This document shows positions 1 through 64,000 of a stretch of DNA of 64,000 nt, piece by piece. The DNA is taken from positions 28,247 to 92,246 of the IMG/VR virus record IMGVR_UViG_3300021437_000011; one strand, given 5' to 3'. The position numbers and the translations under genes are program-made. Positions within the stretch are counted from its first letter, which is position 1; every line of letters starts with the position of its first letter. Below the pieces are notes generated by a model. That model did no database searches. It was not told the DNA's origin and saw only the letters and a list, made by a program, of their open reading frames with translations. The stretch is from a virus.

Positions 1-980
1 ATGGCGGCGGCGTTGTCGACGAAAATGTTGGCGCTCGCTGGGTCTCCCGCCATGACGCCTCCGGCTGGAACGGGCGAAGCTTGAGTGGCTGGGGCTTGAT
101 CCGGCGTCGGCGCGGAGGGAACCATGGCGGAAACCGCTTTGAGGTGAGCCTTCAGCTCGACTTCAGCGGTCTGCAGGGCGACGGCGAGCTTGCCTGGGTC
201 CGTTGAGGCGATCGAAGAGGCGGTCTCCGGAAGCGCTTGCGATGACGTTTGAAGTGCGGTGGCCAGCGCGCCGACGGCGATTCCGAAGAGCGGGTTGCTC
301 GATTCAAGGGCGGGGACAAGGAGCGGCGCAACAACTCTGGCGAGCCCAAGAAGCGGAGACAGGTCGGACATGGATTTCCCTTTTTCGATATGAGCAAGCG
401 CTGGAGTAAGGGGGTGCGGGGGAACGACAACGCCGCAAAGCGCATGAGATTGAGCGCGAACGCCGTCTAAACGCTTTTGCCAGCCATGGCCGAACGTCGG
501 CCATAGAGCCTCCCCCGTCTTGGAGTTCCTGGCGACATGCAGGAAGGCCAAGCGAAAATTCAACATCTCATCGATCAGGGGGGATGGAGACGCCCCTTTG
601 GCGGCGGCTATGGTTTTTGGACCGCACGCCCCATCGACAGAGATAGCCTCATTCCCGCTTAATTGGTTGATCGCCTCTTGCAGCCAGCGGACCCCGCGGC
701 GATCTCCAGAGTTAACATCTCCGTCAAATAAGCAATTGGCGACGCCTTGATCCAGATCTCCGCATCTTGTGGCGTCCCAATACTCTATCTTGTATATTTC
801 CGTGGCCTCATCGTGTGAAATATTACGCACGGATTGGCGTGGGAGCCCTTTTCTGTCGCGGAATCGGTCGTATTCATCTTGAATCACGCCGAGGTTTGTT
901 GCGCCTCCCGCGTCATGAGGATTATCCCCAAAGCCTCCTTCCCACTCCAGAAGATGCTGTAAACTTATTTCAAAGCTCAT
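1..980 (-). CDS. GH108 endolysin with peptidoglycan-binding domain and in-frame C-terminal holin-like extension (3' end outside window)
   Basis: Manual translation from ATG 980: MSFEISLQHLLEWEGGFGDNPHDAGGATNLGV...YWD...VNSG...WLQ...VDGACGPKT...FGHGWQKRL (GH108 EGG..D.GG.T motif). The frame stays open to position 1, which would explain its absence from the ORF track. Confidence 0.88.
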   Translation of the reverse strand, partial: MSFEISLQHLLEWEGGFGDNPHDAGGATNLGVIQDEYDRFRDRKGLPRQSVRNISHDEATEIYKIEYWDATRCGDLDQGVANCLFDGDVNSGDRRGVRWLQEAINQLSGNEAISVDGACGPKTIAAAKGASPSPLIDEMLNFRLAFLHVARNSKTGEALWPTFGHGWQKRLDGVRAQSHALCGVVVPPHPLTPALAHIEKGKSMSDLSPLLGLARVVAPLLVPALESSNPLFGIAVGALATALQTSSQALPETASSIASTDPGKLAVALQTAEVELKAHLKAVSAMVPSAPTPDQAPATQASPVPAGGVMAGDPASANIFVDNAAA

Positions 981-1184
981 TTCTTTCCCAAACGAACAGT
1001 TTTCCGAACTTTATCTTTATAATAAAGGTCGGTAAAGGTCAAAATGCTTGAGTTTATAATTTGTCAATGATAATTTTCAAAAAAACCGCATACGTCTTGT
1101 AATGTTTCCTAAGCGGATTCTGTTCATGCAATGGAGAGCGAGCGTATGGCAAGAAACCCAGTCTGTTTAGCGGATCGTGTTGAA

Positions 1185-1604
1185 ATGTACGTTCAACACC
1201 AGGATTCTTCAGCGAATATCCTCTCCGCAACGGCTACGGCTGCGACGTCACTTACAAGCTCAGATCAGACGAACACCGTCCAGAAGGGCGCTGTTTTCTA
1301 TGTAACCGTGACTTCCCTGACAGTTAACAGCGCCACACTCGGGATTAACGTGAACGGCAAGGATGCGGTGTCGGGCGCGTATTTCCCCGTGGGGCGCGTC
1401 TCCATCGATGGCGTCGTCGCCTCTGGGCTGTACACCGGCATCATCTATCCAGGGATTGGAACGGCCGGCCTCCCAGCTAACGCCAACGCCGCGAATGGCG
1501 TCCTCCCCGCTACTTTTCAAGTCCAGGCGAGTCTCACAATCACGACCACCGCCAGCATGAGCGGAACGCTGGGCGTAAGGATGGGCATGTCTAAGATTTT
1601 GTAG
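1185..1604 (+). CDS. Hypothetical beta-rich protein, probably virion-associated
   Basis: Thr/Ala/Val-rich ORF at the head of the structural operon; start chosen at MYVQHQ (alternative start 1131). Confidence 0.55.
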   Translation: MYVQHQDSSANILSATATAATSLTSSDQTNTVQKGAVFYVTVTSLTVNSATLGINVNGKDAVSGAYFPVGRVSIDGVVASGLYTGIIYPGIGTAGLPANANAANGVLPATFQVQASLTITTTASMSGTLGVRMGMSKIL

Positions 1605-1612
1605 GGAACACA

Positions 1613-1780
1613 ATGACTAAGCAGACAAAAAAGGCCGCGAAGGTCGCAAAGGTCATGCACGAATACAAGCATGGCGGGCTCCATAGCGGGTCAAAGCAGG
1701 GGCCAAAGGTCACGAGCAGGGAACAGGCGATCGCAATCGCGCTCAGCGAGGGGCGCAAAGCTGCGAAAGGCAAGAAATGA
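1613..1780 (+). CDS. Small basic protein, DUF6496-like
   Basis: Manual translation MTKQTKKAAKVAKVMHEYKHGGLHSGSKQGPKVTSREQAIAIALSEGRK; the KV..VM.E.K.G.LHSG...V.SR.QAIAIALSE pattern is characteristic. Confidence 0.8.
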   Translation: MTKQTKKAAKVAKVMHEYKHGGLHSGSKQGPKVTSREQAIAIALSEGRKAAKGKK

Positions 1781-1956
1781 AAAGCCATGACAAGACGCAC
1801 GCCTATCCAGGCGGCTACTCGCCCATTGCGGGTGAAGAGAATGTCCACGGGAAACCAGGCATGAAGCAAGGGACAACGAAAGCCGTAAAGGCCAACAAGG
1901 CCGCCGAGAAGAAGGCCAGCGCGACGACGCCGAAACGCAAGGGCAGGGGGCGGTGA
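1777..1956 (+). CDS. Small Lys-rich hypothetical protein (59 aa)
   Basis: ATGA overlap with the upstream stop and TGATG overlap with the next ORF (translational coupling). Confidence 0.55.
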   Translation: MKSHDKTHAYPGGYSPIAGEENVHGKPGMKQGTTKAVKANKAAEKKASATTPKRKGRGR

Positions 1957-2075
1957 TGGCGAAAAAAGACCCAGAGTTCAAGGCTGTTCAGAAAAAGGGC
2001 TCTACCGACAAGGGCGTCAAGATCGCGCCAAAGGCCCCGAAGTCTCCGCCGAAGACGCCGAAAGGCAAGTGCTGA
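1956..2075 (+). CDS. Small Lys/Pro-rich hypothetical protein (39 aa)
   Basis: MAKKDPEFKAVQKK...; coupled to the previous ORF and ends 3 nt before terL. Confidence 0.5.
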   Translation: MAKKDPEFKAVQKKGSTDKGVKIAPKAPKSPPKTPKGKC

Positions 2076-2078
2076 CGC

Positions 2079-4730
2079 ATGACTTCGGTCAAAACCAAAA
2101 CTGTATGGTCTCCCCAGCCTGGGCCTCAGACGACGCTTCTGAGATGCCCAGTATTTGAAGTTTTGTATGGTGGCGCTCGTGGTGGGGGCAAAGCCGTTCT
2201 ATATAAAGAACGGATTTTAACGCCATTTGGATGGAAGGACTTCCATGGTCTGGAAGTGGGGTCAAGCATATGTTCGACAGAAGGAACAGTCCAAAAGGTA
2301 ATTGGGGTTTATCCACAAGGGAAACGCCCTGTATACAAACTAGTATGGAGCGATGGTTCGGAGACAATCTGCGATGAGAACCATATCTGGCTCGCTTGGC
2401 TGAGCAATCAGTCCAGAAAAGCTGTGGGGTCTCGCTTGAGCGGAGAAGAGTCCGCCAAAAAATGGACAACAAAGCAGATCGCTGCCCATTACGAGAAGAC
2501 GCAGAAGACTAGGCGGCGGATTGGCATTCCCATTATCAAGAAGCCAGTTGTCTTTACAGTTCAAGGTGAAGCTCAAGGCCCAGGGAAACACATATCGAGA
2601 GTCATACCTCCGTATGCGCTTGGCGTCCTTCTTGGCGACGGTTGTATAACAGGAAAGAGCGTTTCGTTCTGCAAACCTGACAGGGAAATCGCCGAAAAAG
2701 TACAAGATCAGATCTTCAAAGCATTTGGCGAGTCGGCTGTGTTGAGGGAGAGTAGGGACCTGACCCATACTCCAGTGTGGTTCATCCCCTCAAAAATAAT
2801 GATTCCTCACCTTGAGGACCTGGGCCTCATGGGGCTCTACTCCTATGAAAAGTTCATTCCCCGTATTTACCTGTTCGCTCCGGAAGAAGACCGTTGGGAG
2901 CTTCTTCGCGGCCTCATGGACACTGATGGATGGGTCGAGGATGACGGAGATTGCTACTATTGCTCGACATCTGAGCAGCTCATAGAGGATGCGCGCCATC
3001 TCGCCAGATCAATGGGCGCTATTGTCACCCTCAGGGGAAAGACACCCCACTACACCTATAAGGGCGGGCGTCGCGAAGGGCGTCCGGCGCAAACGATCCG
3101 CATCAAGATGCGCGATCCTGAGCGCATGTTTAGCCTCCCTCGTAAGGCCGATCGCTGCTGCGGAAAAATCCCGCAAAGCATGGCGATCTGGCTCGAAAGC
3201 ATTGAACCAGCCGGTGAAGAGGAGACGGTTTGCATTGCTGTTTCTCACCCTAACTCTTTGTATATCATAGATAATTTCATCGTCACTCACAACACCGACG
3301 CAATGCTCGGGGACTTTGTGAAGCACGCCGGGCAATACGGAGAAGATGCGATAGGGCTGTGTGTTAGACGCGAACGCACCCAGTTAAAGGAGATGATAGA
3401 GAGGTCGCGACAAATATATGGACCAATAGGAGCAAAATATTCAAGCCAAGATAAACAGTGGAGATTTCCAGATGGCGCACGTTTAACTTTCGCTTATCTT
3501 GAAAACGACGCAGATGCTGAAGCATACCAAGGGTGGAATACAACTCGTGTCTACGTAGAGGAAATGGGAAACTTTCCTCGTCCTGAGCCTATATTCAAAC
3601 TCATGGCCACGCTTCGTTCTGGGAATCCCGACGTCAGAGTCGGTTTCCGCGCAACCGCGAATCCAGGCGGGCCAGGTCATCTGTGGATTCGCGCGCGCTA
3701 TATTGATCCAGCGCCCCGCGGTCTCAAAATCCTGACCGACAAGTTTATCAACCCCTTCACCAAGGAAGAGAAGGGTATCGAGAGAGTTTATATCCCTTCT
3801 AAAGTAACGGATAATCGTTTCTGCAACAATACCGATTACATTGCGCGCCTCCAGCTTGCCGCTGGGACGAAGCTCTTGCAGGCGTGGCTGCATGGCGACT
3901 GGGACTTGATTGAGGGGGCCTTCTTCTCCGAGTGGGACGATTCCAAGCACATCATCAAGCCATTCGCGATCCCCACCAACTGGACGCGTTTCGTCTCGGC
4001 GGACTGGGGCTCGGCCGCGCCATTCTCAATCGGCTGGTGGGCGGTTGTTTCGGACGACTACGAGGACATCTTCGGCCCCAGGGCTCATGATGACGGCCAA
4101 GCCGCATATGCAGGAGGGCTTCCGCGCGGCGCGATCGTCCGTTATCGGGAGTGGTATGGCTCGCCAAATCACAACAATGTTGGCCTGAAGCTTTACGCCG
4201 AACAGGTTGCGGCCGGAATTGTCGAGCGCGAGCGCGATGAGCCGCGCAATCACGGCGGCGCAGCACGAATCGCCTACCGCGTCATAGACCCCGACGCCTG
4301 CCGCGAAAAAGGGGGGCCTTCCATTGCTGAACGCATGAGCTGGGCGCCGCATCGTATTTTCTGGCGTCCGGCCGACAACGCCCGCGTCGGCCGACGCGGA
4401 GCAATGGGGGGATGGGACGCTGTTCGAGCTAGGCTCAAGGGCGAGGATGGCGTCCCCATGCTCTACATCTTCGACAATTGCATTGACCTCATCCGGTGTC
4501 TGCCGGTGGCGCAGCATGATCCAGACAATATGGAAGATATTGACGATTGCGAAGATCACGCGATTGACGACCTGCGCTATGCGTGCATGAGCAGGCCATA
4601 TGTCGCGACTGCTGATAAAGAGAAAAAAGACAAATACTTTACAATTGGTCCGGAAAGCAAAGTAACTCTTAATGATATACTTGAACAGTATGACCACAGG
4701 ACGCCAAAATCATATGAAAGAATACGCTGA
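2079..4730 (+). CDS. terL: Terminase large subunit, intein-containing
   Basis: PQPGPQ..L, Walker A YGGARGGGK/T, Walker B VYVEE, ATANPGGPGH, nuclease DWG and EDHAIDDLRYACM. Confidence 0.95.
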   Translation: MTSVKTKTVWSPQPGPQTTLLRCPVFEVLYGGARGGGKAVLYKERILTPFGWKDFHGLEVGSSICSTEGTVQKVIGVYPQGKRPVYKLVWSDGSETICDENHIWLAWLSNQSRKAVGSRLSGEESAKKWTTKQIAAHYEKTQKTRRRIGIPIIKKPVVFTVQGEAQGPGKHISRVIPPYALGVLLGDGCITGKSVSFCKPDREIAEKVQDQIFKAFGESAVLRESRDLTHTPVWFIPSKIMIPHLEDLGLMGLYSYEKFIPRIYLFAPEEDRWELLRGLMDTDGWVEDDGDCYYCSTSEQLIEDARHLARSMGAIVTLRGKTPHYTYKGGRREGRPAQTIRIKMRDPERMFSLPRKADRCCGKIPQSMAIWLESIEPAGEEETVCIAVSHPNSLYIIDNFIVTHNTDAMLGDFVKHAGQYGEDAIGLCVRRERTQLKEMIERSRQIYGPIGAKYSSQDKQWRFPDGARLTFAYLENDADAEAYQGWNTTRVYVEEMGNFPRPEPIFKLMATLRSGNPDVRVGFRATANPGGPGHLWIRARYIDPAPRGLKILTDKFINPFTKEEKGIERVYIPSKVTDNRFCNNTDYIARLQLAAGTKLLQAWLHGDWDLIEGAFFSEWDDSKHIIKPFAIPTNWTRFVSADWGSAAPFSIGWWAVVSDDYEDIFGPRAHDDGQAAYAGGLPRGAIVRYREWYGSPNHNNVGLKLYAEQVAAGIVERERDEPRNHGGAARIAYRVIDPDACREKGGPSIAERMSWAPHRIFWRPADNARVGRRGAMGGWDAVRARLKGEDGVPMLYIFDNCIDLIRCLPVAQHDPDNMEDIDDCEDHAIDDLRYACMSRPYVATADKEKKDKYFTIGPESKVTLNDILEQYDHRTPKSYERIR
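2193..3293 (+). mobile_element. Intein (367 aa) with LAGLIDADG homing endonuclease, Ala1/class-3 type, inserted in terL Walker A
   Basis: Splits GGGK|T; begins AVLY, ends VTHN before Thr+1; LGVLLGDG and LLRGLMDTDG motifs; W (HIW), C (TVCI), T (VTHN) triplet. Confidence 0.92.
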
Positions 4731-7450
4731 TGGTCATGACCTGTGAAGAGATACTTGATGATTTTGATGTTTCGCGCAGGCTCGCGGCCTACTGGAAGTC
4801 TCAGATCCAGTCTGTCGACGAAGCCAATTCGCGCTGGCACAAGCGCGGCGACAAGATCATCAAGCGCTATAAAGACGAACGCGACCAAGCCGCAGAGGAA
4901 GGCAATCGCCGCCTCAACATGCTGTGGTCCAATGTGCAGATACTCCAGCCAGCCATCTATGGACGTCGGCCACAGCCCATCGCCGAACGCCGGTTTCTGG
5001 ACCCGGACCCGGTTGGCCGCCTGAGCGCCCAGATGATGGAGCGAGCCCTCAGAAATGAGATAGAAGAGAACGGCTACCACGCAGCGATGAAACGCTCCGT
5101 TCAGGATTACCTGCTCCCAGGGCGGGGCCAATGCTGGATTCGCTATGAGCCTGAGATCGGCCCTGGCTTGTCTCTGACGCCGTCCTCTCCTCTCGACATG
5201 CGCGACGCTCAAGGAGTGATCGCCGAGGACGAAGGCGAAGGCGAGGAAGATGAAAAAACCGAAAAGCTCGAAGAGACCGGAGAGCAGATCTTATCGGAAA
5301 GTTGCCCTGTAGATTATGTCCAGTGGAAAGACTTCTACATGTTTCCTGCCCGAGCCAGGACATGGTCTGAAGTAACAGCTATCGCAAAGAAGGTATATCT
5401 ATCAAAGACAGAGTGTATTGAAAGATTTGGAGAAAGTGTAGGCAAAGATATTAAGCCTGATGCTTCAATTTCTGTTGCTGAACGCCAAGAAAACCTTTCA
5501 ATTACTACATTGCATGACCAGAATGAGCGCAAGAGGATCGTTCATGAGATTTGGAACAAGGCTGATCGGCGTGTTTACTGGGTTTCTACTGGTTATGATT
5601 ACCTATGTGATCTTGTTGACGATCCTCTTGAATTAAGGGCGTTCTTTCCATGTCCTGAGCCATTAAGCGCAACTCTGACGAATGACAGTCTTATCCCTGT
5701 CCCTGACTACATCGAGTATCAGGATCAAGCGCTCCAAATTGATGAGCTTACACAACGCATCGCCTTGTTAACGAAGGCGTGCAAGGTCGCAGGCGTTTAT
5801 GACGCCGCGAATCGGCCCTTGAAGCGACTGCTCGATGAGAGCGTAGAGAATGAGCTGATCCCCGTTGATGACTGGGTGCGCTATGGGGATAAAGGCGGCG
5901 TCGCCGGCGCAATTTCCTTTTTGCCCTTAAAGGAGGTCATGGAGACGATCGATGTCCTGATGAGCGTAAAGGAGAAGATGCTCCAGGATCTTGACCGGGT
6001 GACGGGCATTTCTGACGTGCTACGCGGGACCACCGACGGCCGCGAGACTATGGGCGGAACGCGCCTTAAAACAAACAACGCAGGCACGCGCATTGATGAG
6101 CGGCGCAATGAAGTCGCCAGGTTCGCCCGCGACATCGTCCGGCTGATCGCCGAGGTCATCGGAAAACACTTTTCGGCGAAGAGCATTATTGAGATCTCCG
6201 GGGTTCTCTATGAAGAAGAGTTCTCTCCAATCCAGAAAATACAAGAGCTTATATCCGAAATGGCGTCACAGGGCGGCCCTGGAGACGGGATGGTGGGGGG
6301 GCAGCCCCCCCAGTCGGCATTGCCGCCTCCAGGGGGCGCTCCCATCGCGCCCCCTGCGCCGGGCGCCGCTCCGCCATCAAGCCTAATGATGGCCGGAGCG
6401 CTCACGGGGCCAGGGGCTCCGGCCGCTCCGCCCCAAGCGCCCCAGCAACCCGCTCCGCCGTCTCCGCTCGCCGCGATCATGGAGCTGCAGCACCCCATTG
6501 AGGCGTTGCTATCCAGGTTGGGAAAGGCTCTTTCCCTGCTCCGGAGAGACATTCCGCGCGGCTACCGCATCGACATCGAAATCGACTCCACGATCTCTGG
6601 AGACGCGCAGGAGGAGCGCGCCGACTCCGTGGAGTTCCTTGGTTCCGTCACCAAATTTATCGAGACCGCCGGCATGATCGGCGCGCAACAGCCGGCCATG
6701 ATCCCGCTTCTTGGGAAAATGCTCCAGTTCGGGGTTCGCAAGTTCCGCACGGGGCGCGACCTGGAGAGCGCCATCGATGATTTCTGCGATCAGGCTGAGA
6801 AAAAAGCTAAGGCGTTGGCCGCCAACCCACAGGCAAAAGGCCCTAGCCCTGAAGAGCTGAAAATGCAGGCCGACGTGGCAAGGCATCAGGCTGAAATCGC
6901 CAAGAGTCAGTTGGAGGCCCAAGCCGCCGCCGCGAACGACCAGCGCGATCGCGAGAGGATGGCGATGGAGCATCAGGCGCGACTCCAACAGATGAAGATG
7001 GAAATGGAGCAAAAGCGCGAGGAGCATCAGATGCGCCTTCAGGAGATTCAGGCCGCAAAGATCGCCAAGGAAATTGCTCATCATCAAGACATTCAGCGCG
7101 CGGCCGATCCCACATCGCAAAACATTGAGGTGATCAAAGCGCATTCGACGGCGGCCAAGGCGCAGGCAGAAATTGCCAAGGCGCAGCTCGAAGCGCAGAC
7201 GGCTGAGAAAACACATCATCTTGACCGCGAACGCGCTCAAGCCGAGCACGAGAACCGTCTCCAGGAAATGCAGATGGCGCGTGAGCTCAAGCTGGCGGAG
7301 CACCAGGCCAAGCTCACTCATTTGCACCATGAGAGGTTGAGCGCGCATGAAGATCACATGTTCAAGATCGATCACCTTGACCACCAGCGCGCGGTGTTGC
7401 GCGAGAAAGCCGCCGCCGACCGCCGAGCGGCTAAACAAACGGTGGCGTGA
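4730..7450 (+). CDS. Portal protein with Pro-rich insertion and long coiled-coil C-terminus
   Basis: 906 aa directly after terL; NMLWSNVQIL.PAIY, FFPCPEPL.AT, TGISDVLRG motifs. Confidence 0.85.
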   Translation: MVMTCEEILDDFDVSRRLAAYWKSQIQSVDEANSRWHKRGDKIIKRYKDERDQAAEEGNRRLNMLWSNVQILQPAIYGRRPQPIAERRFLDPDPVGRLSAQMMERALRNEIEENGYHAAMKRSVQDYLLPGRGQCWIRYEPEIGPGLSLTPSSPLDMRDAQGVIAEDEGEGEEDEKTEKLEETGEQILSESCPVDYVQWKDFYMFPARARTWSEVTAIAKKVYLSKTECIERFGESVGKDIKPDASISVAERQENLSITTLHDQNERKRIVHEIWNKADRRVYWVSTGYDYLCDLVDDPLELRAFFPCPEPLSATLTNDSLIPVPDYIEYQDQALQIDELTQRIALLTKACKVAGVYDAANRPLKRLLDESVENELIPVDDWVRYGDKGGVAGAISFLPLKEVMETIDVLMSVKEKMLQDLDRVTGISDVLRGTTDGRETMGGTRLKTNNAGTRIDERRNEVARFARDIVRLIAEVIGKHFSAKSIIEISGVLYEEEFSPIQKIQELISEMASQGGPGDGMVGGQPPQSALPPPGGAPIAPPAPGAAPPSSLMMAGALTGPGAPAAPPQAPQQPAPPSPLAAIMELQHPIEALLSRLGKALSLLRRDIPRGYRIDIEIDSTISGDAQEERADSVEFLGSVTKFIETAGMIGAQQPAMIPLLGKMLQFGVRKFRTGRDLESAIDDFCDQAEKKAKALAANPQAKGPSPEELKMQADVARHQAEIAKSQLEAQAAAANDQRDRERMAMEHQARLQQMKMEMEQKREEHQMRLQEIQAAKIAKEIAHHQDIQRAADPTSQNIEVIKAHSTAAKAQAEIAKAQLEAQTAEKTHHLDRERAQAEHENRLQEMQMARELKLAEHQAKLTHLHHERLSAHEDHMFKIDHLDHQRAVLREKAAADRRAAKQTVA

Positions 7451-8238
7451 TGCGGGTTGCTCTTTGGGCCGTCAACCTCGCGCCGGCCGTCCCAAGCTTG
7501 GCGGCGTGGCTCGAAATAGTCAGATCTCGCGTTGACGAAGCTGTACGGGTCGGCGCGGAAATTCTGATCATGCCCGAATATGCGTGCATGGCTTGGCTCG
7601 ACCACAAACCGCGCGACTGCGACGCGTCGCATGAAATCGCATGGATGGGCGAGCAGGCTCCCAAGGTCATGGGAGAAATCAAGGACATGGCGGCGGCTCG
7701 GCGCATCGCAGTTTTGCCTGGGACGTGGCCTGCTCCTGGCCGCCATGAGGGGTGGGTCAACCGGGCCTGTCTGATGCTTCCCGATGGCCGGAGCCTGATT
7801 CAGGACAAGCTCCATCCCATTCCGACGGAGCGTGATCACGATGGCTGGATGATTGAGCCTGGAGAGGACTTCAACGTTATCACTTGGCGAGGAGTTCGCA
7901 TCGCAATCATGATTTGCCATGACGTGCAATCAGTTGAGCTCGCGAAGCGCGCGGCGTTTATCGGAATAGACCTCGTGCTTGTCCCCACTATGACGGAGCA
8001 CGAGAAGGGACTAATGGGCCACAAGGCGATATTCGCGGCGGCAAAAACTCATGCTGAAAAATATAAAAGATCGGTATGCGCCGTTGGGGCTATTGGGACT
8101 CAGGTATTGCTTGATCGCCATGAACCCAATATTGGCGGAGCTGCTGTATACAAATGGAAAAGCGTTATCGCTAATATTGGCCCTTCATCAAATAGCGCTA
8201 ACACATTCGGGCCTATGATTATAGGGAATATTTCATGA
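7447..8238 (+). CDS. Nitrilase / carbon-nitrogen hydrolase family protein
   Basis: Catalytic triad contexts MPEY, QDKLH, ICHD. Confidence 0.85.
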   Translation: MMRVALWAVNLAPAVPSLAAWLEIVRSRVDEAVRVGAEILIMPEYACMAWLDHKPRDCDASHEIAWMGEQAPKVMGEIKDMAAARRIAVLPGTWPAPGRHEGWVNRACLMLPDGRSLIQDKLHPIPTERDHDGWMIEPGEDFNVITWRGVRIAIMICHDVQSVELAKRAAFIGIDLVLVPTMTEHEKGLMGHKAIFAAAKTHAEKYKRSVCAVGAIGTQVLLDRHEPNIGGAAVYKWKSVIANIGPSSNSANTFGPMIIGNIS

Positions 8239-8256
8239 TAAATGCTTCGAAGCTGA

Positions 8257-8871
8257 TTGGGGACCGACGTGGTTAATTATTTACTGAGCCCTGACTATTT
8301 CATTATGACCGAACTCGGTCATAGACTTACTGACGGCGCGGGAAGCGCAATCCTTATCTATGACATTCCCGCGGCTCTTTTGGATGATGATGACGCAAAC
8401 ATAGTCCGGAAGCCCTCACGCCCCAAGATTAGGCCGGACTATTCCATTTACAACAATCCAGGACCACGGAAACAACCCGAAGCGCTTGCTGATGGAGAGA
8501 TCGGAGAGGGGTGGCCTGAGATTGAGTCTCTCAGCGGCCCCGAACTCGCTGAGGCCCCAGAACCGCCTCCAAGCGAAACGCTCCACTCACAGCCGGTCAA
8601 TGTGGCGGCGCTTTTGCCAGCAGAGCATCTTAATCTTCTCGCAAAATCGTGGGCGCACGCCGTTTATCAGCCAAAAGTAGAGCCAATTTTCCAGTTGCCG
8701 CCCCAGCGGGTGAACCAGCACGCCGACAGCGCATTTTCCTCAATTGTTCACATGGCGCTGAATGCTCCGAAACGGGAAACTTTTCAACCGTGGACGTTGA
8801 GAGGCGCTCTCTGGGCGCATGAATGGGGAAAAATCGTGGGACATGTGAAAAAGTCAGGGAGGCGGAAATAG
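8257..8871 (+). CDS. Hypothetical protein
   Basis: 204-aa ORF in operon orientation; start uncertain. Confidence 0.5.
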   Translation: MGTDVVNYLLSPDYFIMTELGHRLTDGAGSAILIYDIPAALLDDDDANIVRKPSRPKIRPDYSIYNNPGPRKQPEALADGEIGEGWPEIESLSGPELAEAPEPPPSETLHSQPVNVAALLPAEHLNLLAKSWAHAVYQPKVEPIFQLPPQRVNQHADSAFSSIVHMALNAPKRETFQPWTLRGALWAHEWGKIVGHVKKSGRRK

Positions 8872-8873
8872 CA

Positions 8874-9194
8874 ATGACGACATGGGTTTATCGCCCTGAT
8901 CATCCACAGGCGAGCGAGCGGGGCATGGTTCGCAAAGACATTTTAGAAGGATATGCTCCATACGGAGAGTCTGCCTACGTAATATCCGATATTATGGATT
9001 TAACACGGCACATGGCCACGGGTAAATACCATACAAGCAAGTCAGAATTCAGGAAAGATACTCGGAACAGCGGCTGCATTGAGGTCGGAAACGATACTGG
9101 ATGCATGCTCAAGCCGAGAGCGCCCCTTACGCCAAGTAGAGAAGAACGAAGACATCACATACAACAAGCAATAAATTACTTGCGTTCAAAATAG
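8874..9194 (+). CDS. Conserved phage head-region hypothetical protein
   Basis: VISDIM...GK..TSKS.FR.....GCIEVGND pattern, typical of small proteins upstream of scaffolds. Confidence 0.7.
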   Translation: MTTWVYRPDHPQASERGMVRKDILEGYAPYGESAYVISDIMDLTRHMATGKYHTSKSEFRKDTRNSGCIEVGNDTGCMLKPRAPLTPSREERRHHIQQAINYLRSK

Positions 9195-9214
9195 AATAAG
9201 CATATTTTCCAAGA

Positions 9215-10510
9215 ATGACTGACGAAAAACAGCAAATTGACGCTATCGTTCCGGCAGAAGAGAAGGCTCCCCCACAGGGCTCCTCTCAAAAAGCCGACAT
9301 TTCTCAGGGCAAACCCCAAAGTTTGCGCGAGACTTTGCGCGAGACGATCCTTGCGGCCAAGAAGGAAGCCGAGAGCAAATCGGAGCAGCAAGCCGAGAAA
9401 GCCAAGGAACCCGAAAAATCGGAGAAGTCTGAGGCTGATCCGCCCGAGAAAGAAGTCAAAAAAGCTGAAACGCCAGCTCCAGCCGATGAGGCCGACAAGC
9501 CAAAGGGCGATGAGCTCAAGTCAAAAGTTTCAGACGAAAAGGAAGAAGGGGCTAAGGGACAGGAGAAATCCACTCTTAAACCTCCAGCGTCCTGGTCGAA
9601 AAGTAGTCGCGCCGAATGGGACACTCTCCCAGAATCAATACAAAAAACGATTCTGAAGCGGGAGGAAGACACCGCACGAGGCGTTGAGGAATTAAGGAAG
9701 AAACAGCAAGACGAGATCAGTTCCTGGAAAACCAGACATTCCGATGTTGAGGAAGCTATACGCCCGTACGAAGACGCCATCCAACAATCAGGACGGACAA
9801 AAGGCCAAGTTGTCAAGGACCTGCTTGATTGGAATATGGCTCTTGTTGGGCCGCATAAGCTTCAGGCGTTCCAGGCGCTAGCGAGATCGTTTGGCGTTGA
9901 TATGTCTCAACTCTCCGGTGTAGCTGCTGCGCATAGCGCCTTAGATGCATCGCAAACCGACTCGCCTCCCCCCGTTCAGGCTCCAGTTGTTGACCGTTCC
10001 TGGGAGCCTGCTATCCGAAGCGTAGCGCAACGTCTTGAACAGTTCGAACAGGCCACTGCCGCACAACGGCAGGCAGCCGCCGAACAGGTCGTTCATAACT
10101 GGGCGAAGGACAAGACGCACTTCGAACGAGTACGTGTACTGATGGCTCAACTGGTGGACAACGACGCTAAGATGGGCGGCGTCCGATTCCTAAGGAACGG
10201 ACAAATCGACATGGATGCGGCGTATGAAGCAGCAGTATGGGCCGACCCTGAAGTGCGCGCCGATCTTCTGAAAGAGCAGCGGGAGGAGCATGAGGCCGCG
10301 GTGAAAACCGCCGCAGAAAAAGCGAAAGCCGACGCCGACGCCAGATTGCTGGCGGAAAAAGCGAAAGCCGACGCTGAAAAGGCAAGGAGGGCGGCTGTAA
10401 GTCTGCGCCCGAGCGCCCCAATTTCGGGGGTTAACGGTGCGGCGCCCGGAACTATCGCCACGCGAGAAACGGTTCGCGACAGCATCAAGAGGGCTTTGAG
10501 CGGCATGTAA
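9215..10510 (+). CDS. Capsid scaffolding protein
   Basis: Charged, helical protein with PPASW...W..LP and AYE.AVWADP motifs, directly upstream of the capsid gene. Confidence 0.8.
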   Translation: MTDEKQQIDAIVPAEEKAPPQGSSQKADISQGKPQSLRETLRETILAAKKEAESKSEQQAEKAKEPEKSEKSEADPPEKEVKKAETPAPADEADKPKGDELKSKVSDEKEEGAKGQEKSTLKPPASWSKSSRAEWDTLPESIQKTILKREEDTARGVEELRKKQQDEISSWKTRHSDVEEAIRPYEDAIQQSGRTKGQVVKDLLDWNMALVGPHKLQAFQALARSFGVDMSQLSGVAAAHSALDASQTDSPPPVQAPVVDRSWEPAIRSVAQRLEQFEQATAAQRQAAAEQVVHNWAKDKTHFERVRVLMAQLVDNDAKMGGVRFLRNGQIDMDAAYEAAVWADPEVRADLLKEQREEHEAAVKTAAEKAKADADARLLAEKAKADAEKARRAAVSLRPSAPISGVNGAAPGTIATRETVRDSIKRALSGM

Positions 10511-10537
10511 CCCGGCGTATCGGAACGGGAAAAGAAC

Positions 10538-11569
10538 ATGGCCGTACCTGGCCTTTCAGAAATCGTGACAACCACGCTGCGAAACCGCACCGGGGTGTTG
10601 CAGGACAACGTCAGTAGGAATAATGCGTTACTGGCTCGTCTCAACAAAAAAGGTCGAGTGAAGACGTTTTCAGGCGGTAGAACTATTGTTCAAGAGCTTG
10701 ATTACGCCAACAATCAGACCTTCGTCTGGTATAGTGGGTATCAGACGCTAAACATTAACCCAAGCCAAGTATTCACGGCTGCTGAATTCCCGATTCGTCA
10801 AGCTGCTCTTGCTATCTCCATCTCTGGCCTTGAGGAGATACAGAACAGCGGCGAAGAGGCTATTATTGATCTGCTTGAATCCCGTATCGAGAACGGCGAA
10901 CGCACGTTCCTGAACGGGCTGAGCATGGGCATTTACGGAGACGGCTCGACCGCCAACTCAATTGGCGGGCTGCAGCTTCTTGTCGCAGCCTCTCCAGCGA
11001 CGGGGACCGTCGGCGGCATTGACCGCTCCCAATGGCCATTTTTCCGTAATATCTCGTTCTCGGCGCTGACGAATGGCGGCGCGGCGGCGAGCGCGGCGAA
11101 TATCCTCTCGTACATGGATAGCTTGTGGGTGCAGTTGATTCGTGGTCGCGACGCCCCGGATCTGATCGTCGCCGACAACAATATGTACAAATACTACCTC
11201 CAGGCGCTTCAGTCTATTCAGCGCATCACAACTGAGGGCTCTGCTCCCGAGCTGGCCGAGGCTGGCTTCCAGACTCTAAAGTACATGTCTGCTGACGTGG
11301 TGTTGGATGGTGGATATCAGGGCCAAGCTACTGATCCACTCCCATATAAAATGTCCACAGACACCAGTGCAGTTGGCGGTTCTCCGGCTAACACCATGTA
11401 CTTCCTTAATACAAACTACCTGCACTATAGACCTTCTGCTCAGAGAAACATGGTTCCACTTGATCCAGATAGGTTTTCTGTGAACCAGGATGCTATGGTA
11501 AAGCTTATCGGCTGGGCAGGTAACATGACGCTAAGTAACGCGTTCCTGCAAGGTCTCATAACTACATAA
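10538..11569 (+). CDS. Major capsid protein
   Basis: SEIVTTTLRNR...DNVS.NNALL..L; SGGRTIVQEL; QNSGEEAIIDLLESRI; NQDAMVKLIGWAGN. Confidence 0.92.
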   Translation: MAVPGLSEIVTTTLRNRTGVLQDNVSRNNALLARLNKKGRVKTFSGGRTIVQELDYANNQTFVWYSGYQTLNINPSQVFTAAEFPIRQAALAISISGLEEIQNSGEEAIIDLLESRIENGERTFLNGLSMGIYGDGSTANSIGGLQLLVAASPATGTVGGIDRSQWPFFRNISFSALTNGGAAASAANILSYMDSLWVQLIRGRDAPDLIVADNNMYKYYLQALQSIQRITTEGSAPELAEAGFQTLKYMSADVVLDGGYQGQATDPLPYKMSTDTSAVGGSPANTMYFLNTNYLHYRPSAQRNMVPLDPDRFSVNQDAMVKLIGWAGNMTLSNAFLQGLITT

Positions 11570-11619
11570 TACTACTCGGTGTGTATTATGTACAATACTT
11601 TGGTGCAAAGGAAAATACT

Positions 11620-12171
11620 ATGTCCGTCCGTACGAGATGGTACACCGAGGACAACAAACTCGGTGTAGACCTTAACAATACAGAGGCGGCGATCGCGGTT
11701 ACAACGTATCCCGAGTTCCCCGCCAACAGGATCGCCCTGGGCGAGCAGGTTCAGGGCGTTGGCGGATCGCGGTGGATGTATGTCGTCGCGTCGGCCACCG
11801 TGAGCGCGAACAACCTTATTGCGATCAGTCCGGCTGGCGCGACGGAGTTTCATGCGGAGAGCCTTACATCCGCGCATGTCGCCTCCGGAATCTACTCGTT
11901 CGGGATTTCCCAGATGTCAGTCGCGGCGGCGGCTACGGGGGAGGCGTTCTGGGCGCTTCTGGAGGCCCGCTCGGGGGCTGCGATCAACTGCGTGTCCTCG
12001 TGCGTCGCTGGCGCTCAGCTCTATCTGTATCCGGGGCAAGCCGGGAAGATCACCACAACGGCTACCGGGTATTTCATTCTGGGACTTTATGCAGTCAGCC
12101 CGATGACGGTGACAACTGCTACGGTTGACGTTGTCGTCTTGAGAGAAATCTACGTTACGGCATCAGCATAA
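11620..12171 (+). CDS. Putative capsid decoration/cement protein
   Basis: Small-residue-rich ORF immediately after the capsid gene; RBS AAGGA before ATG 11620. Confidence 0.6.
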   Translation: MSVRTRWYTEDNKLGVDLNNTEAAIAVTTYPEFPANRIALGEQVQGVGGSRWMYVVASATVSANNLIAISPAGATEFHAESLTSAHVASGIYSFGISQMSVAAAATGEAFWALLEARSGAAINCVSSCVAGAQLYLYPGQAGKITTTATGYFILGLYAVSPMTVTTATVDVVVLREIYVTASA

Positions 12172-12180
12172 GGCGTTATC

Positions 12181-13059
12181 GTGAGCGAAGCAAAAGAATT
12201 GCCGTTCGTTCTACTGGCTGGAGTCAACACTGTTGCGGCGACTCCAGCCGATATTTCGAAGCAAAATATTCCGGTCAACATAGCGAGAGGCCATACGCGT
12301 CTTCATATGTTGCCGGAGTTTCAAAAAGTAAAAGGTGAAAATGTACCGATCGCCCTTGTTGGCGGCGGTCCATCCATTAAGGACACTATTGACGAAGTAA
12401 GGAGTTTCAGGCACGTCATAGCGTGCGGATCTTCACATGATTATCTGGTGGAAAGTGGGATTGTTCCGGAGTATTGCGCTATATGTGATCCAGATCCGAT
12501 CATGGCTAACTATTTGAGAAAACCACAGACAGAGACAAAATATCTTGTGGCTAGCAGTTCAGACGCATCCGTGTTCGACGCGTTGGCTGGAATGCAGATA
12601 GTTTTGTGGCATTGCGCCCCAGTGGACAAAGAGTTTATGGATGAAGTTGATCCTGGTTGGCACATGGTTGGCGGAGGATGCACGGTGGGTTTGAGGGCAA
12701 TCTCAATTTCTATCGTGCTTGGTTATACAAATATTCACTTTTTTGGATTTGATAGCTGTCTTGGCGAAGATGGAAGCCATCACGCGTATAGCTTTACTGA
12801 TGAAAGTGAATCTCTGGGGGATATATTCTGCGTTAAGATTGGATCTTCCATGAGTGGTCCAGATGAAGACTCTAACATGTTCAGATGCGCTGGATATCAG
12901 CTTGCGCAAGCTGATCACTTCAAAAAATTTGTGGAGATGTACGGCAAGATATTCACGCCGACATTCCACGGAACAGGGCTGCTCCCCGCATTGTGGAGCG
13001 ACATAAAGGCCAAAGCCGAGGCAATGACGGCAACTGAAGTTCATGAGGAATTACAATGA
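12181..13059 (+). CDS. DUF115 / MptE-like (Maf-type) protein 1
   Basis: IALVGGGPSI...HDYL...GGGCTVGLRA...GY..IHFFGFDSC...HHAY. Confidence 0.8.
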   Translation: MSEAKELPFVLLAGVNTVAATPADISKQNIPVNIARGHTRLHMLPEFQKVKGENVPIALVGGGPSIKDTIDEVRSFRHVIACGSSHDYLVESGIVPEYCAICDPDPIMANYLRKPQTETKYLVASSSDASVFDALAGMQIVLWHCAPVDKEFMDEVDPGWHMVGGGCTVGLRAISISIVLGYTNIHFFGFDSCLGEDGSHHAYSFTDESESLGDIFCVKIGSSMSGPDEDSNMFRCAGYQLAQADHFKKFVEMYGKIFTPTFHGTGLLPALWSDIKAKAEAMTATEVHEELQ

Positions 13060-13826
13060 GTTATGGAGAGGCTCTTCCCACCCATACTGCGATCGATTGG
13101 AAAGGCCACGTCGGCTTGGCCCAATATGGGGACGACTCGCGCACGATTGCGCTGTTTTACAATCGATCCGTACACAACCCGATCAAATCGGAGCATGCGG
13201 GGACGCCGATCCATGACGACGTGGATTATGTGCGCATTCACCAGCCTGGCGAGCGCCTCAATATCATTGACCGGCCAGTGACAGCGGCTGACCGCGCCCG
13301 CTTTCCCCGTCAGTGGTCTGATTATATTGGGAATAGAGAGCAAATCCCCGATGGAACCCCGATTGATTTGCTGTTCCCTGCGCATCCCAACGTGGGGGCC
13401 AATCTTCGCGGCGTCGGCGTCCATACGATTGAGCAGTGCGCCAAGCTCAGCGGACACGCCATGGATGTTATTGGGATGGGCGCTCAGGAATATGTCAATC
13501 GGGCCACTGAGTATTTGGAGAACGCGGAGAAGGGCGTGGGGCTGCACAAGCTGCATCGGGAGCTGGAGGAGCGCGACTCTCAGATCAGAATCCTCCATTC
13601 GCAAGTGGGCTCGCTCAAGGGACAGCTCGACCAATTGTTGAGCTCGATCCAAAGCGCCAGCGTCAATCCTGTGGCGCTCAGGATGATTCCTGCAGAGATC
13701 GCTGGGGCCGTCGCCGCTCCACCTGGCACGGCTCAGCACGATTTCATGACGCCCCCCGGCTTCGGCAAGCGAAAGGGGCGAGGAAAAACGTCAACAGGGC
13801 CTTCCGAGAGCGAGGCGGCGCAGTGA
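13056..13826 (+). CDS. Conserved phage hypothetical protein
   Basis: G.PI..D..YVRI..PG, RFPRQW..Y, GTPI, TIEQ.A.L motifs; C-terminal coiled coil. Confidence 0.7.
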   Translation: MSYGEALPTHTAIDWKGHVGLAQYGDDSRTIALFYNRSVHNPIKSEHAGTPIHDDVDYVRIHQPGERLNIIDRPVTAADRARFPRQWSDYIGNREQIPDGTPIDLLFPAHPNVGANLRGVGVHTIEQCAKLSGHAMDVIGMGAQEYVNRATEYLENAEKGVGLHKLHRELEERDSQIRILHSQVGSLKGQLDQLLSSIQSASVNPVALRMIPAEIAGAVAAPPGTAQHDFMTPPGFGKRKGRGKTSTGPSESEAAQ

Positions 13827-14623
13827 AGCGGCTTGACGGCGTGAACGTTGTCGCCGCCGCCTCTCCCGAGGTTTTCTCGGCGAATATCGCGGCGAATTGC
13901 CGCCGCGAATTGCCCGATATTCATGAGCTTCCAGAGTGGCGGGAGCGCATGCCCATCGCGCTGGTCGGCGGCGGTCCGTCGCTTGCAGGACATCTGGATG
14001 AGCTGAAGCGCTACAACCTGATCATGGCGTGCGGTTCGGCGCATGACTACGTCGCCAGCCAAGGCGTTGAGCCCCGATGGGCGGTCTGTTGTGATCCGGA
14101 CCCGGCTGCGGCGGCGTATTACAGGAAACCAGTAAAATCATGCACCTATCTCATAGCGTCGGCGTGTTCCGGGGCAGTGTTCGACGCCCTGAAGGGGCAT
14201 CATGTGGTGCGGTGGCATTCGGGCGGGTCCAACTTGTCGTCAGAGGTCTGGGGAGACGGCCGGAAAATCATCGTCGGCGGCGGCTGCACCGTTGGGACGC
14301 GCGCCTTCATGCTCGCGATCTGCTTCGGCTTTTCGACCATCCACTTTTTCGGCTTTGACGGCTGCGTGAGCGATGAACGTCACCACGCCTACGATTTCGC
14401 CGCAGATGATCCATTTGATGTGGGCGAGATGGTTGACGTGCGGCTCGGCGCTCCTGATGGCCCAGCCTATCGAATGGCTGGCTACATGCTTGGGCAACTC
14501 TTTGATTTTGACAGGCTCATCGGAAAATTTGGGGGCCGAATGGATCTGACCGTACACGGCGGCGGACCGTTGTTCGATCTCGTAAAATACGCAAAGGAAA
14601 AGAAAAATGCCGAAGAAGAGTGA
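13823..14623 (+). CDS. DUF115 / MptE-like (Maf-type) protein 2
   Basis: Paralog of 12181..13059: IALVGGGPSL, ACGSAHDY, VGGGCTVG.RA, IHFFGFDGC, HHAY. Confidence 0.8.
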   Translation: MKRLDGVNVVAAASPEVFSANIAANCRRELPDIHELPEWRERMPIALVGGGPSLAGHLDELKRYNLIMACGSAHDYVASQGVEPRWAVCCDPDPAAAAYYRKPVKSCTYLIASACSGAVFDALKGHHVVRWHSGGSNLSSEVWGDGRKIIVGGGCTVGTRAFMLAICFGFSTIHFFGFDGCVSDERHHAYDFAADDPFDVGEMVDVRLGAPDGPAYRMAGYMLGQLFDFDRLIGKFGGRMDLTVHGGGPLFDLVKYAKEKKNAEEE

Positions 14624-15002
14624 CTTGATGGGCCTCGGTATGCCCGTGTTCCTGGCTCAGAGGATGGCGACGGAGCCCAGCTTAGTTACGGCCGCAGGCG
14701 TCACCCGCGCCAGCGCTACGCCGATCAATGGGGATCAGTATCTTGTTGTGATGATTGGCTCGAATGCTGGCGGCGGGTTTCAGTTGCCCTCGATTGGCGG
14801 CCAGAACGGGTGTTTGCTGGGCGACGATTTCACTATCAACGCGCTGTACGCAACGGCAAGCCTTTACCCAGGCCCTGGCTGCACGATTTCCATCGGCGCG
14901 GGAAGTTATTCCACAGGAACCGCTGTTCCCATTGAGCTGCATACCGCCTCCTCGTTTTATCCCGTCACCGCGACCCAGTGGATCGGGGTGAAGGGAGGAT
15001 AA
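14607..15002 (+). CDS. Hypothetical virion protein
   Basis: 131-aa ORF within the structural operon. Confidence 0.6.
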   Translation: MPKKSDLMGLGMPVFLAQRMATEPSLVTAAGVTRASATPINGDQYLVVMIGSNAGGGFQLPSIGGQNGCLLGDDFTINALYATASLYPGPGCTISIGAGSYSTGTAVPIELHTASSFYPVTATQWIGVKGG

Positions 15003-15005
15003 TCA

Positions 15006-15968
15006 ATGGCTGCGCCCAAGACTCTGCTGCAAATTGTAAACACAGCTCAGCAAGAGCTTGGGCTGCCTCAGTCCTCTGCCGTTATAGGCAATACGGATTT
15101 TACGACTATTCAAATGCTTGCCTTGCTCAATGCGGCGGGAGAGGAGTTGCGCGATCACCCTGAGGGCGGTTGGACGCAGATGCGCACCGAGTTCAATCTG
15201 GTTGTCACCGTCCCGATAACAACGACTGGGGACACAACGGTGAACTCGGCCGTCATTGTGAATATTCCGAGCACCACGGGATTGGCCGCTGGCTCCTGGA
15301 TGTGCTCGGGGCCGAATATTCCAACAGCCGCGCGCATCAAGAGCGTGGACAGCGCCACGCAGGTGACGCTGACGATGAATGTAACTGGGACTGCGCCAGG
15401 GGTCTCGCTTGTCTTCTCCAACGACACATATTCGCTGCCAGCCGATTTTAAGTCCTACATCAACCGAACATGGTGGGACAGGACGAATCGTTGGGAGTTG
15501 CTCGGCCCTGACAGCCCGCAAATGGATCAGTGGCACCGATCTGGAATTGTCGTGACTGGCCCCAGACGGCATTGGCGGCAACTGGGAAAAGTCGGGGCGC
15601 AATATCGGATCTGGCCTCAGCCGTCGGAGATCTCCACCCCTCTCCAGCTCGTTTATGAATATCTTAGCGACTCGTGGGTCAATGTTGGCGGCCTCGGGCA
15701 GCAATTCTCAGCCGCATTTACATCAGATACGGACACGCCGGTCCTTGATGACCGAGCTCTTATCTTATCGCTCAAATACAGGTTTTGGGGGCAGAAAGGC
15801 TTCAATTATCTCCCTATGCAACAAGAGTATGTTGACTGGGTTGATAGACTTGTGGGCCGTGATGGAGGTTCTGGAAGCATAAGTTTGGTAAAACGCCAGC
15901 ATCCTTTGTTTATATCTCCTTCTGCTGTGCAGGATGGGTTCTTCCCAGGCCCGGTTTCACCTCCATAA
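15006..15968 (+). CDS. Head-tail adaptor / tail tubular protein A-like
   Basis: TLLQIVN....ELGL, Y.LPADF...INRTWWDRT.RW.L.GP.SPQ, KGF.Y; position in operon. Confidence 0.75.
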   Translation: MAAPKTLLQIVNTAQQELGLPQSSAVIGNTDFTTIQMLALLNAAGEELRDHPEGGWTQMRTEFNLVVTVPITTTGDTTVNSAVIVNIPSTTGLAAGSWMCSGPNIPTAARIKSVDSATQVTLTMNVTGTAPGVSLVFSNDTYSLPADFKSYINRTWWDRTNRWELLGPDSPQMDQWHRSGIVVTGPRRHWRQLGKVGAQYRIWPQPSEISTPLQLVYEYLSDSWVNVGGLGQQFSAAFTSDTDTPVLDDRALILSLKYRFWGQKGFNYLPMQQEYVDWVDRLVGRDGGSGSISLVKRQHPLFISPSAVQDGFFPGPVSPP

Positions 15969-15974
15969 TGCGTC

Positions 15975-17609
15975 ATGAGAGTCCCAAAAACACTGGCAAA
16001 ATTTGCGCATTTGGCTCCTGAAGTGCAGGCAGTTTCGGTGGATGCGCCCGTGGGCGGCTGGGATGCGATCAGCCCGCTGGCGAAGATGGACCCGCGGTAT
16101 GCGGTTACTCTCGACAACTGGGTGCCAAGGACCGCCTATATAGAGTTGCGCAAGGGATACCAGACGTGGTGTCAGGGTTTGGCCACAACGCCTGTGGAAA
16201 CCCTCATGACCTATCGGCCAGAAGGCGCTCCAGAGGCCATGTTCGCGGCGTGCAATGGCGCAATCTGGAATGTTTCTGGGCAAGGGAGCCCCGTGCGCGT
16301 CGTGACGGGACTGAGCTCCAACAGATGGCAATATATCAATTTCACGCCTGCTGGCGGCGCAAATTACCTCTATGCCGTCAATGGCATAGATACCCCTCTC
16401 TTGTGGAATGGCGCAATCTGGACCAACCCGGTTATCACCGGGGTGACGGCGGCGACGCTGCGGGGCATTTATGTGCACAAGCGCCGGATCTGGTTTGTTC
16501 AAAACCAAGCCACGAGCGTTTGGTATTTGGGGACCGACGCGATCCAGGGAGCGGCGACGCAGCTCGACCTTGGCGCGCTGATGAGCAAGGGCGGCTATCT
16601 TGTCGGCGTTGGCACGTGGACGATTGACGGCGGCCTGGGGCCTGACGATTACGCCGTCTTCGCCTCAAGCCGCGGCGAGCTCATCATTTATAAGGGAACC
16701 GATCCGTCCAGCGCCACCGCCTGGTCTCTTGTGGGCGTTTTCGATTTTCCTCCGGCGTTGGGTTATAGGTGTTTTTATCGGATGGGGTCAGATCTGTGGA
16801 TGATCACAACTCAGGGCGTCATCCCCGTGTCGCAAGGTCTCCCCTTCGACCCGGCCGGCTCGCGCTCGGCCGCGATCACGAGTCGTATCCAAAACGCAAT
16901 GCTCCAATCTGGCGCGGCTGGGCAATATCTCTTTGGCTGGCAACTCATCAGCTATCCAAACGAAGCTTTGGCCCTGTTGAATGTGCCTATTCTGGAGAAT
17001 GTCAGCCAGCAACAGTATGTAACAAATCTTCTTACTGGGGCATGGTGTCGGTTTACCGGGTGGAATGCGAATACGTTTGAAATATTCAATGATAAACTGT
17101 ACTTTGGAGACAATACCGGTAATGTAAATCTTGCCTATAGCGGATCTACAGACCTCATAACACCCATCAATGCGGACCTGAAGTGCGCGTTTAACTATTT
17201 TGGAGACCCAAGCCGACTCAAGCGCATGAGCATGGCGGAGCCGCTCATGGTGACGAGCGGAGCAATTACGCCTACCCTGGCTGTTGATGTGGATTTTTCG
17301 GACACAAGCCCCAGCGCTCCGATCAATAACATTGTTCCTCAAGGGTCTGCTTACGACGCATCTGTTTATGACACCGGGATTTACGCTGCTGGAAACGTTT
17401 CTCTTGTGAGCTGGCTCTCGACTGAAGCACAGGGACGCGCTCTTGCGCTTCGAATGAAAGTAAATCTTCTTCCTCTCATAGTTTCAAACCAGTCTATATT
17501 TGATACTGGCGTGTTCGATGCTTTAATCTTCGATGGGCTTAGTTCATCTGACGTGACTCTTCAGCTTAACGCCTTCAACGCTTTAGTGGAGTTTGGAGCC
17601 AATGTATAA
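15975..17609 (+). CDS. Packaged-DNA stabilisation / tail tubular protein B-like
   Basis: APVGGW.A..PLA.M.P..AV.LDNW.P N-terminus; beta-propeller-like content; follows the adaptor. Confidence 0.75.
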   Translation: MRVPKTLAKFAHLAPEVQAVSVDAPVGGWDAISPLAKMDPRYAVTLDNWVPRTAYIELRKGYQTWCQGLATTPVETLMTYRPEGAPEAMFAACNGAIWNVSGQGSPVRVVTGLSSNRWQYINFTPAGGANYLYAVNGIDTPLLWNGAIWTNPVITGVTAATLRGIYVHKRRIWFVQNQATSVWYLGTDAIQGAATQLDLGALMSKGGYLVGVGTWTIDGGLGPDDYAVFASSRGELIIYKGTDPSSATAWSLVGVFDFPPALGYRCFYRMGSDLWMITTQGVIPVSQGLPFDPAGSRSAAITSRIQNAMLQSGAAGQYLFGWQLISYPNEALALLNVPILENVSQQQYVTNLLTGAWCRFTGWNANTFEIFNDKLYFGDNTGNVNLAYSGSTDLITPINADLKCAFNYFGDPSRLKRMSMAEPLMVTSGAITPTLAVDVDFSDTSPSAPINNIVPQGSAYDASVYDTGIYAAGNVSLVSWLSTEAQGRALALRMKVNLLPLIVSNQSIFDTGVFDALIFDGLSSSDVTLQLNAFNALVEFGANV

Positions 17610-20600
17610 TGGCGCCCCGCTCTCATCTCAATTTGGCGAATTCGACCCAAATAACGCGGACATTGTCAACGCGTTGAACGGGTCTCAGCCGATGTTCAGT
17701 GGCCAAAATCCTCAGACGCAAGCGCTGATGAGCGCGATCTCCGGGCAGCTCCCGCAACCAGGGCGAGACACGGGCGGATGGTCGACTCTTGACGCGATGT
17801 CGGGATATGGGGATACGGAGCCGACGCAAGCGCCGCTGGCGCGTCGGCCGTGGGGCATGCTCACGCCAGAGCAGGGGCGCGTTGAAGTCGCTGGGGCGTT
17901 GCCCGGATACGCCAGAACCGCAGTCGCCCGCGAAGTGGAGGCGAAAGAGGCTCGGGCTCGGCCCGCCGAGGCTCCCGCGCTCTCGTATATGGGCATGCCC
18001 CTGATCAGCGCCCAGGAAGCCAAGGACGCCGCAGAACGGGAGCTTGCGGCGGCGCAGGCGAAGAAGGCCCACGCTGAGGCGCAGCTCGCTGGAGAAGCCG
18101 CCTTGCCGACGACGACGCCGCTCCGGAATGCGGCGGAGAATGCTTTCCAGGCTGCTGGGGCAAGCTACGCCGCTGTTCCAAAATTCGCCGGATACATTGG
18201 GGGATGGCTCGCCAACGAAGCTGGCTCCGAGGTCCCCCCTACGGACAACGCTGTCTTCCACTTGGGCGACGCGGCCGACAAATGGTCCAAGGCGGCTTTT
18301 CCTGGAGACCCGGAAAGAGCTGACGAATTCGGGACCAAGGCCGCACACCTGACCGGATTCCTCGCGACTCTCTACGGAGCTGGGGGCGTGAAGGCGATGA
18401 CCGAGGGCGGCCCCGAGCTGGCGGCCAAGATCGGGACCGCAGTCACAAAGGGGTCTCAGGCGGCGCTTGCCGTGGGGACTGGCGGCATGGGCCAGTTTGA
18501 GGCGGCCACGGCGGCGATGGAGGCTGGCGAGGGGCGGCATCCGATGCCTGGGGTCACGATCACGCCGCAGGGCCTGCCGGTAAGCGAGCGGGACCGGGCG
18601 TTGGCGACGCTGCTCGGCGCGGGTGTCGGGCTCACTAGCCTCATTCCCATGGCGTCGGCGACAGCCACCGCTGGCGAGCGCGAGATCGGCGCGGTCATGG
18701 CGAAGGCGCTGGAAGGATCTGGCGTCAATGCAGGCCAGATGGCGGCGTTCAATGTGTTGAACAACGCGATAGCGCGAGAGATTTATGACCCAGAACGGTC
18801 TCTCGCACAGGGGATGAATGAAGACGTTGCGCTTGGGGCGCTTGCTGGCGGAGTTGCTCATGGGCTAGCCGCCGCTACTGGACCAAAACGGCTGTCGACG
18901 CCAGAGGAAATCCAGGCGTTTATTGATGCGGCTCGGCGGCATGACACAGACCCAGCGAAGGCCGCCTACTGGCAGAATATGCGCCGATGGGCTGACGACA
19001 CGCTTCTTCTTCCCGCGCCAAACGCGGGAGCTCCAGGAGCCGCTCCGCCTACGCCGATCCCCGCGCCAGTTGCGCCAAACGCGCCTAATGTGGCTCCGGC
19101 CGAAGAAGCTCCACGGGAGGTCGAAACTTCGGCTGCGCCAGAACCTGTAAAACTTGGCGAGGCAGGGCCATATGCGCTTCGCGATGCAACGAATTGGAGG
19201 GAGGAAGCCCATGGGGACAGACCACCAGCAGGTCGCGGAGAGAGCGCTCAAAATATCGGAGCAAGCGAGGAAGTTGGGCCACCACGAGACAGAGCAGTAC
19301 TACCGAGCGAAGGCGGAAAGGCACTTGGCCCGCGCCCAGTGGTTGGAACGGAGACGTTTGGCTACCGCGACAAAGACGGCTCCCCAGTCGTAGGCGCGAT
19401 CAATAATGAAAAACCAGCAACGGACTATAGGGGCCGACTGGTTTTTCGTGCTTACCCAGAAGGGACGACCATACAGCGCAACGAAAGTCCGGCGCGCAAG
19501 CTTGGCGAGCCCCTTGCCAAAGTCACCTTGAACCAACACCCCGACGGTTCGTGGGAAGTCGGGATGATGGAGACACATCCCGACCAAGGAGGCCGCCACC
19601 TCACCGGCAACATGCTCAACGCCATTGAAGATCGCCTTGGGCAGAAGCTCAAAGCCCCTGGCACGTTCTGGCCTGATGGATACCGCCTCTGGAGCAAGCG
19701 CGATCCTGAAGCCGTGCAACACCATCAGGAAGTAGATGGAGAGCATCTTAGCCCTGCGACGATCAAACGCCGCATCGACAAAAATCAGGAGGATATGACC
19801 GCCGCCGATCCCATCAGGGATTGGGAATACATCTCCGACCTGCAGAAAGAAAACAAACGCCTGACAGCGGCGTTTGAGCGCGTTCCAGAGCATGCGCGGA
19901 CGCCAGAGGCGCTAGCGGGGCAATTTGCCCTGCGCGGCGTCCATGCGACAGAAGCTGATTTCGATCGCTTCGATCCAGAGAAGTCGGGCTCGCGCTTCAA
20001 TCTCAACTTTTGGGGGAATGGCGTCTACATGACGCCGCTGGAGCATGCGCAAGAGTTGGGAAAGGCTGGAGAGGCGGGAACTTACTATGGAGAAGCCGCG
20101 CCTGGGCCTGGCGCTAAGCATTATCTGCTGTCACTCGACGCCAAGAAGCCGTTTGTCATTGATCACGCCTTAGATGAATTGGGCGATGTCCATTCGGCGA
20201 AGGCTGACTGGGGGTCGCTCAAGCCGCACGGATGGGAGCACGAGATGCCCCCCGTGATGGCCTGGCGAGACCCAAAGGCCCTGGAGAGCGCCCGCGCCGC
20301 CATTCCCGATGCGGCCCGTAGGGACGCGCGGGAGGCAGAGCAAGCCCGCGACGCAGCCATAGACCAGATGTGGGCGCTAGATCCGAGACATGGGACGCCC
20401 CCGGAAGATATCGCGGAGGCTAAGCAAAAGGTCGACGACCTTAGCCAAAAGGCGTTTGAGGCGCGGAGGAAAGCGCATCCGCCCGCAGTTCTTGCCGAGA
20501 AATTCACTCAAGCGTTGAAGTCCGCTGGCTATGACTCGGTTATCGTTAAGCAAAATGGCAAACCCTATGAGATGCTTGCCGTTGAGCCTGGAACTGTCAC

Positions 20601-23199
20601 GGCGGCTCATGGCGGCGAAGAGATGTACGCCCTGCGCGGCTTCTATCGGCCTGATCTTGCTGCGGCGAGGAATTTCCCACAGGACAGAGCGACGGCGGGT
20701 CAGTGGGTGGCGGGCCTGACGAAGACGCCAGGGGCTAAGCGCTGGCTTGACCTGATCGGATTTAATGACTGGGCGAACCAGCAAAAGGGCTCAATCTCTC
20801 GCGACGATGTTTTGACTTTCATGCGTATGAATGATGTTCACGTCACTGAACGGCAACTCGGCGAAGGCGGAGAGGAGTACAAGGATATAGTTGAGAAGTT
20901 GAACAGAATAAAAATGGAGAAAGCTCAGTCTCCAACTTCTCAAAGGCGGAATGAACTTGTTTCACAGGAGCAAGACCTCAGGGAAAAGCTCCAGGAAGTT
21001 AGTGATGCGTTCCGTAATGCCTCCATCCCTGGGGGAGTTAACTATAGAGAGATGCTTATCGAAGTCCCTGAACTTAAGCGTCAGGGGTGGACGTCTCCCC
21101 ATTTCGAAGGGCAGGACGTCATCCATCTGCGAGCCGATGACCGCACCATGCCAAATGGAGACTTGGTCCTTTTCCTGCATGAGCTGCAAAGCGACCTTCA
21201 TCAAGCAGGGCGAAAGCACGGTTATAGACAAGACATTGATAAGATCATGTCCGATAAAACCGATGAGTACGAGAAGGCTATGGCGGAATGGGAGGCGCGT
21301 CAATCAGAGTGGAAGCCGCTGGAGCGCAAACTAACCAAGGCTATTGATTTGGTTTCTGGCAAGCTGTACTACGATGGAAGATGGATTGATCTGTCAAATC
21401 AAAGCAGAGAAATAACTAGCACAATAGGTCAACTTGATCCATCTTCAACTGAAGATGTGAAGTGGGTTTTACAACGAGGTGATACTCTTCCAGGCGCATT
21501 TTTGCCATATTATGATGTGGTAAAATCTCTTTTAACTCCAGAAGAGATTTATTCTTATCAGGATTTGGTCAATAAAGAGATACGCCATGAGTCTGACGCC
21601 GAACCGCGCCGACCTGACCGAGACACGGTTCTGGAGGAGGTGGAGCATATGCCTCCGGAGGCTCCTTTTAAGGGAAACTGGTGGTCAGAGCTTGGGATAA
21701 AATATCTCATCCAAAGGGCTGTCGCTGATGGATATGACGCTTTCGCGCTGCCAAGAGCGGACCAGATTGAGCCTCGTGTCCTTGCGGAGCCGGGGTCTTT
21801 GAAGAAATTCTATGACGAAAATCTCCCAAGATTCGTTGAAAAATACGTAAAAAATCTTGGCGGAAAAGTAGAAGACGTACCGTCAAAATATTTGAGTAAC
21901 TTAACAGAATACAAGACAGATAAGGAGTTGGTGGGAGACGTTCTCGATGACCTCAGGCGTAACCCTCGTGACCTGTCTCTATCTGAGGTAAGAGAAATCG
22001 TCTCCGCCATAAGATACTTCAGCGGAAATACTCTTGAAGACACTCTTGGCAGTCTCTCTGAACGGGTAAGGGATCGCATCTTGAAAGATGCTGAAGAGAG
22101 GGGCAAACCAAAAACGAATAAGATCGTTCGCATTACCCAGGAGATGTTTGAAAAGATCCTTGGCAAAGGCCAAGCCATGGCGCTGACCCCAGAGCGCGTG
22201 GCGAAGATGATGGAGACGTCTCTTAACGCTGGGAAGCCAGTTAATGTCTCCACGTCGGCGATAAATCAAGTCCACGAGGCGATTGCGCCAATGCGCCATG
22301 TGGTTCCGGATGACACTGGCGTCCATGTGCTGTCGCGGATTGAGCCGCAAAAAGATGGGACACTTCTCGCGACATTCACAGATCGGGATGGTAAGCCTTT
22401 TCAATTAGTCGCCGACGCCTTCTCGGACCTTTCGAATCTGCGCGGCCTTAGCGCCGAGGACGGAGCCAAGATCGTCATCGCGAACTTCGGGTCCGGCCAG
22501 CGAGCGCATGAGGCTTTCCCAGCCGGCGCCCGTGAGATTGGGGCTGATGACCCCCATATGGGAGTCTTTTTTCACGAGGGGGTTCACTCCCTCTATCGGC
22601 GCGGGCTTATCCCGGCTGACGACTGGTCCAGGCTTGCGCAGCATGCCGCTTCCCTTAATTTGATGGATATGCCTATAGGCCAATATCTTACCAGCATTGG
22701 AGAAAAAATCAATGCTGGCGCTGACGTTCCGCTGAGAGTCATCTATGAGAACGCCTACAGGGATCTGTCAGCCAACGAGGCGTGCGGACTCATTGAGGAA
22801 GAAGAGCCAGTCGCCCATATGATGGAGCTTTTCCATCATGGCCATTTCGCGGGCAGTGAGATGCGGCCGATCGCTGACCTTCTTCACAAATTCATGAGCG
22901 GAGGGTACGCCAAGCCGTCAGTCAAGGCGGAGTCGGGGCAATCCCTTGAGGACATCCAAGGCGAGCTGGAGAAGGGGATAAAGGGCCTTTACGCCAGCGA
23001 ATTTCCAAAGAAAGACGTCGAGGATTGGGGAACCCATGGCTGGTGGGCGCTCGGCGAGGGGAAGAATACGTATGGCGATCAAGATGTATTAAACCGGGTT
23101 AAGGAGAGATTCCCCGACCTTGTTGATAAGTATGGAAAGGCTTATAAATCCAGACGAGAAGCTCGCATAAAGGGAATTCTCGGAGAAGTTGCTGAATGA
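17593..23199 (+). CDS. Large polyvalent/ejected protein (1868 aa) with GNAT-like, ART-PolyVal-like, ELQSD-type and HExxH peptidase-like segments
   Basis: VHAT..F.RF......G.GVYMT ... GYDSVIV (ADP-ribosyltransferase-like); NYRE.L...SPHF...HELQSDLHQ; FFHEGVH. Confidence 0.7.
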   Translation: MEPMYNGAPLSSQFGEFDPNNADIVNALNGSQPMFSGQNPQTQALMSAISGQLPQPGRDTGGWSTLDAMSGYGDTEPTQAPLARRPWGMLTPEQGRVEVAGALPGYARTAVAREVEAKEARARPAEAPALSYMGMPLISAQEAKDAAERELAAAQAKKAHAEAQLAGEAALPTTTPLRNAAENAFQAAGASYAAVPKFAGYIGGWLANEAGSEVPPTDNAVFHLGDAADKWSKAAFPGDPERADEFGTKAAHLTGFLATLYGAGGVKAMTEGGPELAAKIGTAVTKGSQAALAVGTGGMGQFEAATAAMEAGEGRHPMPGVTITPQGLPVSERDRALATLLGAGVGLTSLIPMASATATAGEREIGAVMAKALEGSGVNAGQMAAFNVLNNAIAREIYDPERSLAQGMNEDVALGALAGGVAHGLAAATGPKRLSTPEEIQAFIDAARRHDTDPAKAAYWQNMRRWADDTLLLPAPNAGAPGAAPPTPIPAPVAPNAPNVAPAEEAPREVETSAAPEPVKLGEAGPYALRDATNWREEAHGDRPPAGRGESAQNIGASEEVGPPRDRAVLPSEGGKALGPRPVVGTETFGYRDKDGSPVVGAINNEKPATDYRGRLVFRAYPEGTTIQRNESPARKLGEPLAKVTLNQHPDGSWEVGMMETHPDQGGRHLTGNMLNAIEDRLGQKLKAPGTFWPDGYRLWSKRDPEAVQHHQEVDGEHLSPATIKRRIDKNQEDMTAADPIRDWEYISDLQKENKRLTAAFERVPEHARTPEALAGQFALRGVHATEADFDRFDPEKSGSRFNLNFWGNGVYMTPLEHAQELGKAGEAGTYYGEAAPGPGAKHYLLSLDAKKPFVIDHALDELGDVHSAKADWGSLKPHGWEHEMPPVMAWRDPKALESARAAIPDAARRDAREAEQARDAAIDQMWALDPRHGTPPEDIAEAKQKVDDLSQKAFEARRKAHPPAVLAEKFTQALKSAGYDSVIVKQNGKPYEMLAVEPGTVTAAHGGEEMYALRGFYRPDLAAARNFPQDRATAGQWVAGLTKTPGAKRWLDLIGFNDWANQQKGSISRDDVLTFMRMNDVHVTERQLGEGGEEYKDIVEKLNRIKMEKAQSPTSQRRNELVSQEQDLREKLQEVSDAFRNASIPGGVNYREMLIEVPELKRQGWTSPHFEGQDVIHLRADDRTMPNGDLVLFLHELQSDLHQAGRKHGYRQDIDKIMSDKTDEYEKAMAEWEARQSEWKPLERKLTKAIDLVSGKLYYDGRWIDLSNQSREITSTIGQLDPSSTEDVKWVLQRGDTLPGAFLPYYDVVKSLLTPEEIYSYQDLVNKEIRHESDAEPRRPDRDTVLEEVEHMPPEAPFKGNWWSELGIKYLIQRAVADGYDAFALPRADQIEPRVLAEPGSLKKFYDENLPRFVEKYVKNLGGKVEDVPSKYLSNLTEYKTDKELVGDVLDDLRRNPRDLSLSEVREIVSAIRYFSGNTLEDTLGSLSERVRDRILKDAEERGKPKTNKIVRITQEMFEKILGKGQAMALTPERVAKMMETSLNAGKPVNVSTSAINQVHEAIAPMRHVVPDDTGVHVLSRIEPQKDGTLLATFTDRDGKPFQLVADAFSDLSNLRGLSAEDGAKIVIANFGSGQRAHEAFPAGAREIGADDPHMGVFFHEGVHSLYRRGLIPADDWSRLAQHAASLNLMDMPIGQYLTSIGEKINAGADVPLRVIYENAYRDLSANEACGLIEEEEPVAHMMELFHHGHFAGSEMRPIADLLHKFMSGGYAKPSVKAESGQSLEDIQGELEKGIKGLYASEFPKKDVEDWGTHGWWALGEGKNTYGDQDVLNRVKERFPDLVDKYGKAYKSRREARIKGILGEVAE

Positions 23200-23624
23200 C
23201 AAAGATTATTGTTGGTAATGATTTGGTTGTTGCTAATTGGGCTTTTGAGATAACAAACTCAAAACCAATGTTGTATAACATGGCTGTCGGAATTGCTGAT
23301 GATGATGATAATATCTGCGGAGCTTTCATGTTCACGGGGTACAATGGATCGGATATGGAAGTGCATTACTATGGGCCAGGGACGCTAAAAAGAAGGATAT
23401 TGAAAGAAATCTTTATTTTTGCATTGAAAGTGTTTAATGTTAACCGACTAACAGTCAGGACCCGAAAAGAATCCATGTCTCGCGGCGTCAAAAAGCTGGG
23501 AGCCGTTTATGAGGGAACTATGCGGAGGGTCTACGGGCCGACCGATGGCGACAGCGACAAAGCTGAACAATGGGCGTTTTTTCGAGAGCGCATGGCGCAG
23601 ATCGCCGGTTTAGAGAGGATGTGA
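23196..23624 (+). CDS. GNAT-fold acetyltransferase (virion module)
   Basis: IF.FA...FNV.RLT...KKLGAVYEG.MR pattern. Confidence 0.75.
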   Translation: MTKIIVGNDLVVANWAFEITNSKPMLYNMAVGIADDDDNICGAFMFTGYNGSDMEVHYYGPGTLKRRILKEIFIFALKVFNVNRLTVRTRKESMSRGVKKLGAVYEGTMRRVYGPTDGDSDKAEQWAFFRERMAQIAGLERM

Positions 23625-23628
23625 GCAC

Positions 23629-24309
23629 ATGTGCGGCTCGTCGCCAAACACAGCAGGATCAGACTTGCGCTGGTCGCCAGCCGGGCAGCCCCAGGGCGTC
23701 GGGTTTAGCGCTCGCCAGCCCGTGACGAACATGCCCACGGTTTCTCTTCCTGGAGGGACTCCGCCTCCCGTTCCTCCAGGGTCGCTTCCTTCGGCTCCCC
23801 CTGGCGCATTTCCGGGCGCGCCATCTGGCGCTCCGCCTTCCGGAACCCCTCCGTCGCCAACGCCAATGCCAGGAGGAGGCACATTTCCAGCTCAAGGCGC
23901 GCCGACGCCCACAGACATAGCTGCTGGCGGCTATCAGGGCGGGGGCCTGTCGCAATGGCGCAGAATGGATGTTCCGGCAGGCGCTACCTTTAGGACAAGC
24001 CCGCCGCCAAGCGGAGCGGCCGGAGTGATGCCGTATTCGGCTTCCCCGATGGGCGCTCCCGCTCCCGCGCCTGCTCCTGCTCCAGCGCCAACAGGAGGCA
24101 GCGCGCCGACTCCAGCGCCGACGTCTTCATGGATGACTCCCGATATGGCCGCGAGATTTCGCGCCTGGAACCAGGAAGCGCCTCCAGCTACGTGGTCGCC
24201 GCCAAATCCCAGCTTTGGCCAATCGCCTTACGGCCAAGCTCCTGGCGGCCAAGCTCCTGGCGGCGGATATTCTCCCTATATCCAAGCTATAAGAGGCGGG
24301 GGGTACTAA
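23629..24309 (+). CDS. Pro/Gly-rich protein with MCGS N-terminus
   Basis: Low-complexity ORF with RBS GAGGA, in operon orientation. Confidence 0.55.
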   Translation: MCGSSPNTAGSDLRWSPAGQPQGVGFSARQPVTNMPTVSLPGGTPPPVPPGSLPSAPPGAFPGAPSGAPPSGTPPSPTPMPGGGTFPAQGAPTPTDIAAGGYQGGGLSQWRRMDVPAGATFRTSPPPSGAAGVMPYSASPMGAPAPAPAPAPAPTGGSAPTPAPTSSWMTPDMAARFRAWNQEAPPATWSPPNPSFGQSPYGQAPGGQAPGGGYSPYIQAIRGGGY

Positions 24310-24312
24310 CCC

Positions 24313-25305
24313 ATGTGTGGCTCGACCAGCGCTCCAACACCCACTGATCCCAAGCAGACGGCGCAGATTCAGCAGGGATACAATATCGCGACTGGCAACG
24401 CGACGCAGGCGGCCAACGCGATCAATCAGTCAACTCCGTTTGGCTCCCTGCAATATACGCCGGTCACGGGAGCCGACGGGATAACCCGTTACACCGCGAC
24501 ACAGACGCTTGACCCGAAGAATCAAGCGCTTTTGGACAGCCTCTACGGGACAAAAAATGTCGCTGGCCAAGGGGCGACGAATGTCCTCCAGGGAGCCTAC
24601 ACGGGCGCGCCGAATATCCTTGGAACGGCCAACAGCGCGACGAATCAGATGATGGCGGGGGAGATGGGCTATTTGCAGCCTTTCTTCAGCCAGCAGACAA
24701 ACGCGCTTGACAACCAGCTCCGCAACCAGGGGCTTATGCCGGGGACGCCGGCCTACGACAATGCGATGAACTCAATGCGGCAGAGCCAGGGGCAGACGGT
24801 TTCTGGAGCGATTGCGCAATTCCAACCGCAGGCGTTCCAGGAGGCGATAGCGGCGTACAACCTGCCAGCCGACACCGCCGCCAAGCTCGCGGGGCTCGGC
24901 GCGCCCATGGGGCTGAGTTTGACGAATACGCCAACGACGAACTACCAGCCGGCCAATTACACGGGCGCCGTAGCATCTGCGGATCAAATGGCGCAGCAAA
25001 CCTATCAGGCGCAGATGGCGCAGCAGTCGGCCATGATTCAGGGCTTGGCGGGGATGGCAGGCAGCATTGGCGGCGCAATGCTGATGTCCGACAGGCGCGC
25101 CAAGACCGATATTGAGCCCGTTGGCGAACTGTTCGACGGAACGCCCATCTATCGCTTCCGCTATAAAACTGGCGGCCCAGTCCAAATCGGCGTCATGGCG
25201 CAGGATATCGAGAAAACCAATCCAGGAGCGGTCTTCGAGGTCAGTGGCGTCAAATTCGTTGACTATAGCAAGGCGACCGAGGCCGCCGCGCGGATCGCGG
25301 CGTAG
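24313..25305 (+). CDS. DNA pilot/ejection protein with C-terminal S74-type chaperone/autocleavage domain
   Basis: MCGS..AP.P.DP, NQ.TPFGSL.Y, L.NQGL.PG..AY; SDRRAKTDI...IY.FRYK...GVMAQDIE. Confidence 0.8.
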   Translation: MCGSTSAPTPTDPKQTAQIQQGYNIATGNATQAANAINQSTPFGSLQYTPVTGADGITRYTATQTLDPKNQALLDSLYGTKNVAGQGATNVLQGAYTGAPNILGTANSATNQMMAGEMGYLQPFFSQQTNALDNQLRNQGLMPGTPAYDNAMNSMRQSQGQTVSGAIAQFQPQAFQEAIAAYNLPADTAAKLAGLGAPMGLSLTNTPTTNYQPANYTGAVASADQMAQQTYQAQMAQQSAMIQGLAGMAGSIGGAMLMSDRRAKTDIEPVGELFDGTPIYRFRYKTGGPVQIGVMAQDIEKTNPGAVFEVSGVKFVDYSKATEAAARIAA

Positions 25306-25313
25306 GGGGAGCC

Positions 25314-27842
25314 ATGGCTGACTTTGATCTGAGCAATCTCTTGCCGACTCCCATAACGTCGGCCACGCCAGAGCAGATCCAGAGCATGCGCGAGTACGCC
25401 ACGGCCATGATGAAGGGGCAGCCCCATCAGGGTCCGTACACCTGGGCGAATGCGCTTGACACGATATCGAGCAAACTGCTCGGCGCGGCAATGTGGCGCC
25501 GAGCTGGAGAGTTACAAAAGGGCGGCCTGGAAGAGGGCGCGAAGTCAATCCCGACGTTTGACGCCAGCTCGTCGGCAGGCGCGGGAACAGCCCCCACGCC
25601 AACAGCCCCTGCGGCCTCTGCCCCTCCCGCTACGGCTCCAAGCGCCGACCAAACGGCGGCAACGCCAGAAGGAGGAGTAGCGTCTTCAGCGCGCGCGCCT
25701 ACGCCTATGGAGGCGAATGACACCCTTGGTTTTATCAAGAAGTGGGAGGGGTTTGACTCTACCGCCAAGTGGGATTATAAGCAATACAGCGGCGGATATG
25801 GAAGCCGCGCAGAGAAAGGCCAAACATTTACGCCGGAAACCGCTCACGCCGCGCTTGTCGATTCTGTCCAGCCGATCTCAAAATTTATTGGCGAGAATGT
25901 CAAAGTTCCTCTCTCTCCAGGTCAGCGGACGGCGCTTACCAGCTTTGCATACAATGTTGGGACTGGGGATGGCGGCCTAAGCGATTTGATCCCCGATATC
26001 AATAAGGGAGATTGGCCTTCCGTCGCAGCAAAAATGCAGCATTACAATCATGCTGGCGGAAAAGTTAAGGTAGATCTCACGCGTCGGCGCGCTGATGAAG
26101 CGCGAATGATTGCGTTTGGAGCTCCTCCCGCCGCGCCATCCCCCCAAGCGATCGGCCCCATTGTCAACGCCCTTGCCGGGCCTTCTGGCGCCACCACTAC
26201 CTTTCCCATGGCCCCAGGAGCCCCAGGGGCTCCTGGGGGGCTGACCGGGCCAACTGGCGCATCAATAACTCTCCCGGCGAATTCTTTGGCTCAGGGAGCG
26301 GCTCCTGGAGGCAATGCCCCGCAATCAATTGGCGGAATGATAAAATATATGGGCGGCGTCCCAAGCCCCGCCCTCTCGCCGACAGGGGCTCTGGCGCCGC
26401 AGCAGGCGGCTGTCAATGCAATCGCAGGGGGCGGGGGGCCTGCTCTAGCCGGAGGACCGGGGCAGACGGCGATGACGAGCGCGATTGCGGGGGGCTCCCC
26501 CCGCGCTGCGACGCCGCAAGCCACTCCAGATTTCATGCCTCCGACGCCCGGACTCCCCCCGCTCCCAACGCCAGCGGAAATCCAGGCCGGGCTCCGCAGT
26601 AATATTCCGCAATACGTAGAGATAGCGAAGGCTAACCAGGAATATCGACTAAAGGCGTTGGCTCCAACGCAATACGTCGATCCACGGGATGGAACAGTAT
26701 GGTTTGGGAACCAATACACTGGATTCCATAGGTCTCCCATGAGAGGTCTCCCGCAAACCCAAATGCTCCCAATAGAAGCTGGAGGAGTGAAAATCCAACA
26801 GCCTTATACTTGGGGAACAGGGGCTCAAGGGCAACCTGTTCTGAACCCCGTCCAGACAATGACGCATCCTGCTATGCCCGGAGCTGCGCCAAGCGCGCCC
26901 GGAGCCACTGATGAGTTCCCCACGGGCGGAAGCGTCGGGGAAATGGTGGAATGGGCTAACCGCCAAAAGACCCGACTTGCCGAGCAGGAAGGCTACGCTA
27001 GGAAGACTGGAGAGACCTACGCCACAAAGCAAGGGATTATCGAGAAGCGGGCGGCTGACGCCCAGGACGAGCTTCCCCAGCTCCAGACGCTACAGAAAGT
27101 GATTCATGATCCTGCCTTCTATTCTGGATGGAAGGCGGGAAACGTGGAGGCGATGAGCTCTGCCCTCCGGATGGTTGGTTACTCAGGAGACACCGCCAGC
27201 CTCATGCAGTATGCGAAGAAACTTGGGTCGGCCGCCAGCTTGGAAAACATTCGAGAAATGGGCGAGTCCGGGGCGGTCCGTATCCCAGAAATGCATATGA
27301 TCGAAAAATCAAATTTCGATATCGAAAACACTCCTGCGGCTAACGCCGCCATTGTTGATATCCGGATGAGGATTGCCCAGCGGCAGCTCGAAACAGCGAA
27401 TCTCGCCAATCAATACGCCAATAAACATGGCGGCGTTCTTGATCGTGGCTTCGATCAGATCAAGCGTGATTACTACGAAGCTAACCCACTGTTTTCGAAA
27501 GCTGAAATTGATAGATACGACCACATCCTAACGAATAGAAAGCCCCCAGAGGGCGGCCAAGCGGCTGTGGCGAACGCCAACGCCGCGAACGTTCCTCCCG
27601 CTGCCATAGCCCAGCTTGGGGCCAATCCCACTCCTGAGCGCATGTCAGAATTTGAAAGACATTTCGGTCTTCATCCTGGGACGGCAATGGAGATGTTGAA
27701 GCGTCTTCCTGCCCGCCCGGCGCCGCCGCAGGCTCCCCTCCCAGGACCTGCGGGTCCTGTTCAGGTCATTCCCAAACCCGCAGGCCCTGCCGCTCCTCAG
27801 GCCCCAGCTTCTCCGCCCCTTGACCTGATGGGAAGCCCCTAA
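25314..27842 (+). CDS. Internal virion/ejection protein with GH24-like lysozyme domain
   Basis: FIKKWEGF...GYG...ALTSFAYNVG...LTRRRADEA. Confidence 0.8.
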   Translation: MADFDLSNLLPTPITSATPEQIQSMREYATAMMKGQPHQGPYTWANALDTISSKLLGAAMWRRAGELQKGGLEEGAKSIPTFDASSSAGAGTAPTPTAPAASAPPATAPSADQTAATPEGGVASSARAPTPMEANDTLGFIKKWEGFDSTAKWDYKQYSGGYGSRAEKGQTFTPETAHAALVDSVQPISKFIGENVKVPLSPGQRTALTSFAYNVGTGDGGLSDLIPDINKGDWPSVAAKMQHYNHAGGKVKVDLTRRRADEARMIAFGAPPAAPSPQAIGPIVNALAGPSGATTTFPMAPGAPGAPGGLTGPTGASITLPANSLAQGAAPGGNAPQSIGGMIKYMGGVPSPALSPTGALAPQQAAVNAIAGGGGPALAGGPGQTAMTSAIAGGSPRAATPQATPDFMPPTPGLPPLPTPAEIQAGLRSNIPQYVEIAKANQEYRLKALAPTQYVDPRDGTVWFGNQYTGFHRSPMRGLPQTQMLPIEAGGVKIQQPYTWGTGAQGQPVLNPVQTMTHPAMPGAAPSAPGATDEFPTGGSVGEMVEWANRQKTRLAEQEGYARKTGETYATKQGIIEKRAADAQDELPQLQTLQKVIHDPAFYSGWKAGNVEAMSSALRMVGYSGDTASLMQYAKKLGSAASLENIREMGESGAVRIPEMHMIEKSNFDIENTPAANAAIVDIRMRIAQRQLETANLANQYANKHGGVLDRGFDQIKRDYYEANPLFSKAEIDRYDHILTNRKPPEGGQAAVANANAANVPPAAIAQLGANPTPERMSEFERHFGLHPGTAMEMLKRLPARPAPPQAPLPGPAGPVQVIPKPAGPAAPQAPASPPLDLMGSP

Positions 27843-29938
27843 TGGCGGGAGAGCAAGCACAATTCGGCGCTCCCGCTGCTCCGGGAGCCACTGCTTTCTC
27901 TGAATGGGCGAAGGCTGGCGGGAAAGCTCCCGCCAGCGAATGGGACAAGTTTGGCCCCGCCGTCGCTCAGGCGCCCGCCAGCGAATGGGACCAATTTGGC
28001 CCCGCCGTCTCCCCAGAGACGGGAAAACCAAAAACATGGGGCGAATACGCCAAGGGCGTTGGCAGGTCGGCGGAGCAAGGGCTAACCTTTGGCTTCGGCG
28101 ATGAGATTAACGCCAATGCCCGCCACTACATCACCGGCGAGGACTACGACCAGGCGCTGGCTGATGAGCGGAGCAAACTCGCTCAGTTCAGAATATCGAA
28201 CCCTTATTCAGCATACGGGGCCGAGATCGGCGCGGGCATGGTCCTCCCCATGGGGGCGGCCGGAGGCGCAATGCGCGCCGGCGCAACTCTTGGGACTGCG
28301 GCCAAGGCTGGCGCCCTCACCGGAATGGGCCAAGGCGCTGCGTATGGCTTTGGCGCTGCTGAGGGGGGCGTTTTGCCCCGCGTCGCCGGTGCGGTTGAGG
28401 GCGGCGCGATTGGAGGCGCGGTAGGCGCGGCGGCTCCTGTCGTCGGCGCGGCTATTGGCGCTGGGGCGGGGGCTCTCGGCCGCGCTGCTGGGACGATTCT
28501 TAGCCCGACCGCCACCGCGGAGCGCTCTGCGGCCGAAGATATAGCCCATATGATCCAGCAAAGCGGCCTCGACCCGGCTGAGATAGCTGCGAATATGCGT
28601 CAGGGGCGTACTGGCTCGGCTGTTCCATTCAATGTGATTGACGCAGCGACCCAAACCGCTCGTGAAGCTGGTCGGCCTGGCGCTGACGTCGGACTTATCA
28701 ATGCGGCGCGAAACGCCGCAGGGACTGGCGGCCCTGCAGAGGCGATGGCCAGAGAGGCCCTCGAAACGCGCTTAGTAGACCAGCCCGCGCGTCTGCAGGA
28801 TCTTTTCTCTCGCGTAACAGGAGGACGCGATCTCGAAAGCGAGATGACGCGGCTTGATGCGGAAATCAATCAGAATGCTGGGACACGGTATCAGCAAGCA
28901 TACGCGAACGCGCGCGATTTCGACATTACGGCGGAAATGGGGCAATTTCTCGCGGGCAATGGCGAGATTCTCAAGACAAACTCCGGTCTTGGCGCTTCCG
29001 CACGCCAAGCCATCAGAATGTTTCTGGAGCGGCCAGACGCCATGGGCCGGGTTCGGCCCATCAGGACCGTCCCTGAATACATGGCCGTAAGGCGGTCTCT
29101 AGACGACATGATAGCCAAATCCATGGGCGCCAACGGCAGAGCCACTCCAGAGACACGGCTGCTGATGGACCTGCGTTCATCGATGAACGCGCCGAATGGC
29201 CCCGTAATGTCGGCTAATCCGCAGCTTGCGGCGGCGGACGCCATCTTTTCTGGCGCCAGGAGCGCTCAGGATGTGATGGCCCTTGGCGCTGGCGCGGTGA
29301 TGAAGGCTGGAGAGGAGCAACGCAGAGCTCTGACCCAGTTCGGCAGAATGACGCCTCCGCAGCAAGAGGCGTATCGCATTGGCGTCATGCAGAAGTTTGA
29401 CGACATGGTCACCTCGCAACGGTATCAGTCAACCATGCCAGCGAAGCAGTTTAACACCGAAGCGACTGAGAATTTTATTCGACGCGTATTCCCCCAAAAC
29501 CAAGCAGATAGGCTTTGGGGGGAAATCCAGCGCGAAAATATTGGAACGCGGACATTTGAAGGCGTTTTTAGCGGATCGCGTACAGCTCCAATGTTGTACC
29601 AGACCGAATACCGGGAATTGGCCCCAAGGATCGCTGGCAAGCTCGCATCCCTTGATATCCCCGGAACGATAAAAGCTATTGGAGACCTCGCCACCAAAAA
29701 TTACGGCGCGCAGAGGTCGCAAGAGCTGGTGCGCCAGCTTACCAGCATTGATCCCGCCGTCGCTCGCAATGCAGCCCGGACCATCGCGCAGATACCAGCC
29801 CGGACAGCAGCGGAAGAGGCAACTCGCCGTCGCGTTCGCTCCGCCCTGATCGGCGCCGCCCCAAAGATCGCAACGGAACAGCCTGCGTCCAGCAATGATC
29901 GCCAATACCAGATTAACGCCTTGAGGGGGCTAAGGTAA
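27842..29938 (+). CDS. Ejection (DNA transfer) protein
   Basis: QGLTFGFGDEI, G..YGFG..EGG; Gly/Ala-rich hydrophobic region. Confidence 0.7.
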   Translation: MAGEQAQFGAPAAPGATAFSEWAKAGGKAPASEWDKFGPAVAQAPASEWDQFGPAVSPETGKPKTWGEYAKGVGRSAEQGLTFGFGDEINANARHYITGEDYDQALADERSKLAQFRISNPYSAYGAEIGAGMVLPMGAAGGAMRAGATLGTAAKAGALTGMGQGAAYGFGAAEGGVLPRVAGAVEGGAIGGAVGAAAPVVGAAIGAGAGALGRAAGTILSPTATAERSAAEDIAHMIQQSGLDPAEIAANMRQGRTGSAVPFNVIDAATQTAREAGRPGADVGLINAARNAAGTGGPAEAMAREALETRLVDQPARLQDLFSRVTGGRDLESEMTRLDAEINQNAGTRYQQAYANARDFDITAEMGQFLAGNGEILKTNSGLGASARQAIRMFLERPDAMGRVRPIRTVPEYMAVRRSLDDMIAKSMGANGRATPETRLLMDLRSSMNAPNGPVMSANPQLAAADAIFSGARSAQDVMALGAGAVMKAGEEQRRALTQFGRMTPPQQEAYRIGVMQKFDDMVTSQRYQSTMPAKQFNTEATENFIRRVFPQNQADRLWGEIQRENIGTRTFEGVFSGSRTAPMLYQTEYRELAPRIAGKLASLDIPGTIKAIGDLATKNYGAQRSQELVRQLTSIDPAVARNAARTIAQIPARTAAEEATRRRVRSALIGAAPKIATEQPASSNDRQYQINALRGLR
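27927..28007 (+). repeat. Intragenic tandem duplication (APASEWDKFGPAV / APASEWDQFGPAV)
   Basis: Two near-identical units about 45 nt apart. Confidence 0.7.
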
Positions 29939-30714
29939 TGCCACGCAATTCCACAGGGGCTTACAGTCTGCCGATTGGGGCGTTTTCGCCTGGGGGCCTG
30001 ATCAAGGCGACGGATCATAATAGCAATTACAGCGACATCGCCACGGCGCTCACTCAATCCCTGGCGACGACTGGCGTTTCTCTAATGACTGGGCCATTCA
30101 AGGCCGCATCGGGCGTCGTTACCGCGCCATCGATCACATTCAGCTCGTCTCCAACCACAGGATTTTACCTCGCGGGGGCCAATCAGATCGGCTGGGCGGC
30201 CTCGGGGGTGCAGGCTGGCTGGTTCAATTCGGATGGGACCGTTGGTTTCGCTGGGAACGTCACTTTTAGCTCAAACGTCATCGTCACTGGAAGCATAACG
30301 ACCGGAGGCGCGACCGTGACGGCGTTTGCGTCTGGAACGAGGACCTTCTTCGCCCAAGCGGCGGCTCCGGCTACGTGGACGCAAATTGTCGCCTACAACG
30401 ATTACGCCCTGCGGCTCATATCCGGAGCAGGAGGGGGGACGCACGGCACGAAAGGGTTCTCATCGATTTTCAACGTATCGATCACAAACCTAGCGTCTCA
30501 CAATCACACCCTTACCGATCCCGGTCATACCCACACTTACGACCATGGCAATATCGGGACAAGCGGCGGTTCGGGCGGCACTGATTGGTATAGCGTCTAT
30601 ACGGCGTCCACAGGGGCGACGGCGACGGGAATATCTCTCGCGGCCGCTGGCGGTGGAGCGTGGATATCATTCGACGTGCTTTATCTGGATATCATCCTTT
30701 GCCAGAAGAATTGA
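29938..30714 (+). CDS. Tail fibre / tail-associated protein
   Basis: MPRN..G.YSLP N-terminus, DIA.ALTQSL, SHNHTLTDPGHTH repeats. Confidence 0.8.
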   Translation: MPRNSTGAYSLPIGAFSPGGLIKATDHNSNYSDIATALTQSLATTGVSLMTGPFKAASGVVTAPSITFSSSPTTGFYLAGANQIGWAASGVQAGWFNSDGTVGFAGNVTFSSNVIVTGSITTGGATVTAFASGTRTFFAQAAAPATWTQIVAYNDYALRLISGAGGGTHGTKGFSSIFNVSITNLASHNHTLTDPGHTHTYDHGNIGTSGGSGGTDWYSVYTASTGATATGISLAAAGGGAWISFDVLYLDIILCQKN

Positions 30715-30717
30715 TCA

Positions 30718-31074
30718 ATGACAAGAAAAATACCGCGCGGCGACGAAAACCTTATCTGCCGCTATCATAAGCTTCCGATGTCGGAAGTATGCCATACATG
30801 CGATTCCTGGACGCATCTGCAAGGCCGCAACCCCAATACTGGGGAAATCATTGATGACTGGAAATGCGCGGACTCGTGGATTCCTGTCCTACTCCTTGAG
30901 ATCGCGCAGAAGGCGCACGGGGTGAGCGCCGAGATTGGAAGCCTCCGCGGCGAGATGGGCAAAGCCCACGAGGAGGCTATGAGCGCGGCGCGTGGCGTGG
31001 CGGTGATGACCGCGCTCCCCATGAGGGGCGCTCCGCGACTGCTTGAAACGAAAAACAGCTCCGAGGGCGACTGA
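30718..31074 (+). CDS. Cys-containing hypothetical protein (tail-fibre associated)
   Basis: C..C..W...G.NP.TGE..D.W.CA..W.P.LL.E pattern. Confidence 0.65.
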   Translation: MTRKIPRGDENLICRYHKLPMSEVCHTCDSWTHLQGRNPNTGEIIDDWKCADSWIPVLLLEIAQKAHGVSAEIGSLRGEMGKAHEEAMSAARGVAVMTALPMRGAPRLLETKNSSEGD

Positions 31075-32210
31075 TGCCGTTTACTGGCAATACGTATACA
31101 GGCCCAGCCGGGTCAACCAACGCCACAGCCGGACAGGTTGTCCAGAGCGCGATTTGGAACGCCATCCATGGCGATCTGGCTACCGCCCTTACCACTTTGA
31201 TGACGCAGGCGAATACAAATGCGCCAGGATTCCAAAACGTCATGGCTCCGAATGGCAGCTTCCTGATCTGGCAGCGAGGGCTATCGATCGCCGTCCCAGC
31301 GTCAACGATAGCCTATACGGCCGATCGATGGTATCTGGCGACGGGGGCCACCGAGGCCAGCATTGTCGCCGCTGTTGCAGATCTTTCCGCAGGAGCGACG
31401 CCAAACTGCGCCGCCAAGGTTACGCGCAACTCCGGGCAGACCGGAACGGCGGTGGTGTCGTTTGGCTATCCATTTGACACTGATGAGATTTATAGGATGA
31501 GAGGGAGCCTGCTGTCGTTTAGCTGCGCGGTAAAATCTGGCGCCAACTGGTCTCCAGCCTCCGGGACGCTAACCGTCACGGTAGCATTCGGAACCGGGAG
31601 CGTGGGAAAGCGGGTGAACGGCTTTACTGCTGAAACCGTTGTCCTCACGATACCGACCAACCTCGCGGTAAGCAGCCCTAGAACAGTCATATCAGGAACA
31701 AGCACTGTAATAGTTCCTGTAAATTCTGGTCAGGGAGAAGTTCAGTTTACGTGGACTCCATCAGGCACCGCTGGCGCTGACGACAGCATCTCAATAGATG
31801 AGTGTTGCTTGGTTACTGGATCTCTTATCCAAAGCTTCACTGATATACCATTCCAGACCAGTCTTGATATGTGCAAAAGGCACTATCAGAAAACGTTCCC
31901 CTACGCCACTGCTCCGGCGCAAAACGCGGGAACCCAGGGCGCGTTGAGTCTGATCTCCGCGACATCAAAAGTCGGCCTGTTCTGGAAATTTGCGGACGAG
32001 ATGCGCGCTGCGCCGTGGGCTATCACCACCTATTCGCCAGGCGGGGCCACGGCGAACTGGTATGACCTCACGGGAGGCGTCAGTCTCGTCACTGTTGTCG
32101 ATGTGACCAACAGCGGCAGCACTATGGGGATTATGCTCTACAGCGCGGCGACTGCAGCCGCGGCTGACCACCTCATTTATCTTCACGCCGACGCCAACGC
32201 CTCAATTTGA
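31074..32210 (+). CDS. Tail fibre / receptor-binding protein
   Basis: NG.F.IWQRG...YTADRW ... CKRHYQK motifs. Confidence 0.75.
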   Translation: MPFTGNTYTGPAGSTNATAGQVVQSAIWNAIHGDLATALTTLMTQANTNAPGFQNVMAPNGSFLIWQRGLSIAVPASTIAYTADRWYLATGATEASIVAAVADLSAGATPNCAAKVTRNSGQTGTAVVSFGYPFDTDEIYRMRGSLLSFSCAVKSGANWSPASGTLTVTVAFGTGSVGKRVNGFTAETVVLTIPTNLAVSSPRTVISGTSTVIVPVNSGQGEVQFTWTPSGTAGADDSISIDECCLVTGSLIQSFTDIPFQTSLDMCKRHYQKTFPYATAPAQNAGTQGALSLISATSKVGLFWKFADEMRAAPWAITTYSPGGATANWYDLTGGVSLVTVVDVTNSGSTMGIMLYSAATAAAADHLIYLHADANASI

Positions 32211-32630
32211 TGGAGGCGTCCACTTGTATGTGTTCTGAATGTGCGTGAAATTAAGCATCTCGAACATGCCAATCGATGGGTAGTTTCGCGGGTTGATGTT
32301 GGCGAAGAGAGGCGCGTTCGACCTCTGCTGGAGCCTGACGACGGCTCGTGGCCCGCGCCCCTTTCCACGATATCGCCGAAGCAGGAAGAGCCCAACTTCA
32401 TTCGCCTTGGAAAGGTACATGGCTCCGACGCGCACGCCGTCGTCAACGAGCAACCACCAGTCCTTGTATGGGCGTCCCAAAACAAAATCAACGTGTGTGG
32501 GACGGCCTGGCATTGAAATGTGGCTGATATTGGTGGTCTCGTCTCTCTCAGCGAGCAGATCGTAGAGAAAATCAAGCGTCTCTGAGGGGGGCTCCCCCTC
32601 TTGCGGGTAGATGCTCACCAATTCGATCAC
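32202..32630 (-). CDS. GNAT N-acetyltransferase, PseH-like
   Basis: YRGKG.G and NINP.N..SI..FE.L.F; GTGA overlap with upstream gene; last gene of the sugar operon. Confidence 0.75.
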   Translation of the reverse strand: MIELVSIYPQEGEPPSETLDFLYDLLAERDETTNISHISMPGRPTHVDFVLGRPYKDWWLLVDDGVRVGAMYLSKANEVGLFLLRRYRGKGRGPRAVVRLQQRSNAPLFANINPRNYPSIGMFEMLNFTHIQNTYKWTPPSN

Positions 32631-33244
32631 GGCTGCTTCTCCAGAAGATGCCAAGTCACGTTATCGAGCCCAGTGGCGGGCTTCCACTCAAAGCCATAGG
32701 CGATGCATCTGAGGTCCGGGAATCGCTCCAGATAGAGCGAGCCGTAGTCGGCCTTCCATAGCGCGCCAGCGCGCCCTCGATATTCGACCGCCGTCACCTC
32801 CGGGCTGAAATATTCGATGGCGGCGATCCAGTGACTGGAAACCCGGTGAATCTCGTCCATGGCCGCCCCAAGCTTCGCAGGGGGGATATGAATCAGGACT
32901 CCTGAAGTGAAGACAAAATCATTCGAGGCGTCCTGAAGCGGAATTTGGCCAGCGCAGCCGCTCAGGACCTCCGCCCCGATATTGGTTTTCATGTACTCCC
33001 TAGCGCGCTGGTTGGGCTCGATGGCGGTCAACGCCACGGTGGGGCCAACCATATATCTGAGCGCTTTCAGGTTGGCTCCACATCCCGCGCCAATCTCAAC
33101 CGCCGATCTGATCTTTTCTTTCATCGCTCCAACGATTTTGAGAAGGAGTCGGCGGCGAGCCTCAATATTTTCGAACGAAGAGCAGTTCCTCTCGGTATAG
33201 TCATCGCCAAACTGACCTTCCCACAGCTTAAGATTATCATCCAT
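32627..33244 (-). CDS. Pseudaminic-acid-biosynthesis-associated SAM methyltransferase
   Basis: W.G.FGD.YT.RN, EIGAG.GANL, FVFTSGVLIHI, YRG...LWK.DYG. Confidence 0.88.
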   Translation of the reverse strand: MDDNLKLWEGQFGDDYTERNCSSFENIEARRRLLLKIVGAMKEKIRSAVEIGAGCGANLKALRYMVGPTVALTAIEPNQRAREYMKTNIGAEVLSGCAGQIPLQDASNDFVFTSGVLIHIPPAKLGAAMDEIHRVSSHWIAAIEYFSPEVTAVEYRGRAGALWKADYGSLYLERFPDLRCIAYGFEWKPATGLDNVTWHLLEKQP

Positions 33245-33875
33245 TCGACGACCTCAATATATCTTCAAGTCTCTTTATGTCTTCGGGGAAGTCTACACAG
33301 TAGTTAATGTCGGAAACATTGACCTTAGCCGCCAGTGTCCCTATGTCAAGGCGTTTATTATTTTGCATCCAGGGAGTTACGTGCTCCCTATCGTACGGAT
33401 CAGATGCCTCTCCGCTTGCCGCCTCCAGGCAACCCATGGTAAAGCATTCGCAATCGAACCCTTTTGGAAATGTCCTGGTGGGATGCACGTTCGATGCGTA
33501 GTCAAGATCCTCTTTTTTAAGCATCTCAAGCACGAGTTCGCATAACGCAGGATCAATGAACGGACAGTCCGCTGTCAAGCGCATGATGATATCGGCTTTG
33601 ACATCCTTGGCCGCCTCTTGATAGCGGCCGAGGACGTCATCCTCATCTCCAGCGAAAGCAAGAACGCGCATCTCTCGGCATAGGTTCAGGATGGGCAAGG
33701 ACGCCTCATCCTCTGGGAACGCGCACACCACTTTATCAATCCCAGAAATAAGTTTGGCCCTCGTTAGGACATGCTCCAGAACAGGCTTCCCGTCGAGAAG
33801 CGCCATGGTTTTTCCTGGAAATCTTCTTGAAGTCATCCTCGCTTGTATAATGCACGCGCTTACAATTCCGGTCAT
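33237..33875 (-). CDS. SpsF/PseF-like cytidylyltransferase
   Basis: IIQARM.S.RFPGK, G.EDDVL.RY, RLTADCPFIDP, REHVTP. Confidence 0.88.
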   Translation of the reverse strand: MTGIVSACIIQARMTSRRFPGKTMALLDGKPVLEHVLTRAKLISGIDKVVCAFPEDEASLPILNLCREMRVLAFAGDEDDVLGRYQEAAKDVKADIIMRLTADCPFIDPALCELVLEMLKKEDLDYASNVHPTRTFPKGFDCECFTMGCLEAASGEASDPYDREHVTPWMQNNKRLDIGTLAAKVNVSDINYCVDFPEDIKRLEDILRSSNG

Positions 33876-34618
33876 CCTGCCAGCCTTGTGTTAATCCCAT
33901 GGTCATGGAGATAGCGCCGCGCCCCCTGCGGCGTCATCTCGGCAAAAAGAAACCCCGCGCCAACGGCCACCGCGTCGGCGCCAACTTCGAACGCCTCAAG
34001 GAGATGAGCGTAATTCCCAGCGCCGCCAGCCGCGATAACGGGAACGCTGACGGCGGTCGAAACCTTTTGGATCAAATCACGATCAAATCCCGCCTCGCCG
34101 CCATCATGGGGAATGCTGGTTAAAATGATCTCTCCAACGCCATCTTCAACAGCGGCGCGCGCCATACATTCTGGACGTATATTATTGATTTTATTGCCAC
34201 ATTCCGTAATAACGCGATCATGGGCGACATCGATCGCGGCGACTATGGCCTGGGCGCCAAAGCGCTCAGACGCCGCGCGGATCAAAACACGATCAAATAA
34301 TGCGGAACCGAGCACAACCTTATCCGCGCCGGCGCGAAGGAGCTCGCGGATATGCTCCAACGTCGAAACCCCGCCTCCGATCGCTACGGGCATGAAGCAT
34401 TCAGCAGTGAACTCCCTCAGCTCGGCGAAGCGCGGCTCGCGGGCCTCTGGCGTCGCCGCGACATCGAGAATGACCAGCTCATCGATCTGACGCCGGTCAC
34501 ACACCCGGATAGCCTGCATAAGGGAGCCAACATGGCGCCGGTTGTGGAACTGCTTTCCCTTCACCAAGGATTTGCCATCCCACAAAAGCGTGGTGATAAC
34601 CCGCCTCTTGATCATCAC
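33872..34618 (-). CDS. HisF-like cyclase (WbuZ type)
   Basis: LVKG.QF, IDEL..LD, CFMP..IGGGV, GADKVV, GEIILTSI..DG. Confidence 0.9.
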   Translation of the reverse strand: MMIKRRVITTLLWDGKSLVKGKQFHNRRHVGSLMQAIRVCDRRQIDELVILDVAATPEAREPRFAELREFTAECFMPVAIGGGVSTLEHIRELLRAGADKVVLGSALFDRVLIRAASERFGAQAIVAAIDVAHDRVITECGNKINNIRPECMARAAVEDGVGEIILTSIPHDGGEAGFDRDLIQKVSTAVSVPVIAAGGAGNYAHLLEAFEVGADAVAVGAGFLFAEMTPQGARRYLHDHGINTRLAG

Positions 34619-35736
34619 GCGACCTCAAAAAGCGGCGTAGGACGCGGCGCGCTCAGGGACAAACTGAAGATCTGCTTGTTCGTGAATCGATCGGCCACAT
34701 TCACAAAATCATTGAGATTCAGGCCGAGGGGGCCGACGATTTCATGGAGCGGCTTTCCCAAGTAGGTCCAAGGGAACGCCCCGTCACGCTCCCTGACCAA
34801 GGCGACGGCTTCACTGCGTGCGAGTCTCCCGCGGCGGATATGGTTGCAGGCTATGTCGGTGGCGCGGCCGTAACCGTATTTCACCCACCGTAGATAATCA
34901 CGGCCGCCAGTGCAATAATTATCAAGATTCTCATAACCATAAAGGCTGCCTTCGATGTGACCGTCAATGTATTCAAATCCGCTTTGCTCTGCTATAACAA
35001 AGTTCTCATACCCATCCCATGGGAAATATCTCCCAAGCCATACGGATTGTATGCCTTTTTCCGAAAGAATGTCGCTAGACGGGAACCTATACATAGCCAT
35101 GTCATCGCATGACAGCCCTAAAATTTCCTGAACATCATCAACGCGCAGACCCAAAAGCCCAGCAAATTCCTCAATATAGCGACGCGTCATGCGTGGCGTA
35201 TCTTCGGAGCCAGCGGGGCCTGCTCCGTATTCGTCCTGAGATAGCTCGCCAAAGACGATTGTTGGGATATTCCACTTCACGGCTGCCTGGAAGGGAATGG
35301 TGTGGATTAGCACATGCTCCGGCCACGACCAGTCGCCCACCTCAGTCAGAGCCAAGCGCATGATCCGATGGCGGACCTCATCATTGGGGTGAAATTCGAC
35401 GAGATCGCACATCCGGCCGATATTGTCCAGATTGCGTCGCCCGATTGGCGTCAACATGTCAGTCCGCGCGTTGACGGCGAGGACCCGGAAACCAAGATCC
35501 TTGCATTTCACAACCTGCGCCGTGCTATCCTTTCCGCCGCTGACGGGGACAATCACGAGGGGCTCCCCCTTATGCCGCCAGCTCAGCTCCACCGTCTTCG
35601 CGAATTCCACGGCCCTGGCGGCCCAGTCGACGGCTTGGCGGCGGTCATAATTCTGGCAGGCGGAACACAGGCCATCTTCATCAAAGCGAAGGTCTGGTTT
35701 CAGTTCGGGGTAAACGCAGCGTATGCAGTATCTCAT
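34615..35736 (-). CDS. N-acetyl sugar amidotransferase (WbuX/PseA type)
   Basis: C.RC.YP..KP...FD..G.CSAC, PP-loop VSGGKDS, KYGYGRAT. Confidence 0.9.
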   Translation of the reverse strand: MRYCIRCVYPELKPDLRFDEDGLCSACQNYDRRQAVDWAARAVEFAKTVELSWRHKGEPLVIVPVSGGKDSTAQVVKCKDLGFRVLAVNARTDMLTPIGRRNLDNIGRMCDLVEFHPNDEVRHRIMRLALTEVGDWSWPEHVLIHTIPFQAAVKWNIPTIVFGELSQDEYGAGPAGSEDTPRMTRRYIEEFAGLLGLRVDDVQEILGLSCDDMAMYRFPSSDILSEKGIQSVWLGRYFPWDGYENFVIAEQSGFEYIDGHIEGSLYGYENLDNYCTGGRDYLRWVKYGYGRATDIACNHIRRGRLARSEAVALVRERDGAFPWTYLGKPLHEIVGPLGLNLNDFVNVADRFTNKQIFSLSLSAPRPTPLFEVA

Positions 35737-35748
35737 AAAATTTACCCC

Positions 35749-36762
35749 TTATTCGAACATTCCCTCTGACAATGCTGTTCCCTTATCGAGGTCTCTTCTA
35801 GATTTTTTTCCCAGAACTCCAGAATATTTGCTAGGGTCCAACCCATATCCTGGACGTATTACTTTAACATTGTCACACGTGAAACATTCTCCTTTTTTTA
35901 TGTCTTCGACGACGTAGATTGACCTTTTCATTTGCATGCTGGTTTCTTCGCTTCTTGGAGCCTCGCATTGCATGGCGGCCCATGCCATTTCGACGGAGCT
36001 GACGAAGTCGCGGAAGCGCTCCGGGCGGCAGGCAAAGTCCTCGTCAGCGCTCCCGCGCTCTCCAATGTGCTTTTCAATGACGCGCACCCCGCACGCAACG
36101 GCGGCGATCGCCGTGATGTTGTTGATGGTATGGTCGCTGAAACCAATCTCATGGCGAGAAAAGCGGCTCTGCAGATTCCTGATAGACCACAGATTGGCCT
36201 CCCGAACTGGTGTGGGGTAGCCCGACACACAGTGCAGAATGACGACGTCGCGCCCATAGAGGGCGTCCAGAGCCGCATTGATGTCATAGAGGCTTGCCAT
36301 GCCCGTGGAGATAATGACGGGCTTCTGCGTCTCGCGAACGCGCTCCAAAAGCTGAAAATGGTTGATCTCGGCCGATGCGATTTTATAGGCGGGGCAGTCG
36401 ATTTCCTCTAGAAAATCAACATCCTCAACCGAGAACGGGCTGGAGAAAATCGGAACGCCCAAGCCTTCCGCAGCATCAAAAAGCGGCCTGTGCCACTCGC
36501 GAGGCGTCATCGCCTCGCTGTACAGGTCATAGAGGTTCCGCCCTTTCCAGGCGCCGCCCTTGATCTCGAAGTCCGGGCCATTGCACTTGATCGTCAGGCT
36601 ATCGGGAGTGTAGGTCTGGATCTTGATCGCCCCAGCGCCGGCGCGCGCTGCGTCAACGACAAGCTCTTGGGCCTGCTCCAGGTCGCCACAGTGACCGCTT
36701 CCGATCTCCGCAATGGTAAGGGGCGGGCGGTTGAGCCCGAAGTCGTACCCAAGGATATTCAT
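35749..36762 (-). CDS. pseI: Pseudaminic acid synthase (NeuB family, C-terminal SAF domain)
   Basis: IAEIG..H.G, K.QTYTPD, YKIAS.E, IISTGMA, LHCVSGYP, GFSDHT, IEKH, IRPG.GL.P. Confidence 0.88.
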   Translation of the reverse strand: MNILGYDFGLNRPPLTIAEIGSGHCGDLEQAQELVVDAARAGAGAIKIQTYTPDSLTIKCNGPDFEIKGGAWKGRNLYDLYSEAMTPREWHRPLFDAAEGLGVPIFSSPFSVEDVDFLEEIDCPAYKIASAEINHFQLLERVRETQKPVIISTGMASLYDINAALDALYGRDVVILHCVSGYPTPVREANLWSIRNLQSRFSRHEIGFSDHTINNITAIAAVACGVRVIEKHIGERGSADEDFACRPERFRDFVSSVEMAWAAMQCEAPRSEETSMQMKRSIYVVEDIKKGECFTCDNVKVIRPGYGLDPSKYSGVLGKKSRRDLDKGTALSEGMFE

Positions 36763-37373
36763 TTGAAGATCTCCAACATCGACAAATCTGGATATTGATC
36801 GTTATGCAGATCAGGATTGCATCGAGGCAGGGAATGGAGCTTCAACAGCCCCTGGGCAGATGTTGATGGATTCATATAGCAATGCCATCCCAGCATAGGA
36901 AAAGCGTCGTTTTTCGGGGCTACGCCCTCAGTCCGGCCATCAAATCGCGCGCGGCGGAACCAAGCGTCAGCCTCGGGATCATCATGAAGGATAGCGCCGC
37001 CCTGCTCTAGCCCCAGGATCTTGGAAGCGTGGAAAGAGACGCAAACATACTTGTAGTCCTCCTCGCGCCCCGTGGTTGCGAACATCCTCCACGTAAAGCG
37101 CCTAGCAGCATCGTAAATTCTGTGCGGCCACAGCCGGTAAGCGCCCCTCCATGGTCTATCCTCAAATTTAACCGTTCCTCCAGCATGGATAATGCTCATG
37201 GGGACACTGACATATGTACGTTTTGGGATAATAACTTCGCCTACGCATTTATATTTACAGCATAAGAATAGAGCCATTGTGCACGAATTCACAGCAACGG
37301 CGTAAGGAGCGCCAGTATATTCGCATAGCGCTTCTTCGAAATCTTTCGTTACCTGATGTGGGTTGCGCGTCAT
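36759..37373 (-). CDS. Short DegT/DnrJ PLP aminotransferase (PseC-like)
   Basis: FE..L..YTGAPYAVAVNSCT.AL, SFH.SK.L..EQGG; only about 204 aa. Confidence 0.8.
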   Translation of the reverse strand: MTRNPHQVTKDFEEALCEYTGAPYAVAVNSCTMALFLCCKYKCVGEVIIPKRTYVSVPMSIIHAGGTVKFEDRPWRGAYRLWPHRIYDAARRFTWRMFATTGREEDYKYVCVSFHASKILGLEQGGAILHDDPEADAWFRRARFDGRTEGVAPKNDAFPMLGWHCYMNPSTSAQGLLKLHSLPRCNPDLHNDQYPDLSMLEIFK

Positions 37374-37374
37374 C

Positions 37375-38334
37375 TTAAACGGACCCAAGCAGCATCTTCA
37401 GGTCATCCGTCGACAGCCACTTATCATTGCGCTCCGAACTCAGCGAGAAACCCTCTTCCATGGGCTCGCTGGGCAAGAGCCAAGGCGGGCAGACGACGAA
37501 GGCGTATTCGTTCTGCGTCGCCGTCCGCCCCTCGTGGACAGTGATAATATCCTCGTGGAGCTTTTCTCCTGGTCGAACGCCAATGATTTCGCACGGGTAA
37601 TCATCCTGGCCATAGATTGCGGCGGCCAGATCCGAGATGCGAAAGCTGGGCATCCGCGGGATGAAGACCTCGCCGCCTTGCATTACGCCCAGACCATTCA
37701 GGACAAACTCCACGGCGTCTTGAATTGTAATCCAAAAGCGGGTCATGTCGAGGTGAGTGACGGGCAACGGCCTGCCCAGGGCGGACAGGAAGCGCCACCG
37801 GGGGATAACGGACCCGCGCGAGCCCGAAACGTTGCCGTAGCGAACGACCGAAAAGGCGGGGCCTCCCGCGCTGGTGAGATTGTTGGCGGCGACAAACAGC
37901 TTCTCGGCTGAGAGTTTCGTGGCTCCGTAAAGATTCGCTGGAGAAACAGCCTTATCCGTGGACAGAGCTATGACTTTAGCTACGCCGCAGGCCAGGGCGG
38001 CGCTTATGACATTGGACGCGCCTCCAATGTTGGTTTTAATCGCTTCAATGGGGTCTTTTTCGCATGCTGGGACGATCTTCATCGCCGCGGCGTGGATCAC
38101 GACGTCCACGCCCTTGAACGCCATTTTGAGACGATTCTCATCACGAACATCGCCAATATAAAACCGGAGCCGATCATCGGCGAGGGACTCCGGCCGCGCC
38201 AACGCCATAGCCTCTTGCTTCTGTTCGTCGCGCGAATAGATGGCGATTTTGGCGATGTTCCGGTCAAGGAGCAGCCTATCCACGATCGCTTGGCCAAAAG
38301 TGCCGGTTCCGCCAGTAATGAGAACGCTGTTCAT
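37375..38334 (-). CDS. pseB: UDP-GlcNAc 4,6-dehydratase (inverting)
   Basis: ITGGTGTFG, SRDE.KQ, GDVRD, HAAA.K.VP..E, STDKA..P.NLYGATK, RYGNV.GSRGSV, MTRFWIT, RPGEKLHE. Confidence 0.92.
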   Translation of the reverse strand: MNSVLITGGTGTFGQAIVDRLLLDRNIAKIAIYSRDEQKQEAMALARPESLADDRLRFYIGDVRDENRLKMAFKGVDVVIHAAAMKIVPACEKDPIEAIKTNIGGASNVISAALACGVAKVIALSTDKAVSPANLYGATKLSAEKLFVAANNLTSAGGPAFSVVRYGNVSGSRGSVIPRWRFLSALGRPLPVTHLDMTRFWITIQDAVEFVLNGLGVMQGGEVFIPRMPSFRISDLAAAIYGQDDYPCEIIGVRPGEKLHEDIITVHEGRTATQNEYAFVVCPPWLLPSEPMEEGFSLSSERNDKWLSTDDLKMLLGSV

Positions 38335-38723
38335 GCGCCAGCCTCCTTTTGCTCGGGAATCCCGACCATCCACGCCGGGGGGAGGACAAAATCATAATGG
38401 AGGGGGCGCCAGAGATGGAGGCAGTTGACGTGGTTGTTGATATGGTCGGATTCGGCGACATGGAATTGAACCGCTACCTCATGGGGCAGGAAAAACGCCC
38501 TTTTGATGAATTCCATTTCGATCCAATTGGGAACCCGGTTCTTGCGGCTCACGGACACATGGTCCCAACCTTCTCCAGAAGAAGCGATGACGCACATAAA
38601 CGCTTTATCAATGGGCGACATGAGGAAGAATCGCCCGCAGGAATCATCCCCATATCCGCCGTATATTGCAATGACATCACGAGACCTGTCCCTAAATTGG
38701 TTCAGGTCATTCAAGTTCCGCAT
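38331..38723 (-). CDS. Conserved phage hypothetical protein
   Basis: GWDHVSVS...R.P.W.EM..IK..FF...H...SDHIN.H..CLHLWRP pattern. Confidence 0.75.
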   Translation of the reverse strand: MRNLNDLNQFRDRSRDVIAIYGGYGDDSCGRFFLMSPIDKAFMCVIASSGEGWDHVSVSRKNRVPNWIEMEFIKRAFFLPHEVAVQFHVAESDHINNHVNCLHLWRPLHYDFVLPPAWMVGIPEQKEAGA

Positions 38724-38996
38724 GCGTGTACTCCAATGCCAGCGCAAGGCGCGCTAAAATACTTCGTATTGGAGGAGGGGGTCCAATCCAGGAGCTTTCC
38801 GTCATGGAATCTTAAAAGTCAATCTATTTTAATGACTTGTCTGGGGAAATTAGTTCGTGAGCTGATTAATAGGAACTTGGTTACGACAAAAAGTAGATAA
38901 AAATCAACAAAAACAGTAAACGTTTCTTGATATATGTGGTAACACCGCTCATGTTACGAGCGAGTATATTCTAAATTTCCAAAGGGACATGAGAGA

Positions 38997-39209
38997 ATGA
39001 CTAGCACTCATCACGACCATCTCGCCGATCACAAGGATCATCATCACAACTCCGCGCATCACCAGCTTACGTATGTCGTGGAGGCCGGAAATCATGCGAT
39101 GACGCATCTGGCGAAGAAGACGCCTGAAGATCGTGCAATCGCCAAGGACATCATCGGGCATCTGATTTCAAGCGTAAGCGCCCTTGAGGCCCACGCCGAG
39201 CATCTCTGA
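38997..39209 (+). CDS. Small His-rich protein
   Basis: MTSTHHDHLADHKDHHHNSAHH...; followed by a strong hairpin. Confidence 0.6.
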   Translation: MTSTHHDHLADHKDHHHNSAHHQLTYVVEAGNHAMTHLAKKTPEDRAIAKDIIGHLISSVSALEAHAEHL

Positions 39210-39259
39210 AAAATAACCCGAGCCGCTGAGCCATCACCAGCGGCTCGGGTTGCATTTTT
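39210..39259. terminator. Bidirectional intrinsic terminator
   Basis: 14-bp stem AACCCGAGCCGCTG/CAGCGGCTCGGGTT with an A-tract on the left and a T-tract on the right. Confidence 0.8.
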
Positions 39260-39617
39260 CATGGGAGCGTTGATTCGTGCCGGAATATGCCTGGGCAAGT
39301 CGTCTCGTACGCAAATGGTCCCATCAGTTCACTTCGTGCATACGCATAAGGTAGACGTATCCGACGTGCGCTTCATGCAGTAAATATCCCGTGCGATCTT
39401 GCTTGTGTTGGCCCATGTCGAGATGGACGTGCTTCGTGCAGCGGGCGTCACTTAAGCGTACTAGCCGTCTTTGCAAATCGAGCTTAAGCGCTGGGAATCA
39501 ATTGGATCGCTCGTGCTTTTTCACGGCGCGCCTCTTCGTGCAAGCATGAGAGCCAGCGAAGGCGCGTGCATCCCAGCCCGCATTGAAGTTGCTGGCCTAG
39601 CCGGATCGAACATGTAG

Positions 39618-40133
39618 TCGTGGATCGTGCTCGCGTGGAAGATATAGGCTATTCGCTAATACCCCTGTAATTATTACTCGTGCCTCCGTGCTCGCGTGGA
39701 GGATACCGATCTATGACAATCACATTTGATCACCTCCGCCGTGCATCCGCGTTCGCGTGGGGGATACACGATATTCGATTTGTAGGCGAAGCCCCACGCC
39801 CGTGCATCCGCGTTCGCGTGGGGGATGCTATAAACTTTGTTGCGGTATGCCATAGGATTCCCGTGCATCCGCGCTCGCGTGGAGGATACTATTAATTTTC
39901 TTGCAGCGATGTTATACCCTGCCGTGCATCCGCGCTCGCGTGGAGGATACGGGATCACCCATTGATCCGGGCCGTTATTCGCCCGTGCATCCGCGCTCGC
40001 GTGGAGGATACACCTCCGCATCCCATTTCGGGCCAGATCGGGCCCGTGCATCCGCGCTCGCGTGGAGGATACTAAAGCTCGATGGCGTCGGCGACGGTGA
40101 GGGCCCGTGCATCCGCGCTCGCGTGGAGGATAC
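39618..40133 (-). CRISPR. CRISPR array: 9 repeats (29 nt, type I-E-like, GTATCCTCCACGCGAGCGCGGATGCACGG) and 8 spacers of 32 nt
   Basis: Repeats start at 39618 (degenerate, 28 nt), 39678, 39739, 39800, 39861, 39922, 39983, 40044 and 40105, a 61-nt period. Degeneration increases leftward, placing the leader on the right (minus-strand transcription). Confidence 0.96.
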
Positions 40134-40409
40134 CCTTCCGCGTAAGCGTATGATCCATATATCAAAGAGCACGGATAGCTTCGCCCACCACCACAGGAAC
40201 GCTTTATTCCCCCGTCTTCGTGCGCCGACTCGTAGACCGCGAATACACACGTTCCGCCGCCAAGCTACACTCTAGTGCCGTTGCCTTGCTGTCGGCTCAC
40301 TCCCCCGAGGGTTTGTGCTGCGCACCCGCTTGGCCTTACACGGCAGCCCCCTGAAACCTCAGCTTCAGAGGGCGGGCAGTTACTTTCCCCCGCACGCGAG
40401 GGTAGGGGA
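40134..40409 (-). ncRNA. Putative omegaRNA/tracrRNA-like scaffold and array leader
   Basis: Lies between the tnpB-like stop and the first repeat. Minus strand reads UACCCUCGCGUGCGGGGGAAAGUAACUGCCCG...GUAAGGC...CGAAGACGGGGGAA, resembling IS605 omegaRNA landmarks from memory. Contains a hairpin at ~40348-40372 and CCGUGCUC, complementary to the repeat 3' end. Confidence 0.55.
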
Positions 40410-41831
40410 TCAATCCCAAGCTCGTTTGAGCTGGCTAGCCGCCTTGGCGATCTGGCCTTGCTCATATTCATTTTGCGCGGCGTTGGCTTGCCGCGAAACG
40501 TAATTACCGCAATCGCATATTAGCATGCGCTTTTCAAGAGGCATGTAATGGAGTTTCCCACACCGCGAGCATTTTTGCACCTCGGGAAAGAGCGTATGCG
40601 TTTCGTTGTACGTGCGACCGCGGTCGACAGCCTTGTATCCAAGGTAGCCCCGGAACTGCGCCATGGCGGCGCGCTTGTTCGCTTTTGTCAGGATTTTAGG
40701 AACTCTTTCAACATCTCCCGTCTGTTTGTTAACCCTTTTTGTCGTCATGAGCGATTTAACATCCATCTTATGCACAGTTATCGTGTCGAACTGCTTAACG
40801 ATCGCGTCAGAGACCTTATGCAGCATATCGTCGCGTCGATTGCGCTCCTTGGCGTGGAGATTCGCCAATTCGTCGGCTGTCTTGTAATAATCCTTCGTCC
40901 CCTTATGGCGGCGCGCCAAACGTCGGTTAGCGAGCCTGATGCGCCGCGCCAGCTTCCTGTCCTCTTTCATCGGCGGCGTTTGCTGGATTTTTTCCCCGTC
41001 GAATGTGGTCGCCAGAATGCTGGCGGAGATCTTGACGCCGCATTCGCGCCCGAAGTGTGGATAGGGTTTGGGGTCAGGGACTTCGAATTGACAAGACAGC
41101 CACCACTGCTCTCCCAGACGCCAGATGCGCCCTCCCTGCAGCTTGCCGTCAATAGGGACGCCCTCTTGCCTGAAGGTGATAGCTTGTTTCAGCTTCGGCA
41201 GCTTCACCTCTCGGGCTTTGTGGTCAAATATTGTTTGAGTGTTGACCATATAGACGCTCCCTACGGCATAGCGCGACTTTTTGAAGCGGGGGAACCCTGT
41301 GTCTCTTCCTCCAGCCCCGTCTTTGCGCTTCTTCCGCTCAAGGAGCATGGTTTTTATGGCTTTGACGACATCCTTACAGACCTGCTGAGAGGAGTGTGAG
41401 GGAAGCGCCTCAATCCATTTCATGGTCGGATTCTCCTTGAGACGAGCCATGATCTTCTGAAGATCGCTTTCCCAAATAAAAAGTTTGGGAGGCTCTCCAT
41501 CCACAGAGGAACCGGAAATTTTTTGGTAATGGTCTTGCGGCGGCTCTACAGGCTCCTTCCCTTCTCCAGGTTTTTTCTTAACAATTCCATACTTTGTTTT
41601 CTTGCCATATTTCCAGGAATGGAGAGCATCCGCATATCCCTCCTTAACGACTTGCGCCCAAATCTCGCGCCAGCGTAATTCTGGGCGGAATTTTGATCCG
41701 TCGTAGGCCGCCTGCTCCATCCCAAGCAGCAAATTCCACAGGTTTATGCCTCCTCGACGCCACCGATCCATGGTCCTCGCCTGCTCGGGCGTCGGCTTCA
41801 GCTTTATCTTAACCCCACGCATTACCGCCAT
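40410..41831 (-). CDS. Nuclease-dead TnpB/Cas12-like RNA-guided protein (TldR-like), CRISPR-associated
   Basis: KIKLKPTPEQ N-terminus, GFPRFKK, VKLPKL, WWLSCQFEV; RuvC-I GVKIS (D to K267), RuvC-II ITVHKMDV (E to H354), CSRC/CDC zinc finger, RuvC-III SRQANAAQN (D to Q448). Confidence 0.88.
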   Translation of the reverse strand: MAVMRGVKIKLKPTPEQARTMDRWRRGGINLWNLLLGMEQAAYDGSKFRPELRWREIWAQVVKEGYADALHSWKYGKKTKYGIVKKKPGEGKEPVEPPQDHYQKISGSSVDGEPPKLFIWESDLQKIMARLKENPTMKWIEALPSHSSQQVCKDVVKAIKTMLLERKKRKDGAGGRDTGFPRFKKSRYAVGSVYMVNTQTIFDHKAREVKLPKLKQAITFRQEGVPIDGKLQGGRIWRLGEQWWLSCQFEVPDPKPYPHFGRECGVKISASILATTFDGEKIQQTPPMKEDRKLARRIRLANRRLARRHKGTKDYYKTADELANLHAKERNRRDDMLHKVSDAIVKQFDTITVHKMDVKSLMTTKRVNKQTGDVERVPKILTKANKRAAMAQFRGYLGYKAVDRGRTYNETHTLFPEVQKCSRCGKLHYMPLEKRMLICDCGNYVSRQANAAQNEYEQGQIAKAASQLKRAWD

Positions 41832-42205
41832 TTATTCCCTGCCTTTAGCCATTGCCGTGATTTTATGAATGTGTGAACATATGGTATGCAACCATACTTG
41901 TCATCCAACCAAAGTGGAGGAGTTTATGCGCTGCGCATACACGGTGGTTATAGAGTGCGGAGAAATAACATGTAATGAAAGAGAAAAATCATGCGTTTTC
42001 TTAGCGATAAGGCGAACAGGCTCAGAGGCTGTCTGCTTATTTCCTCACGGCGGACCCCTTAATGGCAAGAGGGTCACTCCCCTGCGGACAAGAGAGGGGT
42101 GGGTCATCAGATCCGAGGACTGCAAAGACGCTTTCAAGGTTGTCGATAGCGAGTAGCGCATTAAGAAATAACCATATTCCAGGCAAAATATGCATAGGTA
42201 TCAAG

Positions 42206-44038
42206 ATGAGTGCGAATGCAAGTTACAAGAATAAGGTAGAAATTCCGCGCATAAAACCAAAAAAAAACCAGAAAGAACCGCAATTTATTTTCACTGATAA
42301 CGCAGGCAATAAAAGACGCGTTAACTATGTACTAAAAAATGACTCATATTTTTTCAGAGCTTGTGATGTTTGGTCTGCATGCACTTTATATGAAAAAGGA
42401 TTTTTAATTTCACATCTTAAATCAGTCGGCGACGTAGAGAAGATTCTCTTTGATAAAAATTCATGGTGTCCGTCCACGCGACCAACATATGCAATAACCC
42501 TTCAGCAAGCCCTCAAAGCGTGCAACGAACTGCCAGGGGGGCCTCATGGCGTTGAAACGTGGCTCAGGGACAACTTCCTCTCTCCAGAGGCAAGGAATCA
42601 AAGCCCCCTCCTCGTCATTGCCGCAGCGGACCCCATCCCAATCGCTCCCCCCGAGACGCCCGCCGCCGCGCTAATCACTTCCGCCAATGGCGAGATATCC
42701 TATGTGTTGCGCTGCAGGCAGGATGCGCCGCGCCAAGCGTGGCGGTTGCCAGCCGTAAAGCATGGCGAGACGGTCTTTTGGCCAGAACGCCTAGGCGTTG
42801 ATATCAATGACATCAACGAGATATTAGGCGTTGATGTCGTCGATTCCGTGCAGAACCGCTTATGGGCGCATCGGGACGTCCAGGATCAGACGCATCGCCT
42901 GATCGACAGCCCCTGCTGGGATAAAATGAAGGCGCTCCCCGCGATCCGCAACGCTAACCCTGACCTAGTCGCGGCGTATAGCGCGCTCTTCGCGTTGAGC
43001 GTGGGGGGAAATGGAGCGCAAGAGACCGTTAATGGAGAATCTGAAGCCAAGCAAGGAGTCTCCCAGCAAAAGAAAGCGGACGCAGGCGATCAGCCAGCGA
43101 TAGTCGCTTGGCCCCTTGCGAGCAAATCTCTCGCCCCTCCTGCGGAAGCCCCTCTCTCCCCCATGCAGTCGCGTTCCTTTGACTTCTCCACAGCTACCCA
43201 TCATGTAACGCATGTTTATGCGGCTATGGACGACGAAGGGCGGCTCTGGGTGTCAAGACCGTCCTTGAATAACGTTTTTGGGGTCGTACAGGGATGGCCG
43301 CTCGCTGCAAGGAACGCTCCAAGAAGACAGATCCTTTGCGAAGGAGAAAGCGTGGCGGCCATCTGCGAGACTAACATTCCCCTGCTGGTCGGAGGCCAGG
43401 AGGGGAAGAACAAGATTTTGGGACTGGATTTTGAGCATTGGCTGGCGGCGGAGGTTTCTCCAGCATTCATCGACTCAGCCCCTCCGTCAGCCATTATGAA
43501 GATAGAGGGCAAGGAGGCTTCTTTCTTTTTTCAAGGGTTCAGTTACCTGATCCGCGTAGCTAAAGATGAGGAAGAAGATCTCTGGGTGGCTATCTCCGAT
43601 GTTGAGAGGCTACTCGACCATCCTCTCAAAAATTGGCAAGGAGGCGCCCGAACCTCTCCCCGGCGTCTGATATCCCTAAATGGGACGACATTTCCAGCCA
43701 TATCGGAAGAGTGGATCGAAAGTATCGCAGCGGGAGCGCCGCCCAGTCGGAAAAACAGATCGAAGGCTTTCGTTCAATGGTGGACCGATAGCGTATGGCC
43801 CATGTTTAGCGCCCAGCCTAGCGCCACGCCATCTCTCGCGCCAACGCTCGCGCCAACGCTCGCCAGCCAGGCGCGAGAGGCCGCGCGCCTGCTGGTCCTG
43901 TTGGCCGACGAATCCGATGCTCTGCGCGCAGAAAATGCTCAGTTGAAGGCTGAGAACGCGGATGTAAAGGAGATGAAGACGACGCTCGCGAAAAAAATCG
44001 CGAGCGTTCAGGAAGCGCTTGGAAAAATAATAGCCTAG
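42206..44038 (+). CDS. Antirepressor-like protein with several degenerate Bro-N-like segments and C-terminal coiled coil
   Basis: Recurring segments: YFFRACDV; DDEGRLWVS...FEHWLAAEVSP; DEEEDLWVAISDV...AFVQWW.DSVWP. Confidence 0.5.
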   Translation: MSANASYKNKVEIPRIKPKKNQKEPQFIFTDNAGNKRRVNYVLKNDSYFFRACDVWSACTLYEKGFLISHLKSVGDVEKILFDKNSWCPSTRPTYAITLQQALKACNELPGGPHGVETWLRDNFLSPEARNQSPLLVIAAADPIPIAPPETPAAALITSANGEISYVLRCRQDAPRQAWRLPAVKHGETVFWPERLGVDINDINEILGVDVVDSVQNRLWAHRDVQDQTHRLIDSPCWDKMKALPAIRNANPDLVAAYSALFALSVGGNGAQETVNGESEAKQGVSQQKKADAGDQPAIVAWPLASKSLAPPAEAPLSPMQSRSFDFSTATHHVTHVYAAMDDEGRLWVSRPSLNNVFGVVQGWPLAARNAPRRQILCEGESVAAICETNIPLLVGGQEGKNKILGLDFEHWLAAEVSPAFIDSAPPSAIMKIEGKEASFFFQGFSYLIRVAKDEEEDLWVAISDVERLLDHPLKNWQGGARTSPRRLISLNGTTFPAISEEWIESIAAGAPPSRKNRSKAFVQWWTDSVWPMFSAQPSATPSLAPTLAPTLASQAREAARLLVLLADESDALRAENAQLKAENADVKEMKTTLAKKIASVQEALGKIIA

Positions 44039-44049
44039 ATCGACAGGTT

Positions 44050-44072
44050 AGGGACGGATGCGAACCGTCCCT
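44050..44072. terminator. Hairpin between convergent genes
   Basis: AGGGACGG/CCGTCCCT stem. Confidence 0.55.
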
Positions 44073-44086
44073 CCTTACCTTTTGCC

Positions 44087-44578
44087 TTACGGGACCACAA
44101 TGGTGTCTGGACGGAAATGGAGCTGCGTCGCGCTTACGGCGAAGCCTAGCGGCTGATCCATGTTCGGGTTGCCAGGGGCCGCCAAAGTAACTTTCCCTAT
44201 GGCCGCTGCGTCCAGAAAGACCGGAGCGCCAATGGTGAGCCCAGACAGATTGGTGTTCTCGCCAGAGAAATACACCGTGGCGGTCTCGCCGACGGAGACG
44301 TTGTCTTTGATGAACCCCTGAGCCTGGGTCGCCAGGCTCGAAGCCACGGCGAGGGCGATCTTGCCCGCCGAGTTGATGTAAACCATCGCGCCTATGGAGG
44401 CCGTAACGACAACTGAGACGTCTAGGGACGCTACAAAGGTCCCCCCCAGCATGGAGGCGTCAATGGCTCCAGTTCCGTCGAGCGCTACGACTTGGTTCGC
44501 ATTCCCCGCGCCGCCAGAAGCGGTGGCGGATCTGACGGTGAGAACGCCGCCGACAAGATCAACAAAAGTTTTAGCCAT
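44087..44578 (-). CDS. Cement-like (DUF2190-like) virion protein
   Basis: GGAG.AN.VVALD.TG.ID.SML, A.GF....V..G..ATVYF.G.N..LSGLT.G..VFL. Confidence 0.55.
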   Translation of the reverse strand: MAKTFVDLVGGVLTVRSATASGGAGNANQVVALDGTGAIDASMLGGTFVASLDVSVVVTASIGAMVYINSAGKIALAVASSLATQAQGFIKDNVSVGETATVYFSGENTNLSGLTIGAPVFLDAAAIGKVTLAAPGNPNMDQPLGFAVSATQLHFRPDTIVVP

Positions 44579-44589
44579 GACTTACCCCT

Positions 44590-45111
44590 TTATGATAAGA
44601 CGATAGGATGCTCGATATTGATGATCATTTTCGTCGAACTGGCGACATAGCCAAGTTTAACGAATACTCCTGACGTTGGAACAACTTGAGTTATGGTCCC
44701 GTTCGCGCCGAGATACATTTCCCCAGCGACCAAACCTGAAGGCGTAGCGATTTCACCTTTCACGATTATCTGCATTTGGTCGCCAGCGGCTGTGAAAACG
44801 TCCGTCATTCCCAATACCTTCAGGCACTTATTGATATCCGTGGGGTCAGCCTTATCGGCTGTAACTCCATCAATATCGTAGACGATCCTGAAATGCTCAA
44901 TTCCGGGGCCAGCGGCGGCTGTCCTGAACCATACCAGGGAGTTCCCTACGCCAATGGGGACGGCTCCCGCAGTCCCCGTAATGTACATAGGCCCCGCCGC
45001 GACGCCATTACCGTCCACGATTTCGATGAAGCCGCCTGACATGCCGATGGCGAGACCGGCGTCGAAATCAGCTTGAGTCATGCGATGGGTGACGCAATAG
45101 CCCGTGTTCAT
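44590..45111 (-). CDS. Cement-like virion protein
   Basis: VLG......G....I...G...YLG.NG.ITQ..P.SG..V.LG pattern; paired with the previous gene. Confidence 0.5.
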   Translation of the reverse strand: MNTGYCVTHRMTQADFDAGLAIGMSGGFIEIVDGNGVAAGPMYITGTAGAVPIGVGNSLVWFRTAAAGPGIEHFRIVYDIDGVTADKADPTDINKCLKVLGMTDVFTAAGDQMQIIVKGEIATPSGLVAGEMYLGANGTITQVVPTSGVFVKLGYVASSTKMIINIEHPIVLS

Positions 45112-45122
45112 GATGCTCCCCC

Positions 45123-46457
45123 CTATTGTAGAACAAGTTCAACATTTTGGAGGGTTCCGCCGCTATCCCAGGTGATAAGGAGAGCCTCGCCCGCGCCAAT
45201 GGTCAATGGACTCGACAGCACGATCCGCTCCGCGCCGAGCTCCGAACTCGAATAGGTGTGCGCCGGGATCGTCATCGTCGCGCACTGACCGCTGTTGATA
45301 TTGACCAGCTCGACGATTGTGGGCGTCACGCAGGGGACGCCAGCCTCAAAAGTCGCCATCGTGTATGTCTTGGCGTCGAGGTGGTAAACGCCCCCGGAAG
45401 CCGACAACGGCCGGCAGCGGCCTCGCGCCAGGGCCGGAGTCTGCGGCCCGGCGCCCGTGAATGAAGTCACGACGGCGCGCATATGCCATCCAGTAATGAC
45501 GCGCGTCCCACCTCCTTCGAGGGGGATCGCCAAGGACTGGCTTGTCCAATCCGAAGGTATCGCCCATCGAATATGGAAGAGCTGAGGCGGGTCCGAAAGC
45601 GTAGCTGGCCCATTCTTCATCCAGGTAGACGGATCGCTCAAGTTGGGAAGCGCTTTCCAGGTCAGGTCCGACGCATAGTATTGGAGCGCCATATCGCGCA
45701 CATTCGCGGACTTGCGATGGACCATCAGATCCAGGCCGAAACCAGCGGAGGGGAATGTAAAAAGTTGAGCCTGGCCGACATCGTAAACCACATCGGGGAC
45801 GGTTCCAAAGCTCCCGTCCGTCATCGCGGCGTTAAACACCAGGGTTTGGTCGTCATAGCCGCTGTTGGTCCCTAGCATGTACATGATCGACATCTTGGGA
45901 GATGTCCCAGGGGCGGTCAGCGATTCCGGCTTTACGACAATCCATTTCCGGGATGTGATGAAGCTGGGGACGGGGGAAAAGGCGACGCGATCTGAAGAAG
46001 GCGTAGCCCACTCAACGATGTAGGTGCCAGGACCGTTACGAAAACCATCCGACTGATCAAGCGTGACAGTGAGCTGCCGGTCCGCCTCTATGCCGTTGGT
46101 GCTATCCCAGACCTGGAGGCCAGGGCCAGTCCAAACCCCTGGAGTGTCAATTGTAAACCGGAGCTGCGCGACATCTTCCGTGGATGCGACATAAACAGAA
46201 TCGCCAGCGGAAAATGTCGCATTGGTTCCCCAAGGCATAAATGCATTCGGGCCATCATGACCTGAGGCGGCGCTGCTGTAATCCGTGAACTCAATGTTCA
46301 AACCCGCCAAGTCCACGTTATAAGCGTATACATCTTCAGCTTCTTCAATACTACTATATGCGTCAGTAAAATGGACCTGATCGGTTTGTCCGCGCACAAT
46401 GCCATCGGAGTTGTTTCCAGCCGAATCCGATATCTCGGCTATTGAAATCGTAAACAA
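45123..46457 (-). CDS. Beta-rich hypothetical protein (possible virion/surface protein)
   Basis: 444-aa ORF with GGAGG RBS before a TTG start. Confidence 0.6.
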   Translation of the reverse strand: MFTISIAEISDSAGNNSDGIVRGQTDQVHFTDAYSSIEEAEDVYAYNVDLAGLNIEFTDYSSAASGHDGPNAFMPWGTNATFSAGDSVYVASTEDVAQLRFTIDTPGVWTGPGLQVWDSTNGIEADRQLTVTLDQSDGFRNGPGTYIVEWATPSSDRVAFSPVPSFITSRKWIVVKPESLTAPGTSPKMSIMYMLGTNSGYDDQTLVFNAAMTDGSFGTVPDVVYDVGQAQLFTFPSAGFGLDLMVHRKSANVRDMALQYYASDLTWKALPNLSDPSTWMKNGPATLSDPPQLFHIRWAIPSDWTSQSLAIPLEGGGTRVITGWHMRAVVTSFTGAGPQTPALARGRCRPLSASGGVYHLDAKTYTMATFEAGVPCVTPTIVELVNINSGQCATMTIPAHTYSSSELGAERIVLSSPLTIGAGEALLITWDSGGTLQNVELVLQ

Positions 46458-46579
46458 CTAAAAACCTCCCTGAGGCTCCCCATGAAATTCGATTGATCAT
46501 GATTTATCATAATGTCAAGAGCCAATATACTGAATTTTTAATTTTTTATGAAAAATTTTGTTGATACATTTAAAGAACA

Positions 46580-46849
46580 TCATGTTCCCTTAGGCTTCCC
46601 AAACCAGTACTCCTTCATTTCCAGAAGAAACTCCCGAGATTGAGCCGCGCCAGCAGGCAAAACGCTGCTTTCCCCGCAATGAGGGCAAAGAGCCGTTAGC
46701 CCTTTGTCTGTCCACTTCGTGATCTCTTTGGGGGAAAAAGTCTCAAGACAAGAGAAGCAATAGGCTTTGTGCGAGATTTCGAGAACGTGCAAATTGTGAA
46801 TGCTGCGCCTGCGCGCGAGAATAAGGGGATAGTCTTTTGGAACGGACAT
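46580..46849 (-). CDS. Small zinc-ribbon protein
   Basis: CFSC...I..W.D...TALCP.CG..SVL...L.EM..YWF. Confidence 0.7.
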   Translation of the reverse strand: MSVPKDYPLILARRRSIHNLHVLEISHKAYCFSCLETFSPKEITKWTDKGLTALCPHCGESSVLPAGAAQSREFLLEMKEYWFGKPKGT

Positions 46850-47034
46850 CTGGACCTCGGGATTGACAACGAGGGAGATGTCTGACACCGTGGAGGAAAT
46901 GCAAGGAAACCCGACATCCCCCCATATCGAAGGGGAGGGGAACCCGCTCCTCTCGTGAGGAAGAGAAGCGGGCTTTGGGAAGTCGGCTGGAACATCTCGC
47001 CGACTGCTTGGCGAGTAGAGCTATAGCCCTTGCA
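46845..47034. ncRNA. Putative structured RNA / leader
   Basis: Nested stems: TGCAAGG/CCTTGCA enclosing CCGACATCCC/GGGAAGTCGG, CCCGCT/AGCGGG and CTCGCC/GGCGAG; adjacent GACATCT/AGATGTC hairpin. Confidence 0.45.
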
Positions 47035-47092
47035 CGCAACCAGCGCAAGAGAAAACGCACTATTCATTATGAGGAGTATAGTAAATGAAAAG

Positions 47093-47112
47093 ATAAAACG
47101 TATACGTTTTAT
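47093..47112. promoter_or_regulatory. Perfect 20-bp palindrome, probable operator in a divergent intergenic region
   Basis: ATAAAACGTATACGTTTTAT. Confidence 0.55.
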
Positions 47113-47263
47113 TTACGAATTCATCTGATGTATGGATATGGTCGCGGGAATAGAAGCGGGAGCCGTAGCCGCCGGTGGGGTTAAGCTACGGCTCCAACTT
47201 TGCCAGATCGCCCAGCAGTAGAAACCAGTACTTAAGTATCAAATGAGCCGAGGAGAGTCAAGC

Positions 47264-47638
47264 ATGTCATTGGCAGCGATCCTATGCGGAGGGAAAAACT
47301 TTAAAGATTACGCCGTCTTGAAAGAATGTCTTGATAAAGAACATGAGCGCTATGGACTTGAAATCATCATTCATGGCGCCGAAGGCGGCGGCGTTGATGA
47401 TCTCGCCGACAAATGGGGGCGGCTTAATGGCGCTCTCGTCATCCCCATCCCCGCCTGGTGGAAGAGGTACGGAGCCACCGCGGGGACGATAAGAAATGGG
47501 GTGATGGTGAAACTGCTCAAGATCATCCCCACTGAGAGAAAGGCCGTCATCGCCTTCCCTGGTCGGGATATGACCATGGTTGAGCTCGCCGAGAAAGAAA
47601 GCGAGAGCGGGATCAAGCTGATCAAGATCGGGTGGTGA
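47264..47638 (+). CDS. SLOG-family (DUF2493/YspA-like) protein
   Basis: CGG..F.D, IIHGA.G.D.LA..W, W..YG..AG.IRN, VIAFPG. Confidence 0.8.
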   Translation: MSLAAILCGGKNFKDYAVLKECLDKEHERYGLEIIIHGAEGGGVDDLADKWGRLNGALVIPIPAWWKRYGATAGTIRNGVMVKLLKIIPTERKAVIAFPGRDMTMVELAEKESESGIKLIKIGW

Positions 47639-47642
47639 GGTC

Positions 47643-47678
47643 AGCGTGAGAGCGAGGTTCGGGGCTCGCTCTCACGCT
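47643..47678. terminator. Hairpin between convergent genes
   Basis: AGCGTGAGAGCGAG/CTCGCTCTCACGCT 14-bp stem. Confidence 0.75.
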
Positions 47679-47680
47679 AT

Positions 47681-47929
47681 TTAGCACCTACAGGTCGGGC
47701 TGTACGCGCCATCGCAGCACACATCGCGGCCGGCCGAGCATCCGCAGACCCCTCCGTGATGGGAGCAACATCCTTGTTGTTTTTGCGTCTGCGCGGCGAG
47801 CCTTTTGCAAAAGGTTACGGAGCAAGACGGTTTTCCCTGCATTATTTCGTCAAAGCTGACGGCGCGCTCCTTGGCCGACGCCCAAGAAAGGCATAAGGCC
47901 AAAGCTGACAAAAAGATAACAATCCTCAT
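47681..47929 (-). CDS. Small secreted Cys-rich protein
   Basis: Signal-peptide-like N-terminus; GCCSHHGGVCGC...VCCDG.YSP.C.C. Confidence 0.7.
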   Translation of the reverse strand: MRIVIFLSALALCLSWASAKERAVSFDEIMQGKPSCSVTFCKRLAAQTQKQQGCCSHHGGVCGCSAGRDVCCDGAYSPTCRC

Positions 47930-48135
47930 ATATCCCCCTGTTTTTCTACCGCTGTCTCGTGAGAGAGCCCAAGCCAGTTTCATGATTCCTGTTATGGCGG
48001 ACCCAAGACCGTCTATGCAAGAGCTCTCTCACGAGACAGCGGGGCAAGTGTGGGGCGTCCTTTTGACATCCTGGAGGATGCGAAAGGACGCCCCAAAACC
48101 GCGTGGGGCTTGGGGGAAGCGCGCGGAGTCAGAAC

Positions 48136-49197
48136 CTACCACTGGCCGACAAGTCCAACCGTTCCGCCAGAAGCGCCCCCTTTAAAGCCAGCTCCTCCAG
48201 AGGCGTTGACTTGCCAGTTCTTATCAATCCGGAACGCCAGACCGCCAGCGAGCGCGCCCGTCCCATCGAAATCCGCGACGTTGACGGAAATGCCGAAGGT
48301 CTTGCCGGTCTCCAGGCTGGGGACTTTGGAGGCCATCGCCAGGGCGACGCCGCCTTCAACCTTGTCCATACGACCCTGCAGGTTTGAGATCTGCGCCGCG
48401 GCGACATCGCGCCAGCCTTCCAGCGAACTCAGCCGGCCGCCATAGCGGGAAAGCGTCGTGTTGACGTCATTACGCCAACTGTCGACGCCAGAAGCCCAGG
48501 TCTCGATGGTTCCGCCCGTGCCGTTGAACGCGTCCAGCGAGCCGCCGACGTCGCGTCCGCCAGCTATAACTTTGCCCGCCGTGACTGTCCCGGTCGACGT
48601 CACGTCGCCGCCTGCGATCGTGGTGGAGCCCTTCGCGTCGGTGAAGGACGCGCCGCCCGCCGTGACTGAGCTGCTAGCGCCAGCTTTTGTATTGACAACG
48701 GTGACGCCATTCGCGGAGAAAACGCTTTTATTGTCCCCAGAGGCATCAATCGATGTTACGCCGTTGGCCGTCCTTGTCGTCGAAGCGCCAGCGCCATTGG
48801 TCATGGTCGATGACGTGAGCACATTGCCATTGGTTGTTGTCGTGCTTACGCTGTCCCCCGTCGTCGTATCAGTGAGAGTCCGCGCCCGGCGAGCCGTTTT
48901 CCCGTCGAACTTGGCGGCGTTGGCGTCGGCGGCGATGGCGTCGAGCTGAGGCTGGGTCAGGTTTATGGGATCAATCCACCCACACGTGGCGCAGGATTTG
49001 AAGGAGCCATCTGGATTGATCTGACTGACGTCGACAGGCGCGTTGTTGTTGGCGAAATCAACAGCGACAAGATTCGCCGAGCTGGTTTTTTGCTCCGAGA
49101 CGAAGCCAACGGCGGGATCGTAATCCGCCGCCCAGGCCCCGCTTGCCCCCGCGCCGATCATAAGCGCCAATGCCGAAACTTTGTATTTGTATCCCAT
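48136..49197 (-). CDS. YadA-like trimeric autotransporter adhesin
   Basis: Signal peptide ending AWA; Thr-rich passenger; coiled stalk; anchor GGVALAMA...ALAGGLAFRI...VGLVGQW with terminal aromatic residue. Confidence 0.85.
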   Translation of the reverse strand: MGYKYKVSALALMIGAGASGAWAADYDPAVGFVSEQKTSSANLVAVDFANNNAPVDVSQINPDGSFKSCATCGWIDPINLTQPQLDAIAADANAAKFDGKTARRARTLTDTTTGDSVSTTTTNGNVLTSSTMTNGAGASTTRTANGVTSIDASGDNKSVFSANGVTVVNTKAGASSSVTAGGASFTDAKGSTTIAGGDVTSTGTVTAGKVIAGGRDVGGSLDAFNGTGGTIETWASGVDSWRNDVNTTLSRYGGRLSSLEGWRDVAAAQISNLQGRMDKVEGGVALAMASKVPSLETGKTFGISVNVADFDGTGALAGGLAFRIDKNWQVNASGGAGFKGGASGGTVGLVGQW

Positions 49198-49329
49198 GAA
49201 GCCATCCCCTTTTTGACATCCAAAAAGGGTTATCGTCCCGCCATGGTTGCGCCGCAATCATAATCGTTCCAAATCAGTGTGAAGACCACACTTCTGTGTC
49301 ATTTGGGTAACGTTAACGTTTTCCGAAGG

Positions 49330-49542
49330 TTACTGGTTGAGGCCGCCTTCCTTGGTCTTCGTCCATGATTCAGGAGCTCCCGTCATGGGGTTGGGGATGA
49401 CGATCTCACCCCCAATTTCAAGATCGGCGATGTTGGCGTAAAGCCATTCGATCGCCACGCCCCGCGCTATCTTGAGCTTGTCTTCGTCGCCAGTGTCGAA
49501 CATGTCGAAGATGCGCTGGGGGCAGACGATTTTGCGGCTCAT
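49330..49542 (-). CDS. Hypothetical protein
   Basis: Coupled ORF in the minus-strand run. Confidence 0.5.
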   Translation of the reverse strand: MSRKIVCPQRIFDMFDTGDEDKLKIARGVAIEWLYANIADLEIGGEIVIPNPMTGAPESWTKTKEGGLNQ

Positions 49543-50162
49543 GACTTAGCCTCGACGCTGTCGTAATCCCGAAACGGCTTAAACGCCTTAATCTCTTCGG
49601 GCGTGGGAAACTTTCCACAAAAGCAGTAGGCTCTATCGTCAATCAAGAGGACGGCGGGAGGCTTCCCGACTGAGAAGACAAGGGAATCATACAGCTTGCC
49701 TCCCTCCACGATTCCGAAGGCGTCGCAAAGCCAGAGCAAGACCCAGGATCGCGTCGCGGCGTCGCCTTCGGCGCAGGACAAGCGCGAAGAAACGATCCAG
49801 ACCTCAAGGCCAGCTTCGATATAACCCTTCAGCGCCTCCATGGCCCCATGCACAGGCAACCCATCAAGAACGTCAGCGGCTTTCCATTTCACATAGCGGT
49901 GGAGGACGCCATCAACATCTATGGCGACAATGGGCTTGTGCGGGTGAATGAAGCCGCCACGCCACGTCGCCTGCTCCGGCGTGGTCTTTAAAGCCGACGC
50001 GGAGGGCGGCCGGTTCGCTTCAAGGGCGACGATCATCTCCCTGGCGGCGGATGCGATGTTGAAGGACCATTCCTCTGGAACGTCGAGGATCTCCCTCATC
50101 ATCTCAATGGCGCTCAGGCGGGTGCGCTCGCGATCTTCCTCACTGGCCATCTGGCCCTCCAT
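49539..50162 (-). CDS. HAD-superfamily phosphatase/nucleotidase-like protein
   Basis: IVAIDVDGVLH, IVSSR, KPPA.LLIDDRA. Confidence 0.8.
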   Translation of the reverse strand: MEGQMASEEDRERTRLSAIEMMREILDVPEEWSFNIASAAREMIVALEANRPPSASALKTTPEQATWRGGFIHPHKPIVAIDVDGVLHRYVKWKAADVLDGLPVHGAMEALKGYIEAGLEVWIVSSRLSCAEGDAATRSWVLLWLCDAFGIVEGGKLYDSLVFSVGKPPAVLLIDDRAYCFCGKFPTPEEIKAFKPFRDYDSVEAKS

Positions 50163-50355
50163 TCATCCATTCACGCAGCTTGCCCCATGCGGTCAGAAGA
50201 AGACCCGCGAAGGCTCCAATCCCAAGAGAGATAAAACCTATGATTCTGAAGTCGTCATGGCCGTAGATTGTTCCCAATAAGGCGAAGCAGAATCCAGCGC
50301 CAGTCATCTGGATGGCCCCAGTCTGGAGGAATTCTTCAAATTTACTCAATTTCAT
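50140..50355 (-). CDS. Small membrane protein
   Basis: Two hydrophobic segments. Confidence 0.5.
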   Translation of the reverse strand: MKLSKFEEFLQTGAIQMTGAGFCFALLGTIYGHDDFRIIGFISLGIGAFAGLLLTAWGKLREWMNGGPDGQ

Positions 50356-50591
50356 TGCTTCATGGCGGGAGCTTTGGGCGACCGCCCCTCGTTTTTCGCG
50401 ATGAATTCTTTCATGGCGACAAGCATATCCTTGCGGTCAGCGTTGCAGATATAGTTCATCCGGCCTGGCGCGTCGTTGAGGGGGAACACCAGGAGACAGA
50501 AGCCGCAGCCCTCAAACGCCGCGCTCAGGAGATGGCCGAGCTCGTTCATGCGCTCATGGTGCTCAGCCTCAATCGCTTGGTGGTCAGTCAT
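50352..50591 (-). CDS. Hypothetical phage protein
   Basis: GF.LLVFP...GR.NYI.NA.R.D...A.KE.IA pattern. Confidence 0.65.
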   Translation of the reverse strand: MTDHQAIEAEHHERMNELGHLLSAAFEGCGFCLLVFPLNDAPGRMNYICNADRKDMLVAMKEFIAKNEGRSPKAPAMKQ

Positions 50592-50650
50592 GCTTCCCGC
50601 TTTTTAAAAGTTTCTTTCGCAACAAAAATCCTTTAACGAAGTTTACGCGC

Positions 50651-50695
50651 TTTCGCGACAAAAAACTGTCGCGATTCCCGTTTCGCGACAGTTTT
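50651..50695. promoter_or_regulatory. TCGCGACA box cluster with 13-bp inverted repeat
   Basis: AAAACTGTCGCGA...TCGCGACAGTTTT plus an extra TTTCGCGACA copy. Confidence 0.5.
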
Positions 50696-50707
50696 GAATG
50701 GAGGCGA

Positions 50708-50869
50708 ATGATGACGATTGAGCAACGGCTCCAAGAGATGGAGAGCCAGATAACCTATTTAGTCCATCGCGAATATAGGTTATCGTCGGCTGTTCGGGGC
50801 ATAAGCCTTGTTGTCACGCTCACTCTGGCGTTCACCCTCATCGAGCTGATAGCTTTGTCAGCGCGGTGA
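50708..50869 (+). CDS. Small protein with C-terminal TM helix (53 aa)
   Basis: GGAGG RBS; MMTIEQRLQEMESQITYL...ISLVVTLTLAFTLIELIAL. Confidence 0.55.
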   Translation: MMTIEQRLQEMESQITYLVHREYRLSSAVRGISLVVTLTLAFTLIELIALSAR

Positions 50870-51124
50870 TCAGGAAGTCTTCTCCGCGAAGTCTCCGCAC
50901 CAATTATCGAAAGGCGTCAGCGGCCAGAACGCCTCCATATCGACAAGGGAAAGTCCTGTTTGGATATCTTTCCTGTAGAGCGCGCTCAACTCCGCCCTCG
51001 CTTTCCTCACAACGATTTCGAAGATCGGGGATGGGGATCGTCTCTTACAAAATCCATAGTGTTCAAAGCCGTCGTTTACGTGGTCCGGTTTCCAATAACG
51101 GCAATTCTCACAAGTCGCTTTCAT
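50870..51124 (-). CDS. Small Cys-rich phage protein
   Basis: C..C.YW...G.C.R..P...WP.T...WCG.F. Confidence 0.6.
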   Translation of the reverse strand: MKATCENCRYWKPDHVNDGFEHYGFCKRRSPSPIFEIVVRKARAELSALYRKDIQTGLSLVDMEAFWPLTPFDNWCGDFAEKTS

Positions 51125-51137
51125 TTTACAGCCTCCT

Positions 51138-51383
51138 TTAGCGCACAATGGCGCCACAGCAGCCGCGGCGCTGGCGAGGGTCAATGCGATTGAGCTGCTC
51201 ATCGGTAATGTGCTCGCCATCAACCCAAATCCACCACATGCAGTGTGAGCCCAGGCAGCAACACTCCTTGTAAAAACTAGCGGCGGCATACCGGTTAACT
51301 GAATAACTTCCATTATCCGTCATGGACTCGGGACACCACTTCTCAGCGGCCTCCGCCTCGGTGACGATCATCGTTTGAGCCAT
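51138..51383 (-). CDS. Small Cys-rich phage protein
   Basis: TE.EA..KWCP...C.GS.CMWW...RG.CG. Confidence 0.6.
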   Translation of the reverse strand: MAQTMIVTEAEAAEKWCPESMTDNGSYSVNRYAAASFYKECCCLGSHCMWWIWVDGEHITDEQLNRIDPRQRRGCCGAIVR

Positions 51384-51793
51384 TTTCCTACCTCTCTGCT
51401 AATGTCAGCTTTCCCGACATTAGCAGAGAGGGACGGATATGTCAAAGCCAAGCGACGCTTGCCCTCTGCGATCACAGGATCATCGCCGCACGCCCCGAGA
51501 CTGGGGCGGCTCAGAACGAAGGCGGCGCAATCGAACGCCTTGCACACGGCTGGTCGCGTCGCATAGACGGCGCAGCCCTTTTTCGTGAGGTTGACGCAGT
51601 CGCCGTTGCGCTTCACCTTGAGCTGGCGGACGCGGAGTTCGCCATAGTCGCGCCATTCCCAGTCGCCGCGGGTCTCGGAAACATCGTCGCCAGCGGTTTC
51701 ATCGAGAATGATCACCATGCGCCGGCAGCAGGCGCGACAGGCCCCGCAGTCGACCCTGCAGGTCATCCCCCGCGGAAGTCCAGGCAGCGTCAT
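51368..51793 (-). CDS. YkgJ-family Cys-cluster protein
   Basis: C.AC..CC...GDC..L...GC.VY..RP.VC..F.C. Confidence 0.75.
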   Translation of the reverse strand: MTLPGLPRGMTCRVDCGACRACCRRMVIILDETAGDDVSETRGDWEWRDYGELRVRQLKVKRNGDCVNLTKKGCAVYATRPAVCKAFDCAAFVLSRPSLGACGDDPVIAEGKRRLALTYPSLSANVGKADISREVGKWLKR

Positions 51794-52029
51794 GAGGGCT
51801 CCTGGGCTGCGAGAATGCACTCCTTGAAGTACTCCATGGCGGCGGCGGAGGCGGTCTTAAGCATCTCCCGCGTCTCCGGGTCAAGGCAGGCCAAGACCTT
51901 CCTCGCCGGGGTTCCTGGCGGGCGCTGCACGCCGATAATGGCCTCAGCGATGCGCACGGCGAGCTCGGCCTGATCAATGGGCGCGATGAGCTTGACCGCG
52001 GCGTGGGCCTTTATCTCAGTCCTGTCCAT
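51790..52029 (-). CDS. Hypothetical protein
   Basis: MDRTEIKAH...; coupled to neighbours. Confidence 0.5.
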   Translation of the reverse strand: MDRTEIKAHAAVKLIAPIDQAELAVRIAEAIIGVQRPPGTPARKVLACLDPETREMLKTASAAAMEYFKECILAAQEPS

Positions 52030-52603
52030 TTTGGCCCCTTTTGAAACCGAAGTCCCGGAGCTTGATTTTGGCCATCCGCCCGTCATCGCAGCGCCAGACG
52101 ACGCCTTCAATGTCGGGACCAGCCGCGAACCACGTCTGGAGCCCGGAGAAGGTCCGGGGCGTCTCCTCTGGGTTGAGGAAAAGCAGCCAGGAAGAATCGT
52201 GCGCGACCAGCGTATGCGAGGCGCAGCCCTCGGGATTGCCCTGCACCTTGGGGCCGATGAGCTCATAGGTTCCGGGGCGCTGGAGAGGAAGAGCCGCGAA
52301 GGCTTCACGATGCAAGGCGTCTTCGGGGCCATCGCCGACGGGGAGCCAGCCGACGGTCTTTCCGGTCCTCTCGTCATGATCCGAGAGGCGGAACCCTTCA
52401 GGGGCGAAAACCCCCTTCTTGAGCTCGCGACGTTTCCACAAAATCCCATCGGCTATCATACAGCAGGTCCCATCGAGCTTGCGAGTCGGCCAGCCTTCGC
52501 CGGAGAGAACCCATTGGCAGACAGGATTGACGATGTCGATGACGCGGCTCCGGTTGGAAGGGTCGCGCTGGAAGAGCGTGGGGATTTTTTTCATGAAGAC
52601 CAT
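52016..52603 (-). CDS. RNA-ligase-like nucleotidyltransferase (DUF5565-like)
   Basis: MKKIPTLF.R, KxDG motif TRKLDGTCC, GTYELIGPKVQGNP, IEGVVW, MAKIK..DFG. Confidence 0.7.
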   Translation of the reverse strand: MVFMKKIPTLFQRDPSNRSRVIDIVNPVCQWVLSGEGWPTRKLDGTCCMIADGILWKRRELKKGVFAPEGFRLSDHDERTGKTVGWLPVGDGPEDALHREAFAALPLQRPGTYELIGPKVQGNPEGCASHTLVAHDSSWLLFLNPEETPRTFSGLQTWFAAGPDIEGVVWRCDDGRMAKIKLRDFGFKRGQNGQD

Positions 52604-52878
52604 CCAATGACAGCCTTGAGGCGCGCAATCTCCCCCCCGAGCTCAATAATTTGCCGCCTTTGCGAGGCGGTGGAAAAGGCTTCATTCGCGTATTTGACGT
52701 AGTATTCGGCGCTTAATTTAGCGAGACGAGTAACGATCGCTAAAACGATCTCGTTAGCGTCTGATCGGTGCGGAGGTTTATGGAGAGTTATGTGCGTTAC
52801 CGTAATGCACATCTTAATAAATTCTTCAGGATCGGTTTTCTCAATGTCAGGAATATCGAGATCATCTGTATTTATCAT
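52591..52878 (-). CDS. Hypothetical protein
   Basis: MINTDDLDIP... ORF in the minus-strand run. Confidence 0.45.
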   Translation of the reverse strand: MINTDDLDIPDIEKTDPEEFIKMCITVTHITLHKPPHRSDANEIVLAIVTRLAKLSAEYYVKYANEAFSTASQRRQIIELGGEIARLKAVIGWSS

Positions 52879-52915
52879 AAATCTATCCAGGGTGATGTCG
52901 GGAAAGCCGACTTTG

Positions 52916-53518
52916 TCAATCGTCGAGCATGGAAACGCCCGCGTCGTAGGCGTCGTAGGTTCTGCCAGCAAGGCGCTTGGAGAGCTTTTCGCGCTGTTCA
53001 GCCTCACGCGCAAGCACTTCGACGAGGCGACGCGCCGCGGCTATGGCGTCTCCCCCAGCGGCGATGAGGCTGATGAAGCTGCCGCCGCCCGAGAGCGCGC
53101 GGTTGAGGGACCGGGAGCCGGGCTTTATATTCGACGAAGCGAATACCTCAGCGGCGCGCGATAAGCCGCAGAGCCTTGAGAAGTTTTCCCTTGACAGAGT
53201 TTTCCCGGATTTCCAGTCATAGACCGCCTGGCGGGTGACGCCCGTCATGGTTGCGATGTCCGATATGCTGCAATCCAGGGCCTCCATGATGGCGTCGACG
53301 CTGTACGAGAATTGGTCGGGAGCCTCCTCCAGGGGCGTGAATATGCGTTGAACGCGATATCCAAGCGCATGGGCGACGGTTTCGCTAAGCTGGCGGCGGC
53401 CGAGGATGATGTCATTGACATATTGCGGCGACACGCCATGGGCTATCGCCCACGCCTTCTGGCCGCCTGCGTTGGCTGCGGCGGTCCGGAGAAGGGCGAT
53501 GAGATCGGCTTCAGTCAT
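52916..53518 (-). CDS. Double-HTH transcriptional regulator
   Basis: GQKAWA..HGVSPQYVNDI..GRR and SISDIATMTGVTRQAVYDWKSG. Confidence 0.7.
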   Translation of the reverse strand: MTEADLIALLRTAAANAGGQKAWAIAHGVSPQYVNDIILGRRQLSETVAHALGYRVQRIFTPLEEAPDQFSYSVDAIMEALDCSISDIATMTGVTRQAVYDWKSGKTLSRENFSRLCGLSRAAEVFASSNIKPGSRSLNRALSGGGSFISLIAAGGDAIAAARRLVEVLAREAEQREKLSKRLAGRTYDAYDAGVSMLDD

Positions 53519-53528
53519 AAGAGTCTCC

Positions 53529-53602
53529 TGGCTGGGAGGAAGGGTTTCGAACCCCCATCTCTTGGCTCAAAACCAAGGGTCCTGCCGTTAGACGACCTCC
53601 CA
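53529..53602 (-). tRNA. tRNA-Gln (TTG) with encoded CCA
   Basis: TGGGAGG acceptor arm, D arm, CTTGG-TTTTGAG-CCAAG anticodon arm, GGTTCGAAA T-loop, 3' GCCA. Confidence 0.9.
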
Positions 53603-54523
53603 GGAAAGCATGGATTGCATGATGGCTGCGGCGACTTGAGGGCAGATGGCGTTGCCCGCAGCTTTTAGTCTAGCCATCCTTTGGGGTATCCCAGCAGCCA
53701 CAAGCTGAATTCCGGATTCAGGCTTCGGGACGCGCCGAGTTTTGCCGTCGGCGCAGCGGAGGAGCCCCCCATCTGAAGATTCGCCGCATGGAGCACCTGG
53801 GAGGGGAGAGGCATATCCCCATTGCCGTAGCGCTGGTTCGGCCCTCCCTTCGGCCCGTCTGACGCCTTGGGGCTCGCCCAAAACGCTGAAACCTGATAGC
53901 CATTCCCGTTGGCGTTCGTCGATGTGGGCGCCGCCCACATGGTCACGACCTCTGAACGAGGTCGTGCGTTCCGCGCCATCGTCTCTGGGGACGCCTTCCC
54001 CGACCTCCAGTCGCGAGCCGACGGCGCGGGCCACGATCCAGATGCGCCTCCGGAGGATCGGGGCGTTGACGCCGCAAGCCGGAATTTCAAACGCCCGCCC
54101 TTCGTAGCCGCTGTCTTCCAGGTCAGCAAGGATTCGGTCGAGGACCAGTTTCTTGTCATCAAGGCCAGGGACATTTTCGCCAAGCACCCAAAGGGGGCGG
54201 GCTCCTTGGATGAGGCGAAGCATGTCTGGCCAGAGGAAACGGTCATCGCGATCGCTTCCACGCTTCCCGGCAAGGGAGAAGGGTTGACAGGGGAAGCCGC
54301 CCGTGAGGATCGAGAAGTCTTCCGGGAGACCGGCGAGCTTGGCGGCGAGGCCAAATCCGCCGATCCCAGCGAACAGGTGTAGCTGGCGGTAAGAAGAGAG
54401 GTCTGAGGGCTGCACAGACTGGATTGGACGCTCGTCAATATGTCCATGAGGCAAGCTTCCGTCTTGGACCCGCCGGCGGAGGACGCCGCAGCAAAAAGGG
54501 TCGATTTCGTTGTAGTAGGTCAT
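53588..54523 (-). CDS. C5 cytosine DNA methyltransferase (alpha chain)
   Basis: HLFAGIGG, GGFPCQPFS, ENV, R.RIWIV, GNAI motifs. Confidence 0.9.
   Translation of the reverse strand: MTYYNEIDPFCCGVLRRRVQDGSLPHGHIDERPIQSVQPSDLSSYRQLHLFAGIGGFGLAAKLAGLPEDFSILTGGFPCQPFSLAGKRGSDRDDRFLWPDMLRLIQGARPLWVLGENVPGLDDKKLVLDRILADLEDSGYEGRAFEIPACGVNAPILRRRIWIVARAVGSRLEVGEGVPRDDGAERTTSFRGRDHVGGAHIDERQREWLSGFSVLGEPQGVRRAEGRAEPALRQWGYASPLPGAPCGESSDGGLLRCADGKTRRVPKPESGIQLVAAGIPQRMARLKAAGNAICPQVAAAIMQSMLSWEVV
53665..54447 (-). CDS. Nested alternative-frame ORF, putative methyltransferase beta chain
   Basis: 260 codons wholly inside the methyltransferase gene; repeated W.[AST]P.[AS].D units and terminal LNPEFSLWLLGYPKGW (motif IX-like); true start uncertain. 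Confidence 0.65.
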   Translation of the reverse strand: MDILTSVQSSLCSPQTSLLTASYTCSLGSADLASPPSSPVSRKTSRSSRAASPVNPSPLPGSVEAIAMTVSSGQTCFASSKEPAPFGCLAKMSLALMTRNWSSTESLLTWKTAATKGGRLKFRLAASTPRSSGGASGSWPAPSARDWRSGKASPETMARNARPRSEVVTMWAAPTSTNANGNGYQVSAFWASPKASDGPKGGPNQRYGNGDMPLPSQVLHAANLQMGGSSAAPTAKLGASRSLNPEFSLWLLGYPKGWLD

Positions 54524-54576
54524 GAGAGGCAGCCATGTGTTCATATTTTTTCATGCGAGACCTCATTCAGCAAACA

Positions 54577-54876
54577 TCAGTAAGATTCCTCGCGGGTTAT
54601 CTCCGAAAGAATTTTGAGAATGTTCCGATCACGCTCAACAAGGCTAAGAATTCGCAAAGCCATGGGATGAGGCGGGATGCAGCGTTGAGTAGAACCGCGC
54701 CATGTCGAGATCGCCTCCGCCGAGACGCCAAGGAGGCGCGCAAACTCGCTCACAGAAATGGGGATGGCCTCCATTCGAGACTTGAACCTAGCGCAGTGAT
54801 CGCGGCGGAGGCTGAAGTCAATGAGGTCTCTTACCTTCGTGGAATTGATGTGTCTGGTGACTATAACGGCGCACAT
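54577..54876 (-). CDS. HTH (Cro/XRE-like) regulator
   Basis: ISVSEFARLLGVSAEAISTW. Confidence 0.65.
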   Translation of the reverse strand: MCAVIVTRHINSTKVRDLIDFSLRRDHCARFKSRMEAIPISVSEFARLLGVSAEAISTWRGSTQRCIPPHPMALRILSLVERDRNILKILSEITREESY

Positions 54877-55309
54877 TTAAATATGTTTCCCCGTGTTTTT
54901 TCGTAGGTCTCATGTATAGTAGCGTAGGACACCAGCATTGTGAAGGGAGAAAATTGGAAATTTTTGAAAAAATGGAGAAAAATTCGAGAAAAGAGGCCGG
55001 GAAAGGGGGCTGAAAACGTAGGTCCTGCGGGAATACGGGGTCTCCAAGCGGCAAAACGCGAGAGAAACGCAAGTCCTACGGAGATTTTGGGTGGGGAAGA
55101 GGGGGTTAGATGATATTCGAGAATTTGAATATTTTGGATTTTTGGGATTTTTGGGAAATTGGGAAATTGGGATGAGAGAGGGTGCCTGAAAACGGACCCG
55201 ATGGGACCCGCAGGCGACCATTTTTCTTTTTCCGTGTTTTTGGCGGTTTTTATGTTTTTCAGCGTTTTGAGGGGGTTTTACGCCCCTCTCCACAGATAAC
55301 TCATTGATA

Positions 55310-55867
55310 TCACTCATCCTTTCTGTGCAAGATGCGATGCACAGAACCTGCACCTATGCCTAGCTGCTTAGCTATAGCCGCCATGCTCAGCCCTTGTGCT
55401 CTCAGTGACGCTACGTTGCCCGCCAGCGCCTGTGCAGTTTTCGCCCTACCCTTGTACCTGCCAGCAGCTTTAGCGGCCTGTATGCCCTCCCTTTGCCGTT
55501 CTAGCATGATCTCACGTTCGAACTGCGCCACACTGGCGAAAATGTTCAGCGTGAGTCGCCCTGCTGGCGTGCTCGTGTCCATCGATGGGCTGAGGATGCG
55601 CAGCGCCACGGTTTTGCGTTCCAGCTTATCCGCTATCTCAATAAGATTGCGTATGCTTCTGGCGAGCCTATCGATTTTAGTTACAATGAACACGTCCCCC
55701 TCCCGCACGAACTCCAACGCGGCGTCAAGCTGGGCGCGCGTGGCGTCCACAGAGCTCAATTGCTCACTGAAAACCTTCTCAGCGCCAGCAAGCGCTAGGT
55801 CGCGAAGCTGGGCGTCGAGCCCCGCAACCTGTTCAATCGTTGATGTGCGCGCATATCCCACTTTCAT
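55310..55867 (-). CDS. Serine recombinase (resolvase/invertase family)
   Basis: VGYARTST.EQ, R.QL..AL.FVREGD, KIDRLARS, FEREIMLERQREGI..AK..G, C-terminal HTH. Confidence 0.95.
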   Translation of the reverse strand: MKVGYARTSTIEQVAGLDAQLRDLALAGAEKVFSEQLSSVDATRAQLDAALEFVREGDVFIVTKIDRLARSIRNLIEIADKLERKTVALRILSPSMDTSTPAGRLTLNIFASVAQFEREIMLERQREGIQAAKAAGRYKGRAKTAQALAGNVASLRAQGLSMAAIAKQLGIGAGSVHRILHRKDE

Positions 55868-55877
55868 GCTATCCTCC

Positions 55878-55983
55878 GTTCCACTGTTGTCTTAGACACA
55901 TTGGAATATGGCGTTCCAAAAGTCAAGACCTATTTCTGCGGAACGCTGGGCGTACATTCCGCTAGGGCTTGCCCTATTGGAAA
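55878..55983. promoter_or_regulatory. Putative res site (three inverted TTCC...GGAA subsites)
   Basis: GTTCCA..TGGAAT, GTTCCA..CGGAAC and ATTCCG..TGGAAA in series directly upstream of the resolvase. Confidence 0.55.
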
Positions 55984-56005
55984 GTTATCCACAGCTCTCT
56001 CATTT

Positions 56006-56041
56006 TTATGTGTTGACATAGCCACGAAGAACCGCTAGATT
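56006..56041 (+). promoter_or_regulatory. Sigma70-type promoter with conserved TTATGTGTTGACATA element
   Basis: TTGACA (56013), 17 nt, TAGATT. Confidence 0.75.
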
Positions 56042-56080
56042 TATTTCAACGAGGCGAGAAACACCAAGCGGAGACGGACA

Positions 56081-56629
56081 ATGGCTAAGATGAGCGAGAG
56101 AATGAATATCCTCAAGGGAGAAAAAGACCGGATCAAATCTGACCGTGAGAAAGTACAGGATAAGATTAATGAGTTGAAATCCAAGCTGGATAGTCTCAAA
56201 GCAGAGGCGGATAACCTAAAAGAGCAAGCGGCTAGCAATAAACAAGACATTAAAGACGAGAAAGAAGCGGAGAAGGGAAGGAAAGAGGCGGCGAAGCAGA
56301 AGAGACAGGAAGAAAAATCCGCCAAGCCCAAGAGAAAGCCGAGAGAAAAGAAAGAAAAACCTCAGCCCAAGCAGGAAACGCCAAGAGAAAGCCCTAGGGA
56401 ATTTGAAGACAGGATTGCAAGAGAAGTCGCGAGAGAGTTAGTTAACGTATACGGGCTCACCGATTACTCTACGTTAGAAGAAATAAAGGCAGCACACCGC
56501 AAATTCAACTTTGATAATCATCCTGACCGTGGCGGTGCCACGACGCGATGCAAAATTGGAAATATGTATCTTCAGGCAATGATGCGCAGAGCTGGGAAGG
56601 CGCACCCTGAATACGCCAAAGCGGCGTAA
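56081..56629 (+). CDS. Coiled-coil protein with C-terminal J-domain-like HPD motif
   Basis: LEEIKAAHRK....NHPDRGG. Confidence 0.7.
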   Translation: MAKMSERMNILKGEKDRIKSDREKVQDKINELKSKLDSLKAEADNLKEQAASNKQDIKDEKEAEKGRKEAAKQKRQEEKSAKPKRKPREKKEKPQPKQETPRESPREFEDRIAREVARELVNVYGLTDYSTLEEIKAAHRKFNFDNHPDRGGATTRCKIGNMYLQAMMRRAGKAHPEYAKAA

Positions 56630-56799
56630 ACGGATCGGGGGAGGGGAGTTAGAAGCCCCTCCCAGCCAGCCTACTAATCTACAAATGTCATAGTGTAACA
56701 TCCTACACTAGAATAATTCTAAATTCTTATTTTTCTCTTATTTTTGATTTAGAGAAATCGAAAAAGAGAAAAATATTCAACAATTTCAAGGATTTACTC

Positions 56800-57069
56800 A
56801 TGAACACGCCGCAAAGTGCAACTCACATAAAAGACCGCTGCAATCGCGCCAAGACGCTTGTTTCCTACTATTCCTCGGACAAGGTCACGGTTGACCAGCT
56901 TGAGATGTTGATGCTGTCCTGTGAATCCCGAATGGAACGCTACGCCAGTGAAGAAGCTTATGTGGAGGATGCATTCTTACTGCAATGCATGGAAGTTGCC
57001 CTTAACGAGAAATGCGCTCCCCTGGAAATACCTGATGCGCTAATTGCTGAGTTCCTGACTGAAGAATAG
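56800..57069 (+). CDS. Hypothetical early protein
   Basis: AAGGA RBS; part of the cassette run. Confidence 0.55.
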   Translation: MNTPQSATHIKDRCNRAKTLVSYYSSDKVTVDQLEMLMLSCESRMERYASEEAYVEDAFLLQCMEVALNEKCAPLEIPDALIAEFLTEE

Positions 57070-57108
57070 CCGTGGGGGCGGAAAGCTGAATTCACACTGG
57101 AGACTGAC

Positions 57109-57309
57109 ATGATCAAAGCCAAACCTTACCTGACTCTTGAAGGATGCGCGAAGCGTTGCAGCTTTGAGTCCGCTTATTCCAAGACACATATCTACAGCCC
57201 TGTACGCTTTCTGGATGGCGTTCGTGATGGCGGGCAATTCGATCCGGCTCTTGATAAGGCCAAGCGCTACACGTGGCGGATTGAAAAAGAGAAGCGGCGC
57301 AAGGCTTAA
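57109..57309 (+). CDS. Hypothetical early protein
   Basis: GGAG RBS. Confidence 0.5.
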   Translation: MIKAKPYLTLEGCAKRCSFESAYSKTHIYSPVRFLDGVRDGGQFDPALDKAKRYTWRIEKEKRRKA

Positions 57310-57359
57310 CTGCTCTAGCTATATTTTCTCGTATATAGCGCTTACCTTTGGAGACGCAC

Positions 57360-57566
57360 ATGAGACACAGTGATGATCCTGACGATTGTTACCGCACGAA
57401 CAACGAATTGCGCGGGATTTACCAGTCATCTGGCGACGAACTTCAACGTGCTGACATACTAGCGATACTGACAGAGCGTTTCGAATATGATGCAGACTTT
57501 TACGGAACGACAGGAGATCCGGCGGAATACGCTAAGTGGTATGTGGCGCAACCAATCGGAAGCTGA
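57360..57566 (+). CDS. Hypothetical early protein
   Basis: GGAG RBS before MRHSDD. Confidence 0.5.
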   Translation: MRHSDDPDDCYRTNNELRGIYQSSGDELQRADILAILTERFEYDADFYGTTGDPAEYAKWYVAQPIGS

Positions 57567-57656
57567 TGAACAATATGGGGGCGGATTACTCTCTGATTCT
57601 CCCCCTAAACCTTCATAACTTACTGTAAATACTCACCTTTTGCTAGGAAAATCATC

Positions 57657-58025
57657 ATGATTGATCAAAATTCCATCGACGAATACAGGACACGCAGCAT
57701 TTATCCTAATCATACTCTTAACGGCCATGGGACTGTCATCGATGGCTCTAAGTGGCGCAATGAACATTGGAGCTCCATTCTCTTGTGGGACTTGCATCTG
57801 CAACAAGCTTTGAGCGGCGTTAGTGACTGGTCTCATGTTGGCCTAGGCTACTGGATGCTCGTTAAGCTTGACGGCCCTACCCTCGTTTCTCTCGGCCTTG
57901 CTGACTGTGAAAACTGTTGGGTTGAAATCCACGAACGCGATGAAGGCGAGATGGAGACGTCCTATTGGACTGATACAGAAGCTTCCGAACGCATTAAGGA
58001 GCTGGACGAACTGTGCTCCGACTGA
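57657..58025 (+). CDS. Hypothetical early protein
   Basis: AGGAAAATCATCATG leader. Confidence 0.55.
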   Translation: MIDQNSIDEYRTRSIYPNHTLNGHGTVIDGSKWRNEHWSSILLWDLHLQQALSGVSDWSHVGLGYWMLVKLDGPTLVSLGLADCENCWVEIHERDEGEMETSYWTDTEASERIKELDELCSD

Positions 58026-58087
58026 CGCCAAGCGTGGGGCGGGAGATTGTCTTTCGCCCTTCCTATCCCCTATCTGGAGACCTTATC

Positions 58088-58342
58088 ATGACAACTCGCT
58101 GGCAAATTGTAGTCCGTAACGGAACGCCTCGCATGACCATCCAGCTTCAATTCAGCGCCCGCAAAACCAAACACGCCCTATTCTGTGCCCTACTGGACAA
58201 TGGCCACATGATCGCAGACTTGACCAAGTTGCCCGAGGATGGGGGCTTCACCTGGAACGCCAAGGCCCAAGCCTGGGAGTATGGCGCCTGGCAGGTTTGC
58301 TTTAGCGGCCTTATCGAGCTTGACGCAAAACGAGGCGGATAA
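58088..58342 (+). CDS. Hypothetical early protein
   Basis: GGAG RBS before MTTRWQ. Confidence 0.5.
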   Translation: MTTRWQIVVRNGTPRMTIQLQFSARKTKHALFCALLDNGHMIADLTKLPEDGGFTWNAKAQAWEYGAWQVCFSGLIELDAKRGG

Positions 58343-58390
58343 ACTCATCTAAACTACTGCAATTATTAGAAAAACTCAAGGAAAATCGTC

Positions 58391-58762
58391 ATGAACAAAC
58401 GCTCAATTTCCGCCATAGAAAAAGCTCTGAAAGACAACGGAGAAGAAGATAACAAAATCTATACTGAAGATAATAGAGTAGAAATCACCTTATACTGCTC
58501 AGGAACTGATGAAGATGGCGAATTCTCGTTTGTTACTGGGGTTATACATGTTCATAAGTTGAAAGATGGCAGGTGGATGCGGGCGCATTGGAGCACTAAA
58601 AATCTGGAATGGCAGTCGTCTGATTTTACCCACGGGTACGCAAAAATTAACCCGAACGCTTGCTATTGCTTTGCCAGAACTCTCGAAGCTCTTGCTGGGG
58701 ATATAAAAACCTATCCTTCCGCCATTAAGGCGATACGCGCAGCTTTCCCTTCGTTCCCGTAA
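58391..58762 (+). CDS. Hypothetical early protein
   Basis: AGGAAAATCGTCATG leader. Confidence 0.55.
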   Translation: MNKRSISAIEKALKDNGEEDNKIYTEDNRVEITLYCSGTDEDGEFSFVTGVIHVHKLKDGRWMRAHWSTKNLEWQSSDFTHGYAKINPNACYCFARTLEALAGDIKTYPSAIKAIRAAFPSFP

Positions 58763-58798
58763 TTATGTGTTGACATAATATCCAAGCTGCTGTACAGT
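58763..58798 (+). promoter_or_regulatory. Sigma70-type promoter, same conserved element
   Basis: TTATGTGTTGACATA; TTGACA (58770), 17 nt, TACAGT. Confidence 0.75.
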
Positions 58799-58835
58799 TA
58801 TCTGCATATCAACCCTAACGGACAGGACGATAGCC

Positions 58836-59111
58836 ATGAACCAACCTAACAATGACTTTGCTCCGCACATCAAATCCCTCTTAGAAGCTGGTCTAACCAT
58901 CCTTAAGCAAGATGAAAGACCCATTACTCTGCAATTTGCCGCCATGGACCTCGCATGGCTGGACGCCCACCGAGCTTACCACGAGAATAGAGGGGGAGAC
59001 TCGCTGAAATCTCTCGGTTCATTCTGGAACATCTACCTAGGTTTCCTCAGCGAAGAACCTGAATACGCCGCGAAAGCAAAACATATCTTCCAAGGCCATA
59101 TTCGGCTCTAG
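58836..59111 (+). CDS. Hypothetical early protein
   Basis: Follows the promoter; AGGA RBS. Confidence 0.55.
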   Translation: MNQPNNDFAPHIKSLLEAGLTILKQDERPITLQFAAMDLAWLDAHRAYHENRGGDSLKSLGSFWNIYLGFLSEEPEYAAKAKHIFQGHIRL

Positions 59112-59162
59112 AAAAACCAACCTAATTTACCGATAAATAAAGCAAAACACAAGGGTTATCTT

Positions 59163-59630
59163 ATGATTTACACCGCAAATATCAATAAGGATACTGGGAT
59201 ATCCTTTGGCTATATCAGCTCTGGCGCTCTTCATCCTGACGTAATCGACGCCCTATTTCAAAACGGGTCCGATCGTGTCGCGGAGGAAGCCTACAAGGAG
59301 TGGCGCGCCACGAAGGTGGACATGCTTCTTGACACTGACGCGATGTACGAAACCATTGAGCAAGCCACAGAAGCCGCTGGCGAGCTCTCCTATGAGTTCT
59401 GGGAGAGCTACAGCCCTGATGAACCTAACGTTGAGGGCGTTCACGAGGGCGTCACTTACGCCTCGTCATGGCTAGGCGGCGCCCTTAACTTCTTCATCTG
59501 TGAGTCCCCTGTGATCACCGAGCATGCGCGCAGGGCCTCACCCTGCGTTCCCAACGCAGGGATACTGGATACGCTTGATGGCGACGTCCAGTGTTATGAC
59601 GTTCCCGCCGCTTGGCGCCGGGGCGAATGA
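59163..59630 (+). CDS. Hypothetical early protein
   Basis: 155-aa acidic ORF. Confidence 0.6.
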   Translation: MIYTANINKDTGISFGYISSGALHPDVIDALFQNGSDRVAEEAYKEWRATKVDMLLDTDAMYETIEQATEAAGELSYEFWESYSPDEPNVEGVHEGVTYASSWLGGALNFFICESPVITEHARRASPCVPNAGILDTLDGDVQCYDVPAAWRRGE

Positions 59631-59673
59631 CGCGTGGGGGAGAAATCCCCCAACTTATTCAACACATTAACTA

Positions 59674-59874
59674 ATGGTGATCAATATGAAGTGGAAACCA
59701 GCCGAGGACGCCCAAAAAGGGAGCGGTCCCTTCTTCTTCAGAATCAAGGACCAAATAGTCACCATATGGCTAGGTGGACCTATTGAGCCTGACAGGGAAT
59801 TCGTCATGCAATTTCATGCCGATTATCTTCTCGACATCATAGCAACGCTCAAGATGATTGAGCGTAAAACCTAA
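59674..59874 (+). CDS. Hypothetical early protein
   Basis: Co-oriented ORF. Confidence 0.45.
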   Translation: MVINMKWKPAEDAQKGSGPFFFRIKDQIVTIWLGGPIEPDREFVMQFHADYLLDIIATLKMIERKT

Positions 59875-59885
59875 GGATACGCCCC

Positions 59886-60170
59886 ATGAAAAAACCTTTG
59901 CCGTTCGACGAATACGCATCCAATGCCGCCATCATTTTGAAAATCGCTAAACGAGCATCGAAAATTCTTTCTGAACAAGGCGTAATGCGCTCTACGATGG
60001 ACATTGCAATGGACCTTACCGCCTGCCATGTCTCAACTCCTTTGCGGCTTGAAGACCTTCTGAGCGCTGATGACTTCAACCTTATCCATGATGTTTTAGG
60101 TATTTTCCGGCATCTCAATAGGAATACAGGAAGGATCGATGGGAACTTCCTTCCTCGGTTTTCCAGGTGA
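59886..60170 (+). CDS. Conserved small phage protein (DUF6874-like)
   Basis: MDL.ACH...PL.L..LL.ADDFN..HDV.GI.RHLNR.TG.....FLPRF. Confidence 0.7.
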   Translation: MKKPLPFDEYASNAAIILKIAKRASKILSEQGVMRSTMDIAMDLTACHVSTPLRLEDLLSADDFNLIHDVLGIFRHLNRNTGRIDGNFLPRFSR

Positions 60171-60231
60171 GAATCTCACGTAAACCTAGTTAACATACAG
60201 TAAACGCTAAACATTTTCCAGGAAAATCGTC

Positions 60232-60522
60232 ATGCGCCAAGAAAATAAACACACCCTGATCCGTTTCCGTAGCGCTAACCTTGTCCACGGCGCAGTAAAC
60301 GCTGTTGGCGTTGCGCACTCCCTATATGATCATGGCAAAGCTATGCTTGATGCTGGATGGGGTACAGACCGGATAAACGCAGATCCAGCTATCCGCATTA
60401 TTGTTATGGGCCTTTCCAGGATATGTGGACTCACTATCGATCACGAGGAATACGCCCTAACCTATAAAGCCCTTGGCGTCCTTCGCGGCAGGCTCGAATT
60501 AGAAGGCCACGACGTTCCATAA
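60232..60522 (+). CDS. Hypothetical early protein
   Basis: AGGAAAATCGTCATG leader. Confidence 0.55.
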   Translation: MRQENKHTLIRFRSANLVHGAVNAVGVAHSLYDHGKAMLDAGWGTDRINADPAIRIIVMGLSRICGLTIDHEEYALTYKALGVLRGRLELEGHDVP

Positions 60523-60550
60523 TCAAACTAGCATGAAGTAAATACCCATA

Positions 60551-60586
60551 TTATGTGTTGACATAGTCACGAAAATACGTTACATT
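60551..60586 (+). promoter_or_regulatory. Sigma70-type promoter, same conserved element
   Basis: TTGACA (60558), 17 nt, TACATT. Confidence 0.75.
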
Positions 60587-60610
60587 TACTTACAACCACA
60601 GGAGCACTCC

Positions 60611-60904
60611 ATGACAATATTTGCTGAACCTGAAAAGCATTACATCTCTAGCTGTTATCTCTCCGCCTTGATCAATGGAGATTACTCATCCTTTGATTAC
60701 GACTATAACGACGAAGGGGAGCGCGATCGCGCCATTGAAGAGTTCGACGCTTGGGTGAAGGAATCCCGGAACGGCCGACAAGGCCATTGGAGCTCAGACA
60801 ATGACGCTATGGAATACTTCCTCACCTGCGAAGTCAGTGGGACGCCGGGTTCATGCGTTGAAGTAAAGTTCCACCCAATTCTCGATAACAAGCCTGAATG
60901 CTGA
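60611..60904 (+). CDS. Hypothetical early protein
   Basis: AGGAG RBS; ALINGD.S motif. Confidence 0.6.
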   Translation: MTIFAEPEKHYISSCYLSALINGDYSSFDYDYNDEGERDRAIEEFDAWVKESRNGRQGHWSSDNDAMEYFLTCEVSGTPGSCVEVKFHPILDNKPEC

Positions 60905-60998
60905 CAAAAGACGAGGGAGAAGGCCAAGCGCCAGCAAGGCGCTTCTCCGTTCTATCCATGGTTATGTGTTGACAAATAAAGAAAGGAATGCGAACGCC

Positions 60999-61325
60999 AT
61001 GCTTGCACAACCCGAAACAACTGTGGCCAAATCTGGGAAAAATCATCTCTTGATCCACAATGACGCCTACCAGATAGACGTTTATTTCCACGATTACCCA
61101 GACTCCGCGAAAACCCCCATCGCCAGTTATCGCTTTGACCGCCTCGGCTCAGAGGACGTCGTTCCTATTCGCTTTCAATATGTCCGCAACGTCAAAGACA
61201 TGGCTCACGCCGAAAAGATCGGGCGTTGCTTCCTCCGCCATTGGTCTCGCCAGCATGCAGAGGCAGGGATAACGGGCTGCGTTCCCCCTGAAGAGCTGCT
61301 GCTTCCAGATGAGAAGGCCGCCTGA
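60999..61325 (+). CDS. Hypothetical early protein
   Basis: Preceded by a fourth TTATGTGTTGACA copy at 60962. Confidence 0.5.
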   Translation: MLAQPETTVAKSGKNHLLIHNDAYQIDVYFHDYPDSAKTPIASYRFDRLGSEDVVPIRFQYVRNVKDMAHAEKIGRCFLRHWSRQHAEAGITGCVPPEELLLPDEKAA

Positions 61326-61387
61326 CGCCAGCGAGAGGGGCGGGAAGCCGCCCCTTCCATATCCCAACTCATCATGGAGCGCTTCTA

Positions 61388-61714
61388 ATGCCAGTTTATT
61401 ACGCCTACACCCGCAACGGCGACCAATTCGATGGAACTGTTGCATTAAATGCTCAAAACGCAGAGCAGATAATTAGATACAGGTACAGCAACACCAAGAA
61501 TGGTATGCATTTTGTTGGTGATCGTGAGCAGACAGCAGAAGAACTACTCGACGGTATGCGCATTGAGCACATGCCGCATATTTTAGAAGCGGATCACCTG
61601 ATCGTAGAGCAACGTGCGGAAGAAGATGCGGCAGTTAGTTCAGACAAGACCTTACGGAGGGTGCTCGGAGCCATCAATGACCAAACCAGCCGCTTACAAG
61701 AGCGCGCCGAATAG
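61388..61714 (+). CDS. Hypothetical early protein
   Basis: GGAG RBS. Confidence 0.5.
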   Translation: MPVYYAYTRNGDQFDGTVALNAQNAEQIIRYRYSNTKNGMHFVGDREQTAEELLDGMRIEHMPHILEADHLIVEQRAEEDAAVSSDKTLRRVLGAINDQTSRLQERAE

Positions 61715-61936
61715 TTGCTGATTAGGCTGGATTATTGGGAATATGCCTGCAATGTTTACTTGCTCGACCCCGCCATGAACGATGGGGACGCTTTCGATGG
61801 TTCCGCCGAAGAAGAGAAAGAGCTCGTGGAAAGAGTCTGCGCGTTTATGACGACTCGCGCAGGCGAGATCACAACGCCATAATTAGAAACTTTCCAAAAA
61901 CCAACAACTGCATGATTTTACAGAGGAAATCGTAAA

Positions 61937-62344
61937 ATGAGCGCCCTTAACAAACGCATTTTGGAACTGGAAGCCCGTGCACACCGAGGCCACTATGGCT
62001 TTGGCGCGGAGCAGAACGCCGCTTGGGAGAGCGCTATCGAAGAATTCGAGAGGGAGAAGCTTAACGCCCCGGAAGCATGGGCTGAAATTGAAGCGCAGCG
62101 CCAGAAAAAGGATAAGATTGATCGCCAATACGCTAAACGAAAGATGGAACAGCGCGAGCGTAAAAATGCCAGGGAAAAGGCTGAAACTGATCGCCAATAT
62201 GCCAAACTTGAAAGGTTAGCTATTGAGAAAGCCGGAGGTCTCGCAGCATGGGGAGAGTTGACGGAGCATGAACGCATCGCGTTTCGCGAATACATTAATT
62301 CGTCTCTGGAGCACCCTTTATTCATTTCGCATTGCACGTCGTAA
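61937..62344 (+). CDS. Hypothetical coiled-coil protein
   Basis: GAGGA RBS; internal DRQYAK repeat. Confidence 0.55.
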   Translation: MSALNKRILELEARAHRGHYGFGAEQNAAWESAIEEFEREKLNAPEAWAEIEAQRQKKDKIDRQYAKRKMEQRERKNAREKAETDRQYAKLERLAIEKAGGLAAWGELTEHERIAFREYINSSLEHPLFISHCTS

Positions 62345-62372
62345 TCCCCCCCAGAGAGGTTGAAAGGATAAC

Positions 62373-62636
62373 ATGTATACAAAACAAGCTATCGAGAAAA
62401 CGCGGAATGACGCTAATGCGCAGCAAGAAGATGAGCTGCGCGAAAACGTCCGCCGCGCCAGAAAGGCATGCGATGCAGCCCGGATGAATGTGAAAACGGT
62501 TCACGATCCTCTGTACGGCATGGATGGCGAACGCCCTAAGCCTACGAAAAAGCAACAAGAGGACATTGATGCGGCAGCTTTACATCTTAAGCAGTGCATA
62601 GATTCTCTAGATGCATTCTTGAGATGCATCAGATAA
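62373..62636 (+). CDS. Hypothetical protein
   Basis: AAGGA RBS. Confidence 0.55.
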   Translation: MYTKQAIEKTRNDANAQQEDELRENVRRARKACDAARMNVKTVHDPLYGMDGERPKPTKKQQEDIDAAALHLKQCIDSLDAFLRCIR

Positions 62637-62804
62637 TGTATCGATCCGAGAGCAAAGGGAACTATAAAGTGGCTTTTTCGGCCATCAATCCATGCGTTCT
62701 TGGGTCTTGTGTCACTATGATGGGGGCAGCGCACGTTAGGCCAGCGGGAGGTTGGTCGTGGTAAGCGATGCCGAATAGTTGACCGCCCCACCTTCTCCCC
62801 TTCG

Positions 62805-63497
62805 TTAACCGGCCTTGGGCGTGACAGCGGCTAGCCAATCCTCTGTTGTCGCGTCCTGGGGCGGCGCTTCCACGACGTAATTCGTTTTCTGCTCTACCTT
62901 TTCAACCATTAGCCCGTGCAGCTTCGCCTTAGCCTGAACCGCCTGAATCATGATGGCGGCTTGCTTTGTTTCGCGCGCCATAGTCATAGCTTCTTCCAGC
63001 TCGTCTGTGAGGCTTTCGATCGTGACAAACGTGCGTTTGGCCAACTCATCCCTTAGGGCTTGTATTCTTGCATGCAGCTTGGGATTAGCCAACATGCGAC
63101 AGCCTTGCTCGTGGATTGTTGAGGGCTTGTAGTTCGCGGTGTTGTACGCTGCGCGGTATGCGTCGCTGGCGTTAGCGCCGGCCACATAGGCCACGGCGAA
63201 CGCTTCTTGCTTGCTAGTCAGCGAGTTGGGATCACGTTTCGGCCTAGCCTTCTTAATCTTCTCGACTGGACTGGCGCCTGCCTTGATCACCGCATCCTTG
63301 AGCTTCGCAATGGTGGCTTCTGGCGGCTGATTTGGGCCTGGGCGGCTTCTCCCCTTGGGGAGATGCTTCGCCTGTCTTGGGGCTCCCTTGGGCGTCTGGC
63401 GCGGCATCTTGGGAGAGACCTGGTTGGTCATGCCAGGACGGATAGGGACGATTTTTTCGTCGCCTTCTTCCTGCGCTGGCTTCTCTCCGCTTTGCAT
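62805..63497 (-). CDS. terS: Terminase small subunit
   Basis: LT.KQE.FA..YV.G.NAS.AYR.AY...L.NP....RI..LR...AKL.GL.VEK; start uncertain. Confidence 0.8.
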   Translation of the reverse strand: MQSGEKPAQEEGDEKIVPIRPGMTNQVSPKMPRQTPKGAPRQAKHLPKGRSRPGPNQPPEATIAKLKDAVIKAGASPVEKIKKARPKRDPNSLTSKQEAFAVAYVAGANASDAYRAAYNTANYKPSTIHEQGCRMLANPKLHARIQALRDELAKRTFVTIESLTDELEEAMTMARETKQAAIMIQAVQAKAKLHGLMVEKVEQKTNYVVEAPPQDATTEDWLAAVTPKAG

Positions 63498-63507
63498 TTG
63501 CGCGCTC

Positions 63508-63753
63508 CTATTCGACCGTGGCCCAGTCCTCGGCCAAAATATCATGCTGCGACGCCAACCATGGGACACGGCATCCGTTCGGGTGCGCCGTATGCCCCTT
63601 GGGATACTCCATGTACACATAGGGCAATGTCATGTAGCTGGCGGGATCTGGCAATTGAAGCTTGAGCCACATGCCCTTGCCGTTCCAGCCAGACCTAGCG
63701 ACTTTGCCGCCCTTGCGCAGCTCCTTGAGAGCTTTGCCAAAATCGAAATTCAT
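63508..63753 (-). CDS. DUF2829 protein, Tad2-like anti-defence sponge
   Basis: FG.AL..L..G.KVAR.GWNGKGM....PY.YM....VPWLASQ.D.LAEDW. Confidence 0.85.
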   Translation of the reverse strand: MNFDFGKALKELRKGGKVARSGWNGKGMWLKLQLPDPASYMTLPYVYMEYPKGHTAHPNGCRVPWLASQHDILAEDWATVE

Positions 63754-64000
63754 GCGCCTTGCCCTTTGGGTTTAATCGCGCAACCTTGAAACATAAACGA
63801 TTGCCCCAACGCGTCAACCTCAAGAAACGGACGTCTCGTCTTCAGGCAAAGTTCGTGCAATTCGCAGTATGCTTGCGCCCATACGGGCCAGTCGAGACAC
63901 ATTTTAGCTGGGAAAAGCTCATTCTTGAGATGCTGGCTTATTTTTTCGAGCGTCGGGAAAAACCATAACGATTGATACAGATCGATCTTCTTTTGCTCCA

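What the first reader, a model, noticed from the sequence alone, without database searches (positions are those of the whole stretch)
39618..41831. Phage-encoded nuclease-dead TnpB/Cas12-like effector coupled to a type I-E-like CRISPR array: candidate programmable repressor system
Seen: a 473-aa TnpB-like protein with intact N-terminal, bridge-helix and zinc-finger features, but all three RuvC acidic residues replaced (K267, H354, Q448), plus an apparent ~70-aa insertion in the recognition lobe. It is followed on the same strand by a 276-nt structured segment and a 9-repeat array. No tnpA, cas1, cas2, cas6 or Cascade genes were recognised in the window. Known: dead TnpBs (TldRs) and Cas12m bind DNA and repress without cutting; a 29-nt repeat with 32-nt spacers is type I-E geometry, not type V. 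Inference: this is a hybrid module in which a class-2-like dead effector uses crRNAs from a class-1-type array, borrowing host I-E Cas1-Cas2 and possibly Cas6e. It may be an independent TnpB-to-CRISPR transition.
Basis: partly seen in the sequence, partly recalled or inferred. Interest (0 to 1): 0.95.

Follow-up and report, generated by a model that had tools for sequence, protein, structure and literature searches.

The report
Phage nuclease-dead TnpB-like CRISPR module
A freshwater phage carries a small Cas12/TnpB-like protein that has lost its DNA-cutting residues, next to a conserved guide-scaffold RNA and a CRISPR array of the type I-E format; relatives in other phages show this is a real, adaptive but probably non-cutting CRISPR system, and its protein family already has a profile in CRISPR-typing libraries.

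Summary
Window 40410-41831 (-) encodes a 473-aa TnpB-fold protein whose three RuvC residues are replaced (K267, H354, Q448). It also has a 76-aa N-terminal insertion and an intact zinc finger. A 275-nt non-coding stretch and a nine-repeat array (61-nt period) follow on the same strand.

The window is part of a complete 92-kb phage genome with no tnpA, cas1, cas2e, cse1 or cas7e. The only cas6e signal is a sub-threshold match containing a stop codon.

Comparative data decide the reading:
- The protein belongs to a rare, monophyletic, dead-RuvC family of about 35 clusters.
- All 15 distinct loci with downstream DNA carry the same conserved non-coding RNA and a 61-nt-period array.
- One clade also encodes Cas1e and Cas2e, but no Cascade genes.
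- The RNA contains an anti-repeat that pairs with, and covaries with, each locus's own repeat, as a tracrRNA does.
- Two near-identical phages share no spacers, which points to active spacer uptake.

So this is a phage-borne type V-like system with a type I-E adaptation module, most likely a DNA binder or silencer. In this window the module is reduced: it has no cas1-cas2 and a weak anti-repeat.

A PADLOC profile named 'Cas12_x2' already covers the family, so it is catalogued, but I found no description of it. Binding, silencing and targets remain inferred.

The parts
41876..41904 (-). Promoter-like site upstream of the effector gene (weak evidence)
   Evidence: Consensus scan found 9 of 12 matches. 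The number of such sites in the region is no higher than in shuffled sequence.
40410..41831 (-). RuvC-dead TnpB/Cas12-like effector, 473 aa (K267, H354, Q448; zinc finger C421/C424/C439/C441; N-terminal insertion at about residues 44-120)
   Evidence: AF2 model pLDDT is 85.7. Best structural matches are TnpB 8h1j/8exa/8iaz. PADLOC 'Cas12_x2' gives E 2e-109.
40160..40409 (-). Conserved non-coding RNA, read as an omegaRNA-derived tracrRNA-like scaffold. Conserved core 40159-40295; G-run motif 40206-40213; candidate anti-repeats 40188-40202 (homologous position, 13/15 pairs by hand) and 40167-40177 (11/11 pairs); conserved CTCTTTGA block 40160-40169
   Evidence: Alignment of 12 loci. Of 29 consensus pairs, 17 show compensatory changes. 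A profile built without the window hits the phage genome once, here, at E 3.7e-7. The window's anti-repeat test gives p 0.03.
40134..40159 (-). Leader-proximal segment with an IHF-like motif (40143-40155) next to the first repeat
   Evidence: The motif A(T/C)CA(G/T)-N4-TTR is conserved in the loci aligned. Comparison with the IHF consensus comes from my own knowledge of E. coli I-E leaders; it is an inference.
39618..40133 (-). CRISPR array: nine repeats (28-nt core plus a G) and 32-33-nt spacers, period 61. The oldest, degenerate repeats lie at the low-coordinate end
   Evidence: Seven of seven spacers between clear repeats begin with G in crRNA sense.
39769..39800 (-). Spacer resembling a phage DNA adenine-methyltransferase gene
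   Evidence: It matches Mesorhizobium phage Lo5R7ANS methyltransferase at 32/35, E 1e-3. This is a homolog of the target, not the target itself.
39270..39617 (-). Trailer with decayed repeat-like words (for example 39565-39593, 66% to the repeat)
39215..39251 (-). Terminator-like hairpin (15-bp stem and a T run) closing the unit

Best explanation
The locus is one minus-strand unit of a phage-borne, type V-like CRISPR module. It consists of a TnpB-derived effector with a dead RuvC site, a roughly 250-nt omegaRNA-derived scaffold RNA carrying an anti-repeat, an I-E-type leader, and an array in the 28+33 nt format that a Cas1e-Cas2e integrase produces.

Shown by comparison:
- Effector, RNA and array are inherited together.
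- The anti-repeat covaries with the repeat.
- Relatives carry their own Cas1e-Cas2e and turn over their spacers.
- No Cascade genes are present.

Inferred:
- The scaffold RNA pairs with the repeat part of the array transcript. The duplex is probably trimmed by a host RNase such as RNase III.
- The effector loads the duplex with the downstream spacer as guide.
- The complex binds matching DNA next to a 5' motif and stays bound without cutting. This would block transcription or replication of competing phages, other mobile elements, or host genes.

I-E adaptation suits a TnpB-type effector because in both systems the PAM-proximal end of the spacer lies next to the upstream repeat.

This phage has a reduced version with no cas1-cas2. 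Its eight spacers are either fixed or extended only with a host I-E integrase.
For: - Dead triad. K at RuvC-I in 28 of 32 family representatives, while the nearest canonical TnpBs are D-E-D.
- TnpB fold.
- Family monophyletic at 100/100.
- Module present in 15 of 15 distinct loci.
- Cas1e and Cas2e in cis in one clade.
- No Cas7e, Cse1 or Cas6e in four phage records.
- Conserved RNA.
- Anti-repeat pairs with 17-21 of the first 22 repeat positions in 10 loci, shuffle p <= 0.002 each. Own repeats score 17.6/20 against 15.1/20 for other loci's repeats, with compensatory changes at several positions. L018 and L020 also give p 0.004-0.006.
- All spacers are 33 nt.
- L015 and L016 have flanks 97.6-99.7% identical, repeats 100% identical, and all 13 compared spacers unrelated.
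- Repeat hairpins are mostly lost.
- A spacer resembles a phage methyltransferase gene.
- No self-targets.
Against: - No RNA or protein data exist. Loading of crRNA on the effector, DNA binding and silencing are all inferred.
- In the window itself the anti-repeat is weak: 11/11 nt at p 0.03, or 13/15 at the homologous position.
- Cas1-cas2 are absent here and three repeats are degenerate, so this copy could be decaying.
- RuvC-II is variable, and a few family members keep an acidic residue there. A conserved Asp three residues later (D357) has not been examined structurally.
- The real targets of 147 of the 148 spacers examined across these loci are unknown.
Confidence: 0.6

Rival explanations
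1. The array feeds the host's type I-E Cascade, with phage spacers used by host machinery against competitors. The dead TnpB-like protein would then have another role, for example regulating or stabilising the transcript.
For: The repeat and spacer format is I-E. The window's repeat aligns by eye to about 20 of 29 positions of the E. coli I-E repeat. This phage has no adaptation or processing genes. L026 keeps a strong I-E hairpin (z -3.55).
Against: The window's repeat lacks a stable hairpin for Cas6e. No GTDB representative genome has an array with this repeat core. Across the family the repeat covaries with a tracr-like anti-repeat and always sits by the effector.
Confidence: 0.12
2. It is an anti-CRISPR decoy. 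The dead effector and its anti-repeat RNA would soak up host I-E pre-crRNA, in the way a phage dead-RuvC Cas9 with a matching tracrRNA was proposed to work (PMC10910872).
For: The module combines a phage-encoded dead effector with an RNA complementary to I-E-type repeats. The cited paper gives a precedent.
Against: The loci carry their own arrays of up to 29 repeats, their own Cas1e-Cas2e and fast spacer turnover. The anti-repeat tracks the phage's own repeat.
Confidence: 0.08
3. The guide-bound dead effector is a targeting module that recruits another activity, such as a host or phage nuclease, recombinase or polymerase factor, rather than acting as a simple roadblock.
For: Dead Cas12 and TnpB relatives have been recruited for transposition (V-K) and for sigma-factor-dependent transcription (PMC10691335, PMC13472631). 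An uncharacterised 658-aa protein is encoded divergently next to the gene.
Against: No partner gene is conserved next to the effector across the loci apart from cas1-cas2. The 658-aa neighbour has no family match and I did not see it in relatives.
Confidence: 0.1
4. In this particular phage the module is a decaying remnant with no current function.
For: Cas1-cas2 are lost, the anti-repeat is weak (p 0.03), repeats at the distal end are degenerate and the trailer holds repeat debris.
Against: The ORF is intact and 83% identical to its nearest relative, with all family-invariant residues kept. The five leader-proximal repeats are identical. The RNA core is conserved. A second metagenome holds the gene at 100% identity.
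Confidence: 0.1

Closest known systems
Cas12m (type V-M) and other nuclease-inactive type V effectors (V-C; predicted V-O and V-P)
   Same: They are small TnpB-derived effectors beside an array, with a non-canonical RuvC site. Interference works by tight DNA binding and transcriptional silencing (PMC10442227, PMC12669027). An insertion in the REC region is present in both.
   Different: This is not the same family. The family profile hits Cas12m4a only at E 1e-4, against 2e-37 for ISDra2 TnpB. The PADLOC Cas12u1 model gives 33 bits against 365 for 'Cas12_x2'. The triad is K-x-(Q/R/N), not HDD or HQK. Repeats are 28-29 nt in I-E format, not 36 nt. A tracr-like RNA is present. Relatives have Cas1e-Cas2e. 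The family was found only in viral and metagenome contigs.
Cas12r of Thermus Lalka phages (bioRxiv 10.64898/2026.04.20.719267)
   Same: A phage-encoded TnpB-like effector is followed by a short array of 29-bp I-E-like repeats and 32-33-bp spacers. No adaptation genes are present, and the authors propose that a host I-E module does the adaptation. The system is read as a weapon in conflicts between mobile elements.
   Different: Cas12r has an active RuvC (D238A abolishes interference) and needs no tracrRNA. Here RuvC is dead, a conserved anti-repeat RNA exists, and relatives encode Cas1e-Cas2e themselves. No deposited phage genome carries a member of this family; the best matches are about 25% identical canonical TnpBs.
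TldR (TnpB-like nuclease-dead repressors)
   Same: They are nuclease-dead TnpB descendants that bind DNA with an RNA guide and repress transcription. Some are phage-encoded (10.1101/2023.11.30.569447; PMC13622181).
   Different: TldRs use one fixed guide next to a partner gene (fliC, csrA or oppF) and have no array or adaptation genes. This family has multi-spacer arrays that turn over.
Type I-E CRISPR-Cas
   Same: Relatives have Cas1e and Cas2e. The array uses the 61-nt repeat-spacer unit, the window's subclade shows a G at the repeat-spacer junction, and the leader has an IHF-like site.
   Different: Cas3 was not searched for, and no Cse1 or Cas7e was found; the only Cas6e signal is one sub-threshold hit. 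The repeat hairpin is mostly lost. The effector is a class 2 single protein.
TranC / omegaRNA splitting model (Jin et al. 2025; PDB 9jfo)
   Same: The idea is that a TnpB omegaRNA splits into a tracr-like scaffold and an array-borne crRNA. The conserved scaffold plus anti-repeat upstream of the array fits this model.
   Different: TranC proteins are active nucleases and only distant relatives (E 1e-16). I could not read that paper's text.

Membership tests
TnpB / Cas12 superfamily (RuvC-fold RNA-guided proteins) | WED-REC-RuvC-TNB architecture recognisable by sequence and fold | tested here: met
   Pfam and NCBIfam hits. Foldseek to 8h1j/8exa gives E 1e-18 and TM up to 0.87.
TnpB / Cas12 superfamily (RuvC-fold RNA-guided proteins) | Catalytic D-E-D triad | tested here: not met
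   The positions hold K267, H354 and Q448. The loss is conserved across the family.
IS200/IS605 transposon TnpB | Association with TnpA, multiple mobile copies, and an omegaRNA with a single guide at the transposon end | tested here: not met
   The phage has no Y1 TnpA. The gene is single-copy with conserved synteny to an array. No relative was found in the scan of GTDB genomes, which used only one peptide pattern.
Type V CRISPR-Cas | Single TnpB-derived effector stably linked to a downstream CRISPR array | tested here: met
   Present in 15 of 15 distinct loci. PADLOC 'Cas12_x2' profile gives 365 to 1102 bits.
Type V CRISPR-Cas | Effector uses array-derived crRNA | not testable with these tools
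   Only indirect support is available: a covarying anti-repeat and absence of Cascade genes.
Cas12m (V-M) | Sequence membership and 36-nt repeats | tested here: not met
   The repeats here are 28-29 nt.
Cas12f (V-F), the label attached to the PADLOC model | Close similarity to Cas12f/Cas14 proteins | tested here: inconclusive
   PADLOC Cas12f models give 139 bits or less, against 365 for 'Cas12_x2'. The PDB profile search gives Cas12f E 1e-7, much weaker than TnpB at 2e-37. I could not trace where the 'Cas12_x2' model comes from.
TldR | Nuclease-dead TnpB homolog | tested here: met
TldR | Single fixed guide RNA and no CRISPR array | tested here: not met
   Arrays have 4-29 repeats and spacers turn over.
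Type I-E CRISPR-Cas | Cas1e-Cas2e adaptation module with 29/32 arrays | tested here: met
   Met in relatives. In the window only the array format is present.
Type I-E CRISPR-Cas | Cascade (Cse1, Cse2, Cas7e, Cas5e, Cas6e) and Cas3 | tested here: not met
   No Cse1 or Cas7e in four phage records, and only a sub-threshold Cas6e signal. Cse2, Cas5e and Cas3 were not searched.

The most novel reading that the evidence does not exclude
A phage-restricted, truly adaptive but nuclease-dead class 2 system. In this reading a TnpB lineage lost its RuvC site, split its omegaRNA into a tracrRNA, and captured a class 1 (I-E) integrase, leader and array. That would give phages a heritable, updatable CRISPR-interference-like silencer of rival elements or host defences, and a natural programmable DNA binder of about 470 aa.
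Probability: 0.45. Interest if true: 0.75.

Novelty: new variant of a known kind. Interest (0 to 1): 0.6.

Why it matters
If the mechanism holds, phages carry an adaptive system that silences rather than cuts, built from parts of both CRISPR classes. That bears on how type V systems arise from TnpB. It shows in one family the capture of an adaptation module, the split of the guide RNA, and the later loss of cas1-cas2.

It also bears on how phages fight each other and their hosts. And it offers a very small natural dead effector with 32-33-nt guides for gene-regulation tools.

The family is already represented by a typing profile. The gain here is therefore the anatomy and the comparative evidence, not the first sighting.

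Tried and rejected
- A single-protein scan of viral contigs found nothing. The scan of GTDB genomes with one peptide pattern found no relative.
- A megablast of the locus against deposited phages found nothing.
The step was left out.
- Arrays of L015 and L024 gave no spacer match in deposited phages.
- The 148 spacers gave no self- or cross-targets in four phage genomes and all loci.
- The search for a host array with the window's repeat core gave two chance single hits in GTDB genomes.
- Rfam found nothing credible in the region.
- Folding energy of the 275-nt region is no better than shuffled sequence.
- A duplex-energy search for an anti-repeat over large regions was uninformative because GC-rich shuffles fold equally well. 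It was replaced by a register-based test.
- Sequencing runs: no RNA holder is listed; two freshwater DNA runs hold the locus.
- In run X2 the gene and trailer are covered at 100% identity, but no contig covers the spacers. I draw no conclusion from that gap.
- Literature: I could not determine whether this family equals one of the V-U, V-O or V-P groups of PMC10691335 or PMC12669027, because figures and supplements are not held. I also could not trace where 'Cas12_x2' comes from.
- The idea that this is Cas12m, as reported for a myxophage, was rejected. That protein keeps D-E-D, and this family is not V-M by sequence.
Full report
WHAT IS THERE

The window is bases 28247-92246 of a 92,246-bp IMG/VR virus record that CheckV rates as complete. 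It encodes a major head protein (phrog_9953, E 2e-106) and lysis proteins, so it is a tailed phage.

On the minus strand, ORF 40410..41831 gives a 473-aa protein. It matches Pfam OrfB_IS605 and Cas12f1-like_TNB. It also matches NCBIfam 'guided_TnpB' at 146 bits against a cut-off of 100.

The HMMER alignment to ISDra2 TnpB (PDB 8exa/8h1j, E 3e-22) puts K267, H354 and Q448 where that enzyme has D191, E278 and D361. An AlphaFold2 model built on 24 relatives (mean pLDDT 85.7) is closest to TnpB structures 8h1j, 8iaz and 8exa (E about 1e-18, TM on target 0.76-0.87). Cas12f, Cas12p, Fanzor2 and Cas12m2 come next.

The four zinc-finger cysteines are invariant. Residues 44-120 are an insertion absent from canonical TnpBs.

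Downstream on the same strand lie 275 non-coding bases. After them come nine repeats with a 61-nt period at 39618-40133. The five repeats next to the gene are identical and the distal ones are degenerate. This places the leader on the gene side.

A promoter-like site (41904-41876) and a strong terminator-like hairpin (39251-39215) bracket the unit. Such consensus hits are no more frequent here than in shuffled sequence.

The phage has no Y1 TnpA, Cas1, Cas2e, Cse1 or Cas7e. Its only Cas6e signal is a 15-bit match containing a stop codon.

THE FAMILY

A word-indexed search found 165 relatives. An exhaustive profile search of 1.84 billion representative proteins found about 35 full-length clusters with E below 1e-100. 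Scores then drop sharply to canonical TnpBs at 1e-72 and weaker, and those match only from about residue 116 onward.

In the family, RuvC-I is Lys in 28 of 32 representatives and Arg, Ala or His in the others. RuvC-II varies (H, Q, D, E, R). RuvC-III is R, N, Q, H or K in most. The zinc finger is kept, and the N-terminal insertion ranges from 66 to 226 residues. The nearest canonical TnpBs are D-E-D and lack the insertion.

A maximum-likelihood tree makes the family monophyletic (100/100) against four canonical TnpBs. Members come from viral and metagenome contigs. A scan of 185,579 GTDB genomes with one peptide pattern found none. Deposited phage genomes hold only canonical TnpBs at about 25% identity.

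THE MODULE IS CONSERVED

Every related locus with DNA downstream of the gene has an array with a 61-nt period on the gene's strand. Each also has a homolog of the non-coding stretch. Counting the window, that is 15 of 15 distinct loci.

In one clade the gene order is effector, Cas1, Cas2, non-coding region, array. These proteins are Cas1e (TIGR03638, 288-302 bits against a cut-off of 215.6) and Cas2e (TIGR01873). The three relatives' phage records that could be searched whole have no Cas6e, Cas7e or Cse1.

All 148 spacers but one are 33 nt after a 28-nt repeat core. That is the 29+32 format of type I-E. In the window, seven of seven spacers begin with G, as expected for the PAM-derived base of I-E acquisition; that expectation comes from my own knowledge of E. 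coli I-E.

L015 and L016 come from two samples. Their effector is 98.9% identical, cas1-cas2 97.6%, the non-coding region 98.8% and the repeats 100%. Yet all 13 comparable spacers are unrelated. Spacer content therefore turns over much faster than the flanks, which is good evidence for active adaptation in the cas1-cas2-bearing members.

THE NON-CODING RNA

The roughly 285-nt region upstream of each array aligns across 12 loci with invariant blocks. RNAalifold predicts 29 pairs, 17 of them with compensatory changes. A profile built without the window hits the phage genome exactly once, at window 40159-40295 on the minus strand (E 3.7e-7). No Rfam family matches.

Right after a conserved G-run motif lies a segment complementary to the first 22 or so positions of that locus's own repeat:
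- It forms 17-21 pairs out of the first 22 repeat positions in ten loci; each locus's best ungapped pairing gives shuffle p <= 0.002.
- Two mismatch positions are conserved.
- Compensatory changes occur at several positions.
- Pairing is better to the locus's own repeat than to other loci's repeats (17.6 against 15.1 out of 20).
- L018 is the closest relative with DNA, at 71% protein identity. It gives 17/18 pairs (p 0.004), and L020 gives 15/17 (p 0.006).

This is the signature of a tracrRNA-type anti-repeat, a class 2 feature that type I-E does not have.

The last 45 nt or so before the first repeat carry a conserved block resembling a -35 element and a motif close to the IHF consensus. In most loci the same hexamer sits at the leader-repeat junction. 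Reading these as I-E leader features is my inference.

Most repeats, including the window's, no longer form a stable I-E hairpin (window -7.3 kcal/mol, z -0.13). Only L026 does (z -3.55). This argues against Cas6e processing.

THE WINDOW'S OWN COPY

This copy belongs to a subclade without cas1-cas2. Its anti-repeat is weak. The best ungapped pairing is 11/11 between 40167-40177 and repeat positions 14-24 (p 0.03). The homologous position 40188-40202 gives 13/15 pairs by hand.

The 275-nt region is not unusually stable (z -0.15). Three distal repeats are degenerate, and the trailer holds repeat debris.

The spacers have no match in the phage's own genome beyond 13 nt. One spacer (39769-39800) resembles the adenine-methyltransferase gene of Mesorhizobium phage Lo5R7ANS. 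It matches at 32/35 (E 1e-3), with differences that look like third-codon positions. It was probably taken from a related gene of another phage or mobile element.

Two freshwater metagenomes hold the locus as DNA.

HOW IT MOST LIKELY WORKS

- Shown: a dead-RuvC TnpB-fold effector, a conserved RNA with a covarying anti-repeat, and an I-E-format array are inherited as one unit in phages. Relatives have Cas1e-Cas2e in cis, spacers turn over, and Cascade genes are absent.
- Inferred: the RNA pairs with the repeats of the array transcript, and a host RNase trims the duplex. The effector then uses the spacer 3' of the repeat as guide, recognises a 5' motif, binds and does not cut. This would silence transcription or replication of the target, as Cas12m and TldR do (PMC10442227; 10.1101/2023.11.30.569447).
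- The I-E integrase fits because in both I-E and type V the PAM-proximal end of the spacer adjoins the upstream repeat. This is established knowledge, and the Cas12r preprint makes the same argument.

I put 0.6 on this whole chain and about 0.85 on the narrower claim that effector, RNA and array are one functional module. The rivals are use of the array by host Cascade, an anti-CRISPR decoy, recruitment of a partner activity, and a decaying remnant in this phage. Each is given with its evidence in the rival section.

WHAT IS KNOWN

Independent births of type V systems from TnpB are now counted at about 50. Inactivated effectors are known or predicted in V-C, V-K, V-M, V-O and V-P (PMC12669027, PMC10691335).

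A phage TnpB-like effector with I-E-like 29-bp repeats and presumed host I-E adaptation has been described. This is Cas12r, with an active RuvC and no tracrRNA.

PADLOC-DB 2.0 holds a model 'Cas12_x2', labelled as a V-F effector. It matches L013's effector end to end at 1102 bits and the window's at 365 bits (E 2e-109). The family was therefore catalogued by 2023.

I found no text describing the dead RuvC site, the I-E adaptation module, the anti-repeat RNA or the phage restriction. By sequence it is not Cas12m or Cas12f proper. It is not a TldR because it uses arrays. The scan had not noted this family on other DNA.

VERDICT

This is a real and coherent system. It is a new variant of a known kind, catalogued but to my knowledge not described. 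This window holds a reduced member of it. Interest 0.6.

Noticed in passing
L015:9476-10286 and L016:9476-10286: Two phage contigs from different samples are 97.6-99.7% identical around the locus and have identical repeats, but none of the 13 comparable spacers is shared. L015 also carries one spacer twice (its 21st and 26th).
   Followed up: yes
L017:2566-3040 and L031:4795-5205: The same array occurs in two samples and differs by one internal spacer: L017's fifth spacer is missing from L031. This points to spacer loss or recombination within arrays.
   Followed up: partly
arrays of L009, L010, L011, L014, L015, L017, L021: The second base of the 33-nt spacers is a pyrimidine in about 80% of cases (78 of 97). 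This may be a PAM-derived signature that differs from the G/GG start seen in the window's subclade.
   Followed up: partly
L013:9525-9700: The three leader-proximal repeats of this array are a shorter deletion variant of the repeat used in the rest of the array.
   Followed up: no
protein P0252: A 499-aa distant relative has an N-terminal insertion like the family's but E / D / D-like residues at the RuvC positions. It may be an intermediate between active TnpB and the dead family.
   Followed up: no
window 42062-44038 (+): A 658-aa ORF is encoded divergently next to the effector. It has no Pfam or PHROG family, and its tail is alanine/proline-rich and then coiled-coil-like. Its function is unknown.
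   Followed up: partly
window 32202-38373 (-): A run of sugar-modification genes lies just beyond the array. By their translations they look like NeuB/PseI-like synthase, aminotransferase-like and CapD/PseB-like dehydratase genes. I did not test this.
   Followed up: no
window 38331-38747 (-): A DUF7694 protein (Pfam E 3e-25; phrog_7839, unknown function) lies between the sugar genes and the array trailer.
   Followed up: no
window 53532-53602 (-): The phage carries one tRNA gene (Rfam tRNA, 53.6 bits).
   Followed up: no
window 27597-27851 (-): A sub-threshold Cas6e-like match (PF08798, 15 bits, E 1e-3) contains an internal TGA and lies inside a large plus-strand ORF. It is most likely chance.
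   Followed up: partly
window 40206-40308, run X2: A second freshwater metagenome holds a variant of the non-coding RNA region with six differences. It runs on into unlike sequence at the array side, which suggests a related strain with a different array. Depth is too low to conclude anything.
   Followed up: partly

Follow-up and report, generated by a model that had tools for sequence, protein, structure and literature searches.

A phage from freshwater carries a CRISPR array in which one 33-nt element is, judging from its sequence, a real spacer that originated at the ribosome-binding site and start codon of thsB, a Thoeris defence gene. The array stands beside the gene for a TnpB/Cas12f-like effector whose RuvC nuclease centre is dead. 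The explanation that best accounts for the whole, and to which we give a probability of about 45%, is that the guide made from this spacer leads the dead effector to thsB-thsA and silences these genes in the manner of CRISPR interference (CRISPRi). We consider such an anti-Thoeris role plausible but unproven. The DNA analysed, referred to here as the window, is 64,000 nucleotides long and comprises bases 28247-92246 of a 92,246-bp virus record that is complete by CheckV; the phage is present in three sequencing runs (X1-X3), all of them freshwater metagenomes. The features discussed are collected in Table 1.

Table 1. Features of the phage window that bear on the thsB spacer (positions are those of the window).
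Feature	Position	Strand	Description
CRISPR array	39618..40133	-	61-nt period; five perfect repeats nearest the effector, then degenerate copies; seven clean 33-nt spacers
Neighbouring spacer encoding AWGFAYKSNIV	39768..39800	-	interior of an MT-A70 (DPPW) DNA methyltransferase gene, coding sense
Repeat 3' of thsB spacer	39801..39828	-	25/28; first degenerate trailer-side copy
thsB spacer, 33 nt, fifth of the array	39829..39861	-	GGA + 5 nt + ATG + MAYRNKVY codons + A
ATG within thsB spacer	39851..39853	-	equals the thsB start codon in all homologous loci
Repeat 5' of thsB spacer in guide sense	39862..39889	-	last perfect 28/28 copy
Structured scaffold, tracrRNA-like, 276 nt	40134..40409	-	predicted; between effector stop codon and first repeat; anti-repeat core ~40188-40202
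TnpB/Cas12f-like effector, 473 aa	40410..41831	-	dead RuvC (K267, H354, Q448); zinc-finger cysteines kept
Sigma-70-like promoter match	41876..41904	-	just upstream of effector; consensus match only
Tad2-like protein, 81 aa	63508..63753	-	PF11195; candidate Thoeris signal sponge

The array keeps a fixed period of 61 nt, and eight of its repeats match the core at no fewer than 25 of 28 positions. Five 28-nt cores are perfect (at 40106, 40045, 39984, 39923 and 39862), and the copies leftward of them match at 25, 26, 26, 17 and 20 of 28 positions. Defined by this core, the spacer under study spans 33 nt, one leading G beyond the 32 nt given in the preliminary description; all seven array spacers are likewise 33 nt long and begin with G. 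An initial G on every spacer is expected in type I-E adaptation if the last base of the PAM is co-inserted. Since the thsB spacer lies behind the last perfect repeat, its guide would carry an intact repeat handle. We found no cas1-cas2 in the phage genome, through the whole of which cas1e was looked for, so the array is inherited and frozen; this absence and the decay of the trailer-side repeats both suggest that the thsB spacer is old. The array repeat had no match in viral contigs, and self- or cross-targeting was not detected, in that no array spacer matched the phage's own genome or the related loci.

In guide sense, the reverse complement of 39829-39860 reads GAATCCT-ATG-GCA-TAC-CGC-AAC-AAA-GTT-TAT-A and lies between two repeats, confirming the earlier reading of seven nucleotides of untranslated region followed by codons for MAYRNKVY. 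A codon-degenerate pattern for this octapeptide, which would miss targets with another residue 7 (T or I), returned 19 matches, on 4 genome contigs, 14 metagenome contigs and 1 viral contig, the genome part of the scan covering 185,579 species genomes. About 15 of the 19 are true start codons, with a Shine-Dalgarno sequence upstream, of proteins of ~166 aa that belong to PF08937 (ThsB_TIR) and match the PADLOC model ThsB1 PDLC00429 end to end (E ~1e-72). The N-terminus hardly varies among 113 full-length homologues and follows M-[APS]-Y-R-N-K-[TIV]-[YF]-[VIT]. The earlier statement that ThsB-type TIR proteins often begin MAYRNK[TV]Y holds for 45 of these 113, the exact start MAYRNKVY occurs in five, and 31 have I or T as residue 9, in agreement with the final A of the spacer. 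When scored by position against this N-terminus, the thsB spacer reached 29.6 bits; the runner-up among 119 spacers of the CRISPR family scored -12.5, and 6.2 bits was the highest score among 300,000 control 33-mers in all six reading frames. The spacer, with its ATG in frame, therefore covers the start region of a ThsB-type TIR gene, as had been proposed.

PADLOC, run at the matched loci as the preliminary description had recommended, identified ThsB1 PDLC00429 and, in eight of nine loci, a Macro-domain ThsA (PDLC00414, E 1e-39 to 1e-58) directly downstream of thsB on the same strand. By these profile matches and this gene order, the thsB family of the spacer belongs to thsB-thsA operons of type II Thoeris, which signals with His-ADPR, and thsB is the first gene. 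Because thsB comes first, blocking its start would, by polarity, affect thsA as well. An operon of this family also occurs in viral sequence (contig L020), which means that the spacer could have had its original target outside the chromosome.

At the DNA level, the best match to the thsB spacer is 25/32, with seven mismatches, at the thsB starts of loci L003 and L008. The codon-degenerate scan led to thsB starts only, none of them above 25/32. An exact 24-mer of the coding part had no match in viral, genome or metagenome contigs; annotated phage and plasmid collections, searched by blastn with the complete array, gave nothing for this spacer; and no contig of runs X1-X3 held the spacer outside the array (in X2, at a depth of 2-4, the array interior had no cover, so that its absence there carries no weight). 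No near-identical protospacer (~30/33 or better) was found in the collections searched. With no protospacer above 25/32, the earlier claim that the target is a host immune gene is an assumption, although the origin of the spacer from a thsB gene is supported. Searches beyond this spacer were similarly sparse: the related arrays L028 and L024 gave nothing useful against phages, degenerate patterns for two further array spacers had no viral matches, a megablast of the locus against isolate phages found no match, and no family-array spacer convincingly matched an isolate phage or plasmid, except for a methyltransferase motif described below.

We examined the effector by profile, alignment and predicted structure. 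Its profile matches include NCBIfam TnpB (1e-42), the V-F-typed PADLOC model Cas12_x2 (2e-109), and Cas12u4 and Cas12f (~1e-41); the PADLOC model Cas12u1 (V-U1), which we take to be the Cas12m profile, matches weakly (E 7e-9) at the C-terminus. The best structural match of an AlphaFold model (pLDDT 85.7) is TnpB, followed by Cas12f, Cas12p, Cas12m and sigma-E-linked dCas12f, with AsCas12f and Cas12m2 among the matches. Where ISDra2 TnpB has its catalytic D191, E278 and D361, the phage effector has K267, H354 and Q448, respectively, and the CxxC...CxC zinc finger is retained. In each of some 80 homologues (E below 1e-49), K stands at RuvC-I and the RuvC-III position is not acidic, whereas the D-E-D triad is intact in ordinary TnpBs from that search. 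Catalytic loss common to these ~80 homologues indicates an old, conserved nuclease-dead clade and not a broken gene. The catalytic part of the earlier proposal of a non-cutting effector is consequently well supported, all three RuvC residues being replaced and the loss being family-wide, which predicts a protein that does not cut.

The effector, a scaffold and the array form a conserved module. A 61-nt-period array lies downstream of an effector homologue in eight of nine related viral loci, the ninth ending too early. In six related loci two ORFs, of ~287 and ~100 aa, stand in front of the array; in the three of these loci that were tested, they are Cas1e (E ~1e-90) and Cas2e (E ~1e-23). The ~280 nt upstream of the first repeat are conserved across all eight array loci, and RNAalifold predicts for this scaffold 66 pairs, with compensatory changes in 38. 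A predicted helix between the anti-repeat and the first repeat co-varies between loci; together with the initial G of the spacers and the position of the degenerate repeats far from the effector, it places guide sense on the minus strand of the window. With this sense, which is read from DNA and predicted folding, the thsB guide would be coding-strand sequence and would pair with the template strand. Strand can matter greatly for a catalytically dead type V protein: with dead Cas12a in E. coli, template-strand guides inside a gene repressed ~330-fold, and guides to the other strand ~6-fold or not at all (PMC5460296).

In the silencing explanation, an ancestor of the phage would have taken up the spacer from the 5' end of thsB by means of type I-E-style Cas1e-Cas2e, the acquired piece running from within the Shine-Dalgarno sequence through the start codon to codon 8. 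The array would be transcribed on the minus strand together with the effector and the ~276-nt scaffold; the repeat upstream of the spacer would pair with the scaffold anti-repeat, and the guide would load the nuclease-dead TnpB/Cas12f-like protein. The guide would then anneal to the template strand where the thsB-thsA operon begins, and the complex bound there would block RNA polymerase, turning off thsB directly and thsA by polarity. Any replicon that carries the operon could be silenced in this way, including one in the current host, with a presumed benefit to the phage. Repression cannot remove ThsB protein that has already been made. Of integrase and ParB, none was found in the genome, which has a small serine recombinase only, and the portal relatives all lie on phage-sized contigs (up to ~92 kb). 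A prolonged stay in the cell, the setting in which repression would matter despite pre-made ThsB, is therefore not established. Overall, the silencing interpretation put forward in the preliminary description is partly supported; it draws on one old spacer that has no known target.

Thoeris is a plausible pressure on this phage because the genome also carries a Tad2-like gene. That gene had been noticed from the letters of the window, and its assignment is confirmed by PF11195, at 76.6 bits against a curated cut-off of 25, and by matches to Tad2 structures in the PDB (SptTad2 5e-11, SPO1 Tad2 3e-9, ModTad2 1.6e-8). Tad2 of the SPO1 type does not block type II Thoeris, which only the ModTad2 clade does, and the phage protein resembles Tad2 proteins that block type I and those that block type II to about the same degree. 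Since the thsB family of the spacer is type II and the Tad2-like protein cannot be assigned to a clade, an attack on the same system at two levels is no more than a possibility.

A more ambitious reading, which we hold to be rather unlikely, is that the lineage possesses an adaptive and heritable form of CRISPRi, in which Cas1e-Cas2e would copy host or rival DNA, the dead effector and its scaffold would switch genes off, and the thsB-thsA guide would add to a Tad2-type sponge. If true, this would be the first programmable, sequence-learned anti-defence that acts by silencing and not by cutting, a learnable and non-destructive viral way to turn off host immunity. Most of the known counter-defences of phages are dedicated inhibitor proteins (Tad1, Tad2, Acr), and there is one well-studied cutting phage CRISPR (ICP1 versus PLE); dead type V proteins that silence under RNA guidance have been described in plasmid competition (Cas12m) and in one prophage-host case (TldR versus flagellin). 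The effector family is also a candidate compact natural CRISPRi tool. Should the target be absent or the guide inert, the finding shrinks to an old spacer of recognisable origin.

The alternative that survives best, though we think it unlikely, is that the dead-effector system competes with other mobile elements, like Cas12m and type IV systems, and that thsB was picked up as cargo of a rival prophage, plasmid or phage, its start position being a coincidence. Spacers would then be drawn from any foreign or host DNA at hand, whatever the function of the gene or the position within it. Here the neighbouring methyltransferase spacer is informative. It is the only array spacer with a near-identical environmental protospacer, a 32/34 match on a 169-nt contig of the independent freshwater run X3, the flanks of which continue the reading frame; an A-G-G precedes the 32-nt match in this single low-depth contig. 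It also matches, at 30/33, Mesorhizobium phage Lo5R7ANS, beside a restriction enzyme. This protospacer is mid-gene, away from any start, and the methyltransferase is of a type that phages carry, as would be expected of competition between mobile elements. The family as a whole points the same way. A Shine-Dalgarno-plus-start signature occurred among the 119 family spacers 7 times in guide sense and 7 times in reverse, and strand calls were 61 sense to 58 antisense by a caller that is only ~60% accurate. Start-site targeting is no habit of this CRISPR family. One of the seven array spacers covers a start codon in this fashion, and since a 33-nt spacer would cover some start codon in ~3% of random acquisitions, finding one among seven or eight is no surprise as far as position alone goes. 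The family operon on the viral contig likewise fits a mobile source for thsB, and type V and type IV systems that are carried by mobile elements and are dead or do not cut are reported to target rivals (PMC11656645). Against competition as the whole account, the family spacers, the methyltransferase motif aside, lack a convincing isolate phage or plasmid match, and both readable spacers derive from defence-type genes in coding sense, a pattern in which recognition is itself biased to conserved motifs.

Slightly less likely still, in our assessment, is that the thsB spacer is a fossil, an old acquisition in a decaying array that has no present target and yields a guide that is inert today. The absence of cas1e, the mere 276 nt that separate effector and array, the erosion of the trailer-side repeats and the failure of any database sequence to exceed 25/32 would all be at home in a relic. 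Yet the reading frame of the effector is unbroken, and its close homologues (62-83% identical) are full length and keep the conserved residues; the scaffold, too, is conserved, and five of the repeats are free of changes. The methyltransferase spacer, although more distal in the array, still has its 32/34 protospacer in a present-day freshwater sample.

We judge it very improbable that the array stands alone, in type I-E style, and borrows a host Cascade-Cas3, in which case the thsB locus would be cut and the dead effector would be unrelated. Repeats of 28-29 nt, spacers of 32-33 nt with an initial G, and Cas1e-Cas2e in relatives do recall type I-E. However, the array travels with the dead effector in eight of nine related viral loci, a scaffold with a co-varying anti-repeat lies between the two, and in type I-E orientation the degenerate repeats would fall on the leader side. 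Cas7e is missing from the phage, and no Cascade or Cas6e genes were seen among the ORFs beside the effector in the related loci. The sole Cas6e-like match in the phage was judged spurious, being below the cut-off at 15 bits, interrupted by an internal TGA and antisense to a long ORF. As for a spacer unrelated to thsB, for which the lack of a DNA-level protospacer might speak, the chance is negligible given a score of 29.6 bits where the best of 300,000 controls reached 6.2, an in-frame ATG with GGA 5 nt upstream, and a last base that fits residue 9 of the family.

A literature search found no published description of a phage dead-Cas12 array with a defence-gene spacer, and we compared the system with those that it most resembles. 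The type I-F system of phage ICP1, directed at the Vibrio PLE, is a parallel in purpose as summarised in PMC11656645: it too is a phage-encoded CRISPR system with spacers at a host anti-phage element, but by that account it is complete, cuts and has demonstrated targets, whereas here the effector is nuclease-dead and the target is deduced from eight codons only. Cas12f (V-F) shares with the phage effector a compact size, a tracrRNA:crRNA architecture and a zinc finger, and the best PADLOC match is the V-F-typed Cas12_x2; canonical Cas12f cuts DNA, unlike the predicted dead effector. The sigma-E-linked dCas12f (PMC13472631) is a transcriptional activator without an array of its own any longer, encoded on Bacteroidetes chromosomes; the phage system has kept its array, and no sigma factor was found among the ORFs examined beside the effector. 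The main text of a 2023 census of TnpB and Cas12 proteins lists three CRISPR-linked branches, V-U24, V-U43 and V-U44, with all three catalytic residues mutated, and gives for them no targets, phage association or Cas1e-Cas2e link (PMC10691335). The effector family may be one of these inactivated branches.

Two further systems act by silencing. Cas12m (V-M) is a small type V effector with a CRISPR array on mobile elements such as plasmids and prophages, and it binds without cutting and silences transcription, including that of genes on rival plasmids (PMC11656645). The phage system differs in that all three RuvC acidic residues are gone, the scaffold is tracrRNA-like, Cas1e-Cas2e occur in relatives, and the effector is closer to TnpB/Cas12f. 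TldR is a phage-encoded, TnpB-derived protein with a decayed RuvC and an adjacent guide RNA, and in a prophage it represses a host gene by excluding RNA polymerase (bioRxiv 10.1101/2023.11.30.569447). It uses one fixed omega-RNA-type guide to promoter elements, with no array or adaptation genes, in contrast to the multi-spacer array described here and the Cas1e-Cas2e of its relatives; the TldR site consists of -10/-35 elements, and that of the thsB guide would be a ribosome-binding site and start codon. On these comparisons, the phage system appears to resemble Cas12m and TldR in its working, and is a member of neither.

The spacer that neighbours the one derived from the thsB start encodes a methyltransferase motif, and matches to it were found in two places. 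In Mesorhizobium phage Lo5R7ANS, 30 of its 33 nucleotides agree with a gene that adjoins a restriction endonuclease. A 169-nt contig from an independent freshwater run carries a 32/34 match, and A-G-G precedes the 32-nt match there. In the more distal spacer, a GTG lies 9 nt past the GGAGG core of the Shine-Dalgarno sequence and opens a frame that continues up to the spacer end; the repeat upstream of this spacer is a degenerate copy. This spacer may be a second one taken from a translation-start region.

Coordinates of features in the phage window and on one viral contig (n/28, bases agreeing with the 28-nt repeat core)
Feature	Position	Strand	Description
Pseudaminic-acid biosynthesis operon	32627-38373	-	Immediately left of array
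DUF7694 protein	38331-38747	-	Immediately left of array
Weak repeat remnants	39335-39592		Left of array; 20/28 at 39565, 16/28 at 39335
Distal spacer	39707-39739	-	Carries a perfect extended Shine-Dalgarno sequence (GGAGGTGATC)
Neighbouring spacer	39768-39800	-	Encodes MT-A70 methyltransferase motif AWGFAYKSNIV
Small serine recombinase	55454-55861	-	Resolvase domain, 130.9 bits; 193-aa frame
Type II Thoeris thsB-thsA operon, MAYRNKVY family	L020:4841-6282		Contig IMGVR_UViG_3300035388_000030, classed viral

The present array is probably what remains of a longer one that eroded from its trailer end, where several CGTGC motifs spaced ~55-60 nt apart accompany the repeat remnants. A variant of the phage is present in a second freshwater sample (run X2), whose contigs are 100% identical across the left flank of the array (window 39498-39668) and cover the scaffold with six differences (window 40206-40500). 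No X2 contig covers the array interior (depth 2-4), and one departs from the phage sequence left of 40206; array content may differ among strains, or the low depth may have broken the assembly.

The pseudaminic-acid operon comprises PseB, a PseC-like fragment, PseI, a WbuX/WbuZ-type amidotransferase pair, a cytidylyltransferase and a Pse-associated methylase. The serine recombinase is the only recombinase found in the phage, in which neither a tyrosine integrase nor ParB was detected; this enzyme may act as an invertase or as a dimer resolvase instead of as an integrase. Given that the contig bearing the tabulated Thoeris operon is classed as viral, thsB-thsA operons of the MAYRNKVY family therefore travel on mobile elements too.

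Related viral contigs (L022-L030) define a phage locus family that combines a dead Cas12-like effector (570-710 aa) with Cas1e, Cas2e and a conserved scaffold RNA; its arrays hold as many as 28 spacers, and in L028 one spacer occurs twice. None of the 112 spacers from these arrays matched isolate phages. One member, L027, appears to lack cas1-cas2, as does the phage studied here, because its effector and array are separated by only ~550 nt.

Follow-up and report, generated by a model that had tools for sequence, protein, structure and literature searches.

The sixth spacer of a CRISPR array carried by a tailed freshwater phage was, judging from its sequence, copied from the coding strand of a gene for an MT-A70 N6-adenine DNA methyltransferase of the AWGF[AT]YKSNIVWHK subfamily, an origin that is secure as to the gene family. 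The array is adjoined by the gene of a TnpB-derived effector that is predicted to be nuclease-dead, and it is moderately probable that the spacer, most likely derived from the M gene of a restriction-modification (R-M) cassette, guides this effector to the template strand of that gene and blocks transcription or replication without cleavage. It is the sole examined spacer of the array with a statistically secure database target, which opens a phage-borne, nuclease-dead type V system to direct testing, with a guide, its target gene family and strand, and candidate natural targets (phage Lo5R7ANS and viral contig L292) available.

The DNA analysed (the window) is a stretch of 64,000 nt, positions 28,247 to 92,246 of IMG/VR record IMGVR_UViG_3300021437_000011. 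The whole record has 92,246 bp and is complete by CheckV. It represents a tailed phage with portal (4e-175), major head protein (2e-106), terminase and lysis genes, was found in two freshwater metagenomes, and encodes a portal whose nearest counterparts belong to phages of Bradyrhizobium, Rhizobium and Brucella. Six-frame searches found no Cas1, I-E-type Cas2 or MT-A70 in this carrier, with a positive control for MT-A70 that worked; spacer 6 is therefore not self-targeting. A GcrA-like regulator, an FtsK/SpoIIIE-family protein, a C5 cytosine methyltransferase and a DUF4942 protein are also encoded, along with one protein matching the PADLOC SspH model (7.7e-46) and two MptE-like proteins. On the minus strand, window positions 32202-38373 hold a cluster for the biosynthesis of a nonulosonic-acid (pseudaminic/legionaminic-type) sugar beside the tail genes, with PseB-like, DegT, NeuB, HisF-like, CMP-transferase and methyltransferase members. 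Between the sugar cluster and the array lies a small His-rich ORF of 70 aa (38997-39209, plus strand) with many HH/HxH motifs, which ends at a terminator reading as such on both strands.

The locus (Table 1) shows three or more near-identical direct repeats, constant spacing and unique spacers, and is thus a CRISPR array; the minus-strand repeat consensus is GTATCCTCCACGCGAGCGCGGATGCACGG. Decay of the repeats marks the old end, which places the leader on the 40134 side, gives the array a minus-strand reading direction and makes spacer 6 the sixth from the leader. On that strand spacer 6 reads GCGTGGGGCTTCGCCTACAAATCGAATATCGT, and its first frame translates to AWGFAYKSNI followed by GT; the first-pass annotation, which had read AWGFAYKSNI(V) at this place, was exact in both coordinates and sequence. 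Both repeats beside spacer 6 keep the predicted 6-bp closing stem intact and end in 13 nt identical to the consensus, while one substitution converts a G-U pair to a G-C pair. For spacer 1, a 'ThyX' match in Streptomyces phages (28/32) was rejected as chance, since it covers no more than the final 10 nt of the CDS, at an E of 0.6. In the second freshwater metagenome, effector gene and decayed array end were identical to those of the window, on contigs that do not cover the spacers. A low-depth contig of the same run carries five to six leader differences (window 40206 and 40236-40276) and diverges completely towards the array, with a loose end before 40206; it hints at a strain with another leader-proximal array end.

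Table 1. Coordinates of the array, the effector gene and their neighbouring signals in the window.
Feature	Position	Strand	Description
Intrinsic terminator closing the minus-strand unit	39215..39251	-	15-bp stem, T tail; strong
Decayed distal repeats and spacer remnants, old array end	39564..39677	-	decayed copies at 39564-39645
CRISPR array	39678..40133	-	8 repeats of 29 nt, 7 unique spacers of 32 nt, 61-nt period
Variant repeat 3' of spacer 6	39739..39767	-	2 changes from consensus
Spacer 6	39768..39799	-	32 nt, sixth of 7; sense is that of the MT-A70 coding strand
Variant repeat 5' of spacer 6 in the transcript	39800..39828	-	3 changes from consensus
Leader between effector gene and array	40134..40409	-	276 nt; possible leader or tracrRNA region
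Cas12n/TnpB-like effector ORF	40410..41831	-	473 aa; same strand, directly upstream of array, 276-nt gap
Weak sigma-70-like promoter match upstream of effector gene	41876..41904	-	number of matches in the region not above shuffles

The effector was matched by the PADLOC Cas12 type V-F model PDLC01226 (E 2e-109) and, in Pfam, by OrfB_IS605 and Cas12f1-like TNB domains. A profile of the effector family matches RdCas12n, identified as PDB 9J09 from PMC12216341, over its full length (residues 6-467, E 1.5e-28), which is the longest stretch matched in a solved structure; the same profile matches ISDra2 TnpB over the C-terminal two thirds, and a PDB match to Cas12m4a is partial (E 1e-5). The PDB alignment revealed that the catalytic residues D191/E278/D361 of ISDra2 TnpB correspond to K267/H354/Q448 in the window effector. 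The RuvC-I position is Lys in all 31 effector relatives, none of which has Asp at RuvC-III; the cysteines of the zinc finger are invariant, and this finger is intact in the window protein. The family alignment has 50 invariant columns over 31 relatives with 38-83% identity; the closest homologs (P0003-P0011) share 62-83% identity and some lie on contigs of 70-92 kb. As in type V, the array has beside it one TnpB-derived effector that combines a RuvC fold with a zinc finger, while the RuvC D-E-D triad is absent from it. To all appearance the loss of the triad counts against a nuclease function and not against Cas12 descent, and the effector would be unable to use the canonical RuvC site. By analogy with Cas12n, the members of this family of about 470 aa are probably monomeric.

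Seven viral relatives of the effector locus (L251-L257, IMG/VR) were found by profile search, of which a single-sequence search found none. Downstream of the effector gene, six of the seven carry a same-strand array with a 61-nt period and 10-29 repeats. In five of them the interval between gene and array contains Cas1 and/or Cas2 ORFs, the only ones identified there, and their Cas2 belongs to the type I-E family PF09707. The linkage of gene and array is thus conserved, and the window phage appears to hold a reduced version from which the adaptation genes were lost. The effectors of L256 and L257 are longer (about 707 aa) with a DUF2695 insertion, and the L256 array has a duplicated spacer pair. 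Comparison of the 96 spacers of the relatives among themselves, with the carrier phage and with the R-M loci yielded only matches of 15-19 nt.

The origin of spacer 6 was established by nucleotide matches. Unconstrained BLASTN gave, as the best phage match, 29/32 in gene 14 of Mesorhizobium phage vB_MloP_Lo5R7ANS (E 5e-4), for a chance expectation in the phage database of 3.5e-5 matches with at most three mismatches; the '...VMAAWGFTYKSNIVWHK...' block of that gene is aligned with the spacer in the same frame and orientation. The sole full-length plasmid match, also by unconstrained BLASTN, was 27/32 in an annotated MT-A70 gene of a Roseomonas plasmid. In a codon-degenerate scan for AWGF[AT]YKSNI(V), 3 contigs came from viruses, at least 120 from genomes and at least 119 from metagenomes; closer or exact matches may exist in the last two collections, which were searched for this motif alone. 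In 242 loci among the matches listed, one in-frame site has one mismatch, seven have two and 26 have three, the best being 31/32 in a Xanthobacteraceae MAG (L100). For a random 32-mer in 596 Gb, the expected numbers are 6e-6 with at most one mismatch, 3e-4 at 30/32 and 9e-3 with at most three. Sites with one to three mismatches occur in many alphaproteobacterial genomes and metagenomes, and the near-identical ones are all in frame with the block AWGF[AT]YKSNIVWHK of PF05063 proteins.

Membership in PF05063 was tested for the genes with the three best genome sites (L245-L247), the best viral site (L292) and Lo5R7ANS gp14, and all scored above the gathering score (1.9e-29, 3.1e-30, 8.4e-28, 4.0e-33 and 5.2e-30, respectively). 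The spacer itself spans the AWGF.YKSNI block only; upstream of AWGF lies the catalytic DPPW motif, as 'VLADPPWRF' in Lo5R7ANS gp14 and with the consensus 'ILADPPWQF' in 120 homologs. Homologs of the L245 MT-A70 gene form at least 8000 clusters, the best 120 of which share 74-91% identity, all with PF05063. The first-pass annotation had recognized an MT-A70-like motif in the spacer, a view with which a protospacer outside MT-A70 had been named beforehand as incompatible; every near-identical site sits inside an MT-A70 gene. A ten-residue peptide is short, and a spacer might merely happen to translate into something MT-A70-like; the 31/32 and 30/32 nucleotide matches, against such small expectations and all in frame in PF05063 genes, make mere coincidence practically negligible. 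Another idea, that the spacer lies on the most conserved block of the gene as an escape-proof site, was rejected because the block's identity of 0.905 compares with a protein mean of 0.874 and ranks about 100th of 200 windows.

Although the gene family is secure, the 32-nt piece cannot be assigned to one source genome. No exact spacer and no strict AWGFAYKSNI(V) codon pattern was matched in IMG/VR, and a 32/32 protospacer was found neither in IMG/VR, nor in phage and plasmid records, nor in the genomes and metagenomes among the matches listed. In a family-wide search of 401 sampled genomes of the best-matching family, three sites with at most three mismatches and no exact one were found. When the whole array was compared with the full records of Lo5R7ANS, L292, L283, L003 and L005, spacer 6 alone matched. 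With its three mismatches, a GCG 5' flank and no other spacer matching, Lo5R7ANS is taken as a relative of the source and not the source itself.

The flanks of the sites bear on how such a target might be recognized. AAG is the commonest 5' flank (81 of 242 sites among the matches listed; 104 of 242 with AAG or AAA), because a Lys codon usually precedes AWGF (consensus VMKAWGF). Cas12n uses a 5'-AAN PAM and a guide of about 20 nt (PMC12216341), and by analogy such a PAM would be compatible with the AAG- or AAA-flanked MT-A70 sites, a statement of compatibility only. Three genome or metagenome sites among the matches listed are perfect over guide positions 1-20, and their flanks, CGC, CGG and CAG, differ from the AAN expected of Cas12n. 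Several viral sites are perfect over the same positions; those of L292 and L283 also have the AAG flank, and the L292 site, preceded by ATGAAG, agrees with the spacer at 20/20 of positions 1-20 and at 28/32 in total.

These flanks can also be read as belonging to a host system, in which the phage mini-array would be read by type I-E Cas6e, Cascade and Cas3 of the host and MT-A70 targets with an AAG PAM would be degraded. Repeats and spacers have the usual type I-E lengths, the relatives carry the I-E Cas2 family, AAG is the commonest of the listed flanks, and the repeat ends in G, as the I-E repeats of E. coli do. This reading is nevertheless improbable. The array is accompanied on its own strand by a dead Cas12-like gene, as are those of six of the seven viral relatives, five of which have only Cas1 and/or Cas2 ORFs identified between the two. 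No type I Cas protein (Cascade Cse1, Cse2, Cas7, Cas5 and Cas6e; Cas3) was found among the 82 larger ORFs of the phage (padloc, best 25 of 59 families; Pfam). The repeat, at up to three mismatches, was not found in the five genomes with the best protospacer matches, its exact form had 0 matches in IMG/VR, and the predicted repeat fold leaves a 4-nt 3' tail instead of the 8-nt I-E handle.

Loss of Cas1-Cas2 and mutation of the older repeats mean that the spacer could be an inherited relic, acquired by an ancestor equipped with Cas1-Cas2 and carried along passively with no current target or function. The absence of both genes from the carrier would agree with this, as would the age of the spacer, which lies between two mutated repeats next to decayed units, and the failure to find an exact target in IMG/VR, in phage and plasmid records or among the genome and metagenome matches listed. 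The effector gene is, however, intact and constrained, as the invariant columns of its alignment indicate; gene and decayed array end are identical in the second freshwater metagenome; the repeat mutations keep the stem and the 3' half; and targets perfect over a 20-nt guide exist. A relic is thus rather unlikely, though it deserves to be kept in mind.

The gene family from which the spacer came was found largely in the company of a restriction endonuclease (REase). In Lo5R7ANS, gene 13, upstream of and overlapping the MT-A70 gene 14, encodes a BglII-family REase (PF09195, 3.2e-50). With this protein and the L247 protein (PF09195, 1.7e-24) as tblastn probes, a BglII-family REase was found to adjoin the MT-A70 gene in 146 of 242 loci among the matches listed, and in 72 of the 100 listed loci that have at least 1.3 kb upstream and at least 1.5 kb downstream. 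The latter proportion makes it most likely that the source gene served as M in a mobile type II R-M cassette, members of this MT-A70 subfamily being for the most part the methyltransferase halves of such pairs. The statement in the first-pass annotation that MT-A70 genes often sit in R-M operons was thereby borne out. Beside the single best site (L245) no recognizable REase was found and the neighbours are housekeeping-type genes. Just upstream of that best-matching gene, L245:7659-9095 holds three small ORFs with low GC3 and no family match, which could be an unrecognized REase or an island remnant. At L247:8912-9898 the MT-A70 protein is longer at its N-terminus by about 110 aa (328 aa versus about 215-240 aa), with a convergent BglII-family REase.

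Most copies of the gene lie on large bacterial contigs, mainly of Alphaproteobacteria (among the matches listed). Sites with at most three mismatches in just 3 of 401 genomes of the best family indicate that the cassette is sporadic and accessory, not core. To the question whether the gene next to the REase belongs to a chromosome or to a phage or plasmid, the answer was both chromosomes and at least two unrelated phages, namely Lo5R7ANS, an Autographiviridae phage, and L292 (IMGVR_UViG_3300025310_000014, a 38.6-kb IMG/VR contig). In the latter, an R-to-M cassette (L292:4595-6129) is inserted between the genes for portal (2e-118) and large terminase (1e-200), as a moron within the packaging module.

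The arrangement of R and M limits what a block inside M could achieve. The 146 cassettes among the matches listed comprise 62 R-to-M tandems, 56 convergent pairs, 19 divergent pairs and 9 M-to-R tandems, so that a block inside M would usually reduce M and not R (137 of 146 listed cassettes). Chromosomes of the likely host class commonly bear the targeted R-M cassette, as might be expected if the guide silenced an R-M operon of the host and so allowed incoming phage DNA to escape restriction. Just 9 of the 146 cassettes place R downstream of M and codirectional with it, which makes a simple switch-off of restriction unlikely; in the other 137 only protective methylation would fall. Moreover, repression would come too late for DNA already injected, and a site with at most three mismatches occurs in just those 3 of the 401 sampled genomes; escape from restriction is very unlikely to be the purpose. 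The earlier proposal that the spacer is a guide against either a defence-type operon or a competing mobile element therefore stands in both its branches, as the data fit each; the geometry speaks against turning restriction off.

The same geometry allows a different outcome, in which the putative repressor would deplete M of a rival's R-M cassette, whether on a co-infecting phage or in the host, while the endonuclease is still made and the carrier of the cassette is destroyed. This is hardly probable; if true, it would be a programmable turning of a restriction system on its owner, analogous to post-segregational killing.

The favoured reading remains binding to the M gene without cleavage. 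Because spacer 6 has the sense of the coding strand, a crRNA made from it would pair with the template strand of M, and the template strand is where DNase-dead Cas12a, targeted within genes, represses most strongly (PMC5460296). The effector-array operon would be transcribed by the phage during infection, and the crRNA would bring the dead effector onto the template strand within M of an encountered cassette, be it on a co-infecting phage, on a prophage or island, or on the host chromosome. The bound complex would then block RNA polymerase, or a replication fork, without cutting. The phage gains no obvious direct benefit from silencing M, and three options are left, namely interference with a rival phage bearing the cassette, unbalancing of the cassette against its carrier, and no present function.

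The target gene family and the R-M cassette are ordinary. For a phage-borne guide against an R-M methyltransferase gene, no report was found in the open-access literature. Were the guide functional, it would demonstrate RNA-guided DNA binding directed by a virus at an R-M gene, and the exapted uses of TnpB/Cas12 (Cas12k, Cas12m, TldR and sigma-linked dCas12f) would extend to conflict between phage and defence or between phage and phage. Furthermore, an effector family of about 470 aa that by sequence is naturally dead may interest builders of compact CRISPRi or base-editor scaffolds.

Among the known systems, Cas12n (type V-N, formerly V-U4; RdCas12n 9J09) is likewise miniature and TnpB-like, and its A-rich 5'-AAN PAM (PMC12216341) would fit AAG, the commonest flank of the listed MT-A70 sites. 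Type V-N is further marked by a tracrRNA that overlaps the ORF at its 3' end. Cas12n is, however, an active nuclease, whereas the family of the window effector is RuvC-dead. The catalytic RuvC triad is not retained everywhere in type V and has also been lost in Cas12k and some Cas12m. Cas12m (type V-M) and Cas12c interfere by DNA binding without cutting (PMC11013384). With them the window system shares a small, single, TnpB-derived effector with a downstream array; the PAM-dependent binding roadblock is theirs (PMC11013384) and is only proposed here. It differs from Cas12m in that its effector is nearest to Cas12n over the full length and has all three RuvC residues replaced, the first by the invariant Lys. 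It differs also in its 29-nt I-E-like repeats, in the I-E-type Cas1-Cas2 of the relatives, and in being encoded by a phage. Of type I-E itself, only the repeat and spacer geometry and the Cas2 family are matched, no Cascade or Cas3 match having been found among the 82 larger ORFs.

Several virus-borne guides are also known. Each TldR works with one fixed guide, omega-RNA-like and aimed at flagellin or opp promoters of the host. TldRs are prophage-encoded, TnpB-like, nuclease-dead repressors (bioRxiv 10.1101/2023.11.30.569447), and the window effector resembles them as a phage-borne RuvC-dead TnpB descendant that would be expected to act as an RNA-guided repressor. Unlike a TldR with its fixed single guide, it is accompanied, here and in the relatives, by a multi-spacer CRISPR array, and the relatives add an adaptation module; the target of spacer 6 lies inside the coding region of an R-M gene. 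Viral guides against mobile elements or host loci occur in Vibrio phage ICP1, whose type I-F system acts against PLE, and in the mini-arrays of huge phages and archaeal viruses. Those cleave or use host nucleases, whereas here the effector appears nuclease-dead and the target is an R-M methyltransferase gene. On the side of the target, genes 13-14 of Lo5R7ANS provide a natural counterpart, a BglII-family REase with an MT-A70 gene that resembles spacer 6 in frame at 29 of 32 positions. Many candidate V-U subtypes, including ones whose sites are inactivated, appear in a census of TnpB and Cas12 (PMC10691335); the window effector family may be one of these V-U candidates. In conclusion, the array-effector system appears to resemble the binding-only type V systems (V-M, V-C and V-K) and TldR, while the effector comes closest to Cas12n but is predicted to be dead.

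Follow-up and report, generated by a model that had tools for sequence, protein, structure and literature searches.

A TnpB-like gene and a CRISPR array on a phage genome

The window, by which we mean the whole 64,000-nucleotide stretch of DNA analysed here, belongs to an IMG/VR virus record of 92,246 bp that is complete by CheckV, and the public sequencing runs that contain window DNA are freshwater metagenomes, with no RNA run among those listed. On the minus strand, an open reading frame (ORF) of 473 aa (40410-41831) is followed by a segment of 276 nt (40134-40409) and then by a CRISPR array (39564-40133). The array, on the same strand, is formed by eight good repeats of 29 nt, the first at 40105-40133, with spacers of 32 nt and two degenerate repeat copies at the far end (about 39617-39645 and 39564-39592). 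Repeat length, spacer length and the repeat end, AUGCACGG, together give a type I-E-like format. In every related locus with enough flanking sequence the array lies downstream of the effector gene, on the same strand and with a 61-nt period. In seven loci, cas1 and cas2 are found between the effector gene and the array, and their products pass the NCBIfam thresholds, with 283-291 bits for Cas1e (threshold 215.6) and 85.6 bits for Cas2e (threshold 33.15). The type I-E format of repeats and spacers is thus explained by the Cas1e-Cas2e module of the relatives; the format is present in the window, Cas1e and Cas2e in the relatives only.

A search of the phage genome revealed no Cas1e, Cas2e or Cas6e. 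For Cas6e, the PF08798 search returned only a 15-bit fragment with an internal stop codon, and there were no matches in five related viral records, two of which carry terminal repeats and are apparently complete. No conserved partner genes other than cas1 and cas2 were found in the loci of the effector family. Nor was an association with a transposon seen, as the effector gene is single-copy in the phage and tnpA is missing among the neighbours examined. The exact core of the repeat is absent from 185,579 species genomes, so that no host type I-E array with the window repeat is known, and a search of viral sequences with the repeat gave zero matches. Spacers were searched against phage and plasmid collections; the only match, a borderline one, is that of the spacer at 39768-39799 to a methyltransferase gene of Mesorhizobium phage vB_MloP_Lo5R7ANS (32/35, E = 1e-3), too weak for a target to be named. 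Scans of the minus strand for sigma-70 promoters and terminators gave no candidate of either kind in the stretch from the ORF to the array; the only promoter-like site in the scanned region is upstream of the effector gene (41904-41876).

Several features lie nearby. Beside the array, minus-strand genes at 32627-38373 code for Polysacc_synt_2/PseB-like, DegT aminotransferase, NeuB, cytidylyltransferase and methyltransferase proteins, and look like a phage-borne nonulosonic-acid pathway. On the other side, a 658-aa ORF without a Pfam match (42062-44038) runs divergently to the effector gene. In a related phage, L002, the Rfam ribozyme family Hammerhead_II has a match some 2 kb downstream of the array (10987-11064; 58.6 bits, gathering score 37), and a second, weaker copy is found at 11237-11318 (29 bits).

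The 473-aa protein matches the Pfam family OrfB_IS605 and the Cas12f1-like TNB domain, as well as the NCBIfam model guided_TnpB (146 bits). Its AlphaFold model has a pLDDT of 85, and the top fold match is ISDra2 TnpB, with a TM score of 0.72-0.83 depending on the target length. By profile alignment, Lys267, His354 and Gln448 occupy the positions of the catalytic Asp191, Glu278 and Asp361 of ISDra2 TnpB. The three acidic residues are missing in 11 of 11 family members aligned with three ordinary TnpBs, while the zinc-finger cysteines are largely kept. The family comprises about 80 proteins of 450-740 aa, with a gap in E-value, 1e-49 against 1e-21, separating it from ordinary TnpBs; proteins 62-83% identical to the effector are present on other long contigs. 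Members have been seen only on viral and metagenome contigs, with none in a protein-profile scan of the 185,579 species genomes. The match to the C2c8 (V-U2) model NF038192 reaches 63.4 bits, below its cut-off of 350. From the loss of the catalytic residues, and by analogy with Cas12m, Cas12c and TldR, we infer that the effector would bind complementary DNA without cutting it.

A structured scaffold RNA between gene and array

The putative omegaRNA-derived scaffold extends from about 40206 to 40432 on the minus strand, with most of it inside the 276-nt segment. Its first hairpin, P1 (AGCUC-AAAC-GAGCU, 40419-40432), was read from the sequence and lies inside the last codons of the effector gene. 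P1 was assigned by eye, the MAFFT register being imperfect for the row of the window; its homologues in the relatives covary (ACCGC/GCGGU, AUCGC/GCGAU and GCCGC/GCGGC). Directly after the stop codon comes a second hairpin, P2 (40387-40402), which is found at the same place but with another sequence in all loci. This is the GC hairpin singled out by the initial annotation, and it is followed by GAAAGUAAC. Next to P2 is a nearly invariant box, GUAACUGCCCGCC (40371-40383). The core of the scaffold (40206-40383), supported by nhmmer, by a covariance model and by covariation, contains in the window the boxes GUAAC..GCCCGCC, GGCUGCCG..GUAAGG, GGCACUAGA (40271-40279), GGCGGAAC, GGUCUACGAG and GACGGGGGAAU (40206-40216), with helices between them. 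Common to the family are GUUAA-GCCCGCC, GGCUGCCG..GUAAG, GGCAYYRGA, often GGCGGAAC and GGUCUACGAG, and GAAGGGGGAAU. Against the family profile, the window's own locus gives E = 1e-32 by nhmmer.

In 15 distinct loci (the window, L086, L087, L083, L082, L002, L233, L003, L004, L007, L092, L095, L119, L239 and L240), the scaffold RNA lies directly upstream of the first repeat of the array, on the same strand as array and effector gene. Where cas1 and cas2 are present, it is found after cas2 and not after the effector gene, and thus the scaffold travels with the array. Three further candidate loci (L221, L222 and L238) were rejected as chance matches in coding DNA, and a loose DNA-pattern search returned mostly chance matches. 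In two of the loci without cas1-cas2, L083 (2020-2055) and L119 (reverse strand), a remnant resembling the C-terminus of Cas2e (..LLLT.., rich in Lys and Arg, then a stop) is found directly upstream of the scaffold; the sequence suggests that these remnants are deletion scars of an adaptation module.

In the 3' domain, 15 pairs were predicted by RNAalifold, and over 13 sequences 88% of the cells are paired, against 64% in shuffles (0/500). Pairing falls to 53% or less when the partners are slid, and 13 of the 15 pairs show compensatory changes, on both sides. The 5' domain combines the first hairpin with a long-range UGCCG:CGGCA helix and with a variable hairpin, the closure of which is GCC/GGC. 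Moreover, a covariance model (R1) built without the window, from 12 other sequences (alignment A7), finds the window at 40206-40279 (33.3 bits, E = 4.5e-8), its sole significant match in the 64 kb. Folding 40176-40445 as a single sequence gave a structure no more stable than shuffles (z = -0.87), a measure that is uninformative in an RNA as rich in G+C as this one. Judged by conservation and covariation, the segment is a conserved, structured scaffold RNA and not a plain leader or 3' untranslated region (UTR).

The same model also matches the 3' ends of ordinary tnpB genes, taken as distant relatives (L019, E = 1.9e-6; L057, 0.009; L011, 0.017), and nhmmer agrees. A core made of GCGGCGGAAC, a hairpin and GGUCUACGAG is common to the scaffold and to the tnpB 3' end of L019, which also shows a sub-threshold match to the Rfam family RAGATH-18. 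In the window itself, an Rfam scan of 38500-42500 (E ≤ 10) returned noise only and no family of the omegaRNA type. As in omegaRNAs, the scaffold overlaps the 3' end of the effector gene, P1 being inside the ORF. Descent of the scaffold from a TnpB omegaRNA is supported by these comparisons. In this respect the initial annotation, made from the letters of the window alone, was borne out: the scaffold it called omegaRNA-like is conserved, matched by a window-free model and homologous to ordinary tnpB 3' ends, the further hairpins it described are conserved helices, the covariation across homologues that it proposed as a check is present, with the compensatory pairs given above, and the segment does sit in the position of an array leader.

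The leader proper occupies 40134-40170 (minus strand), with GCUCUUUGAUA (40160-40170) as its conserved box and the motif CGCUUA immediately ahead of the first repeat; the relatives have the corresponding box GNUC(U/A)UUGA and motif (A/G)CUU(A/G). In the relatives the box is independent of the repeat sequence. It resembles a -35 element (TTGAAA, TTGACA, TTGATA), and in three loci it comes after a hairpin, like the tail of a terminator; consensus scans at the box predicted neither a promoter nor a terminator.

Anti-repeats in the relatives and candidates in the window

In ten aligned relatives, the 21 nt directly after GAAGGGGGAAU pair with nt 1-21 of the repeat. Over these ten loci, 86% of the cells of the anti-repeat:repeat helix are paired, against 75% in shuffles (0/500) and at most 49% when the register is slid, and 12 of the 21 pairs show compensatory changes. 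When each anti-repeat was paired with the repeats of 13 loci, the own repeat came first or second in seven to nine of the nine correctly anchored relatives, depending on the measure; for L083, the anchor of which was misplaced in one ranking, it came first in the other. L239 fits the same 21-nt register (18/21 by hand count). About 28 of about 181 paired cells (some 15%, also counted by hand) are G:U pairs, a share that favours pairing between two RNAs over the targeting of DNA. In alignment A6, positions 13 and 16 of the anti-repeat are mismatched in 6 and 8, respectively, of the 10 loci, and by hand count in L239 as well; the two seem to be mismatches conserved inside the helix, much like the bulge of Cas9 guide duplexes. 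On sequence grounds, the layout of the relatives' anti-repeat is that of a type V tracrRNA. Two of the relatives, L239 (10866-11380) and L240 (reverse strand), have a near-identical scaffold with few substitutions, the same leader and the same repeat, and entirely different spacers. The arrays of the family thus turn over, which implies active adaptation.

The window has two candidate anti-repeats, both on the minus strand and with overlapping targets in the repeat. The proximal one, GCGUUCCUGUGGUGG (40188-40202), begins 3 nt past the scaffold, at the site of the 21-nt anti-repeat of the relatives, and pairs 13/15 with nt 5-19 of the repeat (RNAduplex, -20.2 kcal/mol). The distal one, UAUCCGUGCUC (40167-40177), pairs 11/11, with two G:U pairs, with nt 14-24. 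It contains the octamer CCGUGCUC (40174-40167), found where the initial annotation had placed it, the 3' half of which (GCUC) belongs to the leader box. The pairing proposed there, with the repeat 3' end GAUGCACGG, can be formed as 6 bp, a bulged U and 2 bp, but the register with nt 14-24 is the better one. The same annotation had warned that an 8-nt match could arise by chance, and rightly so: when the 276-nt region was dinucleotide-shuffled 2000 times, 69% of the shuffles had a contiguous Watson-Crick or G:U complement to the repeat of at least 8 nt, and so did 55% of 454 real tiles of that length taken from the window. A run of 11 nt has a P of about 0.05 in the region as a whole and of 0.018 within the 72 nt past the scaffold. 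The longest complementary run in the region has 12 nt (40238-40249), but falls within one of the scaffold hairpins and is clearly a coincidence. Moreover, the duplex of the first 34 nt past the scaffold with the repeat of the window itself (-21.5 kcal/mol) ranks 12th among 13 repeats; these 34 nt pair better with the repeats of most other loci. Neither candidate is clearly above chance, and the window's own anti-repeat is, as far as its sequence tells, short or eroded. The tracrRNA-like role of the segment is supported in the relatives, the scaffold of which ends in a true anti-repeat; in the window there are the two candidates.

Two other sequences bear on the choice between the sites. In L087, at the distal site and just before UCUUUG, AUCCACGC pairs 8/8 with GCGUGGAU. 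A low-depth contig from a second freshwater metagenome (depth 2), a variant of the phage, differs at 6 of 103 nt from the window (40206-40308) and keeps the scaffold, with substitutions at 40236, 40249, 40260, 40273 and 40276; one of its substitutions turns a U:G into a C:G pair, and another brings back GGCACUGGA, the consensus of the family. Immediately past the scaffold the variant has AUUCCGCG: past GGGGGAAU it continues with UCGGAUUCCGCGUG-UUCUUUGACAA, which complements nt 17-23 of the repeat if its repeat is identical to that of the window. This part is different and shorter than in the window, with the breakpoint exactly at the junction between scaffold and anti-repeat. L087 and the variant hint at the distal site. 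In both, the pairing partner is the 3' arm of the repeat hairpin and not the 8-nt handle left by Cas6e, which goes against the proposal that the octamer captures that handle; processing by Cas6e, part of the same proposal, is likewise unsupported, no Cas6e being encoded in the phage or in the five related viral records. In L086, a match of 8/9 is found before the box by hand pairing, and one of 15/16 to repeat nt 1-16 further downstream. Within the subgroup without cas1-cas2, formed by the window, L086 and L087, the best complementarity thus lies at differing positions.

One effector family might, on these data, use two guide designs. Members with Cas1e-Cas2e would combine a 21-bp anti-repeat with diverged repeats, and the window subgroup would combine hairpin repeats of the I-E kind with an anti-repeat of 8-11 nt that invades the 3' arm of the hairpin. 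The short design could let a non-cutting TnpB-type protein of the phage load transcripts of host type I-E arrays besides its own, and so borrow or sequester guides. We think this quite unlikely; if true, a class 2 effector would be in cross-talk with an array format of class 1.

A probable split guide and its alternatives

The segment probably encodes the guide-scaffold RNA of a CRISPR system of type V-like organisation, carried by the phage and built around a RuvC-dead, TnpB-derived effector. The RNA would start in the last codons of the effector gene, fold into a multi-helix scaffold and end in GACGGGGGAAU at 40206. Across the family, the following 21 nt would pair with repeat nt 1-21, such that about seven nt of the repeat (22-28) and the spacer emerge beside the 3' end of the scaffold, a geometry expected of an omegaRNA split into tracrRNA and crRNA. 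As there is no terminator between effector gene, scaffold and array, the effector mRNA, the scaffold and the array may be made as one transcript; since Cas6e is absent, a host RNase such as RNase III would presumably trim the long RNA duplex. The transcription, the ends and the processing of the RNA are deduced here from the DNA. The effector would bind the two-RNA guide and then complementary DNA, and would silence or block its target rather than destroy it. In the window, which lacks the adaptation genes and has a short or eroded anti-repeat, the pairing would fall to the distal or the proximal candidate, and 40134-40166 would serve as the array leader.

The covariation between segment and repeat, taken alone, fits RNA:RNA and RNA:DNA pairing alike, and could be accommodated by an omegaRNA that was never split. 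The 15-21 nt after GGGGGAAU would then be a fixed guide, with which the dead effector binds the repeat DNA of its own array, regulating for example array transcription or spacer integration, and the crRNAs would not be guides at all. The scaffold is omegaRNA-like, the guide of omegaRNAs directly follows the scaffold, and TldRs are dead TnpBs with fixed guides (10.1101/2023.11.30.569447). However, G:U pairs at the frequency seen here and two conserved mismatch positions are usual in RNA duplexes but poor for R-loops; retention of Cas1e-Cas2e and the turnover of arrays (L239/L240) would serve no purpose unless spacers acted as guides; and the sequence after the scaffold has no second copy in the 92-kb phage genome. 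We regard a fixed guide as very unlikely. A role for the host's type I-E machinery is just as improbable in our estimate, whether the scaffold captures in trans, through a short anti-repeat, crRNAs matured by a host Cas6e or, more broadly, the array is a mini-array served by host Cascade with the TnpB-like gene a mere neighbour. The 29-nt repeats, 32-nt spacers and AUGCACGG end, the canonical I-E hairpin of the L086 repeat, the restriction of the window subgroup to short anti-repeats and the lack of adaptation and processing genes in the phage would all agree with it. Yet the link between effector, scaffold and array is kept in 15 loci, which rules out a chance neighbour, and Cas1e-Cas2e, as found in the relatives, account for the I-E format. 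None of the species genomes searched contains the exact core of the repeat, and no Cas6e/Cascade gene was found in the phage or in the five related viral records (the gene searched for being Cas6e). In addition, the complement in L087 and the variant targets the 3' arm of the hairpin (nt 14-24), which Cas6e would hold.

The window copy could also be a decaying remnant, with an inherited scaffold, cas1-cas2 lost and the anti-repeat eroded to the point that it no longer pairs with the present repeats, the segment serving only as a 3' UTR or leader. The low rank of the duplex with the own repeat (12th of 13), the degenerate repeats at the far end, the phage's lack of adaptation genes and the cas2 deletion scars in L083 and L119 point that way. 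Against it, the ORF of the effector is unbroken, the boxes of the scaffold are kept across the family, proteins 62-83% identical are encoded on other long contigs, and the variant from the second metagenome keeps the scaffold, including the change from U:G to C:G and the restored consensus GGCACUGGA. Decay of the window copy is thus unlikely, and a guide scaffold for the dead effector is the reading we retain.

The splitting of an omegaRNA into tracrRNA and crRNA is published for TranC (Jin et al., Cell 2025, as cited in PMC13565253; LaTranC, PDB 9JFO/9JFQ), and an intermediate of this kind, put forward as a possibility by the initial annotation, had already been described, for TranC and Cas12n. 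In the account given in the citing paper, TranC resembles the present system in its TnpB-sized effector and in a split omegaRNA-like scaffold with crRNA from an adjacent array, and is an intermediate towards Cas12 nucleases, whereas the present effector has lost all three catalytic residues of RuvC. Its relationship to LaTranC is distant (profile E = 4e-17, covering the C-terminal half; Foldseek rank 24), and the family described here differs in its type I-E adaptation module and in its occurrence, seen only on contigs of viral or metagenomic origin. Cas12n (type V-N, formerly V-U4/C2c9) is likewise a miniature, TnpB-like and tracrRNA-dependent effector, the tracrRNA region of which overlaps the ORF (PMC12216341). 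RdCas12n (PDB 9J09) is the best-scoring characterised CRISPR effector in a sequence search of the PDB (E = 5.7e-28), but ISDra2 TnpB is closer to the window protein (E = 1.5e-41), and RdCas12n has an active Asp287/Glu386/Asp484 site and cuts DNA (PMC12216341), whereas the window protein has Lys, His and Gln there.

With TnpB omegaRNAs (ISDra2-type; Rfam RAGATH-18-like motif) the scaffold shares its start in the 3' end of the gene and a core. It differs in that no guide is fused to it, an anti-repeat, leader and array following instead, and in that the RNA of the relatives is detached from the gene; the association with IS200/IS605 or IS607 elements is not found, and Cas1e and Cas2e are the conserved neighbours. 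Dead TnpB and Cas12 binders are known: TldR (10.1101/2023.11.30.569447), Cas12m (PMC11013384), dCas12f-sigmaE (PMC13472631) and Cas12k. Like these, the window protein has a TnpB/Cas12 fold with RuvC lost or unused, and RNA-guided DNA binding is expected of it. TldR is also phage-encoded, but has one fixed guide and no array, whereas the family here is array-linked throughout. Cas12m needs no tracrRNA, and its similarity to the window protein is weak (E = 8.5e-5). dCas12f acts together with a sigma factor, and Cas12k together with Tn7 genes, whereas in the present family cas1 and cas2 are the only conserved partners. A survey reports about 40 predicted V-U groups, some of them inactivated (PMC10691335). 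In the literature searched, groups V-U6 to V-U45 of that survey aside, we found no description of a RuvC-dead, Cas1e-Cas2e-linked, phage-borne TnpB family. The concept of the split is thus already published; what would be new is the dead, phage-borne family together with its two anti-repeat designs.

The family offers a natural and well-sampled case of the passage from omegaRNA to tracrRNA, with an ancestral core that can still be recognised and with covariation between anti-repeat and repeat, in a lineage that went on to lose nuclease activity and that lives on phages. Should the 473-aa effector prove to bind DNA in a guide-programmable way, it would rank with the smallest natural binders fed by a CRISPR array, and would provide a further case of phages with non-cutting CRISPR systems.
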